64,000 nucleotides of DNA from Raillietiella orientalis. Its lineage: Eukaryota. Positions 1-64,000 of this stretch are shown here, piece by piece (the first letter of the stretch is position 1; each line of letters starts with the position of its first letter). Where the stretch lies: contig JAYWIR010000022.1 of NCBI GenBank assembly GCA_036172245.1, forward strand, positions 1,488,001 through 1,552,000. The letters run 5' to 3'. Position numbers and translations under genes: made by a program. Under the pieces are notes generated by a model. That model was not told the DNA's origin. It saw only the letters and a program-made list of their open reading frames with translations, and made no database searches.

Positions 1-317
1 TATGTAACTGGAACTGAATCTTGATGTATACTTTGTTAAGTAGTCGGTCCTGTTTTGCCTGGTTGAGCACTTGGAATCCTTTCTACACTAAATTTCTTTC
101 TTTTGGATCTTTGGAAGCTTATTTTACTAGTTTTTGGAGGAATTTATTTCTTCTTTAATATATCCCTTTTCTAAATAGAAAAATGCTAATGCACATTAAA
201 GTATTCGACCAACGTCTTGAAATAAAGAAACACGTGCTTTTCTCATGAATTCAGATACTCATATACTGTGTTTGAGAGTTTATTCATACATTTATTACGA
301 GAGAAATGGTATATAAG

Positions 318-445
318 GAATTATCAAGAAACAACACTTTCCACTATTAGGGAAACTATTAACATAGTTAATAGTGCATTTAATAGTTAATGGAAACAAT
401 GCTAATAGTTTCCTCAATAATGGAATGTGTTGTTTCCTGTTAATT
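318..445. repeat. Imperfect inverted repeat (about 50-bp arms), MITE-like or hairpin-RNA-like foldback
   Basis: Left arm 318-369 (gaattatcaagaaacaacactttccactattagggaaactattaacatagtt) aligns with the reverse complement of 395-445 (gaattacaggaaacaacacattccattattgaggaaactattagcattgtt) with a few mismatches and one indel. Confidence 0.8.
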
Positions 446-819
446 CATCGCTTCTTAGATTAATAGGTATTCTGTTTCCATAAGGAAATTTTCCTGTTTG
501 CTGAAACACTTTTGGTATATTCAATGGATATTGACATTGGATATATATTACTCGAATATACGTAAGAGGTATACTAGCTACTGGTTCATAAGAAATAGGA
601 TGTGGCAATGTTATTTCGAATTTAATGCATGATGGTTTCGCGGAAGGTAGTGCTCATCTGTGCATTTTGTTTGTGAATATTTTGAGGAAATGTAATGCGA
701 GTGAAATGTAGTAGAATGCAATAATTTGCAAAGTTCATGTGTCTTGAAGATTTCTACTAGAAGTGGGTAGAATTTTTATATTGTTTTGAAATTCCCTAGT
801 TGAGGTTGAGATATTCTAC

Positions 820-3800
820 ATGTTGAGCAAAAGAACTATACCGGATTTCACTGAAGAATTAGTGGTATGTGACTTTTCATGCGGTCTGAAATTAATTTCA
901 GTGCTTATTATTATTAGATTATTTTTAATTTTACTTCAAAGGCTTTTCTATTTGAATATTTCAAAATGAGAAAGCAGTTACTAATTTATTAATTGTATTT
1001 CCAATTTCCAAAAATATTAACCAAGGATGGTTTTTAGGAAGAAGTAAAACCAATCAAAAGACTATGTTTGACGAAAAGAGTGCCTGAAAGAGTACCAGAA
1101 ACTAGTTATCTTGAACACAAAATTGCATCATTAAACAATTGCACTTCAAGCAATGATGTCATGAATATCTTATTGTTTGTAAAAGATTTCATACCGTTAC
1201 AAGTAAGAATTCATCTTTATAAGATTTGCATTTTATGTACCATGGCTTTGATTTCACATTTAATTCTTTTGCTAACATATTTGCTATTTTTGTTGTCATA
1301 TTCATGTTCGTAATGTAAATTTTCATGTATGTACTCTATGGGTCAAAATTTTGCGATTAAAAAGAGATTTGGCAGCAAAGTTGTGCAGTTTCCCTGAGGC
1401 ATTTTTGGTATTTTTGGTGATTTACTTTGCCTTTCGTTTTGCTGTGTTCATTGTGTGAATATTTCGAGATTTGTTTTCCAAATTTTGTAATTGACAATCT
1501 CTCATTTGATCTTTCAAAAGTATTGAAATTCCAATAATTTGTTTTATTCCATTGTTATAACGATTGAATTATTGAATATCTTTTCAAGGAATGTGCTGAA
1601 GATAGTTTTAGATTCCTGGGAAATTGTGTTATTTTTACTGTTTTTTGACTTGAAAGTTCATCTAAAATGCAAAACCTGAACAGTACAGTTGATACATAAA
1701 GTCATCTCAAATATAGATTTATACTTCAGTGACTTCAAAAATTTATCACATTTTGTTTCTTAGTTTAAAATATTGTGAATCTTGCAATTCAAGTTTTTTT
1801 TTTCCTGGTATAATTATTGTTTGAATTTTTAAAAGTATAAAATGATCTATTCCAAGAAACAGATGAAAATGTTAATTTATTAATCATGCTTATTATAAGG
1901 AGTAGTAATTTTTTTTTATCTGAGGTTTCATATTAGCTGGGGAATCTATGTAGTTCTCTTACCTGTAATGCATGGATGGCATTTGATATGTAGTTTTATT
2001 CAGTTCTTTCAAATTGTTACATTATTTGGAGAAAGGTCTTTAACTCACATTTGTATGTGTTCCTTTCTTAATGATTAAGAATCTGTAATCAAAGAATTTT
2101 CATTAGTTCACCGTTCTGTTTCATTGAAAAGTTGTTTTTTGACTCAGTGGTCTACATTTTACATTTTATGATTTTTTCTAAGGATAAAGATTTCCTTAGA
2201 GCAGTTGAAAGCATTTTTAAATTGTGCATTGTCTCCAAAATAAAGTATAACAATGATTTATAATTGGAGATTACTGTGATAAATTAAATTCGTGTTTTTC
2301 TAGCATTGCTTTTCTATTTGGAACAGAGGTTTATACAAATTACAAAGCATTTAATGTACTAGGTAACTTGTATTTATTAAGGAGAGATCATGTGCTTCAT
2401 GAATTTGAGCTAAATAGCTGTAGGCATGTGTAATCTTCCTTGCAATATGTATGAAAAATTTACATGTTTTCTTGCCAGAGGGTACATGTTTATTAAAAGA
2501 ACATGCATAATACATGTATGTGCATATGTTTTTCATAGCAATGATATTCGGAAATTTATGTTATCTATTGAAAAATGGATAACTGTAACTATTTAGGATC
2601 AGCTTTTATGTTTATTAGCTTGAAAATAGATTTATTCTCTTTACTAGTAGATATGGTACTCAGTGCAAATTGTTATAAGAAAATTAAGATGAATAAGAAA
2701 TTAGAGTTGATTGGAATGATTTTGGTTTTTTGCTGGTAGCATAGTCTTGGTGTCTTGGTTTCTCTTCATAGAGTTATAAACTGAACTAGGGTAACTTTTC
2801 CACAGAAAGAGCTGTGTATGAAATCTTTGCTTGAGTTGCAGATGTTGGTCAAGTTGCTGTGAAGCTGTTCATTAGAGAATGTGATTTTGTTGTGTATATG
2901 CAACAGTGAGTGATGCAAGGAACTCTGCTTTTGGCTGAAACAGCACTGGAGCGTACGTTATATGCAATAGTTGGTTTACTTGGAAATCACTGCATCAAAT
3001 TTGTCTGGATGTTGTAGGTAATCATTATGATGTCTTGGAGATTGTCTTGGAGCAGGTTTCTGTTTTATGTTAGATAGCATATTTTCAAATTTAAAGTTTG
3101 TTCCATGTTCATAATGTATGTGAAAGTGTGCAAGGCCAAACTTTCCATGTTTTAATTCTGTGTGCAGTATATTTATCGAAAAATTATTAATAAACAAATT
3201 AGAAAACTAATTAAAATGTAGCAGGATCGAATTGCTTGGATTGTTTTCATTTTTGATTTTTAGAATAAAGAAGCTGATTTACTATTTGAAATTTTGCTGA
3301 AATTATTCCCAACTGAAACAGAGTCATCAGTAAGGAGTGTGATGATTTCCATGTTATGTGAAGTAATACAATCCTCTCAAATGGAGATGGAAGTGAGAAA
3401 CCATTTTTTGTTAATAAACAGTTAATGTTTTTTCCAAGAAATCAACAGAAAAAATATTATTCTTGTTGAAAAATGAGCATTCGCACAAAGTAATCAGCCA
3501 GAGTTTGTATGCACTTCTAATGCTAGCTCGTTCCATGAATATTTCTCCAAAAGTAGCTAACAAATTGGTGGCATATACCAAAGAGGTATGCATATAATAT
3601 TTTCGTATTTAGCAAAAGAGAGTATTATGCAGTTCATGGTTATTTTGGTTAAAAAAATCTTCTAGAAAATTTTGGATTCGTATTACCTTGTAAAGTGCCA
3701 TGCTTTGGAATTACTAACTTTTCTTATTCCTGGAAAAGATATGATGATCAGATTAGTCAATGAACATATGCAAAGCCAAGATCCAAGAGTGAGATCATCT

Positions 3801-6533
3801 GCTTTCCGTAGTCTGGTAATTGTTAATGATGATTTATGATTTGCTTTAATTATTTTGTAATAGTTGCAGTTGCATGATCAGGGACAGAAGTTAGGCTCCA
3901 ATCTTTATGTTGATATTTGTTCAGCCCTTAATGATGATTATGAATGTGTACGTCAAGTAGTTTTGCAACTTATTTATTGCATAAGTCAAGATTATCCTGA
4001 TCAGTAAGTTACTTATTCAAAAATGAATTCTTGAATTCTCATAGATAATGATCATATGTCTGTAGAATTAATTTTTCCTTTCTGTCTTTGTAGTTTGATA
4101 AATTTATCTAGTGATGAGAGTATCCGTCTTGTGGATGATGCATTTGGTAAGATCTGCAATTCCATTAATGATCTTTCGGTTGCTGTTAGAGTGCAAGCAG
4201 CTCAGCTCCTAGGTTGCATGGTCAATCTCTCTCAGAAATTTCTTGAGCAAACACTGGACAAGAAATTGATGTCTAATATGAGGGTAAGAATGATTATGTG
4301 TAGCATGGGCTTTAAATATGCCACAGAGAAAAAGGACAGCACATGAGAGGCAGTTAGAGATGGTGACTTCTGGAGAGTGGTCTACAGGAAAGAAGTGGAT
4401 GGATGATGCTCCTCAAGAATTACTGGAAGCTAATTCTGTCAGTTTAATTTCTTCTGGAGCTTGTGGAGCATTTGTTCATGGATTAGAAGATGAATTCATG
4501 GGTAAATGTTAATGTCTTCAAATTCTGTTGTACATGATTGTGTGCATAACAGAAGTTCGAGGTGCAGCAGTAGAATCAATGTGTCAGTTAGCATTACAGA
4601 ATCGTAATTTTGCTCTCCTTTCTTTGGATTTTTTGGTTGACATGTTCAATGATGAAATTGAGGAAATACGCCTAAAAGCCATAGCCAGTCTAGAGAGAAT
4701 TAGTCAGTATATTGTACTTCGTGAAGACCAATTAGAAACAATATTGGCCCTTCTAGAGGTAACAAAGATTTCATTTGTCTCTTAACTGTGAAGAAAGGAT
4801 TCGTCTTTGGATATTCGAGAAGCTTTGCATCATATGTTGGCATCTTGTAAACTGCATACAAAAGATGGACTGAAGATGTGCATTGATAATTTGCTTGGTA
4901 ATTTGAAGCGCTACCCTCAAGTGAGACAAGAAATCATAGAAAACAAGTTGGTATTTTGATTTCTGTTGATATGTAGGATCGACGCAGTATTTGGAAATGT
5001 TTACAACACTTAGGTTGTAATCATGCTCATCTTGCATTGGCACTAGTTCCACTACTTCTTGGCATTCATCCATATTTAGATATGCCTGAGCCAGATATGG
5101 AAGATCCTGCATGTAAGCATGCGTTTTATAGCAGTGTTCAGACTATGTGATGCTTTATTATGTAGATATCTGTATACTGATCCTAGTATTCAATGCTGCC
5201 CAGCATTGTCCAACTATGCTACCTATGTTTGAAGACCATACAGTGCGTCATTATAGATATCTGCGGGATAGCTTGCCTAATTTGGTTCCCGAACTGCTTT
5301 TCTCTGAAAGGCAGAATCATTTTACTCTACCTTCAGTTATTTCCAAAGCTGACTTATTCCTTCAACAAGTTTTAGATCGGTTGCATAAAGTTCAAATTTT
5401 GGATTCAGTAGGGCAGCAAACGTTGTATTCCAGATGTTGTAAAGATTTAGAGAGAATAGCTCAAATAGATCCATTATTGTGTTCTTCAGCAACATTTGCT
5501 CGTTTGCATGTGCAGAGTTACCTCATGTTTACAGAAGTAAGTTTGGGTTCATTTTTTGCTGGGGTAAGATGAATTTTTAGGTCTTGAATAATAAAAAACT
5601 CAAAGACAACAGCAGTTTAATCATGGTAGAACAAATATTGCATATAACTAGTAGGTAAGGTTTACTTATTTCATTGCAGTCGAATAAAGTGGTTTTAGAT
5701 TGCGGCATTTATTTAAAGGGATGAGTATGGCAGAATATGCTGGTGTCTTGCAGTTACACTTGAAAGTGTTGTCACTTTATTTACTCTGCATTGTGCATAC
5801 TAATTCATCCAGTTCAGTATCTGATTTATTTGAATTGCTGCAAAAGGAAGGAGAGAAATTAAACATGTTTGTTCATAGATTATTTTTCTCAGTGATAGTA
5901 TTTTTGTTCAGCTTGTCTCAGAGTGAGCAGCTACCATTAGAATCGACTGTGATTAGCATTCTACAAAAACTTCATTCTGTAGACAAGGCAACAGTGGATG
6001 ATTTTGTGTCACAAATAGAATCTGTACTGCTGTGTCATCAGCTGCCCCCCATTTTATTACATAATCAGGTAATATCTTAAAAAGTGTGGTTTCATTTCTG
6101 ATCAATGTTTCAGTTGCATATGGCATCTGCTATAATTTATGAACCTAGTGGAGATTCTGATACAGCACTGAGGTTTACAGCTGGGTTGGTATTAGGCATC
6201 CCCATTGATTGTGAAATTCACAATGTGCCCAATATAAATCTTTTGCGTATAAAAATTCGATATCCTGATCAGCAAATTCATTTAGTGACTCCTAAACATT
6301 CAGATCTTCGACCATTTCCACATACTTCTGATAGTTACCGTTTGTTAAGCACTGTTTTGATATCTCATCAAGTATGGTCAGAACCATGTCATATTGAATT
6401 TAGTGTAGTGTTAAGTGTATATGATGATCCACCTGGAAGACATCTGTTTGCAGATTCCATGTTACAAACTATTGATTTATGCAATTCTGTGCAAGTATAT
6501 GTTTCACCAAAGTTAATAAGAAGGGGTATTTGA
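820..6533 (+). CDS. IntS4: Integrator complex subunit 4 (HEAT-repeat protein), 16 exons, about 931 aa
   Basis: Exons 820-864, 1038-1202, 3264-3392, 3439-3585, 3666-3815, 3864-4003, 4094-4283, 4327-4501, 4553-4758, 4798-4920, 4977-5112, 5166-5536, 5581-5654, 5699-5866, 5912-6068, 6114-6533. All GT-AG, phases consistent, total 2796 nt. INTS4 motifs [69 protein letters not shown]. Confidence 0.95.
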
Positions 6534-7639
6534 TTTTGTTTTGGTAAGATATTCCGTCATAAGAAAGAAGTGAACTTGTGTTTAGCAGTTTTGAATGACC
6601 TGTGTAGTAGATGCCAACTGAATGTTCATGTGTGATACATGAAGAAATTAAGCAAAATTATGATTCTGGTATGAAGCATCTTGACTGATTGAAATGTACT
6701 TCATTCGAATTTATAAATGTTTTTTCAATATTTATTTATTTCTAGCACGTTTTTTAAAAAAAGGTATTTGTGTAGTTTAATATTTATAATAAAAAAAACT
6801 GAGTCTTAATGTCTTTGATACAGTTCAAAAATAAGTGGCTGTGGTTTAGTTTAGAGTGAAGAATTTTAAAAGTTGGATTTATAGGAACAAAAGAATTCTA
6901 AAATGTCTAAAGTGCTGCAACAAATTATCGTGTTTAAATCATTTAGTATGCAGGCGCAAATATAAAATCATGTGAAAAAGAATTTATAATTTGTAACAGC
7001 AACTGAATTAAAACTTAATTTAGTGTCTACCGATTTTTTATTACAACAGCCCACATGCAGATTACAAATTTTTAGATCAAATAATTGGATAAGTTAAATA
7101 TAAAATGTGCATGTTAAAAACTTAGTGCTTGATGAGCTTTCTTCAAAAATGCATTTGAACTATTTTCAACTGAATTTAAATTGCAGATGTGAATCGAATT
7201 TTTAATAATCCGACTAAAAAAAAAGTCTGATTGGCAACCATTGCATCCATTTCTTGAGAGCTCAAAAGCACATGTGATCTACTAAGTTTAAAAATTTCAT
7301 TAGATGCATCTGTTTTCTTAGTAACCTGTGTAAAAAAATGTGATTTGAATCAATTTATGTGCTGTAAAAGACTTGGCAAAAAATCTTAATTGTTGTATTG
7401 CACTTTTGCATAAGTTATTGTTTTAAAGAACAGTCATATTTTGAATATTTATGTTAGATAGCGTTAATTTAGCGTTATTTAATTTTAATATGCACTCTGC
7501 AGAGGTAAGAATCATTATGGTAACTGCTTAATGATTTTCAAACCCATGGAACTCTAGATGTATATAAAAAGTTTATTCTTTCAGCCGTGAATGAAGTTTC
7601 TTACTGCATTGTATGATATTTGCATAAATGGGAACTCAT

Positions 7640-10600
7640 TTATCGATAGTGCTTGTAAATTACAACGACAACTTTTAGTAGGAACAGAATCACTTGTATG
7701 CTCAGTATGGCAACAATTACATTGCCTAGAAACATGGTTTGCATTTCCAACTTAGTGTAAGAGTTGGAGTATAATCCTCCCATGTACCAGATCCATACTG
7801 AAAAAGAGACAATTTGTTGTACATTGTTTGATAGCCAGTATTCACTGCTTTCATTCTATTAAAATTCAATTGTACCTCCTGTAAATTAGGTTTACATGAA
7901 TGTTGACAGTTATTAGCTGGTATCAGTTAAGTTTTACCAAGTGCAATATAAAGATCTTACCTATATATGGAGTAAGGATGTATCTAGAAAGTTGGTCCAA
8001 TATACTTAAATCAAGAATAAACCATATTAGACTCAGAATGGCAAATAGAATCAGCATAGCTAAAAGTCCAGGTACATAATCAATGTTACTTGGACTTTGT
8101 TCTTCGTTGTATGTTACAGTAATAGCTATTCTGTAGAGACATTCAAATGTGTTCCACCAAGTGAAAAATGCCCATCCATTTTGCAGACCAAACATAGCTA
8201 TGTAAGCATCTTGCTTGGATGCATCCTTCAAGTAATCATATGTATGATAAATACTGTAAAGACATGAAAATTTTTCATTTTACTTAGTATTTAAGTACAC
8301 TAGGTGTGTGTTCCACAGATTTATTATGCTGCGGATTACCTCATTACTCCAAGTTTTTTAAAGCATCAAAAGTTCTTTTTGAGACTTAGTCAAGCGTTTA
8401 AAATTTCGTTGTAAGCTTTCGTTTTTGTCATTGCTTCAAGAGATTGCGCTTATGTATAAGAAAGTTACTTTAATTTTGTTTAGGGAAAGTAAATTTATAG
8501 CTAAGTAATAGCGAACTCCCGGGGGGGGGGGACACGTTTTCGAGTTCGAAATCCGATTCGATTTTTCATTAATCTCAAATTGACAATTTTTTTGACCGGA
8601 ATGTATGCGATGACTATGAATACGGAATCACGTATATTTGATTTTGAGTAAAACACAGACTTCGAGAATTCATTTTATTAATATGTTTGAAATCCTATAT
8701 GAACAGAATTCTAGGAACTGTAGTGTAATTACATATGAAGCGGCAATTTTTTGAAATACATATTTTGAGATAGGTTGCGTGTCTAATTAAGGATAATCCA
8801 TGAAAATGTCTTAATCGATAATTCTAAAACTGTCAAACGCAATTTTGGAAACGCACTTATTTTTGGAAATTTCGGAAACGAAAGAAAACTTTTATGGGGT
8901 GCTACCCGCTGTGGAAATAGAGCATATCAATCAAATATCGGTCTGACTTAAAGTGTTTTAAGTGATTCTTGAGTACGTATCTTTTCATTTTTTGTATCTT
9001 GAGTTCTTCTTGAATGTTAGTGAAATGGTACATGCCGGTTTACGTCTGAATTGAAAACTAAGGTCCATGTTATTTTCCCAGTCAAAACCTGTTTTATGAT
9101 TGTTTGCAACCCACCCCAAAAGGGTGTAAACAGTAAATGGGTGCTTTGCCGTCCGCTAAATTATGTTAAGATCCCCTTAAAGCATATTTTGGCCGGTGCT
9201 GATTGTCATTGATTGGAGTACAAATTTAAAAAGAATGAAAGAATTGAAGCCTGGATCTATGGCATATCTGACGGCGGAGAGATATTCGAAGTTTTCCAAT
9301 TGGAATAATTCCATTTCCTGTAGTTCACGATTTTCGAATAGCTCATGACACAGTAAATTATATCCTCCACAGTGAGCTTGGCTTTAAAATTTATGTTCTG
9401 TACTGTCTACTACACATGGCACCGATTACTATATGCTTGACGTCGATTAATGGCGCCCGGTAGTAATATCACTGTCGGGCTGCTGTGATTTGTAGACTAT
9501 TGCTCATCGATGGGGTTAACGAGAAATTTATGCTTTTTTCTTCTAAAATCAGGCCATGGCCGTATAAAAATAGTGGTAAATTTATGCAACGGATTATATC
9601 GAATCTGCAGGCGTCTTTCGTACATTGCTTAGTATTTCTTGCATACGTATTTCAAACTATTTGACCTTTGCATCTCGTTTTTCGTACAGGCATAAGCGAT
9701 CGAAGTAGAACTTTGCATTAAAGGAATTGAGGCGTGGTTGCTTACCATAAGAAAATAATAACTGTGGAGATCCAGCAAATTAGTACTAAAAATGAAGAAA
9801 AGATGCTGCTAGAGATTATGCTTCTTCTTGCCCAAAGGGATAGGGCAACGATGTACATTATGTATGTTAGCATTTCTGAGAATTGGAAGAGGACGTTTGT
9901 TGCAGGAGATTTGTGGCACAGACGTACTAAATTGCTACTAGTATCATCTGCTTCTTTTCTCAAGAATAGTGTTATCTCTGCAAAAAAAGAAAACACATAT
10001 GCATATCAATTGAAATCGCGTTTTCGAAATTTTACGGAGTCTCTTGGAGTTTTTCGAAACTTTTTTGTGCGTTTCTGACTGTTACTGTGGCTTTCGAAAT
10101 TTTTTGAACAGCATCAAATTGATAAGTCACTTGTTTTAGCATATATTTATCGTATGTCGATTTACATGTACATTGATACATAGTAAGGATATTTCAGGAA
10201 TGTGTGCGTTACTAAGATCGAGTACTTTGCTCGACACATTCGTTTTATTGCCAGTTGCACAGCTTTTACTTTTCGTTTGTGATTATTTGTGCTAATGTAT
10301 GTGGGGCTGAATGCAATTATGTCTAACTGTAAAATTATTCGTTCAGCATTTTATAAACATTGATGAAAATGATTACAGACACGTCACTGCATTGAGTTTC
10401 ATTCTGAAAAGTCTAAAATTTCATCCTAAAATTATGACCGTTCCATTGTGTGTGTGTGTGTGTTGAGCGTTGAGTGTTGAGGTCATTTGCCTTTCAGAAA
10501 ATCTTATCTGAGAACGATTTTGTCATTGCTGTGTGTTCTTCTTTTAAGAGAAATTTGGTAATTGGTATTTAGTTTTATAGTCATTCGTTAAATACATTAA

Positions 10601-11295
10601 TTTTCGGTGCAAAAATTATACTTGTTTATGAGTGAATTTTTAAAATGTTTAGTAGTGGTATTTTTTTTTTTTGTTATTAAGGTTCTTCATCTTTCCTGAT
10701 TATAGGCAAATGTTAGGTTTCTCTTGAGTGAGAATTACATGAAATCTATGTTTTGTGTATGACGGTCGAGTGATTCCCTTATGTTTTGCATAATTTGCAT
10801 CTTGGTGAGCGCTTTCTAATTGTGCTAATTTTATCGTATTTGAAGAAGCCCCCCCCAAAAAAAATTTTTTAGCTTCTGGGCTTAGCTACTTGCTTTAGCT
10901 ACTCTTTAACCCTAAAATCGAACTGCAAACACCTTAAACTTAAACTTTGATGGAACATGTATTCTGAGAAGTGGGAACTCTGTTTTTTTTTTCACTCTAA
11001 AAGTAAATCTACTTACTGTACAATTGGATCGCTCCCAACCATAAAAAGATGAACACAAGTATGATAAATCCCCATGTTGGAAACATTACACGCATATCAT
11101 ACTTCATAACAACATCGGGCACAGTGTTTGTGTATGGACCTGAAAAATACAAAAGCATTTCACATGGAAACGTAATGATTAGTTGTAGAACTCACCAAAT
11201 CCTCGTGAAAATGCTCCAATCGTGAACGTTACTGAGAGAATGTATAAAATGATATTTGGCACTGTGATAGCTATATAAATTACGGTACTGTACAT
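7640..11295 (-). CDS. Uncharacterised multipass membrane protein, about 301 aa, resembling the metazoan Trp-rich/TspO-like family (zebrafish si:ch211-161h7.5-like)
   Basis: Exons 11295-11196, 11139-11017, 9977-9746, 8253-7961, 7797-7640; GT-AG, phases consistent, 906 nt. Several hydrophobic segments; motifs FPTWGFII, LQNGWAFFTWW, WFILDLSILDQLSRYILTPYIVWIW. Probable 5' UTR exon with a donor at about 12572. The gene model is solid; the family label is from memory. Confidence 0.8.
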
Positions 11296-11417
11296 GATTC
11301 CTGAAATGTGAAATAGTGAATTCTAAGAATACAGCACATGATTAGCACTGATAGATTCTTTTGGATGTCTGTGACTTTAGATCACGTTATTAGGGCTCAA
11401 ATCATTTAAGAGGTTAA

Positions 11418-11448
11418 AAGTTATGACTTCTTAGAAAAGTCATAACTT
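11418..11448. repeat. Perfect 12-bp inverted repeat with 7-nt loop
   Basis: aagttatgactt (11418-11429), cttagaa, aagtcataactt (11437-11448); lies in the probable 5' UTR intron of the membrane-protein gene, next to a poly-T run. Confidence 0.8.
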
Positions 11449-13020
11449 GTATAAAAGTTTTTTTTTTTTTTTTTAGAAAAGGAATAAGAAGTAAACAACA
11501 ACAAAAAAAGTGCTCTTTGTTCAGAAAAGTGGCCAAGTTATTTTTGAAATGGAATTTTGGATGTGAATTTTTGTTTTTTATTCGCCTTCAGCGAAATTTT
11601 TCTTCGTTCTTACGATAAAAGAACTTTGCATTCGTTTTTCTCATCGTTCATTTATATTATGGTTATTAATGAACGTTTGTTAATAAAACTGGCAAAGCAT
11701 GCAATGCATACTTAGCATTTCTCTGCAACATTTATTTTGTGAATGAATCCGAATGTGTCTTTTCATTTCGTTTCCCTTAATCTTGGATTAAGGGAGAATG
11801 TTGCTATAATCGTGTGTTGGTAGGTCCAAGTGTACATGAAAGCGTGCTTGTGTGTACGCTTTTCCGGATTTACAGTTCGATTTTATTTATTTGCGTGTTG
11901 TGAACATCAATTTCGGATATTGCTATTTGCTCGATCCCTGCTGAAAAGCTGAAAAGCTCTCATAAGAGTTTCCAGCATTCGTAATTGAGCTTCGGGAATT
12001 CTGAATGTTGCGAAGTTGTCCGTTTTGGATTTGGGACAACTCTGCAATGGATACGAACAGCATTTCCTTTGAAATTTGGAAAGCTTGTTTTTTTTTTTCT
12101 TCTTCTTTGATTACGATAATATGCAGAGCGTGCGTGTTTCCCATCTGGACCCGTCTCCGAAATTAGGATTATTTTCCATCTTATTTCTAGGAACTGAAAT
12201 TGTTTCGAGCCAAATATGCCGAATTTTTTCAAGTTCTGGTTTTCCTTTCCCTGTGCACGTCTCGGTTTATTACAGACTGCTTGCAAAATAACCATAGGCT
12301 TTAAGCCTTAAGGAAAGAAAAACTGTTTTATGCGAGCAGTCATTTCTTTAAAGTGCGAAGGATTTATGAATTTGAAGTAAATTAATGGAACATTGAACAA
12401 CTCATACGTATGCTCCTCACACTCTACTGTGACATTTGATACATTGCAAACTAATGTTGTACCTTCTGATTTGATTCTCCGGAATATGCTTACGCTCAGA
12501 ATATGCCTTACAAACAGTTTAGCTTTTTTTTAAAAAAAAAAAAACTACACAATGAGAAGTCAAAGAACGTACCTGTTATTGTAGTTTTACATTTATACTT
12601 CAGCAGATGTGTAACGCCTTCTCAAACGAAAATCTGAAATCTAACGTCTCTCTTATCTCATAATAGGTTCTTATCATTTACGAATCCGTAGATTGATAAA
12701 GCTTACTGTTGACATTTTTCGTGCGACGTAGTATCTTTGAGTTGCATTTCAGGTCATGGGATTCGTCAGAAGATCTCGAAATATGTGGCATAGGAAAGTT
12801 TGCAAAGTGGCAAGATTTGTACTTGACCCCCCCCCCCCCAACTTTTCTTTAGCAGCCACTCTTGAAAATCAGCCACTATTGAAACTGAATTTTGGAAAGG
12901 GGCTTTGCGTAATAATCAGGGAATAAACGAATGTAGAAGTACTAATCTGTTCTGCTTTTGTTTCAGTTGAACTTAATCTCTTATCTGAGAAAAAGACTCT
13001 TCACCTAAGAATTTTTCGAA

Positions 13021-14149
13021 ATGACGTACATGTACAAGCAAGTGAAAGTTCTCAAAAGAATTCTATCTGCATGCCAAAAGCTAGAAACCGTGAGGCATTC
13101 ATGGCGAACTTACCACAGTGTGTATCCTCTGTACAAAACAATGTGTGGATTGATATCGAAAAGCAGTTGCGTCCAGTTACAGTCATGTATGTATGTATTT
13201 CGTATTTCGTGTGTGTGTGTGGGGCGGGGAGGGGATGCGTCCATTCGACTCTCCTACTACTTTTCCACGTTCCTGTCGTGAGCTATGCAATTGAAATTTT
13301 CACCCATTTATTCCAATAATGTGTATCACATGACGTGAGCACAAGTGATTCCACATCTTGCAAGCGGTACATGTTTGAGAATGCTCACAATTTTTTTCAC
13401 GTTAATTGCCAACTAATTCAGGGAGTGCTGGGAAAGGTGTTTTTCACTGACCTCAGCGTGTAAGTGATTATAAGCTCCGTATGAACCCTGATATTTAGGT
13501 TCCACACAATCCGCTCTTTTGAAAAGAAAAAAAATAAGTAAATAAATGATATGAAAGTTACGCATCGGAAATTCATTTTGTAAATGTTTCTTGACAAATA
13601 CAGTGCTATTACATCCATTTGCTATTATTAGTTGTGTTTAATTAGATCGTTTTTTTCGGGTGCATACATCGATGTGCATCGAGGCGGGAGATAAATTTCG
13701 AAAAGACGTTGAGTATGCAGAGCTGGTAGAGCTTCTGGAAAAGCAAAAAGTTTGTCTAGTTGACGTTCGAGATCCTCAAGAGTTGGAGGAATATGGACGC
13801 ATACCTCGCAGCATTAATATTCCATGTAAGCAGTTTTGTAGATTTGTTTACAATGAAGACTTTTTGTGCAAAAACTATGAGAGGAAAACGTGCCGACGTT
13901 AAGATTCGAAATCTCTAATGTCTTTTAAATTTAGTAACTGAACTCAAATCAAGTTTGGAATTCGGGGAAGAAGCTTTTCGTAGAATATTTCAAGTTCCAA
14001 AACCAAGTTACGAAAGCAAGCATTTGATTTTATTTGGACAGGGACCTAATCAAGGAATAACTGCATTAGAAATCGCGCATAAAGTGGGATTTAAAAAGTA
14101 AGTTATTTATCTAGAAGTGTGAATTGTGCAGTCGAATATTTCCTCTTGC

Positions 14150-14186
<37 letters not shown>

Positions 14187-14612
14187 AGATCCGCAGATGT
14201 ATGGAAACTTTGCCTCCAGTTTTGCTTATTTGCAATGCGGATCTGCTTGCTAGAATGAACATATTTTTAGCAAGATGCAGTTGTTATTTGTTCATTCAGT
14301 AAACCACCTAATCTATAGTTTTTTCGGCCACAAAAAGTCTTCAGACTAGTGTATTTTCAATGTAGCAGTATACATGTAGAATATGTCTTTCAGTGTCCCT
14401 AGTGAGGTGGGCATTAAGTAGTTCTGAAAGTAACTTTGAGTGTACTTACCACACATCGAAACCAAAGCAAGATGATGTGATTGTCTTTAGTTGTCGGTCA
14501 AATCGCCGTTCTTTCAGAGCATTTCTGATTGCCGTGGACATGGGTTTCGAAAAGTAAATTTCATTTCTTTTGTAAACGCAGCTTAAAATGCGCAAAGCGC
14601 ATGCATCCTCGA

Positions 14613-14645
<33 letters not shown>

Positions 14646-17436
14646 TGTGTAATTCAAGTCTAGAAGTAAGTACCTAGTGCCTGCTTAGTAGTAAGTTCCT
14701 CACGATATTGGTTCATTGAACGGGTAAACTATAAAATTTTCAACGTGCTTTTTGTTTTCGCACATATCTGTTTGCAAACGGACTCTTACGGAGAATCGGG
14801 AAAAAAAAAAAAACGTTTTAGTCGGCCACGAATTCGCTACATGCAGCAGCATGGCCAAAATGAAAACGGCGTACTTGCGAGGTTTTGAATATTTTTTCTC
14901 TTCTTTGTTCTTGGAAAATGCTTGTGGATGATGGCATTATCCGCCTGAATGAGGCTTGAAAAACAAATTTACTGCCAAAGTTCAAGTTGAGATTGGGGAG
15001 GGAGAGGGGGGGGGGGTCGAAATCCTGGTATCGGTCGATTCCGGTTGATGGTGTGTGTTCCCGGTCGAAATTCGTTGGGCATTGGATGAGGACTTCAGAG
15101 TGCAGACCTCGGCATCATTTGGAGATTCATAAAAGCACGAAGACACAGCTACCGATTTCCTTCTGAACAGAAGCTTTCGTTACGTTCTCTTGAACACTGT
15201 TGATTCGCATTTTCTCGTTAGTTCGTTCAAGTTTGGTAGGGTTTGCTTTGTTTTCTCATTTCTCTCGATAATTCTGATCTGTGTTGACAGACCGCACGCT
15301 GTTTTAACGCACAACCCATCACGTGTTAACAGCAACTTTAAAAAGCAGAAGTGTTGGCTTGTGTTGCGATGTGTTTCTTGGGTGTGTGTGTGTGGGGGGG
15401 GGAGGGGGAACCTACGACTGATTGTGGCACGAATATGGAATTAGCAGTCCAATTCAGACATTTATTTCATTTTTACTGTATCCACTGAAAGAATGCAAGT
15501 AATTTTCCGTTTTAGTGTTGGTATGATAATGGCGTCGTTCCCGATCAGCAACGATCCTGCTTGAAATAGCCTTATCTCGTTTTCAGGACGAAATTATCAT
15601 TCACTTTTACGTTTTATCGAGTAAAACTCCCTTTTTAAAAAAGGGGAATCCACGTCGACTCGTTCGTGCTTTCTGAATTGACAAGATTTGGGGGCAAAGC
15701 TTTCCGACTTTTTTTTTTTTCTTTTACCTTCTTGTGTTCTTACCGTGCACTTGGTGGCGAAAATGTCACTGCCATTGATTCGAATAACCGACGAATTTTG
15801 TGCACCGAGAAGCTGCTTCCGAAAGCAAATGTGTGTACACCCACAAATTGGGAAACACCGTTCGACTACCGCCTTTCGTACTTGAAAAAACATCTGCGCG
15901 AAAATTTCTGGTTTGGGTTTCATTTTGTTGTGAATCCTAAAAAGGTATGGTATAAAATGTACCTTAGTCCTCGGAAGATGATTACGCCTAAGAGCTGATG
16001 ATTTTCAGTCGAGGATCGACGCCGGATCCTTTTTTTTCCTTTTCTCTTCAAGATAAAGCATTAATCGCATTCATCGGAATCTTGTAAATACTTTTTCCAC
16101 GAAAAGATATTGGAAGATAAAAGATATTTCACTTGCAAATGAGTTTTTGTAAGGAGAATGTTTTGAGGCCATAGTCTAGGATGATGAAATTTGGAGAAAG
16201 GATTTTGTACCAAGTTATTTAGAAAGCGTACGATTAATAGATTGATCTTTCCCACAAAATTCCGTTTGTACTTGCAAATTTCTTTCTTTCTTTTTTTTTT
16301 TTTTGAAAAAGAAATCGTACAGCAGCATTTTGGTTAACGGTGCGTTTAAGATACTGTCGTTTGATAGCCATAGGATGTGTTTGTTTACGTGACTTTCCAG
16401 TGAAAGTATGTTGACGTAACTTTCATGTGTTACCACGCTTGTTTGAACCCTTTAATCGGCGGTAATGCAAGCGGTATGAATGAGATCGTTTCTGTTCGTG
16501 ATTTTGCCCGTAATCCATAGGGAAGTCGATTTTCTATCTTTAATTACGTGGTTCCGCCTTACTTTGCAAGTGCCAGTATCTCTTTAATTTGGGCTCTTGC
16601 AAAGTTCCGCTGTCAGCGAATTTAAAAGGAAAAGTTGGAATCTTCTCTATTTAGAGCTTGCAGATGTTAGTTAGTTACCTGCTGTGTCCACGAAATGCAT
16701 AAATCTAGACCTGTTGAAGTCATGTCATTGATTCATATCGAAGGCGCCAACCATTTCTAGGAATTTTCGTTGAGGTCACCAATATTGAGTGCTTTGTCCC
16801 CACGTAACTGCTGTTAAATCATGGGTGGGCGAGAAGGGAAGATGTTTTTGTTTGTTATTCACAACTTTGTTCTTCAAGTTCAAGTTGCCCTGAAAGCAAA
16901 AGTAACATCGACTTATGCACGTATGTCGGTGTCAGTGATACTCGACGTGCGGTTGTGTTTACGTCATGCTTGCACTTGGTAAATTGAGAAAGAAACCCAA
17001 AGAGATGCTTCATTCGAAGAGAGTTCGCTTTAAACGATTGGATCCCAGCACATGAGTTCCGTATCCGTATTTGAAAAAAGATTCCCAGTTGGTTCAGAGT
17101 CCGTTTTTTGTTTCATTGGAGTTGGAACGTTGGATAGGTCGTAGGAGCAGAAAATCCATGGCATTGGGGAGGATGAGAGTCTGAGAGATGGTTGAGGGGT
17201 TCGTATACGTATAGCTCCATCTTGTAGGTTCACCGGAGAGCCTTAGTCAGTGAACTGTAACTTACCGATACACGGCTGTTGATTGCAGAAGTCTCGAATT
17301 TGGTAGACGTAATGTTAGTGAACATTTATTCCTAAATGAATTTTACTTATTTGTTTTTAGAGCGAGATACTACAGCGGTGGTTGGACTGATTGGGCTCAA
17401 CAGACAGGTCAAACACTTAAAGTACGTCAAAATTGA
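13021..17436 (+). CDS. Single-domain rhodanese / thiosulfate sulfurtransferase (TSTD1/TSTD3/Hsp67Bb-like) with basic N-terminal extension; two isoforms of about 194 and 193 aa
   Basis: Exons 13021-13186, 13646-13825, then 13935-14097 OR 14394-14553, then 17361-17436. Motifs LVDVRDPQELEEYGRIPRSINIP and C-terminal ARYYSGGWTDW. N-terminus is K/R/S-rich and nearly acid-free, like a mitochondrial presequence. Confidence 0.9.
13935..14097 (+). CDS. Rhodanese alternative exon 3a (no catalytic Cys)
   Basis: tttag acceptor, gtaagt donor, 163 nt, phase 1 to 2; encodes LTELKSSLEFGEEAFRRIFQVPKPSYESKHLILFGQGPNQGITALEIAHKVGFKK with no stop. Confidence 0.88.
14151..14181 (+). repeat. (GT)n microsatellite downstream of exon 3a donor
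   Basis: Uninterrupted gt repeat of about 15 units. Confidence 0.95.
14394..14553 (+). CDS. Rhodanese alternative exon 3b (catalytic Cys loop CRSNRR)
   Basis: tttcag acceptor, gtaaat donor, 160 nt, phase 1 to 2; encodes LSLVRWALSSSESNFECTYHTSKPKQDDVIVFSCRSNRRSFRAFLIAVDMGFEK with no stop. Confidence 0.88.
14613..14650 (+). repeat. poly-T followed by (GT)n downstream of exon 3b donor
   Basis: Run of about 20 t followed by about 9 gt units. Confidence 0.95.
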
Positions 17437-19285
17437 TCGGATTACTACCACCATTGATATTCATCTTCTGAGAGCATCGCGTATATTTGTGCAAATCCTG
17501 CAGTGATCAAGTATCTGTTTTTCTCAAATTTGGGGATGAACGGGAAGTATCGCATTCCTGTGCTTCAGAAAACAAAATAAAAAAGTATCCTAGAAAACTC
17601 CCTTTTTGGATGCGGGGCTGTGGCTTGGGTTGTGGAAAATAAATCGATTTTTCGCCAGCTGCAATTGAAACAGTTCCTTGTTTATGTATGGAAGGAGAAT
17701 GTTGTGAAGAAACACGTACGTGCAACTGATGCTTTCCTGACGTGCGCCAACATTGGGAAACTGGATGGGAAAGACTCAGGGATTGATTGCTTCCTACATC
17801 GATATTCCCCGGACACGCCATTAGTAATCACTCTGAGCACTGTGGCTTCATCCGGTCTGTGATAGTTTCCGGGAAAAAGATTCAAACATCCATATTTCGT
17901 CAAGGAAATCATTGAAGCTTTTACTTTGGAGGGAATTACTTTCTTAATGATTCCTTGCTCATTAGCACACGCACGCGGGGAAGCTCCGATCAAGTGCCTC
18001 GCAGAGACCAAATTCGAGTTAGGGTGTCCGTTGGGAAGATTTAAGTTAGTGAAGTAGCAGACCGATGAGCGTTTCAGAACTTTTTCCGCTTTCACCTACG
18101 TTGACATTTGTTTCATAGTTGTAGCTCATAATGATGTGTCTGTCTTGTGGCACACGTAAGTGTAAGAGTGCGTGGATGTGTGTCTGTATCAGCGTGTGTG
18201 CATGTATCTATATTGAAAGAGGATGCTAAAGAGATCATAATTTGCAGTTCGTGTTTCTGTCATCATTTCCAAAGTCTCATCCATATAAGTCAATCTGGTG
18301 GAAGGTTTCCACGGTTACTTGTCAACCACGTGCATGTCCTGGGCAGCTTGTTGGGGCGAAACGTAAATTTTCCGTGCGTAAAGTGACATCATCCATCTTC
18401 ATTGTACAATTCTCTTTTCGTGTATGATATTCATCCTGAGTTTTTCATATCCCCGTAATACCATCAGTTGCTTTGAGTGTTCTGGGGGCAAGAACGAGTC
18501 AAGTATGTGACATCATTGGATAAAACTCCAGAATATTTTGACGGTTATCTCGTTTTGTTTGCACCAGTGACTATAGGAATAGGAATCTAGGCGATGCTAA
18601 ACTATTGTGTGCGATTAGAAGATAAAATTAAGGTCAGATGAGTTGTTGAATGAGCGATGTGTGTCATCTTATCGAAAAGTGCCTGTTCTTGTCCTCACAT
18701 CAAAGACGGTCAGCTTCTTAAATTGGAGGAAATTGAAAAAGTAGTGGGAAAGGTGTGCTTGATAAAACGTAAGGATTGTATTTCATGCATAATTCGTCAC
18801 TCCGTGGGATGACTTGCAAGTCGTGGTACGGAGCCAGTAATCATTATGGTATTGCATGCTGTGCTGTTGAACGGAAACACATGCTCAAAAGCAAGTTTTT
18901 CGTCGAACCTAGTTACTAGGTTTGTCAGTGTCCCACGATGATGCCTCGTTTAACAAACTGTTGCTGTTAGTACTTATCACAAAGCACAATAGTTCAAACT
19001 GACGCTTGTTTTTAAAATTTGCACAAAATGTTGCAAACATGAGTGGAAAACCAAAGAAAGTGTGAAAAAGTCCTCAGTTTTTTCGTCCTTGTCTGTGTGT
19101 GTGTGTGTGTGTGTGTGGCTGTCCCCTCACCTCCATCTTTTTTTTTTTGTTTTTTGTAACGATTACGCGATCCCTTGGTGCATAACTGAGGTTGGGCTCT
19201 TTGTGCGACTTTATGCATGCTATTGGCTGCGGTATTTTGTGTGCCTGGCTGATTGATATAGTTTCCATAAGAATCATCGAAGAAC

Positions 19286-19483
19286 CACTTTTATGTGGTT
19301 CCACCAGTCAGATTGTAACTTCCGATGGTTGCATCTATAAAACAAGTCATCAAGTCATCAAATCATGGGTTCGTGGAAACAGTTGCTACGTTGCTCTCTT
19401 TGGAGGCTGTTGCACATCAAAGAGGCGGCACCAGTTGAATTTGCAGTCAAGCTTATCACTTGTGGTGGAACCACATAAAAGTG
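19286..19483. mobile_element. 198-bp non-autonomous TIR element (MITE), CAC...GTG termini, possibly CMC (CACTA/Chapaev-type) superfamily
   Basis: Perfect 21-bp inverted repeats cacttttatgtggttccacca (19286-19306) and tggtggaaccacataaaagtg (19463-19483), flanked on both sides by aac (19283-19285, 19484-19486), a candidate 3-bp TSD. Confidence 0.6.
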
Positions 19484-22400
19484 AACAGAAGTGTACAAAA
19501 GACCATGAATGTCAGAATATGTCAGAATTATATCTGTATATTATATGAAATCTTTCATCAGAAGATGAACCCATTTCAAATGAAAATGTGAAATTTATTA
19601 CTTGCTAAGGGTTTTATAATATCGCTGATAGTGAAATCCATTTTATAGACTCCGTTTGAGGATGTCACGTATCACTATGAAGGTAGATGGCGAATTACTG
19701 AGGTAAATATCGTGGATGCTAACTATGCAGACCAGGGAATTAAGAGGAAAGGCTATTTCTGAGCTTGAGAATACCTAATAGATGTGGAATTCTGCTTCAC
19801 GCTGGGCATCGATTTGCCATCTATTAGGTCGCATGGTCTGCACCTTTAGCCCGCATAATACTTACGTCAGTCATGCGCCACTAAATTCAGAGTGATGAAT
19901 TTTCAAACGACGTTCTTTAGCGTGTCAGTTGTGTCATTTACGAACAAATGCGGGTATCATCAGCATCTTCGCAGTACTATGATGCGACCTTTCTTGTTTG
20001 CTCACGTTAAGGTCTTGGAAGTCTGACTTCCGCGGACAAGGCAAGCAAACGTTTCCTATCGTGCAGCATAATCGCCGTTGATAAGGAGACCAACACAGCC
20101 TCAACTCGGAGAGAAGGCTGTTACATTGTATTCTACAATAGGAGGAACTGTTTTCCTCGGAACGCATTTCCAAAACTCTTACGAACACTGGAAAAAACAG
20201 TGCGTTGCTCAAAGAGAATGGATTATTAATGCCATCGTATCTACTGTTACAGTTCACACACACAAAAGTGCATAGGGGAAGATTGACTACTGCAACCAGA
20301 ATTGGCCAGTCTTGGCTGCGAGAACCCGGCACTTTACTACTGCAACACAAGCAGCCCACATTTTCTGATATGAGCCAGCGTGGGGAACCTGCAGTCCACG
20401 AGACCTGTTTATAGGGCCCGTCGGGTTTTTCGAAATTGGAATTAGCCTACAGCCATGCTGCATACCCTGAAAGCAAACAGTGAAAATTCACCGTGAATAC
20501 CTTCCGGTTATGCAAAGCGGTCTAACGTAACACGGGATACTTCAGACAAATATCCAATAAGCACTTTCCTTAAAAATGTGTGCCTTGGTTACTACATATA
20601 GGCGCAAGCAGGTTTTCGCAAGAACAGCCATAGCAAAACGTAAAAATAGGAGTAGCCTTTGCGTACGAAAATCTTTGCAACCAACCTCGCATTGGTAACT
20701 CGTAATCGCATGTCTGATATAAACAAGCTTGTCCAAGAGAAACTAATACAAAAATCTAGTGGAAGTACATGTGCAATCAACCATAATGGTGTGCAGAAGT
20801 TATAGTATCAAAATGATAAGAAATCATTTTGTTCGATTAGTCTTTTGTTGAAAAAGAAATAGATAGCTAGTTTATAAAAGACACTTTATAGATACGCTCA
20901 TTGAAGTGATGTAGAAAGGATGTGGCACGAAGGAATTCGTCGATCAACCAGGGATGAACGTGTCAAAGATATCTTCCTTCTGCCACAGCTTCCCATGGAA
21001 GCTCCAGAGGAGTGACCGGGATGATTCGGAAGCGATCTTTATTTAGCTCCACAGGTCCTTCTACCCGAGAAACGGGTCATTAGTGATAAATCATTCTTAA
21101 GGAGAACCAAAAAAAAACAAACATGTAAAGGGAGAGATTTTATTCATTTCAAGCTATCACTCTGAAAGAGCTTCTGTTCCTCCTGTTTTTGTCTTTTGAT
21201 TGTTTTTTTTTGTTGTTTTCATTTGGAGCGATTACCCAGCCGATGCTTCTAATATACATCACGGCTACCGTAGTGCGCTCACACAATTTCTTAATTGGTG
21301 TGTTGCTCCCGTTGTGAGGATTTTCATTATTCGGCGCAACTTTTTTTCCTGTCTCTGATTCATCTTCCTTGGAGCCCAGCCTCTGCACTGATAATTGGGG
21401 TACACAAATAACCTAATTGGTAAATTGAGTCCCCCCCCCTCCCTTTCCCCCATCCCTTTCGTCGCAGCACCGTCCTCCCCCCTCCCTCTCCAGAATAACG
21501 ACAGAAGCCGACTGGAAAGATGGGAGATCACCTGCTAATCTCAGGAACTCCTCTGCGGGTGGAGCGCACTCCAAATGGCCGACGCGGTCGCACGACATAT
21601 TCCTTTTCGAAAGACTTCTTCCCCGGACAGATCTTCTGGGAATCCCCCAGGAAGATACGAGGGTCCCCGCCCAGTTCCGCGCTCCCCCTCAAGTGACAGG
21701 ACCCGGCGGGCTCTGCTCTGTGACGCTCGGCAACACCATTCTCACCCGGCGATTCCGATGCGCTTCTTTACCAAAAAGAAAAATAAGCAAAGTAGGACGT
21801 GGATCCTGCGAGACCTTATGAGTTCGGGAAGGGGTACGAAGCCACCGACCCGCAGGTCGGCCGCACAGAGGGATACAGGGAAGGCACAATAAAGAGAAGG
21901 ATGGATAAGGGAAAGAGGGCAACAGCTTGCTTCAGCCACGAGCTCTGCAACCTGCGTGTGATGCAGGCGGCATCCTCCTTCAGTCGCTGTTGCAGGCGAG
22001 GTCCACTTCGATACACTCTGCGTCACCGAGGAGGCAACAGGTCGGCAGGCTTCTTCGCTTCCTGCTGACGCGCCTTCTGTGTGCGCTGAGATCCTCCTGA
22101 CGCAACGCGGGGCTACAAAGTGGACGCGGCAGACGACGAAAGACCCTGGGTGAAGCAGCGCCGCAGCAGCTCCCTCCAAGTGCCTTCAGCGTGGAGCAGG
22201 GCAGCCACGAGGCGTTCCCGGATTCTTTGAAGGGCGCCACAGTCCAGTGCAAAGGTCGTAAGCGCGCAGACGTCTCCGCTCACCTGCACCCAGCCCATCT
22301 CGGGCGGACTCCCGCCCTTTGCCGAGCAGTGTCGGCGCCTATTGCTCGGGAAGCTCCAGTGCACAAACAGCAGAGCCTCTTGCTCATCAGGGGCAGTGCG

Positions 22401-23379
22401 CGTAGGTGTGCGAGCAAATGGGAGGGATCACAACTTCCGAGGGCGCAAAGCAGAGCCCTCCCTAAGCGCAGTCACCGCGTGCCTCCGCGTCCGCCAGCTG
22501 GCCCTCTGGTCCACTCTTGCTACGGCTCTCGGAATTCACCTTGCCAGCTGGAAACTGCCGTTTCTCTCCCAGAGGGTGGACAACGACGCGACTTAGGGAG
22601 TGGAGGTGGCTCGGACCCACATCCTCTGGTTTCATTTCACTTCCCCCAAGCAGACCGCTCCCAGATTATGGGATGGGTCGAATCAGAAGTGTCAGACCTT
22701 GGAATGCGGACCTAGGCTACTGCATCCTGCCTCCATGCGCTGTATTTTGCGGGACGAGATGAGATCCATTGGTGCTCTCCCCACAGGGAGGCGATCTTCC
22801 TCAGCGGGAACTCAAGGGACTTCGTCCGCTCTCGGTCGTGACGAAACAAGGACTTCATTCCCTCACAACCGACCGCATGCTTCAGGATCTCGCGCGCAGG
22901 CAGGCACCGATGCCGCGTACAGTTTTCGGCCATTGAGACCATAATTCCGAAGGGAAGTTGCGGCTGGCTCCATCTTCCTCAACGTTAGGATGCCGAGACC
23001 TGCATTCCTTCTCGGCGAGATCTTTATGGCGAACCTTCGCCCTACAAAGACTCATAGGGCTTTCTGAATTAGGCCGTTCGTTTCATGTCTCTCCTCGATT
23101 GGACCCATGGAAGCGAAAAGAAGAGGACGGAGAAAGGAGACAGCGAAAACTCCGTATTGAGGTCCATTCCGGGAAGCGAAACTTGCTTCTTGGAATGGAG
23201 TCAGCGCCATTCCTTCCTTCTGGAGGTAACCGGACGGGACTTACGCGGGGCAGAAGTCTCTTAGGGCACTCCAAGGCATTTCCTTCTTGGACCTTGTTTG
23301 GATCTGTTTTGCCAGAGTGATGATGCTCCTTGTGCGGACACGCAGGATGGAGCAGAAGGACCATGCCGATGCGCTCTAG

Positions 23380-26000
23380 GCTCAATGCACCTCAGATTTA
23401 GCGCGAGGATAGAAGAGGCCTTCGGAGCTCGAAATTTGGGAAAACGCTGGCAAGACGAAGTGCTCGATTTCCGGAGATGCACATGAGGGTGGAGGTTGCA
23501 CCCCCTTTTCCTGAGAAACGGGAAAAGGGTTTGTTTTCCTTGGCTGAAAAGCGACCAGGAGACCGTGCGATGGATGTTGGAAGCAGGAGATGATGGAGTT
23601 CTCCCAACAAGAATGGCAACTCGTATTCCAGGAAAACGGGAAGGAAGAGAAGAGTCATTACAATGGAGGCACAATTCCGAAAGCGGATCTGGCCAGGACT
23701 TCGCTAGCGTCGCTCCCCGTCTGTCCCGTGGAGTCTGTGGCTTCTCCAAACGCAGACAGCTGTAGAAGGATGCGTCCGCGGAGCCCTGAGCTGGGGATCG
23801 CGGGTGAACTGGCTTCTCTCACCCAGGAGCATCAGGAGGAAGGTCCCTGTGTGCTCCTTGAAGGAAGGAAATCGTGGAGAGTGGACCGCTTTCTCGTAGC
23901 AAGGGATGGGAACGCCGCCTTCGCTCTTTTGCTCCCACGCTTTCAAGCGCCGTGGGGACTAAGAATGCCAGCGAGGACTCACGGGGAGAACAGGCACGGT
24001 TGGAGTGCCTATCAAAGAGGAAGTGCTTCTTGAGTCCTTTCCCTGGTACCCCCTGAATTTCCCTAGAGTCATCACCACGTTTACAGCGGGCATGCAGCCG
24101 TCGCAGCAGCCAGCACTTAGCTAACGTCCCTGGTCCTCCCTTTCCTAAAGAAGACAGGAGCATTCGCTATTCCTCGTCAGGGGCGTCTAGGAGACGAGAA
24201 CATTATAGTGGAAGTTCCGGAAAGGCATAAGCAGACAGGAGTGCCTCCATAAGGACGTGAGAGTGCTTTCGCTTCCTTCCTTCCTCCCTCTTGTGGTCTT
24301 CGTCCACACATGAGTGAGAGGGTAAGGGGGAGGATACTGGAAAATCTAGGTCTTGGAGTCCTCCATTTACCTCCACCTACGCTCCCCTCCAGCACATTGG
24401 ACGGGTTCCTTCAGTGTTTCTTTCTCCCGGATGCAGATCACCACGGCCAAGGCAAAGGCAGCACAAGGAACCTCATGGGCCTCCCTGGGCGCAGTCCTCG
24501 CGGCAGGTCCGCCGAGGAAATGAAGAGATCCTCCGGGATGTTGCCTTGGCAAGCACCCGGATGAGCGTCGGTGGAATGGAGCTCGCGTCTCTTCCCCGGG
24601 GCAATACTCCCTTTACACGAGTTCTGGTGCGGACCTCCCAGAACCCATCTACGGACCGGTAGGAGAGCACTCACCTTGTTCCTGAAACGGGATTCGGTCT
24701 TGCGTCTGAGGTCGCCCACAAGCTCTCCCACTTCTTGTGGATAGGGTGAGGAGAAAATCGGATAGATGCAGGGGGAAGGGGACAGGTATTCATGGCGGGA
24801 CCAAGGACCTTACGGTCTCGAGATCGCGCGCCGTCATTTCTTCCCGTCCTCCTCGTCGCAAGGAAGGCTCGTTTTTCCCAGAGGAATCTGCTATCCCGTC
24901 CGTCATCTTTCCCTCACCACCTCGAGATCCTTTCATCGCGGGTTTATCTACTATTCCCGGAAGGATGCTCAAAGGACATATTGTTCTCGTTCCTCCACCC
25001 CTCTTTCCTCCTTGGGAGGAAGGTGCTTCAGGGGGACGCCACCTCCTCCCGAGTTCTTCCCTTCCCTTCCTTAGCTTACCGTTTGGAATAGACAGGGACG
25101 AATGAAGGGTGTCGTTCCGTCAAACTCTACAAGACAGAGGCGCTTGGATGGACTGGGTAGGGGCTCTCAGGTGATCCTCACCAAGATCCCGACGGTGATG
25201 CAAGATCGCGAGTTCTCGAGGAGACACTGCCGGACTGCCTCTTTTTGTCAAGCTTCGCACATACCACCTCCTTTTTTCCGGTACGGAGATCTTTTTATCA
25301 CGAAGATTCATCTTTTCGCCTCTCATTCCTGAACGCGGGACGTGGAGGGGCTGAGGAAAGCGGTGTGTGCTACCCTCAGCAATTCCAAGGGACCCTTGAG
25401 CTCGCCTTGCTCCTCCTCTCACCTTCACATCCCAAAGCCGCCACCTAGCTCGTTTGCATGTCGCGTAGAAATCGGCAAGAGACTCCTTTTCTGTTTTATC
25501 CCGAGTTCTCCGCGAGAGGGAGCATGCGACGTTTCGTCTCCCGTAATCGCGACCTGAGCACGTCTCCGCCAGTCCTGAAGGAAGGAAAAGGAAGAAAAAG
25601 GGGCAATAATAGCAGTAGCAGCAGTGCGAAGGAGGACGTGAAAGGAAGACTCCTAGAAGAGGAGCGGTTTCTCTGGGAAGGAAAGCGGTTCTCGAAGCGA
25701 TCTTCTGAGTGTGTGTTCTCAGGATTCGCCAATGTGTTCATTCTGGAACGGATGGATGTCTCTGGCACTCATGAATGGATTCATCAGTTGCTCTGTCCCT
25801 CCTCGCAGGGGCAATCTCCTTCCCCTCTCGTGCCGTTGTCATGGACTCGAACCTCCTCCTTCCTAGCTCTCTCCTTTTGTCTCTGTCAACGACGATGTCA
25901 CAAAGTGTTGCATTGACCAAACACAGACCTTCTCTCCCTACCCTTAAATACCTCTTAAAATTTGTGTTCTGGAGCTCCCAGTCTCACAATTGAGCCCTGC
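23380..26000 (+). pseudogene. Decayed ADAMTS-like (M12B reprolysin) metalloprotease gene with introns
   Basis: Degenerate motifs in ADAMTS order: EAFG and HYNGGTI...SLASLPVC (propeptide, ~23410-23720); AIL/frameshift/FTR and ETGFGLASEVAHKLSHFLWIG-intron-IHGG (catalytic HExxHxxGxxHD remnant, 24600-24800); GAWMDW...FSRRHC (TSP1, ~25140-25230); LRKAVCATLSN...LVC (Cys-rich, ~25350-25460); TFSPYP*IPLKICVL (spacer, ~25927-25971). Stops and frameshifts throughout. Confidence 0.55.
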
Positions 26001-28454
26001 ACGAGAGAAAGAGACGCTTTCGGAAGCCTTCGTTAGACTGTCCCGACGGAGCGTTTCTGCAGTAGGAAAACAGCAAGCGCGCTTGCGCTCAGGCGACATC
26101 CGCCGACAGGAGCACCGTAAGATAGAAGGAAGAACTCATATTCGAGGACCCCCTGGTTTTGGAAAGGAAAGGAAGAGAAGAACATCTGAGTACGCTTGTG
26201 CGTATTCGTAGGATGCCTCAGGAATTGATTGTGGAAGAGAAAGAAAGATCAAGGGACACAGGAACCGAAGGGCGTCGCTGCAATGCTCCAAGAACCAGAA
26301 GGCATCGTTCTTCTTCCATAATCGTCAACGACACGGAATATCCTAGTCAGTGCGATGCATTGTATCTGCCAACAGCAAGGCTAGCGAAGACCCAGCAAAG
26401 AAGGAAAAGAGGGATGGACCGGAGGACGAGAACAGAATATGAAAGAAATGAGGTGGAAGGCCCGAAGACCCCACCTCAAGCTCTCGACTTTCCCGATTTA
26501 GGTTCAGGATTGCTGTCCTTAGGCTGTGATGCATGCAGCGCTGCAACTAGTGAACCCATCACAAGCTACTTCAGTAAGCAGGGCACAAATGTGGAACAGC
26601 CATTCTGGAAATGCACAAACAAGCTGGGATTCTCAGCATGAAACTCCTTTCAGGCACTACAGTGAACTTGGATTAATGCAGGACCTACAGTATGAAGTGT
26701 CGTCAGTGTTGAGTCAGCAGACTTGCTCGGAGAGTCGGGCAGCCGAAGGACTCTTTTAAAGACGAAAAACCAAATCAATTTTAACCAGCTACTCTTATCT
26801 TCTAAAGCTATTCATAATTCTAAACTGGCAAATAATCAGAAAACAACAAATTGCATCAGACGACATGATGACAGTGAGCACAAAAAGACTCTTTAGTCTG
26901 AAAAATCGTGACAAGAAAATCAGTTGACAGATTAATTGATAAAGAAATTGTATCCAATTCCTTCTGAACGTTTAAATCATTATTAGCGAATTATTTTAAA
27001 GAAGTCAATATGACACGCAAAGACAAAAGACAAATATTAAGGTAAACTCTTTTTCATTTTATCAATCTCTTTTGTATGCTTGAAATTCAAATCTGTCATG
27101 AATGGAATAAAGATGTGAAAAACACTAAAATGCCGCATTAACTTTGGTACTTGCTGATAAGACGTATCTTAATATGAGATATGCAGCAAAACTATGTCTA
27201 TATTTGTCTTAATTGCCTTACCAAAACAAGATATGGATGAGTAGCGTGAAGATTTTGTAACATATGATTGTAAACGTCTACATGACTGCACATACGTACA
27301 GATGATTTAATTTGGAAGGCATCAATATGAAAACAAAGTCTGAAAATTCTGTTCGGAGCAAATTACTCAAAAGATTACTTCAAATTCACTTGAAACTTTG
27401 GAAAACCATTTTGTACTTAACTGCTTTGGATAAAATTTTTCTTTTTTTTTACTGCATTTTTGTGTATGAAGTTTTATATCTAGATAATGAGATCATTGAT
27501 GTTCAACTTAAAGGAATGAAAACAATAATTGATTAGATTTTTTCATGATCTCTTTTTTCTTTTTACAGATAAGGGGCTTCATTTAAGCCCTTTCGTTTGA
27601 TTCACGGATAGTGTTTGATAACAATGTCATTTGCATTATTCCGACATCTACTACTGAAGATTTGTAACGTTCCTATCTTTCTGAATCGTTTTTTATAGCA
27701 TTAGAACTATGTATTTGAATACCGTACACACAGGATTTGAATACCATTTATACATTGCATACCAGGGTTAATGGAATGGCCGTGTTTATTTTTGTTTTTT
27801 GTTGATTATAAATGAGTACATTTTCAAAGATTTTTTTTCCTGAAATCAGTGCGATCTAATCTGAGGCTGCATTCTATCCCCTGTTTGATGTTTTTGTCCG
27901 CGAATGTTTGGGGAATTCTTTTTTTTTTTTTTCCAAAGTATGTTTCATCACACCTGTTTCATAATTACACGATCTGTCTAGAGGTGCTTCAAGATTTCAG
28001 ATACTTTTGTGTGCGCCTGACCTCTAGTAAAAATGTTTCTTTTTTTTTTGGTGGACAAAAGATTAAAAGACAAGTCTGGTGTTAGGTGCTTCATCTATTG
28101 CTGCATTTTAGTGAATTTCTGCTGAATTGTCAGGGAAGCTTGTGATTTACGCCTCCTGATTGCTGCAGTAGCGCTCGGTGATTTTTTAAAGTACTACGCT
28201 TGCATATAAACAACAATAGCTGGAATAAAGTGGCTTGCTTGATTTAGGAGGGTGTCTTGTGTGTAGGTAATGCTTTTTGGAGACAGTGTCAAAGTGTTAA
28301 AATATCCAATTAAAATTATGAAAAAGTGATTATTTATGTCCTTTAATAGTGAATTTTTTGGTTCTGTATATGTAATCTTGAGAAATCAGAAAAATTGCTT
28401 ACACATCTTCCATTTGCCCACCGTTAAAAATGTGTTCCTGGATGAATTGAAAGC

Positions 28455-32125
<3,671 letters not shown>

Positions 32126-32468
32126 AATAATTGTGGATTTGATAAGGAATGGATAACTAATTCTTTGACATTCAACATAGCTGCCTTATTTTTTCTTGCA
32201 AAGTGTATTACAGTGTTGATTCAGATATTATTCATTAGTTGACCCATCAGATATTTATGAAGTTTAGCATTCCGTGCACTCTACTATTTGGTGCTACTGT
32301 GAAGATATTGTGATGATAGTATTGTGCAAGTCGTTAATCACAAGATAAGGAATTAAACTTTAAGGCTTCATTTAAAGAGGAGTGGATAGCTTTTCGTGCA
32401 TAATTTAATAATCTAAGAGTATTAAATTATTTTAAGAGTTTTTCTTCGACTCACTTGTTGATATATTA

Positions 32469-32474
32469 AATAAA
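32469..32474 (+). terminator. Candidate AATAAA polyadenylation signal of the GCK-III gene
   Basis: aataaa about 340 nt after the stop codon. Confidence 0.55.
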
Positions 32475-32507
32475 GATATATTTAATGCACAGTTTCTGTA
32501 CCAAACA

Positions 32508-32513
32508 TTTATT
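32508..32513 (-). terminator. Candidate AATAAA polyadenylation signal of the aconitase gene
   Basis: tttatt on + (AATAAA on -) about 225 nt after the aconitase stop codon. Confidence 0.55.
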
Positions 32514-32736
32514 CATGCCATATTAAGGTTAATCTTTTGTCAGTTCTTCCTTTCAATTCTTTAGGAAAAATGCGTTAGGGAGGCTCAAGACTTCTAAAAT
32601 CTAATGTTCTGTTCAACTGATTGCTTTATTAACGTAATTTTGACAGTGTACCAGTTACATAAACTATATATCTCTATTTTAGATTATTTTGCCATCTGAT
32701 ATGCTACTAGCACTCTGTCTAAATAACCAGAAAAAA

Positions 32737-35700
32737 TCATTTTCTCTTCTTCTGCTTCATGTAATTTAGAGCACTCCCAGCTTTAAACCAACAGATCTGC
32801 TCTTCATTAAATGAGTGCTGGAGCTTTATGGTGTGTTCTGTTCCATCTGTATGTTTTACTATGCAGGTGACAGCCTAAACAATGGCATTAGTACCCACTA
32901 CACAAACACCGCCTTACTTTTCCTGGAGACAAATTCTTTAAATCAATCAAGGACAATTTATCAGATGGACGAATAGTATCATAATCCGAAGGATTCGAAA
33001 ATGTGAGAGGGAGCAGGCCTTGTTTTTTCAAATTAGTTTCATGGATGCGAGCAAAACTTTTGACTATGATTGCTCTGCCACCTAAATGACGTGGCTCTAA
33101 GGCTGCATGCTCACGACTACTTCCTTCACCTATCCATTCATAAATGAAATTATACAACAAACTACATTAGCATTTTACGCAAGTTCACCATAATTTTCAT
33201 CTCCAATGGCACACCAGCGAATTCCTTTACTTTTGTAATAACGGGCTACTGTGGATATTGCATCAAACTCGTTTGTTTCCACATTTCGAACGTTGTTCAT
33301 TTGCCCGTTTTCTTCATTCACGGCACTTTAGTAGCTATGAAATTCGCTATTTAAAAGTAATACTGCTTACGTCAAAAATAAATTATTTGAAATATTATCT
33401 AGGTGACCACGATATTTTAGCCAAGGTCCAGCAGCAGAAATGTGATCAGTTGTACATTTGCCTTTCACCTGGAAATAAAAGAATGTTCCATTTGCTATTA
33501 TATGAAGTGTGTTCACCTTAATAAGGATAGTCATATCCAATAGGTCTTTACCGTCCCATACATCAAATGGTTCCAAAAGTTGCAGTCTTTCAGATTTGGG
33601 ATCCACTTTCACCTCAATGTTGGAGCTATCTTCAGGAGGACTTGTGTAAGTATCCTGGCCAGGGTCAAAACCTCGAACAGGAAGTTCATCTCCAGTTGGA
33701 GGAACCAAAGTAAAAACTTCGCCATCATTTCCTTTTAATTTGTCTGTCAATGGATTGAAATCCAAGCTTCCGGATATAGCAAATGCAGTAACTAATTCTG
33801 GAGATGTAATAAATGCATGAGTGGCCGGATTGGCATCATTTCTTCCAACAAAATTTCTGTTATATGATGTAACAATAGTATTTTTTTCTCCTTTCTTAAC
33901 ATCTGATCGATTCCACTGTCCAATACATGGACCACATGCATTTGCCAGAATTATTCCACCAAACTTTTCCAAAATTTCAGCAAAACCATCCCGTTCAATA
34001 GTAGCTCGTATCTGTTCTGATCCTGGAGTAACTGTGAAAAGACACTTTGCTTTTAAACCATGTTGAAGAGCTTGCTTTGCAATATGCGCACACTTCGCCA
34101 TATCTTCATAACTGGAGTTTGTGCAACTTCCAATAAGTGCTGCAATCAAGTTCATAAAAATAATACCTATTTTAAACTTACCGACACTTATATTTTGGGG
34201 CCACTGGTTACGTTCTGATGCTTCTGATAATGTTTGGATGGGATGAGCAAGATCTGGAGTGAAAGGTCCATTCACATGTGGTTCCAAATGATCTAAATTA
34301 ATCTCAACTAACTAGAGTAACTGTTATAACTCTAGTTTCCGTATTTGATAGCAACCTCATCATAAAATGCATCAGCATCTGCAGTCAATAGTTTATCCTT
34401 GTATTGGAAACATGTCTCAGCAATTTCAGAACGTCCTGTAGCATGCAAGTAATCAGCCATACGCTGACCATAAGGAAACACAGAAGTTGTAGCACCAAGT
34501 TCTGCTCCCATATTACAAATAGTTGCCATACCTAAATACTCATAGCTAATGACTTTTTAAACTTTATACTGACCAGTGCAAGAAATGGAATCTATGCCAG
34601 GACCACTATACTCAATTATAGCACCTGTTCCGCCTTTCACAGTTAAAATACCGGCCAATTTCAGTATAACATCTTTGGGCGAAGTCCAATTATTCAATTT
34701 TCCAGTTAAGTTAACGTTGATAACCTAGCATTTCAAAGTTGCCATTATTTGGTACCTTCAGGTCTTGTAAATTTTCACATCTGCGTGCAACATTATCATA
34801 ACATTATTAATAGATGCATTCATGAATTCTAGTAGCTGCTACAAAAAAAATCACAACCAATTCATTTTTAAATGAAGTTCACAACAATAATTTAAACTAA
34901 CAAACAAGTAGACATTGTTAACTTTTAAACAAGAGTGACAACTACACAGCTTTCTCATCTTTACCCACAAATATTCTATATGATACAGCACACTACGTAT
35001 AAACTATTCCTAGAAATAAAAACAGAAGAATTTATCATGTAGTGCAAAATCACCAGCAGTAATTTTCAAGAAAGGTAAATAAGATAGCAAGTGCTATGTC
35101 TGGGGTATTCTTCTTATTACAATATAAATTTGGTAATTCATTTTCTCATCAAATTTATGTCTAATTCATCAGCCAGAAGAACGGATTGAATTTTCACAAG
35201 AGCTGAGAGAATCTGAATTTTCGGAAATTCAGGCCCTTTGACCAATTTGATTCCACAAGACGTAAAAGCATGATTAATGATTAATTTACAAAATCGTAAT
35301 GTTTCACAAACTTTAAATTCATTTGTAGAAAAGAAGGCAATTTGTTTGACACCACAGCTGTAATTATGATAAATTCATAAATAGCTAAATTTTTGAAGCT
35401 TGAGCCTAGACCCTAAATACGAATAACTGAAACAAATCACTTTGATGTTTACATTACTGTAAATAATGTTTTAAACAATTTCCGAACTAGCCAAAAAGGC
35501 TCAACACAGTCCAATGCATACCTTACTGGAAGTAGTATTTAATGAATCAGGAATAAAAAAAAATGTTTTTGTACAAAAATTCACCAAACTGTAATAAAGT
35601 TTCTCTTGCCAAACCATAACACGAATCTTGATTCATACCTACTTGTGTTGATTTTCAACTGTTGAAAAAGTAAAGCAGTGAAATTCTGATGTACCATGAA

Positions 35701-38700
35701 ATTAAACTTAAAATACAACTAACAAATAAGGATGCAATTTGGCACATTTTTACAAATTCAATACACTTGCACATTTCAATGAGTCAAATGAACACATAAT
35801 GCAGGGAATGGATAGACAATTAATACATTAAAAAGTTCCTGATGGTATGAATCTCTTGGTATTTATTAACCACTAAACATTCATACCATCAATAAACCAT
35901 TACACTCGAAAATGACACTTGACAAAAAAGCTTATGATACTTTACAAATATCAATGCTTCGGATAGCACTAAGACAACACATGGGTAGGCTGAAATTAGG
36001 GAAATGAATTGGAATATCCTTGATAAGATACTAATTTTGTTTCCATAAGACGCCATAATTCTGATGGGAAAATGCAGAAATTTATTTTCATGAACTGTCA
36101 ATTTGGTAAGAAAAAGTTCGGCTTAAATCCATCAGCATTTATGTTAATTGAACCACAGTACAAGTTGTTACTACATGCTCATCAAAACTCGTTTCACACT
36201 TCTTTAGAAGGATCTTTACATTTTTCTGGTTTTAAAAAATTGAGAATTATCTATTTCATTTTGAAATGTATAAAAAAATCTGGCAAGCAAGAAAAATCTG
36301 TGTTTGTGCTTATAAATCAGTGCCTCTCAGTGTTAAACAGAATACCTAAGAGCAACACATTCTGCAATAAATGAGATAAGCTTAACAGGTCCATGGGGAA
36401 AATCCCATCCTTAAGACTTGCTTCAACATTGCATATTTACTACCAGTTCATTCATCCATCAATGGGCAGGTATGAGAAATATTTAAGAATTAAGAGAGTT
36501 GTTTAAGAGAATTCTGTTTATCACTCATACTGTCCTCTTACGGAATCGAAGCTCGAAATCTATATCCCTTGCTCAGTTAGGTACTGAAGGATTTCATTTC
36601 CCAGTTTTGTTTATCCAGATTTGATGTATTCTGCTTCTTATGAGCTTGCTTGCAACAAACTCCCAATTCATTCCCAATAAATAGTAATTAACTAAACATT
36701 ACAATGATTGCACAGATAGCGATATTATTCTTGAAAACGTTCAGTAAGTAATCCCCATTGACATATGGGAATGTTCTTAAGCAATACAACTACAACAACA
36801 AGGGTGAACTAGATAATATTTTTATAAAGTAATGAGAAAAAATAGTCGACTAACCTTTGGGCACTTCAATTCCCAAGCTATGTCTGCCATTACATCTACA
36901 GCATCAGCTCCACCAACACCAATGCATAATCCTGACAATCCCCCACCATTTGGAGTATGTGAATCAGTACCTATCATTAATAACCCAGGAAAAGCATAAT
37001 TTTCAAGGATAATCTTTATCAGGATAGCAATTATTCTCCTCATTTTGTGTTTACCTGATGTATTATTCCTGAACCTGGTTTCCAGAAACCAAGTCCATAC
37101 TTTGCTGATGCAGACCTCAAAAAGTTAAACACTTCTTTGTTCTGTGATAAAGATGCTGTTAAATCATTATTGCTACCCTCCTAAAAATATTAATCATAAG
37201 AGTGCAGTGATAATGGAAAACATGATCCTTTATTAAATCACAAATACCTTTGCTACAATAAGATGATCACAGTGAACAGTTGAAGGAACAGCAACTCTAG
37301 GGATTCCACTAGACATAAACTGTAAAATTGCCATCTGTGCAGTAGCATCTTGCAGTGCGACTCTGTCAGGTCTTAGTTTTAAATAGCTTTGACCTCGAGC
37401 TATATCCTGTTTTTCAGGATTATCCAAATGTGAATACAGTATTTTCTCCGAAAGTGTCAATGGTCTACGTAACCTTGTTTGAAAGCAAATAAAAAATTAA
37501 GCAAATGCTTAATAATAAGTAGAAATTAGCCATGCAATGTATTCTACATCTTTAATGTTTAACTCAACCAACCTTTTTTTGACTACTTCTAAGTTATTGA
37601 CTAACTGGTCATATGGTAAAAAGGTTTTCGGGTCAAATTTGCTAATAGAAACTCTTGCAGATGAAAGATATCTGGAAGAATTACGTGCAATGCCACAAAT
37701 TCTTTGGTAATAAACCTGAAAAAAAAACATAAACATAAACAAAAGCCAAACTACAAAAATTTAAAATTTCAGTTTAGCATGAATAACAATGATTATGATA
37801 CAACATATAGTGGATGAAATACAAACTATACAAACTTTCGAGGTTACACTAACAACATTTTGTACTATCATGAACAGTATGCAAAAAGAAACCAATGAAC
37901 CCCTACATAATCCCTCAATCACAGTTTCACTGAAATTCTCTCAACTAGGCTAAATGACCTTCCAAATGTATATTACTCAGCCAGATGTAACTTTCATCAC
38001 ATTAATGTTGTAATCACTAGTTGCAATGTTTATAAACAGCAAACTTTACTTCATGTAAATAAAGAACTCAAGAAACAGCAGTAAATGTATATTAAATCTC
38101 AACTGTGCTGCAAAACACAAGCTATGCACCATGGTAAAATAACCTAATCAAGACATTTATCAAATTTTCCATTGATTACTTATAAAAAATCAAATACAAG
38201 GCTCTTGATAATTTCCAAATTTTAGGAACCTGTTTTTGTGAAATAAAATTTCCAAAAATACAAGCAATTTCTTATAATTACGAAGCAGATGGATGTTTTG
38301 ATTGTTACATGGTTCCTTTCTTTATTTAGTAAGCACTTCCATTCAGACAGTGTTATGATGCTGATCTCATAATATAAATACCGACTGTTCCAATCCTCAA
38401 GAGCCGAAACAAGTTTATAGCATAGAGAATGTTTTTCTTTATGCTAACTTTACACTGTGGGCAAAATCCGTGAACTTTTTTCTTGCCACCATTGAATATA
38501 CTTCCTCAACAAAACAGAACTATGATTTTTACACCTGTAAGCTCTGTTCTGAAATACTCTCATCTACTTTGTGCATCATAAGAGAATATATGATAGACTT
38601 GCCCTATTTGCTTAGAATTCATCAATAATATCCTTAGAGTCTATAAATTTCATAAATGCTTCATACTGTTAAGGAAATTTTTGTAAATTGCAAAACTCAA

Positions 38701-40054
38701 TATTTTGTACCTTTATAAATCCACTGCAATGAGTATTTTAAATGTCTAACTGTAATAAAAACGGAAAAAATCAAGAATTGTACTTTTAAACATTCCTAGT
38801 TACAGTAATTAGTATTTATAAATCTTATATTACTTGGATGGGTTACAGATGCAAAATAATAGTAATTTAAAGCTTCTAGTAGTACTTAAAAAGAGCTTTT
38901 TTTCTCATTCTTCAAACTAATTTGGGGAATAAAACAGAGAAAGTAAATCAATACACCCTTCTAATAGGTAAATAGGTATAAAAAATGATGAAAGTCAACA
39001 TTAGGGACAATTTTGCTGTGAAAACACACTCGAACAGCCCACTTCAAAGAAATAGTTCCATGAAGCAAAACCAGATCAGTTTGCAGAAAATTTCCAAAAG
39101 TAATTCTACATGGAAATTAATCATTCAAAATCTTTCATAAGTGTGCTCCTGCTTTGCATACTGGAGGAAGACCTTGATTCATGTTACACAAGATTGATGA
39201 AATATTACAGAAATATGCTTTGAATTACAAGAACTACGGAACATTTGCAAAATTTTTATGCAGACAAAACATACTTTCAGTGCTATTCTACATTAAAAAC
39301 TGCATTAGTATCCCAGTATTACACAAGTTTTTTCCATAGTTTTCAGATTTTAAGGGATCTGAATAACTACCATTACTGTACTTTGTCATACTTACCACAT
39401 CAAAGGAACATTAACAATGAGTCCTCTTCTGCAGTTCTGTCAATCTACTGCAATGCACCTACTAGGTTCTACATTGAATGCACGTCAGTTGGAAACGCAA
39501 AAGTTTTTAAATTAAGAATATGAAAAACTGCTGTTATCCTTCCCAAGTAAAAAAGAAAAAAAAATCTGTGGTATAAACTAACACTTGAACAAATATATAC
39601 TACCTGGACTTATAATACAGAATGAGGTACAAGAGGGTCTTATATTTTTTTTAAAAAATATACAATCGGTCTTGTTGCATAAATTGATGAAACTCGCACT
39701 TATGGCATGTCCTACATACTTAGGAATCACAAAGTGCAGCATGTGTAATATGTTACACCTGCAACATGCGACTATTATTCCTAAAGTGAAAACAGTTTAT
39801 TCAGATATTTCTTTTCAGTGAACACTCCAAGGATTTCGATCGAAATTTGCGATGGCTGTTTCAAAGAAATGCAAAATAATTGTTTTCGAATGTTAAGTTT
39901 ATTATCATGAAATTTTGGGTGAGACCACAACTTTATTAACATGTAATAGGTGACTAATTATTGTACTAAGTGACAAAGTCCTACACAAAACAAAGTCATT
40001 ACCATAGGAAAGCAAACTATAAACTGAGAAAGTAACTATGTCGGCACTCACCAT
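32737..40054 (-). CDS. ACO2: Mitochondrial aconitate hydratase, 13 coding exons, about 773 aa
   Basis: Exons 40054-40052 (ATG only), 37715-37573, 37473-37248, 37180-37055, 37013-36855, 34724-34574, 34531-34356, 34311-34182, 34139-33517, 33468-33371, 33325-33189, 33129-32918, 32874-32737 (2322 nt). Motifs [48 protein letters not shown] (Fe-S ligands), [12 protein letters not shown]. Confidence 0.97.
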
Positions 40055-42167
40055 TTTTGAAATAGTTAAAACTTTATTACATGGAACAAAAAATCACTTT
40101 TTTGAACAAATACTGGGCATCAAATGGTAAAGTCGGTTTCACTCGTTCATCAGGTGCATCATCACCTTTCCATGTTCCAGATTCTGATACCACTATCCAC
40201 AGCACGCTTCAAACACGTTAAAAAATCACAACCATTCGGTCTGGCAACAGAATATAAAAATAACAAGGTACACAGAAGAGAAAAATCCAGTTTTCACGAA
40301 ATTTAATGCCGGTCCACGTTCATTATGAAAATCCATACTAGGCTCATTAGATGCTGCACTAAATTCTCTGGTTTTACTGTGTTCGGATTTTTCGGCCAAA
40401 TTTTAAACACGTTCCAAAGCTCTAATCGAATTCAATAAGATGTCTTTGTTTGTTGTCTAAACAATACAAGCAACTGCATTTTATATGTATTATGTACCCT
40501 GGAGGCTTTCGCTTTGTTAAACAAATGATGAATCTGGACCCCATGCTTTTTCCATCTCACAACGTATTTTGCCATCCTTGTGATTTGCTTTCATCCTTGA
40601 TCATAGAAAAGCATGATGAAATGATTTCAAATCTCCTTACGCGCAGTTTCGGGTAGCTTGTAATTTCATTTTTAGCCACCTTGTAGTATTCACATCACAT
40701 TCATCAATGACCACACCGAACATAATATATTCATACTCTTTTATCATGGAAGATCAAAAATATTATCCCTCAGTATTCGTAGGGTAATGCGGAAGTATCA
40801 TTAATATATCAAGAAAACAAAGTTCCATACAGTCATCACAGTCTTAACTGAAAGAAATGGGAGTGTACATACTGGTATAAAGAATACAAAGAGCTGATCA
40901 TAAGTGAAACCATTTATGGTGGTAGCTCAATTTGCTGTAAGACATGTAATTTTCAATTTAAAGTGTTGAACACGATTGAATCAACATTTCGAATTTGAAT
41001 AGCACTGTATTTCCTCATTAGTTAACCTACCACGTGCTGCACCAATTCAATAATTATGCAATTAATATCATTTTTTTTTTAAAGGGAAAAGGAACACGGC
41101 CTTTTTTTTTTTTTCCTCTAAAGAGTCCATAACAGTAACAATCGGAAAAATCACATATTCAACATGAGCTGAGACAATGAACGATATCTTGAAGATTTTC
41201 ATTGAATCAGCATTCCTTTTAGGAAGGAATACTACATTGAGAAAACCATCCTTAAAATACTTCCACTTCCACTCATTTGATTACGAAATATTCAACAAGT
41301 ACTCTTTAGAATAATACTAAACATTCTTAAGTATCTCCAATGGACATCAAGAAGATCAAGACTTTAAATGTCTTGAGACATCCATCAAAAGAATTCATTA
41401 GTGGACAAGTCAGGATCTTTACTAGATTTGAATTCTAAACAGGTATTTGTGTCTTTGCAGATGTGGAAATTTCCTCAAAACTTCTCATCAATGTTAGGGG
41501 CCTGTTCTTCTGTGAAGAGTCAGTCATCTTCTGGTATTTTTCTTCTAACAAGTAGTGAAGTCTTCAGACAGGTCGTAAAATTGGATTCTCCATAAGCAGC
41601 TTTATTGTCGCTCCTTGTTTCCTTAATTCATTATAGAAGATCATCATTATACATGATGTTCTTCTATAATGAAACTGAAGTAACATCATTATAGAAGCTC
41701 TATATATTTTCCGTAATGTCACTTTTAGTACCGCTTGGCATGGTAGCATTTAAGGATATCCTATTCTGGGTTCCTTGATGTTTTCTTTGAGTCCTTTGAT
41801 TGTATCAACCATTCCCTTTATCAGCCATTCGCTCCTCGATTTCAAAATGTTTGGAGACTCATCGTTTCATCTTTGAAGTAACAACTCATGATTCTAGGAT
41901 GACTGATGTCGTTAAAAGGTTATTTCTGATTGGAGATTAAGGACTAATGGATCACACTGTTCACAATATCGAAGTGTCCAGCTACATAAAGGCTGAGTCA
42001 TTTCCAAGTTCCACACAAAGTAGTTAGTAATGGTTCCCTGACAAACGAAGCAATAATAGAAGCTTAAGTATTAGGTTGACCGAACTCTGTAAGCGTCAAC
42101 CGACCTAGATAGATGGGAGGGCACTTCATCAGATATTACTTCATCCCCTCTTTTTTGTCTTCAATGG

Positions 42168-42215
42168 ATGTATGATGGTGCAGATGTATGATGTGAATGT
42201 ATGATGTATGATGTA
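42168..42215 (+). repeat. Short degenerate tandem repeat of atgtatg/atgtatgatg
   Basis: About four copies of atgtatgatg within 50 nt. Confidence 0.7.
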
Positions 42216-45199
42216 GCAGAGTAGAATTTTTCTGTTTGTCATCTTGTAAATCCAGCACAATCTGCAAACTTTACAAGGAACTCAGTATAAAACAGGAAGT
42301 AATATGTGGACGATTCTCGACAGCCCTTATTGTGCAGGGAAAGGAATGTGATTTGGAGACTTGCTTGATCTGCCCAGCATTGGAAGTAGGGCACACATGA
42401 TCTTCCTGGCTGCGACGCCTTCAGCACATAACCTGTCACCATAAACTGATTATATAAGGCTTTCTCAACTCTTTACGGTCAAATTCGTCATGGAACAGTA
42501 GGCTGTGTTAGTTGTGTGGGCATGTGTAAGCTGTTATCTATTGAATGGAAACAAACTCTTCCTTTCTATCTATCTTCGATAAAATGCGCGTGAGAGCAGC
42601 CGCAACTATGGCTAGAGTCATAGATATAACAAAATATGCTATTTTCATTTTTTGTGCCATTCGTTTATGTGCAGTTTTATTTTTTTTACTGTAGCAGTAT
42701 ATCACAAAGAAGTAATGTTGAACGTATCAGAGGTATGCAAACCCCACTGCATGAGCATTCAGGGCCATTTTTTTTTTTTTTTTTTTGCGAATGACGTAGA
42801 TCACTGACGAAAGAGAAAAAAGTATCAAGTACTTTGATCTGTTCCTGGATTCAAAACTAAAACCGAGAAGTGGATTTTTGGAAGACAGACTATAAGCAGG
42901 CATCAAGGAGGTACATGAAAAGATGAAGTGATGGGTGCATGCATTTGCTTAGCAAACGACCGTACTCATTCTTAGAATGTAGAGAAGCGAACAGAGCAAC
43001 GTTTATCATGATCAAGTACGAAAAAGATTTAAATAAAGGACGATTGCTCTGAGATTTTCCGCGTAATGAAGAAATCAAAGTACTCCGAAAGTTTCATCTG
43101 GATCCATGATCAATTAGCCCTAGAAATTCCATTTTTCTTTGACCTGCAGAAGTTACATCATGTCTCCCTACCTTCCTCGTCCATTAAAGTTATATCGATT
43201 TTGGTTTTCTCCTGTCGGAAGATAAATGACTAAGTCTAACGATTTACTGATGCGGCTTAATCGAAGCTGCTATTCGGAAGTGTTGACTGTTTTCCGTGAA
43301 AGAAGAGCAGAATCCTGCATTACTCCGGAAGACAAATGGCCAGAGTTGTCTTCACCGAAAAAAGTACCCGTTGAACGGGTTTCGCTGAATTTTTTGGATT
43401 TCCTTCATGTTAAGCAAGAACGAATTTCCAAGATGGATTCGAAACCAAATAGCTGTAAATGTGCACCAAGGGTCTCCAATTCAACTAGGAGAACGGTTCT
43501 TACACTTCAAGTAATTTTCTTTCCCCTTTGGATCCTGAAGACAAGATGCAAATACAGGTGCTCCTAACTAATGTGGTTGCAATGGATTTTCACAAGAGCT
43601 ACTCGTTCTAACAAATACTTACTAGATTCGGCCTTTTGTTTTCCAAGTTATCTGTGCAGTTTCCCATTTATACATGATGTTGATGATTTGCAGCAAAAAA
43701 TGGCTCAGAATCCACATCAAATCCAATGCAAATCAAGCGTAATAAAAAAATAAAAAGATTAGAAAGAAATTTTTTCTGACTGTTCATGAAAACGTAAATA
43801 CTTTTACATTTATCTAAAAGTATTTGCATTTTGATGAAGTCCATATCATGATAAATGTACGCATAAATGTGTAGACAAGATGCATTTATATGTGTGAAAG
43901 AAATTCCTGCATTTCGGACTTTTTGCTACTGATCATTTCACACCCATTCTCCTTGTTGGTCTTCTAAAACTCTGATCAAATTTCTTGAGGGTGCAGAAAG
44001 AGAAAAATTTTCTTTTGCCTCGGGCTCTGCAATGGATTTGCACTACGTGAGCAGGCCAAACTAGGCGTCAAGTACGATTAATTCGTACGAAAGCTTTCTT
44101 GATACAAAAATGGAGGACGATTTTGGTGCAATTCAACTGAACGTGAGCTTCATAGGACCCAGGAACGTCCAGTGTTTCCTTCCAGTCACGTGTGATTTCC
44201 TGAATGAGAACCCGTTTAACGGAAGGTATAAAAAAATTGAAGGGAAAAGAAAAAAAGAGGAAAACGTCCCGTGAGCTGACGTCATCAAGAAGGCTACAGG
44301 AATCGCGGAACAGATGTTCTAGGGTTTCTTCGGGCGTGCTGCTTCGAAGGTTGCAGAAGACTGCGCGCGCACGCGTGTTCTGTATGTTCAAAGAGCGGTG
44401 GGCGATTTGTCGAAGAGTCTGCGAGTCTTATCTCGCTGAGTTCCGGAACTCAAGTTATCCTAAAGGAGTGGACCGTGGCTGATGAGCCGTTGTACATCAT
44501 TGGCAACGGATCCTGGGATCGTTTGGAACCCTGCGTTGTGACTAAATGGGGTGCCAGAGTTTCGCGATCGATTGGTTCGGTACAACGCGAGGACGATGAA
44601 GCATCGATCTCGGGAAAGCTCCGCCGAAGTCTCGGTTTCCGGGTAGACCGTTCCGCTCTAGATAACACCCATTCCTGATTTTTCCTCGATTTTTCACTGT
44701 ATGGGGGGATGGTCGGTGGTGCTCACAGCGCCAAAGGTGCTGAGAGACCTTGAGGAATCGTCGGAAGGATTGCCGAGTCGAGGATTCGCTCGAAAGAGGA
44801 TGCCTCGGAAAGGGATCGAGAGACGGCAGAGGAGTTTCTTAAAGGAGAGAGGATTGACACAGGGAAGCTCTTCTCTCGAGCTTTCTTGCACTTCGCCCAA
44901 AGGGTTCGCATTCCTGATCTCGGTCTTTCAAAGAACTCAGTCTCGCCGCTTTCCTGCCATGTAGGTGTTATCCTTTCTCCTCCTGGAACACCAAACTCCG
45001 CTGGCACAAGCAAGGAACTCGGGGTTAGGCGTGCAATGGCGCCTACTCCCCGGAAATTTGGCTCAAAGAACCTCATCCTTCCCTGTTCCCTTCTATGATT
45101 ACGCCTTCCTTGCCCTGGAGAATTTCAGGGACTTGTTGGGGGAGGAAGAAGAAAACAGGAACAATTCCGAGGTAGCAGAGTGAGGCCACTCACCCCTGT

Positions 45200-46140
45200 G
45201 GGTAGGGGAGGGAGTTTTGATCTCAAGAGAAATCATCTCGGGACATCAGCAGCACTTTTTGCAGGAGATGATGCTTTGTTTCTTTCGTAGATTGGAGCAA
45301 GTTGCGCTGATGAGCCGGAAATCGGGAGCAGAAAATCCAAGACTCTCAAAGCTCGGAGAATAGGGCCACGTACCTGGGGTTTCCTAAAGGACGAACCCCA
45401 TGATGGTCTTTGGCTGTTGAGAGGGCAGAAGCAAGTTTGGATTGGGAAGGAAAGAGGACTGCAGTTTTGGTCTTGCTTGCTTGAGGAAGGTCCAATACGG
45501 TGGTAAAGTATGGATAGAAAGCAGAGATCCCGGTTTTTGTGTCCGACAGAGCCTCTTTGGATCACTCTCCATTCAGGATCAGTATGTGCTGTAGGACTTC
45601 GGGAGGGAAGGTGTCTACCGGTCTCATTTCGTTCGAGGGTTCCACATGGACGTGTGTTGCCCACTTTATCCTCAAGAAGCCGGGAACTCTGTGTTCGGGG
45701 GAGTTCCTTAGAAGTGTGTTTTGGGCATGCGGAGGGAAAAGCTGGTTGAGGACCACAGTCCAGTACGAGTTCTCCCGTCGGGAAAGGGAGTCCTCGAGCA
45801 ACGCGACCAGCTCGAGTTGGGCTATGCGAAGAGACAGAAGTCCGCTAGACGTTTCGACAGGGAGGCTCTGCAGCGCTGCATGTCCCTTGAAGTTCGGAAG
45901 GCTTCAACCTCAACTCTGGAAGCGTTCATACCCTAAGAGGTACCGGAGGATTCTCCCTTTTCCTTTCAGCACATTCAAGAGCATATCCGTCTCATTAGCT
46001 TCAGTGGCGCCAACTTCTGCTTTCTTTGGAAGGGAGAGTCGATTGAAGCGCCTTCTTTTACCGCTTCGCACGAACGGACCAGGAAATCCCTGCTGGTCTC
46101 CCCTGCTCTCCTCCTTCTGATCTGCTGTTTCGCTGGACTC
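45200..46140 (-). pseudogene. Near-open reading frame of about 300 codons interrupted by scattered stops; family unknown
   Basis: One frame reads ...TDMLLNVLKGKGRILRYLLGYERFQS*G*SLPNF...IAQLELVALLEDSLSRRENSYWTVVLNQLF...TFPPEVLQHILILNGE*...; splice-like signals nearby on the same strand. Confidence 0.35.
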
Positions 46141-49100
46141 GAGTCCAGGAGCTTGTCGGAAATGCTGAAAAAGATTTCAGTTCCCGACTGACTCTGTAGG
46201 AGAGTGTTCTCAGGAAATACGCCTACCTGCACTTCGGTTCCTAAGCCGATGCGTGCATGTCCTTACTTCTGCAGAACGCGGTCTTCGAGAGAACTGGCCG
46301 GAACCTCGAGACAGCTGCGAATCCTAAGTGGCAAGCCCGACGAGTTGTCTGCACTTTTTCCTTCCTGCTGTCGTTCGGTTTGTGGTCATGACCACCAAAA
46401 GTCCTCGAGAGGTTTATTACCCGGTCACGCCGGGGAGTTTATTTAAAATAAACCGGTTGGGAACTTTTGTTCCCAACCAAAGACTACAAGAAATAAAGGG
46501 GAGGGTCAACCGGCGCACAGACGGAGAAAACTCAAAGTCCGGAACGGAGGAGGAACAAGGGGGCAACAAAAATAAAGAAGATTGGGTGGGATGAAGCAGA
46601 GATAATTGGATTCGCACTGCAAGCAAACGAAAAAAACATAAAAAAAACACCGGGAAAATTGAGGAGAAAATTTCCCGGTGTAGGGATAGGGAATGAAAAA
46701 AATTATTAAATAAAGAAGGGCAAGATACCAACGGGCTCGGTCGTTCCTAACCATTCGCAAACCGGCGCTGTATGCCGGTGATCTCCGCCTTCGTCTCTTC
46801 CAAGTGATGCCACCTTGCAGTCGAGCTAATGTAGGCGGCTGCCATCGCAATGACATCCCAGTACGCTGCGTGGTGGTCTCCAGAACATTTGGAGCTGTGA
46901 TGATGGCAAGAATGCAACTCATGGTTGCGATCCCCGCTCCAGTCGTCAGTCCTCTCGGGGCGAAGAACCCTCAAGAGGTCGACTCTCCTTTCGCTCAGCG
47001 CGCGGACTCGAACGACTGAGGCCACTGCTCCTCCTTACCACCGATCTCTTCCCATCTCATCGTTACCCGATTCCCTTCCGTTCGTCTTTCCGTGTCGTCG
47101 GTCTCCTCCTGCTTGTTCTTCCATCAGGGACGCTCCTGGAGCCTTCTCGGATTCTCCAGGACCACCGCTGTCTCCTCTGCGATGCCGATCCAGCGTGTGG
47201 AAGGAGAGGAAGCAAAGAATTCGATGAGCTCTTCGATCTCCACTCTCCAAACGGGAGGACAACACCGGGAGTGCGTGTCTGCTGGCCATTCGGTGCGGAG
47301 CTCTCTCTGGCTTCCCCTTCGGGATGCCGACTCAGTTTCAAGTCGAGATCCCTCACTTCCTCTGCCAGCGTGCCAGACGGTTCTTCTGAGAGCTGCACAC
47401 CAACGCTTCCGTTCTAGCACGTGACCAGTGGGGAAGCTGCGATGGAGGCTCGGTGCTCACCTGGAGGGGGGTGAGGGACGAGTCTGAGCGAAGGTCCGGA
47501 TCGCCCGCAGCGGCGCCTCCTGCGTCTCCTTCCGTTTTTTCCGCCTCAAGATTGTCCACATTGGAGAGCCTTCTCTGTGGTTTCCTTTTGCAAGGTGAGG
47601 GCTTACCTTATACAGATGCTAACGGGCAAATGTGTTTGCTTTGTCACGTTTGCTTTGCTTTTTGTTCTTTCTTGAGAACAAATAAACAGACATTGTTCAT
47701 GTGGAAGAGATTGGACGCGTATAATGGAGCAGTGCATTCTTTTAAGTTTTGTGAGATGCAAGAGACATGATAGGGGTATGTCAAGTTGCTAAAGAGAACC
47801 TTCTATCCTCTTTTGGCAGACTACACTCTGATGATTGTAGATTAGACATTCTATAGGAGAAAGCGCGTCCAGACAGATGGATGGGATTTCGGTATCTGAC
47901 AGGAAGAGATGAGGGAAACAGAGAATGAGATTCGGGATGTACGGGAAGTTCAGAGGAGTCTGGAAAAAAAAATCCACAGGGAAACGTACGGCGACTGACG
48001 TGAAAGTCATGTTATCTGTTATAAGAACAAATGCAGTCTCTAGGTTACCTTCTGTCCCCTTCCACTCACGAGAGATTGGCCGCTTGTTTCCCAATGTAGC
48101 TATCGATTCTGCTTTCCTCTGCACCTATGTTTCAGCTTTCTTCTCTATTTCTCTCGCTCATCCTCGTTCGGTTTTCCTCCGGTCCATTTGAAAACGAGGA
48201 ACGTGCTGGAGCAGATTGAAAGAATCCGGGTTGACTTGGAAACAAGTGGATGCACGGCGCATCTTCCTCCTGCATTCAAAGCAGACATGCTGCTTACGAA
48301 TCCGGAGCACTCTTTGGCTGCAAGAAGACGTTTCCTTGTTTCCTTTGTTTTCTTTGGGAAAATCGTCATCCCACCAATTCCCAGAGTGCTTACTTCCTCT
48401 CTCTTCTTCAGAGGCGCAACATTCCGCTCTCCCTCCATCTCACTTCCTTATGAGATCTGCAACAAGTTTGTCAGAGTTCTAGGGTGATCCCGCATTTCTT
48501 CCTGAATCCCTCAGATTGAACGTGGAAAGAGGCCTCCTTTCATTTCTTTGAAAAAGCAGATCTGCGACTCCTAACGCCTCTGGTTGCATCGCCATCGATG
48601 TCGGCGCTTCCTCTAAGCCTATGCGATTCATCACTGTTCTGCCGTTGTCCCCTACCCTTGAGCTGCAAAACTCGTCTCCGTTGCGCTTCGAATGATGCAG
48701 GAATCCTGCTTTCTCGGATCTCCTTTCCTTTTTTCATCTCGTTGGGGGACCTACAGAATCCATGGCATCGTGCACTGGAGACGGCCCTCTTCGGCAATCA
48801 GCAACCTCCTATTCTTGATGTCTCCTGGAGAGGCTCCTAACCTTCGAATTTCGGGAGATGACTCTTGATGATGCTTCCCCGAAGGAACAGGGTCCAGAAA
48901 CTTCCGGTAAATTCCTTGAATATTTCGAGTGAGGGTTGCAAAGCACCTTTCTTGAATTTCTCCTTATTCTTTCCCTCGTGGTGAGAATCCACTAACGTGT
49001 TCTCCACGCTCTCGACGTTTGCGGACAGCTTTTCGATAGGTGGAATGAGGGGGAGATGAAGGCTACTTATGGAGGTCGGGCACTACACTGCAGTGGCTTC

Positions 49101-52100
49101 AGAGGCTCTTCTCTCATCATCTTGTCTGCGCGCTTTCATCCGCGATTCTGCATTCCATGAACCTCTGCGTCCTGGTACCACAGGAGTACTGTGACGACAG
49201 GGTGGTCCTCGCGCATTCTGCAGAATCCAAGCTCACCTGACCTCCCAATATCGAGCAAAGCATTTGGAGGAGTTGATGTCTGAAAGGCACTACAAGCGAT
49301 GCAGATTTTGCCTCCAGCGTATATATGCTTCAGAGAGCGGGAGGGGAAGGGGGGGGGGAGGTAAGGTCACCAACAGTCTGATATCAGAAAGTTCGACACG
49401 AGGATTCAGTAAGACCAGAAGAAGAGTCACCTGCTCATATGGGAGAGCTCGGTGATAGCGTGGCTAAGAGAGGAGAGCGAATACCTGCAGCTGTCTCCCC
49501 TTTTCGCTGCCAGAGGAGCACTGGCTCCGATGAGAGCATTAGTGGCGATTATCTGGGATATTGAATCTGGGAATCTTCGATCTGGGATATTGGGATTTGA
49601 AAAACGAAGATACTCAGAGAAATCAACGTTTTCGCTAACTGGAAGAAAACACGAAGAGGATGGTCTGTGTCAACGTCCAGCACAGCCGGGACATCTACAG
49701 GGCGCAAGTTCTGATTCATAGAACCAGTATCTCTGAGGATGACTTCAGCCTCTGACTTGACCCTCTACTGCAGTGGAAAGATCAAAGGTCCCACTAGTCT
49801 CCTGCCCTTTCGAGAGCAGTGGAAGGAGCCAAGAAAGGGAAGGACGGTGAATACGTGGTCTCGGCTCTGCAATTCGCCTCCGGAAAAGTGCCAGCCTTAG
49901 AACGTGCCATCCTGATGGTTTCCGTGGGTTCGTGAGACCCAGAAAACGAACAAGATTCTCAGGTGGCTAAAAATTTCATCAAGACGGAGCCGAGACCACT
50001 AAAGAAGGAGATGGTGAGCAGCAACGTCCAATGTCTTCGAGAAATCTCCTAGTGAAACCAAGCGGCCCACTGCCGATCGTCTTACCTAAAAGCAACCGGA
50101 GCAACGTGGAAGGTGGCAAGGAGGTGTAGAATGTGAGGAAATCCGCTTCCTGATATTCCTGCTCACTATCCTACATTGAACACTTCTTTTTGTATTCTTT
50201 TCGAGATGAATGGGGAACTGTCCGACAGCATGACCAGATGGTGGATGTGATGAAGAATTTCCCAAAGATTCTTTATGCGTTCTCAGATTTTTCATAAAGC
50301 CTTCTTGTCTTCCCCCTATTCTGAGCCCACTCAGTTCTTCGTGGTATGTTCTGAGAAAGCGTGGTTGCCGCCACGAGCTCCTGATCAACTCATGCCTGAT
50401 GTCTGTCCGATCCCCACGAGAAAGATAACTGATGATTAAACCAGAGAGCGAAACACCGATACGATTCACAAACTGTTCTCTATCGGAAGAGAAGACTGAG
50501 ATCCGGTTGACTCGAATAATCAGCCTGGATGTGGAAAGTTGTTGCCATGTGCTTGATGAAAGGCAGGCATCAAAATGGAACCTTCCGCTCCTTGCTAACC
50601 AAACTTGCCTCCTCTTTTGTTTTTTCTTGTTCCTACGTTTTTGCTCCAGCCAATATTTTCCGGTAATAGGATCCGCTCACGAGGGAGGAGTCACCAGCCT
50701 CTGGATCGCCTTCCCCCTTTCTTTTTTTCTTTTTCTTGATGCTTTGTGCCACTTTCTTTGGTTTCTGAACTGCGATCCGACCATTTCTTGCCTGGATGGG
50801 GACTGAGGGCGTCTTCCTGATAGTCATGTGTGCGTAGAGCCAGGAAATACTGACCGTTCGCCTTCCGGAAGTTGGGCAGAGCGCCTTTGAGCTTTCGTAG
50901 GAGGACGCTCGGCGAGGGGTTCCGCAGAGGGAGTCGGAGATCGCCTGCTGAAAAGTTTCCTCCCCTCCTCCTCACCCTCCTTTCGCCATTGCTCTGAATC
51001 GGAAGATGTCAAGTTCGAACACGCCATTGCTTCATTCTTCGCCAGCTTCATCACGATTCTTCTTCAGCAGGTAGTGCCAGGTTCCTCCTCTCATACGACA
51101 TGCAGTCGAATCCACCCAAGAGAACAGGATTCCAAGGGGCCGAGATGCTAGTTTTCCTCTGTTCCTTAGCGACGGTTACTTCACGTCTTCATCCTGGTAG
51201 GCGCCGCAAGCGTGGATGCGGGCGACTGCATGACGGAACGAGCTTTCTCCTGGAAACAATCTTTACGTCCAGAAGCACGCAACAGGCAAGGCTGGCTCTC
51301 AGTTTATTTCTCAAAGGTGACCATCGGAAGGGACGTATGGGACCAGACTTTGAGTGCTGCACGAGCGAAGGAGTGCCGAGATGGCAATCTGAAAGGGGAA
51401 CTTTCAACCCCCTCATCTCGTGGTTTTCCACGCGTGCTCCAGAGGCGCCACCTCCTGCTGGGGAAAAAGAGGAAGATGAATCTTCTATTGGAACTCTCTG
51501 ATAAAAAAAAAAAAAAAAAAACATTTGCAACTTATCTTTAGGATTCTGGGGAGAATGAGTCCAATCTCACTCACCTTGGAAACAGGAAAAAACTACGGGA
51601 CTAACGAGGGATTTTCCAAATACGTAGACGAATCAAAATGCGCGTTGCAGCAGGATGTTCGTTTGGGCTCCCATCCTGGCACGTAAATAAGGTAAGCCAA
51701 TTCGGACTTGGCAGGGACGCGACGAAGCATACATACGCGCGTGGCGAGCGGAATAGGGGCATCCGGGAAGTGCTGACTAGTGTGATCTGGTAGAACCCGT
51801 TTGCTTCCGGGCTACTAAGTAAGATTTCTGATCCAGAAATTCCTAGAGTTCCAATTCCGAGTATCTGAAAATTTTGAAAACCCGCTTCATAAATCTGAAA
51901 ATTTGCGAGCATCAAACTCCTAACGTGCATGTAGGTGAGTACTACAATTACTACACGTGCTTGGTAATAAGCACTACTATCCTTCGTCTTAACGCACCCA
52001 TCCTGAAGATGAAGGATCTCTTAGGTGATGATTGTGCACACATTATCATTGAGTCATTCAAAGAGCAGCTAAATCTCAGAGAATGGACTCGGGTCCTACT

Positions 52101-53827
52101 GGACCCTCCAGTTTGGTTCCATTCTCGTTCCTTACCTTTCATGACCTAGGGCTGTTTTCAGATCTCGGTCTCAGCGAACAAACAGCCAATCATCGCGTCC
52201 GAAGTGAATCTGCCTTCTTTGGGTTGCATCATCTACATGTGCACCACTCAATCTTTCCCCCGCTCTTGCTCTATGGCTAAACCCGCCACCACCCAAGTGG
52301 TAGCGCCTTCAACCATCATCCGCTTTGATTTCCCCACTCGGAAGTTGCCGAGCTGCAAGTTCAAATCCGGAGGGAGTGATGTACCACAAGAACGCTCGCT
52401 CCTTTCGGCAATGTAAATGTATTCTTATTCTTGTATTCAGATTTCCAAAAAGAGAAAAAAAAAAAACAACAGCAACAATCCGGAAAGTTCCGCTCTTCGG
52501 GATGATTCTCCGCCTGTGGAGTTCCAGGAACTCTCGTTCCAACCATCACAGATTCACTGGAACCTCCCTCCCTGAAACAGGGAGGATTCCCACGCCGGAA
52601 CGCTTGATGAGAGCTCACTGACCTACGCCGGTTCCCTATCGTCCGAATTCCAGAAAGCCTTGGGTCTTCTTTTTAGGATTGATAATAGGATGACTTGAAA
52701 AAGAAACATTTTGTACACATGTTTCGCAAGTTCTTCAACGCAACAAAAACAACAAACAACAGCAGCAGGAATGAAAATTCTTTTTAATGGAATTTTCTAC
52801 TTCCTGCTTTTACTATAAAAAGGCAAGGAGATTGTTTAAAATGCATTTTTTTTCACTATTTTTTTTTTTGCCTCGGGTGCCATTTTATTTTATTTCATAA
52901 GGAAAATTCATCTACTAGCATTCATCAACAATTCATCTGCTGCTCCTTTCCCAGCGTGTGATTTTCGAAAAAAAAAAAAAAAATATTTTGAGAGCCTTAC
53001 GTTCTTACTTCGACTCTTCTCTGATCAATATCTGCAGACAAATTTTCTCCGTGTATCAGAGAGCTCCCTCCTTTCCTCGTTCGTCCCCCAATTGCGCCGT
53101 AATCATCAGGGTATCTGCGAGAGATGGGTTTCGAGGATTTGGCCGACCCTCGCAAGGATTTTTCCTGGCATTCTGAGGATGGAAGGTTGAGCATCAATGG
53201 CAGGTAAAGAACGGGAAGCTACCGAGAAGCTCTCGTGAATCCCATTTTCACCACCCGGAAAAAATGACAAAAATCAAAGAAAAATCGGGTGGGTCATGCC
53301 GAGGAGTTACCTCGGAAAAACAAAAATAGGGACACGCCGAAGGATGAGAAACACGCCCGGGCTCTGAACGATCCAGGCAAAGGTTGTTTGCGACGTAAAA
53401 CTACACGAAATGCATCGCGTCCGTTTCCTCGGAGGCTTTGTCCGTACGAAGGAAGAGATCGAAAGCGCGGTGTTTCCGCGATGGGGGGGGGGCCTTGAGC
53501 AACACTGCTCAGGCTTCCCTAGTTCACTGTTTTCACTGCCCGCGGAGACCAGAATTTCAATGCACACGGGAGAGACATGGGGAGATTTCCGAACAAGCAA
53601 AGCCCTCCGCCACCTGCTCTGCTAATCAAATCAAGGAAGCAATCACGCGAACGAGAAAACAAGCTTGGCTTTGGAAAGCAGCTGTACGGTAATGACCTAC
53701 TCTGGAAACTGGAGTCGGGAAGCGTCTCTGAAAACTCAGTGCTGATTGATAGCTTGTGATAGTGATTTATAGACAAGGAAGCTGATACACTCCGTTAATG
53801 ACTGACATCTCTTCGGCGTCATTGGAA

Positions 53828-54016
53828 ATGTACGGTCATCATTACCTTAAGCTCATCATGAGTGTATGGCCGTCACTACAGTAGCACCCACAGCAAGCAC
53901 CCAGAACATCATTCATTAAGAATGCATCATTACGTCTGGAGCAACCATCTTAACACCATCACAAATGTACCGCCATCATTGCAATAACACGCACAGCAAG
54001 CATCCAGATCATTACG
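53828..54016 (+). repeat. Degenerate His-rich coding-like tandem repeat
   Basis: cacagcaagcacccaga (~53889) and cacagcaagcatccaga (~53992) plus repeated catcatt. Translates as MYGHHY, VYGRHYSSTHSKHPEHH and MYRHHCNNTHSKHPDHY in shifting frames. Confidence 0.6.
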
Positions 54017-55354
54017 GATGCACTGTCATCCGGAGCACGCGCAGAGACTTAGGCCATTTTTTCCAAGGCACTCTCTCTGTGATTCGGCTTTTCGCGAGAT
54101 CCCAATTGAAGATGTTACGCGCGGAGGTCAAGGTAGCGATAGCACACGGACCAGGAGATCCGTGTATCGATAAGTGAAACTGGAACCATTCGGTATACGC
54201 AGAGAGATCCGATCCGATCGGATCCCCAACTAGCCAAGCCATCAGCGTGCTTTAAGGTGACTTTCGGTTGAGGTTCCATGGAATCTATGGGTCGGAAGGA
54301 GGCTGGAACCCCTCGTTAGCATCTGGAAATGCGTCGCTTCGGGTAGGGACAGATGGATTTCCGCGGGGTTTCTTTGTTTGCAGGTTGATCTCCATAAAGA
54401 TTAGAGGATGCTTAAAGCGTCACACAAACGCAACAAAGCACAAGCGGATCTTCAAAACAAAAACAAAACGAAATCCACACACACACAAGCAAACAAACAA
54501 ACAAAAAGAGAGGAAGGAAAACGAAAACGGTATTGTTCCAGGTCTAAAGAGATGCAGATATTTTGCAAAGTAATCCAATTTTTCGTCTCCGTTGTCAAAC
54601 TAGAGTAGCGCGAGTGCCCTTGATGGTTTCAACGTTTTGGGAGGGCTTTCTCCGAACGCCAACGCTCGACATCAGGGATTTCATCTCTTCCAACAGCTGA
54701 TGTAGCCTAGGCTGCAGTTCCCTTCCTCTTCTCATCATTTCCCTCACCCAGTATTTGAGACATCGCTCGTTCCCCGGCTCACCGCCCCCTAGAAATAGCA
54801 AAGTCGAAAGTGCTCGAGTCATCAACGCGAACTCATTTGCCTGCCTGGTCTTTTTCCCTGCCCAAGAGAGACGCTTCGAGATGCTGCGACTGTGCTCCTT
54901 TCCTCCGTTCCTACAGACAAGCATGAAACCCAGAGAGTCGGCGCAGATTTTCAGAACAATCCTTCTTCCGATGGACGCACCTGTTCTTCTTGGAATCTGC
55001 TTTGACGAGTTCAGTGGCAGCTCCAGGGTTCTCGTTTTCAGCGGGTGCGCAACGAGAAAAGAGGAACAAGGAAAAAATTCACCAGGAAAATTCCTTCGCA
55101 AGGAAAGCTACACACAGTCTTCCGAGGATCACGAAAATTGTTCAAGGAGACGCATGGGTGACACAATGATCTTCCCACTTGCTGAGATTTCCGGTAAGCG
55201 CAGGGATCTCTCTGCGACCAAAACTGGGCATCTCAGGGATATCTGCTGATGTTTCAGGTCTCTGTGGGACAGAGGGCAGTCACCGTCCACTCTACTGCTG
55301 CTCTTCGCTGGTCCAGTTTCATTATCCTATGGTCGATCATTTCGTGCTCACTCA

Positions 55355-56255
55355 CAATGAAGCAGTGTGACGCTAAAGCAGCTGTGTTCCAGCAGTGTGA
55401 CTCACTCGGGCTTCTTGAACCTCTTGCTGCCAAAAACAGTCATCTGCTCTCTCTCTTTCAGAGTTCCGTTGGGCATGGTCTCAATGCACATCTTGAACTG
55501 CTCTTCTAAGGAGGCAAAATCGATGATGCCATGCAGATTCTCGCCGTTGAACTCATTGAAGACCGTCCCTCTGATCTCGTTCAGCTTGAGAACGGTCCAT
55601 TGCAGCAATGGCAGCTCGAACTTGGGCTGTGGAGGTTCCTTGATGGCCAAGGGTTCGCAAGGTTCCCAGAAGAGTTTGTTACCGGAAGAGCAGGAGGCGC
55701 GGGAGGAGGAGGGACGAATACGGTCCGAAAGAGGGGGAGGAAGGCCAATGGGACACTCGCTGTGGATCTGGACGATGGAGGAAGAGCAGATTTCTGCACA
55801 TCGGAGAAAGCGGTACTAGTGGTGGTGATGGCGTGGTCGTCAGCGGAAAATGTCTGGATGTCTGAAGATGCTTCTTCGACTCTGGTCTGTTTGTGCCAGG
55901 GCTTGTTTTATCCGAAGGAGCTCTTCGTCGCACTGCTTTTCTCTGTGCTGTAGCTCCTCTTTCTCCTCCAGGAGATTTCCCAGTCTATCCTCCAGCTTCA
56001 TCTGCTAGGGCATCTCTCTGACGCTCTGGTTCTTCTCCCGAGCGATTTCGAGCTTTCAGCCTGACGACCTGCTCGAGCGCTTCGTGTCTCGTGCAGCTGT
56101 CCTCCAGAATAGCGTTCACGTCGAACACGTTGCTCAGGTAGGTTGTCGATCTGAAGATCAATGTCCTAGCTGGAAACCAGCCACAAGTTCTCCAGAAAAC
56201 TGACCAAGACCAGCTGAATGAACTCGTACCAAAGGTAAATCCTTCTTCCCAGTCT
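55355..56255 (-). pseudogene. Formin-like (FMNL/FRL subfamily) pseudogene fragment: end of FH3, coiled coil, FH1 remnant, start of FH2
   Basis: RIYLWYEFIQLVLVSFLENL...*DIDLQID/frameshift/TYLSNVFDVNAILEDS matches FMNL RVHLQYEF...[32 protein letters not shown] is an FH1 remnant. KFELPLLQWTVLKLNEIRGTVFNEF...IDFASLEEQFK...SKRFKKPE*VTLLEH matches the FH2 start. At least 3 in-frame stops and several frameshifts. Confidence 0.88.
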
Positions 56256-56434
56256 TCTTTCTTTCTAAATCTTTCTTCCTAGCTTCTTCTCAGTCGTCTT
56301 CGGCATGCTTGAGGCTCTCTGCGGCAGTGTCCGGAGCTCAAGGAGGTTGAGAGGATTCCGGGTAAATGCGGCAGCAGCGCGTGCCTTGCAGTTCCCTCAT
56401 GGATGCACGCGAACGGGGCGGGGGGTTCCCCATG

Positions 56435-59400
56435 CTAGCGACTGCCATCAAGTGGTGAGCGTGCCTTCCGCATGCGCTGCTGCTGGGTAGCTCTGCGCTC
56501 ACCAAGGGCCATGCGCGTCGCGAGCGAGACAGGGTTACCCGAAGGCCCTCGGCAACGAGAGCGGTGTCGGAACCGTCCTCTCGAAACGCGAAGTCTGTGT
56601 TTCGGGCTTCGGAGCCTCATGGGATGCGACGGGTATCCAAGCAGCGGAGTGAGGCACTCTTTTTTTCCGTGGCCTGCTCGGGAAAGACAGGGATCACACA
56701 TCGGAAAAGAAGGAGGGATAGAGGGAAAACCAAAAAGATGGCCACGAGGGCGGGCGGGCATCGCGGCTGCTTGCTGCCCAATGAACGGCGCGCTTCTCAT
56801 CTCAACGTTTTATTTCTCGGCACGCGATACTTGCCTGACGAGGATGCGAATTCGCGTATCGGGGCACTGCCTAGGTCCTCCAGGACCTTCCGTGACCTGG
56901 ATGGCATGTCGGGCAACAAGGGCATGGCGTGAGGGGTGAACTCGTCGTTTGCTTGCGGGGAGAAGTCGGCCAGGCGGTCGTACAGGGAGTCGGCGTAGTC
57001 CTCGGACGGGAACATGGACGCGATCCGGTCGATGCTGCGGTCCTCCTCCATCAGTCTGCAAGGGTCGTACGGGCTGCCTCCAGGGAGCCTCGCCGCCCTG
57101 TCCAGCAGTCCCTGAGAGGAGGAGGCGTTCCTGCTGCGCGCGTGCCTTCCGCCGCCGGTGTCGCCGCGCCTGGGGGTCGCCGCGGGCGCCGCCTTCCCCG
57201 AGGCGGAGAACTCGCCGCCATGCAGGATGTCGTCGATGGAGCGGAACACGCCGCCTTCGTACGCGCCGCTAGCGAAGTGCGCCGCTAGACCGCCGCCCAC
57301 GCTTCCTCCTCCCCCGCAGCAGTACTTCTTGCCCTCGGCGGACTCGCGCATCTGGGAGAGGCGCTGCAGCTCCTCGTGCAGCCGCAGGTTTTCCTTGATC
57401 TGCTTGCGCCTCCTGGCGATCTCCGCCTTGATGGACTGCTTCTTCTCCTCCCTGGAGAAGTGGTCGTAGTCCTCGTCGCTGCCGCAAGGGGACGGGTGCC
57501 ACGACCTCGGCTTCCGCCCCCCTCCGGGACGGGTCGCCTTGAAGCTGCTCCGCCGGCGAGGCTGGTAATCCCTCCCCGCGGGGTCGAAGCCGCCCTCGCC
57601 GCACTCCAGGCCGTCGCTGAACCGGCGCAGCTGGAACGACCTGGAACGAACAGAACAAGGAGGGCTACAGTGCCCTCTTTCGACCCTCGTTCCCGAAGGG
57701 GCAATCCCTGCAATGGTGATGGCCAGCGGTGGTGCATGCGGTGCTCAGCGCTGACGAAGGAGAGGGGGACGAGTTGGAAAAACACCCACCCCCCGCATGC
57801 GCGTGCGTGGGATCCTCCCCCCTCCTTCCCTTCCCTCTTCCACTTCTCCAATGCGCTTCTCTCCTCCCAACTTCCTTCTGCGACAGCAGGGGGAAGTTGG
57901 GAGGAGAGAAGGATGGAAGTTGTCCTCGGGACGGGTGGAGGGCAGGGGGGAACGGACGGACGGACTTCCAGGGAGGAAATCCCCGAACTCCCGGCGAAGC
58001 GCGAGGGGGCGTTACCCAGAGTCGGAGAGGCGCTGACTGATCTCCTCGTCGTCATCGTACGCATCGGAGGCTTCGGGATGCTGAGAGCAGCTTCTCTCCA
58101 TGTGAAAATATGGAATGGATGCGTCTCTCGGAGGAAGATCGCCGCCGGAGGTTCCTCTGCCGTCGATGGACTCGAACTCGTAGGCTTTGGGCGAGTACAC
58201 CCGGTCACTGACCTGGGAGTGGGAGGCGTTTCGAAGAGGTTGGTTGCGGTTCCCTCCCCCCTCCCTCCTTCCCCTTTTCCTCCCCGAGACACTCACGTCC
58301 TCCTCCGCCGCCGCTACCGTATGCGGGAATTCCTTGCTCAGCGAATGGGACGCGTGGATCCGGGAATCTGAGAGTTGTCTCCTATGCATTTTCCGAAGGC
58401 CACTGCGGCCGCTGCACCTCGAGATGCCTTCTGGGCTCCCCGACGCGTGGCGCCTTGGCAGCGAGGAGGATCCTGAACTGGAAGATCGCAACGGGGAAAG
58501 GAGGGAGGAAAGAGTTTTCTGGAACACGCGGAACGAAAGGGGAGAACGGTCCCTGGCGACCTTCTAAGAACCGAGGACCTTCCCAGCAGGGGGAGGAACC
58601 GAGGAGAGAGAAGTGTAGTTCCTCGCGGAAGAGAGGTCTAGGATCTTCCACCTGCAATGGAAGATCTCTGACCTTCCCGAGAGGGCGGGAAGACCTGAAG
58701 CGCCATCAAGGAGCGTGAGCGCGCGCGGCAACCGGAAAGCGTGGCCGGGTACTCAGGTCAATCAGCTCGCAAGGTTCACGGCGACGAACAGAGAACCGGA
58801 AGACGGACGGGTGCTGCTGCTGCTGATGGGAAGGACGTTCCCTCGCTGCGGCATCTCCGTCAACCTCGTCGCCACCGCCGACTGCGCAAACCGCTGCCCT
58901 GAATCCGTCCGGGGACACCGCGACGCCGCTCCCGACCCCCCATCGCCCGACTCCTTCCCTGCGGAGATCGGACCGCCCAGCTCGCCTTCATCAGCTCCCA
59001 CACTTCGACCACCAACCTGCTCGATCGGTTCCACCTGATGTCGATGTCGCTCGCCTTGTACTTCGGGAAGATGGCGTGGCGGTTCACCTTCTCATCCCGC
59101 GTCAGGGAACCTCCTGGCTTGGACAGACTTCTGGAACCGGTCATATGCATGGTCTAGCAAAACCAGAGATCCTTCTTATTCATCGACCGGAGAGGAGGGA
59201 GAAGAAATTGGGGAGGAGGGGGGAGGAGGGGGGAAGCTGGAAAAAAAAGAAGCCCCCCCCCCTCCAAAAAAAAGGGCACGAGGGAAGCTGCGTTGGCAAA
59301 CAGAGAAGAAGATGCGAACGAGGATCTTTATTGTCTGGAGTCTCTTCAAGATTAAGAGGCTGCTAATAGTGGTAGTAGTAGTAGTGGTATCTATTGACCT

Positions 59401-62400
59401 GTTGACCATCAGGAGAAGACGTGGCGGGCAGTTGAGCCGCAGGCGAGCCGCCTTCCCTGTTCAATAGGTGGTGCAGATCCGCGGGGAGGATAGACACAAG
59501 GGAATCGCGCAAGGAATCCTTGGCACTCCTGTTCCCTGTGGCTGACGCCAACAGATCGGACGCGGCGGTTCGGACGTCGGCGATGCTCTTTCCGGATATG
59601 CTGGTCACCGAGGAGCCTGAAAAGCAAATAGAGCAGAAGTATCTTTCAAGGACGGAAGTTCTTCAGGAGCTACACCTTCAAAAGCGGGACGCAGGATTGC
59701 CGCCGCAGGGAGACTGGCGCGTCATTGGTCGACCTTGAAGACTCGGAAGCAAAGGGGAAAAGAAGAGAGAAAGGAGTGGACTGGAGGCGGCACTGCGCCG
59801 TCATGCGAGACGAACAATTGGTCCGGAAAGGTTCAGAGGAAGAGCTAGAGGATATCGGCCATTTTTCTCAAGTAGCGGAGGGATTATCCCGTGGCCCTCA
59901 AAACGTTCGTCGCTTCCATCTTGTGCACTCATATCTGTCGATGCGCGCACTTGCGCACAGTTCTCCAGAATCCCGCTCTTGGAAAATGCTATCCGGCACA
60001 CGCTAGCCACTTTTTGGGGCTGCTCTAGGCGGCCGGCAGAGCAGGCTTTCTGGAATTCCTATGATTCGCTTGTTTCCTGATCGGTCCCGGAGGGAAGAAA
60101 CAATTGGAATTCACTCAGCCTGCGGGATCTCTCAATTGGAGTTGCTGTTCGCGAGTCCTGGGAAAGCACCTCCTGAATCGCAGAGAAACTTTTCGTAGGC
60201 TTCCTAGGGAAGCTCTGAATGCGACTTCGTCATGGTAGCTGAAGGTTCGTTTCGGGTGCTCCTCGAGGCAAAATGGAACTGCAAAACCCCTGAATATTTG
60301 CTTCCTTTCTTCTTCCCGCGTTCAGCCTCACCATCACTGGCAATTAGAGGCTCTCTCCTGATAATGTTCCAAGCTCATCCTCGAATCTCGCATCCACTTT
60401 TCCCGCTGTCGTCGAATGAGTCGCTCTTTCTCTTCCTTCGCCGCTGTAGTTTCCCGAAAACGCATCTCTATCTTACAGGAAGCTGCAGAGACCAGCTTCT
60501 TAATAGATTTGCTGATCTCTCGGGGTTTCCATCTACGAAACCTCTGGAGATGAAGCCTAATTCTTCCTTTTTTCCTTCTTCTATCCATGTTCCTGAGAGC
60601 ATCCGATGCAGAGTTCCTCGATTCTGCTCCTACGGTGTCCACATAGAAAAAGCAATTGGGAAGCCAAGAGTATGCGTACGAGTGTCCTCGAGGCAGAACA
60701 GAGTCCCAGTAGGAAAAGAACCGATTCTTGCAAGGAAAGAACAGATTGTTCCCTTTACCCGAAGATCGTGGGACATGATGTCGCATCACCATAGCTACAA
60801 CGGCGATTCGTAGGAGTTTCGTGACTTCACGAGCTCTTGGACTAAGCAACGGACGATAACACCAATGGCTAGACTACTCAATGGAGCCGAGAATAGATAT
60901 CAAGGTCGTAAAAAACGCCAGGGAGAGGCCGGAGTGGGAAGAGAATGGAGGCGGCTCTCTCGAAACCCGGGGCAGCGAATTCTGCAAAGAGCAACGCAAC
61001 CGAGCGTTTCCGCGCACGCTTAGGTGGAGGTGAGTTCAAGGGCGAAACGATCGATTCCGGGAATACATCCTAAGAAAGTGAAAGTAGCCCACGGGCAAGA
61101 GAGTACGAGAGAGAGAAGGAAAGGAAGAAAAAAAAGCAAAGCACCCTGACGCGGTTCCATCGTACGTGGTGTACTCCGAGAGAAGTTTGGCAGGTCAGGG
61201 GGAGGGGTGAAAGAGCGAACCACGCCGTATGCGGGCGTGGGTGGACGATGGCTACCGTCTTGTGTGAGCGCTTGGAGACGTCTCCTTTGTTTGCATAGGG
61301 GCAGTCACGGTTCCTGTCAGCGCACCAATGCATCGTTTCGCTCACCGTTCGCCAAAGCGTCTTCGGCACCGTGATATCCCCCCCGCTTCCCCCTTCCCTC
61401 GGCAGCGCCGGGAAGCTCATCCACTCCGCGACTACGAGACGGAGTCGGCGGCTTCGAGAAACCGACGCTGGAACCGACCAGCGAGGGACCAGGCCTTCGA
61501 GCTGTCGGTCTACTCTGAGAAGCCGAAGACGAGGGGTGCGTGCGCGTGCTTCTGGAAGCGGGCAAACTTCTCACCTTGAAGGAGGCCCATCGCTGATTCC
61601 GGCCTGGAGAGAGGGACGTCGGCCTCCTGAAGCAGCTTGCGCAGGTTGGACTCGCTGGAGCTGGGCCGGGCCAGGACCAATGTGTCGATCGTGCTCTTGG
61701 TCCTCTTCGGTAGTTTCCCTGCGTCTTTCACGTGCTTGGAAACGCCGGACCTCTGCCTGAAAGATCATTCCCGAACACCTTGTGAGCTGCTCTTTCCTCA
61801 GGAGTTTGGGATGGAATGAATGGGGATGAATCATCCACTGGGGGTGATGAGTAAAGGGTGGAAGGGGAAGAGGCATCCCTCCTGTTTCCTCGAGTTCCTC
61901 CCGATTAGCAATAGCCTCCCTCAGAATGCGGTCGCGAGAGATTATATCCTTTCTTTTTCGATTCATTCCTTCTCTTCCCTTCCTCCCAAGCGGAGGTGAA
62001 GGACGCTCGAGCGGGAGAATGTCCCTGCCTTGGAACTCCAGGGATCAGTAATTTTGTTTGACTTGGAAGCTGAGCCCCGTCCCTAAATCTGAATATTCCC
62101 TGCGGAAAGGTCACCTAGCTTTCTTCCCGTTTCTACGACTGCGCAAGCGATCTTTCCCCTTTCGGGGTCTTTTCCTTTGCAAATGCCCTTGGTTCCATGA
62201 TCACTGTTCTGTATTGTGGGTGTGGACAGGGGCCTGAGGAAGGACGAACAAAGGGCGTAAATCCAGTCTTTTGGAGTGCTCCCTCCCTTCGGACTCCGAA
62301 CGTCCAGCGAGATCTCCTCTTTCTACCAAGGAGGAGGAGAACAGCCGCAAAGAGTACAACTACAGGGGAGACGGGAGGAGGAAGGGCAGGGGCAGGGACT

Positions 62401-63006
62401 AGGAAATAAGGAGGCTTTCTCCTGATCCCCGCTCCTCCGATGCATTTTCTGCTTTCCATGTTTTTGCCTGCAGTGCTGGCTCCAGGGCAAGGAGGTTGTG
62501 AGCAAGAAAATGGTAAAACAGGAGAAGAGAAGGGAAGAGGAGGGACCGATGTTCTGCACAAGCAAGGAGGGCTGATGATTGTGGGAGGGGAAGGTCAAAG
62601 GTCGTGGGGTTATGGAGACACCAGACCCCTATGCGCCTTCTGTGTGGCGGCAGCGATCCACCCTTCCAGCAGCTTCCTTCCGGTCATTGTTTCCTCCCCT
62701 TCTGGGACGCCTCTGAGATCTTCTCTTCGCCGAGGAGGGAACCATAAGGGTGTAGGGAGGTAATGCACTAGCAGGAAGAGGAATCGGATCCCACCCCAGC
62801 TCACCTCACTTTGTCCGCGGGAGAGTGCTTATGCTTGTCCCTCTTCCTCCCTTCCTGTTCCGCGGGCAGGAGCGGCAGCCTCCTTCGGATTCGAAAGGAC
62901 TTCTGGCTATCAGTCTCACTCAGGGTGTCCGACGAGTCGTAGTCCCTGGACAGGGATTTCGACGGCGTGACGGGGGCGCTGTGAGGAGTTCCGAACGACG
63001 AGCCTC
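56435..63006 (-). CDS. 3' part of an intact, largely disordered protein with a coiled coil and SH3-ligand motifs (synaptic active-zone scaffold-like); 5' end not resolved in this window
   Basis: Phase-consistent, stop-free exons 63006-62805, 61756-61575, 61501-61346 (probable), 59616-59399, 59153-59017, 58477-58297, 58212-58016, 57640-56835, then read-through to the stop at 56797 or a GC-AG splice to 56673-56435. Motifs HSAPVTPSK, DSSDTLSETDSQKS, RRRLPLLP, RPESAMGLL, RKPRSWHPSP, EEKKQSIKAEIARRRKQIKENLRLHEEL, MPLLPDMPSRSRKVLEDLGS. Strong GC3 bias in the large exon. Confidence 0.8.
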
Positions 63007-64000
63007 CTTGGAAAGAGAGAGAGATGGGATGAGCTTAGTGGCATCCAGAGCGCAGCCGCTGTTGCTCTGCAGAGGAGGAGGGTCTGGCCAGGCCCTGCTC
63101 CACTTTCTGCGTTCTTCAAAAACTACTTCTGAAGATTGCGGCCTCGAGGGATAGGCCGTGTCGCGAGAGTCTTCTGGGAGTATCGTCACTCTCCGGGAAG
63201 AAACCGGGAACTACAGAGCTCAGAAAGGCCTCTACCCCGAGTTCTTCTCTCGTTCCCTACTCCTCGGAAGAAGAAAAGGGAGAGAACTCTGGAAGTCATT
63301 TCGAGTTCTCTTGGAACCCCTCTTTCCGGAAGGAAGGGGTTTCCAGGGACAGGAAGGAGAAAGAATGGAGGGGATGGAGGAGTGATCCCTGGATGATAGC
63401 TATACTCCAGGGAATGCGTTTCTTTTTCCCTTCTCATTACATTTGTAGTTCACGGGAAGCGGTGGTGACAGATAAGATGGGAGAGGTTCCTGCCTCTCCT
63501 GAGGATGCCGCTGCTCGGCAGCTCCCAAGTGTACTCATGTGCTCGCCAAGAGTGGTCCATGAGTCTTCCAGCTAGGGGGAAGAGCTGATTCTTTCTCCCT
63601 TGAAAGTTTTCACCGTCCCCCAGCATCCTCCTAGGTGTCTCGCATTCCCTGTCTCGCCTTCCTTTCTCCTCCTTGCTTCCTCATTCCCTAGCACCTCCAC
63701 TTTCGCCTCACGGCCTTACTCCCTTCTGGTGACTGGTGGCTCCTCCCTTCACAGGGGAATAGGAGGAGGCGACGGCGACGTGTCTCGGCGTCCAGCGCGT
63801 CGGCAAAGCAACACCAGGAGGCCACAGGAGCGTGAAGGATCGGAACGCGACGTCAGACCAAGCACCATCACTGCCGCGCCGAAGAAAGATAGAAGAGCGA
63901 CGAGGCTCGAGGAGATTCTGAGTCTGCCAGAGGAGGAGGAAGAGGATGAGAGGTACAAAAGGGATCCAAGCTCGACTCGCACCGCCTCTCTTTCCAAGAC

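Follow-up and report, generated by a model that had tools for sequence, protein, structure and literature searches.

The gene for human TSTD1, a single-domain rhodanese, has four exons and gives three isoforms by exon skipping or intron retention, the full form alone being active (PMC10135228). An active rhodanese has a cysteine that opens the loop following the central strand, with the motif Cx4R/T or Cx5R. A domain with no cysteine in this loop is termed 'inactive' and is regarded as a module for protein interactions; in TST and MPST one such domain accompanies an active one. Four classes are given: the lone active domain, the inactive domain combined with an active one, the active domain fused to other domains and the inactive domain fused to other domains (PMC10135228). 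The same text mentions, for human TSTD1, neither a pair of alternative exons nor a Cys-less full-length form.

Tandem duplicated exons have been surveyed in human genes. The survey reports 236 events, in which substitutions are mostly conservative and core function is kept in both isoforms; in the example of KHK both isoforms keep the catalytic arginine (PMC9741552, citing Kondrashov and Koonin 2001 on such substitutions). The two exons described here resemble those events in being adjacent, homologous, of the same phase, of near-equal length and apparently ancient, with one homologous block that differs between the products, but they differ from them in that the catalytic residue is present in one exon and absent from the other (PMC9741552). 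Judged from its sequence, the locus is probably a small TSTD1-like (thiosulfate:glutathione sulfurtransferase-like) single-domain rhodanese gene with its middle exon in two copies. A mutually exclusive exon pair is also found in macroH2A1.1/1.2, where it toggles a ligand-binding pocket, although the fold is another one and the property concerned is binding, not catalysis. The exon switch belongs to a known kind of splicing device, and no description of a mutually exclusive exon pair in a rhodanese or TSTD1, or of an exon-switched pseudo-enzyme, was found in the open-access full text of PMC and bioRxiv.

All features of the gene lie on the forward strand of the window, the 64-kb stretch of the Raillietiella orientalis genome that was analysed. 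The constant exon 2 (13646-13825) carries the start of the rhodanese domain (...LVDVRDPQELEEYGRIPRSINIP) and ends in phase 1 at the donor CCAT/gtaagc. Exon 3a (13935-14097, 163 nt; …HLILFGQGPNQGITALEIAHKVGFK) encodes the Cys-less alternative. It lies between the acceptor ...aaatttag, the pyrimidine tract of which is weak (aatctctaatgtcttttaaatttag), and the donor gtaagt. Exon 3b (14394-14553, 160 nt; …VIVFSCRSNRRSFRAFLIAVDMGFE) encodes the alternative with the active-site loop and has the better-looking acceptor (...tctttcag) with the donor gtaaat. Both alternative exons are entered in phase 1, left in phase 2 and are 3n+1 long. The last coding exon (17361-17436; …ARYYSGGWTDWAQQTGQTLKVRQN) follows the acceptor tttgtttttag and ends in the stop codon TGA 17434-17436.

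An in-frame ATG is present in exon 2 at 13672 with an in-frame stop upstream at 13639-13641, and the only AG between the two is that at 13644-13645. In the region 6500-13640 a scan was made for frames that open with ATG and close at a GT donor of phase 1 agreeing with the consensus at seven or more of 9 positions. Among the long peptides in the nine rows obtained, that of 13021-13186 (ATG 13021, donor CAT/GTATGT, phase 1) is the nearest to exon 2 and is the candidate first coding exon. Joined to 13646 it would give a basic leader of 64 residues, the first 40 of which include eight Lys or Arg and one Asp or Glu; this basic N-terminus resembles the leaders of homologues. With the candidate leader the 3a and 3b forms are predicted to be 194 and 193 residues long, respectively.

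Scripted joining of exon 2, 3a and the last exon gives 393 nt, and of exon 2, 3b and the last exon 390 nt, each open as far as the TGA. When 3a and 3b are joined together the product ends in ...GFKNVPSEVGIK and a stop, the TAG at 14419-14421 that lies nine codons into 3b and 132 nt upstream of the last junction. When both are left out a TAG arises at the junction of exon 2 and the last exon. An intact product is made only with exactly one of the two exons, as the initial annotation had claimed, and the coordinates, lengths, canonical splice sites, common phase and open frames that it gave for both exons are all correct. There is no third copy of exon 3 in the 64-kb window to be found by tblastn with the exon peptides or with a family HMM on the open reading frames. 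Rfam gave no match in the whole window and Tandem Repeats Finder, at score 80, no repeat.

The two exons are only 22% identical. BLASTP of 3a against 3b gave no match, each exon peptide recovered only its own exon when the window was searched by tblastn and a MAFFT alignment of the DNA was uninformative. An HMM was built from 15 homologues, 12 of them Cys-less and with the window left out, and used to search all 2617 stop-to-stop open reading frames of the window. Only the four exons of this gene score at E<1. The best match in the window is 3a (E 8.3e-16), followed by exon 2 (2.4e-13, profile positions 1-44), 3b (4.2e-9) and the last exon (0.091, positions 95-107). Exons 3a and 3b both cover positions 42-95, which bears out the proposal that they encode the same half of the rhodanese fold. 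The spliced products score 137.5 bits (isoA) and 114.1 bits (isoB), each over positions 1-107. On these profile matches the homology of 3a and 3b is beyond chance, and it is visible only via third parties.

Among solved structures the best relative for either exon is human TSTD1 (PDB code 6bev), of similar size. Chain A matches 3a over residues 67-117 (E 2.8e-5) and 3b over residues 71-117 (E 0.015). Exon 2 alone scores 29.3 bits with the Pfam rhodanese model PF00581, above the cut-off of 22.2 (E 1.2e-6); neither 3a nor 3b alone gave a rhodanese match in Pfam, each being too short. The Atlas features of 3b indicate a rhodanese (0.93), with 30 of 30 matches in the rhodanese set. Word-indexed protein searches at the 'longer' lengths gave no match with 3b alone or with exon 2 alone, which is weak evidence. 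Structural models are of relatives. The AF2 model of a Cys-less one, P0007 (pLDDT 85.4), has 6bev as its top PDB match, with a TM score of 0.91 and an rmsd of 1.1 Å, and the model of the domain of isoform X3 from the nemertean Tubulanus polymorphus (pLDDT 86-94) has the same top match with a TM score of 0.88. As far as these models represent the products of the window, the rhodanese fold would be kept in both forms.

The loop differs. In 3b it reads VFSCRSNRRS, and the segment CRSNRR conforms to Cx4R. The cysteine falls in the column of the cysteines of human TSTD1, Tubulanus X3, fish TSTD1 and a yeast homologue; the arginine five residues further on and the serine after it are retained, and an asparagine occupies a position that is glycine in the aligned PDB rhodaneses and homologues. 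In 3a the loop reads LILFGQGPNQG, with glycine in place of the TSTD1 cysteine, and there is no cysteine in the whole exon; the only cysteines left in isoA come from the leader and from exon 2. Both peptides are as the initial annotation quoted them. Of the two isoforms, the sequence hallmark of an active rhodanese is present in that with 3b and absent from that with 3a. The 3a form, a predicted rhodanese fold without the loop cysteine, is like the inactive rhodaneses of PMC10135228 in this respect. As a putative free-standing inactive single domain made by the gene of its own active form it differs from them, and lies outside the four classes given in that text (PMC10135228).

A counterpart of the exon pair occurs in another phylum. 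Two isoforms of Tubulanus polymorphus LOC141910900, X2 (XP_074657883) and X3 (XP_074657884), are both 202 residues long and 80% identical. They differ only within one block of 53 residues, the borders of which fall within two residues of those of exon 3 of the window at both ends, and are identical elsewhere. In X2 the loop is IFYGQGPIKS, without cysteine, and in X3 it is VFYCLAGIRS. Identity to the X2 block is 51% for exon 3a, and identity to the X3 block 31% for 3b. A further isoform, X1, has the Cys block joined to a different 3' end. Like the predicted products of the window these are TSTD1-like proteins in which a long basic leader precedes a single rhodanese domain; X2 and X3 are automatic NCBI models, and the comparison covers the protein models. 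The pair makes the switch look real and old, and points to an old pair of mutually exclusive exons, which would then predate the split of the window organism from the nemerteans. Tubulanus is the only further species with both exon types among those found in a non-exhaustive homologue search, which scored the 8000 candidates sharing most words and recovered two of the seven query-alignment sequences (P0006 and P0010). The Cys and Cys-less domains of Tubulanus (residues 88-202 each) were also submitted to complex prediction; run without alignments or controls, its score of 0.00 against a mark of 0.34 has no bearing on binding.

The identity of exon 3a to the Cys-less exons in 13 further sequences is 38-51%. 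This level is similar to that of the constant part, which is 42-51% identical for most relatives and 35-51% over all 15. Exon 3b, 31% identical to Tubulanus X3, reaches 35% with fish TSTD1. A tree of 20 exon-3 segments places the 16 Cys-less rows, 3a and Tubulanus X2 among them, together in a single clade with support of 83/90; outside it are 3b, Tubulanus X3, fish TSTD1 and the yeast protein. The branch to 3b is the second longest in the tree, at 3.45 as opposed to 0.67 for 3a. A search of 1.84 billion representatives with 3a gave 11 matches at E<=1e-3, ten of them Cys-less TSTD1-like proteins or exon fragments and the eleventh a repeat protein of 927 residues (P0008). Cys-less relatives are found in scallop (Argopecten irradians), nemertean (T. 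polymorphus), leech (Helobdella robusta), crab (Eriocheir sinensis), krill (Meganyctiphanes norvegica) and nematomorph (Gordionus), and Eriocheir isoforms X1-X3 all lack the cysteine. A metagenome scan gave seven loci, six spliced Cys-less transcripts and one genomic contig (L005), and the second exon type in none of them. In L005 a Cys-less exon 3 lies close to both exon 2 and the last exon, with no match to the Cys exon, so the switch is not universal.

These comparisons indicate that exon 3a is not a decayed copy and that the Cys exon is the fast-evolving one, the Cys-less exon being the better conserved. Conservation across phyla in a single clade suggests that the 3a form is a conserved product with a selected role of its own, not just a 'dead sibling'. 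The initial annotation had proposed a splice-controlled enzyme and pseudo-enzyme. Of this proposal, the use of one exon in place of the other is supported by the anatomy of the gene and the Tubulanus pair, whereas the emphasis on a dead sibling does not agree with the conservation of the Cys-less exon.

An inverted repeat that flanks 3a may bear on how one exon is chosen. The upstream arm (13854-13882) is in the intron between exon 2 and 3a, 28 nt past the exon 2 donor, and the downstream arm (14312-14343) in the intron between 3a and 3b, 51 nt ahead of the 3b acceptor. Fifteen nucleotides of the upstream arm are perfectly complementary to 14329-14343, and nine further pairs join 13870-13878 to 14316-14324. 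In 1000 dinucleotide shuffles no run of 15 bp was reached (maximum 12), and the local score of 37 compares with a shuffle maximum of 26. The stem is present in both the MFE and the centroid folds of 13826-14393. Its 15-mer has two exact occurrences in the window, the arms themselves, out of five with up to three mismatches. Significance was taken from these exact-complement and local-alignment tests in place of RNAduplex on whole introns, where long loopy duplexes swamp the signal and the energy of intron 2 against the 3a-3b intron was reached by 17 of 200 shuffles. No stem above shuffles was found that would loop out 3b (14098-14393 against 14554-17360, observed score reached by 100 of 200 shuffles) or both exons, for which intron 2 was compared with the downstream intron and the score was reached by 60 of 200. 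Two weaker intron pairs, I2 and I5, are 74% and 81% complementary.

The stem has a parallel in Drosophila srp, where looping out of exon 4.1 by an upstream pairing leads to use of the distal exon 4.2 (PMC4691838). The two cases share tandem alternative exons and a stem around the proximal one, here 3a. They differ in that the distal exon of srp also has a stem around it, which competes with the first, with none found in the window, and in that compensatory mutations were used to test the srp stems, which are conserved, while the window stem is known from one sequence (PMC4691838). We regard the stem of 15 and 9 bp as a possible control element. Pairing of the intron before 3a with that before 3b would loop out 3a, bring the exon 2 donor beside the 3b acceptor and favour 3b; with the stem absent the proximal exon 3a would be used. 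The stem could instead be a recent inverted duplication.

Is exon 3b in use? It might be a decaying or rarely used relic in a gene that effectively makes the Cys-less protein only. Such a history would fit the long branch of 3b, its identity of 31-35% to other Cys segments, which is below that of the constant part, the asparagine in place of the usual loop glycine and the contig L005 with its Cys-less exon only. It fits less well with an open frame of 53 codons, a good-looking acceptor and donor and a loop in which the cysteine, the arginine and the next serine are all retained. Exon 3b also matches the family HMM well, despite the predominance of Cys-less sequences (12 of 15) in that model, and has the Atlas features of a rhodanese; a Cys exon of similar divergence is retained in two annotated isoforms of Tubulanus, and a stem around 3a would be purposeless with no distal exon to choose. 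We therefore consider a relic unlikely, though it is the alternative to be taken most seriously. That 3b is chiefly a poison exon, which when spliced in behind 3a gives a premature stop and so less Cys-less protein by regulated unproductive splicing instead of a second protein, is a good deal more doubtful. The stop created by double inclusion is placed such that nonsense-mediated decay is expected, but a poison exon has no need of fold homology, a catalytic loop or a matching phase, all of which 3b has, and the Tubulanus models put the Cys exon in place of the Cys-less exon, not after it.

The converse, that 3a is an unused copy in the gene of an ordinary active TSTD1-like enzyme, has in its favour the weak pyrimidine tract of the 3a acceptor. 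It is already very unlikely given that 3a is conserved across phyla to the same degree as the constant exons, is the best HMM match of the window and has relatives that are full-length annotated or transcribed proteins. We favour the reading in which the tandem copies of the middle exon are spliced one or the other, to give a Cys form and a Cys-less form, and hold it to be fairly likely on the sequence evidence. The switch between enzyme and non-enzyme is probably real and ancient.

With the middle exon present as two old tandem copies, one would be chosen for each transcript. From what is known of the family the 3b form, with its Cx4R loop, should carry a persulfide and transfer sulfane sulfur like TSTD1. 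The 3a form would keep the fold, and the glycine at the position of the cysteine should make a persulfide impossible. Since the Cys-less type is conserved across several phyla, the 3a form probably has a non-catalytic role of its own, such as the binding of a ligand or partner within the compartment that both forms share. A more speculative extension, which we think rather unlikely as a whole, is that the pair dates from early protostomes and that the Cys-less protein is the main product and, with no catalysis of its own, works as a partner to the Cys form or to other enzymes of sulfide oxidation, such that one gene supplies the 'inactive + active' pair in trans. If so, the splicing choice would supply in trans what TST and MPST carry in one chain, and where a lineage has the Cys-less exon only, the catalytic half would have been transferred to a different gene.

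Mutually exclusive pairs usually fine-tune a function common to both isoforms; here the swap removes the catalytic residue. Gene predictors that give one model per locus would report an enzyme or a non-enzyme depending on the exon picked. The comparisons also suggest a widespread family of Cys-less single-domain TSTD1-like proteins in invertebrates, of which we found no discussion in print. A natural, splice-controlled on/off switch of this kind would provide a handle on the part that 'inactive' rhodanese domains play in the metabolism of sulfide and persulfides.

The window, a stretch of AT-rich animal DNA containing (GT)n runs, carries a small rhodanese gene on the + strand between 13.0 and 17.4 kb. 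Exon 2 (13646-13825), encoding ...LVDVRDPQELEEYGRIPRSINIP, passes the Pfam Rhodanese model on its own (E value 1.2e-6; 29.3 bits, cut-off 22.2). Two alternative exons follow, the Cys-less exon 3a (13935-14097, 163 nt, donor gtaagt) and the Cys-bearing exon 3b (14394-14553, 160 nt, donor gtaaat), each with an AG acceptor and a GT donor, entered in phase 1 and left in phase 2. The last coding exon (17361-17436) encodes ARYYSGGWTDW... and the stop codon. All splice sites of the gene are GT-AG, and the coordinates, lengths, splice sites, phases and open frames reported for 3a and 3b in the initial annotation are correct in every detail.

Exons joined by script give open products with either 3a (393 nt) or 3b (390 nt). 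Inclusion of both leads to a stop after ...GFKNVPSEVGIK, the TAG at 14419-14421 lying 132 nt 5′ of the last junction, and joining exon 2 directly to the last exon creates a TAG at the junction. The earlier claim that using both exons, or neither, breaks the product therefore holds, and exclusivity follows from this frame arithmetic; 3a and 3b are probably used one or the other. Steric exclusion as the cause is ruled out by the 296 nt intron between them. There are (GT)n microsatellites at 14147-14190, within that intron, and at 14632-14650, directly 3′ of 3b and beside a T run. These tracts may be polymorphic or influence how the RNA folds locally.

Exon 3a is bracketed by an inverted repeat. 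Positions 13854-13868 are the perfect complement of 14329-14343 (15 nt) and, beyond a small internal loop, nine further pairs join 13870-13878 to 14316-14324, placing the arms 28 nt 3′ of the exon 2 donor and 51 nt 5′ of the 3b acceptor. None of 1000 dinucleotide shuffles of both introns reached a complement of 15 nt (maximum 12), none reached the local score of 37 (maximum 26), and the window holds no further copy of the 15-mer. The stem is present in the MFE and centroid folds of 13826-14393 (z = -2.09); no second stem was found around 3b. In Drosophila srp a stem so placed is described as directing use of the distal exon (PMC4691838). The stem here shares that position, flanking the proximal exon, and by analogy it would favour the use of 3b. 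A recent inverted duplication without function is also a possible explanation of the perfect arms.

Homologues have basic leaders of 60-130 residues. On the 5′ side of its internal ATG (13672) the exon 2 frame is open only as far as 13642 and holds a single AG, at 13644-13645; a preceding coding exon that ends in phase 1 is therefore needed. The best candidate of those scanned, 13021-13186 on the + strand, has the donor GTATGT after CAT, then an intron of 459 nt, and the first 40 residues of its leader hold eight Lys or Arg and one Asp or Glu. As a prediction only, this leader agrees with the ‘mitochondrial-type’ N-terminus proposed previously. Upstream on the + strand the gene for INTS4 (Integrator subunit 4) ends near 6.5 kb; its 3′ end (5132-6533) comprises three ORFs with helical-bundle and C-terminal Ig-like domains (PF24493, PF25458, best E value 9.6e-45). 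A large exon of an aconitase gene occupies 33367-34311 on the - strand (PF00330, E value 2.4e-48). Positions 20000-26000 and 44000-64000 are richer in G+C (46-62%, the rest of the window 29-41%) and carry long ORFs in both orientations. Of these ORFs 14 were tested and matched no Pfam family, and neither block gave an Rfam match or a tandem repeat.

Are the two exons homologous? They share 22% identity and direct BLASTP of one against the other gave no match. The issue is settled by third-party comparisons, which place both on the same stretch. Exon 3a matches residues 67-117 of human TSTD1 (6bev_A, E value 2.8e-5) and exon 3b residues 71-117 (E value 0.015). When the 2617 stop-to-stop ORFs of the window were all searched with a family profile of 15 homologues that excluded the window itself, only four fell below E = 1. 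Those of 3a (8.3e-16) and 3b (4.2e-9) both align with positions 42-95, between exon 2 (2.4e-13, positions 1-44) and the last exon (0.091, positions 95-107); this search found no third copy of exon 3. The spliced products score 137.5 bits with 3a and 114.1 bits with 3b, end to end. These alignments support the view that both exons encode the same part of the rhodanese fold.

The TSTD1 Cys aligns in 3b with the Cys of a Cx4R loop (VFSCRSNRRS) and in 3a, an exon containing no Cys at all, with a Gly (LILFGQGPNQG); the loop peptides are as first described, with Cys present or absent at the position indicated by alignment. The Cx4R loop is listed among the definitions of active rhodaneses, and Cys-less rhodanese domains are regarded there as protein-interaction modules (PMC10135228).

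A full HMMER search with exon 3a over 1.84 billion representatives returned 11 matches at E<=1e-3. Of these, ten lack Cys at the catalytic-loop position and continue into a very similar helix, ALEIAHK.GFKK; they are TSTD1-like proteins or ORF fragments the size of an exon. The eleventh, a 927-aa repeat protein, was taken as spurious. Several fragments stop directly after GFK+, the end of exon 3a in the window. Named sources of Cys-less relatives are scallop, nemertean, krill, crab and leech, with a nematomorph from a later search. The Cys-less loop differs by species (GQGPNQG, GFGPIKS, ARGPNAS, GLSSVKG, GLIDIKS and others) and the helix after it is highly conserved, a combination that appears to suit a role in structure or partner binding more than an invariant pocket for a small ligand. 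At four metagenome loci classed as Cys-less (L001:286-1011, L004:217-978, L006:11-682 and L007:95-712) a loop Cys is displaced, two residues later in YGLCAIKS and YGHCAVKS and one residue earlier in FCGLGNVKS. Activity might thereby be regained in the species concerned.

Searching with a profile of seven Cys-less proteins led to isoform X3 of the nemertean Tubulanus polymorphus (LOC141910900), whose isoforms are already in public annotation, as automatic NCBI models only. Isoforms X2 (XP_074657883) and X3 (XP_074657884) are both 202 aa and 80% identical. They agree throughout as far as ...ATNLPLG and again from ARHYAGGW... onwards, the sole difference being a block of 53 residues, ...NLIFYGQGPIKSKAALELAAKVGYKK in X2 and ...NIVFYCLAGIRSLNATNTVKQLGFTR in X3, which coincides with exon 3 of the window within two residues. 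Isoform X1 joins the Cys block to another 3′ end. As in the window, these models pair a Cys-less with a Cys block in the pattern of a mutually exclusive pair.

Exon 3a is 38-51% identical to its Cys-less relatives, a range that the constant part of the gene shares for most relatives (42-51%; 35% for leech, 38% for a yeast protein). Exon 3b is only 20-35% identical to anything compared. In a maximum-likelihood tree of 20 exon-3 segments, whose 55 columns are too few to fix the deeper branching order, all 16 Cys-less rows, including 3a and Tubulanus X2, form one clade (83/90). The four Cys-bearing rows (3b, Tubulanus X3, shad TSTD1 and the yeast protein) fall outside it. Branches are long for 3b (3.45) and Tubulanus X3 (2.0), against 0.67 for 3a. 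On these comparisons the Cys-less exon is the conserved one of the pair. Since the Cys-less blocks of both species group together, apart from the Cys blocks, one duplication before their lineages split would be the simplest history.

The initial annotation read the pair as a splice switch between an active rhodanese and a pseudo-enzyme. That reading is supported in part, by the Tubulanus models and by the like placement of both exons by the family profile; conservation of the Cys-less rather than the Cys exon shifts its emphasis towards the non-catalytic form. As the chief alternative, 3b could be a relic or seldom used. Its low identity and long branch speak for this and its open frame, GT-AG splice sites and Cx4R loop against, and we consider it unlikely. 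All Eriocheir isoforms seen are Cys-less, none having a Cys-bearing exon 3. A metagenomic genomic contig (L005:1-731) carries exon 2, exon 3 in its Cys-less form and the last exon within about 730 nt, with short introns, and no Cys exon was detected on it; at least one organism therefore lacks the pair, by loss or otherwise. Absence from other species means little, because the profile protein search was limited to scoring the 8000 candidates with the most words in common and, of the seven sequences aligned as its query, recovered only two.

The fold was modelled on two relatives. The Cys-less homologue P0007 (143 aa, pLDDT 85.4) has human TSTD1 as its best PDB match (TM 0.91 on target, rmsd 1.1 Å), followed by the yeast single-domain rhodaneses RDL2 (6k6r) and 3d1p. 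Tubulanus X3 (pLDDT 86-94 in the domain, first 86 residues disordered) agrees with P0007 in how its helices and strands are ordered and in its top match. The models are compatible with one fold for both exon types. After TSTD1, 3d1p and RDL2, both models (m658ccc3809cf and m070d303a148a) match the rhodanese-like subunit of kinetoplastid mitochondrial small ribosomal subunits (e.g. 6sg9_DT and 9hny_DT; TM on query 0.46-0.69), an example of structural use of the rhodanese fold in mitochondria.

From knowledge of the family, persulfide-based sulfur transfer would be the natural reading of the 3b form, because of its Cx4R loop and closest likeness to TSTD1, with the caution that the loop Asn and the apparently fast evolution of the exon impose on any predicted activity. 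Persulfide formation would not be possible for the 3a form. Mutually exclusive pairs arising from tandem exon duplication are described as well known and mostly ancient, and a survey of 236 human events reports that the differences are for the most part conservative and that both exons retain the catalytic residues, as in KHK (PMC9741552). We found no description in open-access full text of a rhodanese or TSTD1 exon pair, or of an exon-switched enzyme and non-enzyme in the rhodanese family. Unlike the KHK pair, the pair in the window toggles the catalytic residue itself and its non-catalytic exon is the conserved one, which makes it unusual within a known class.
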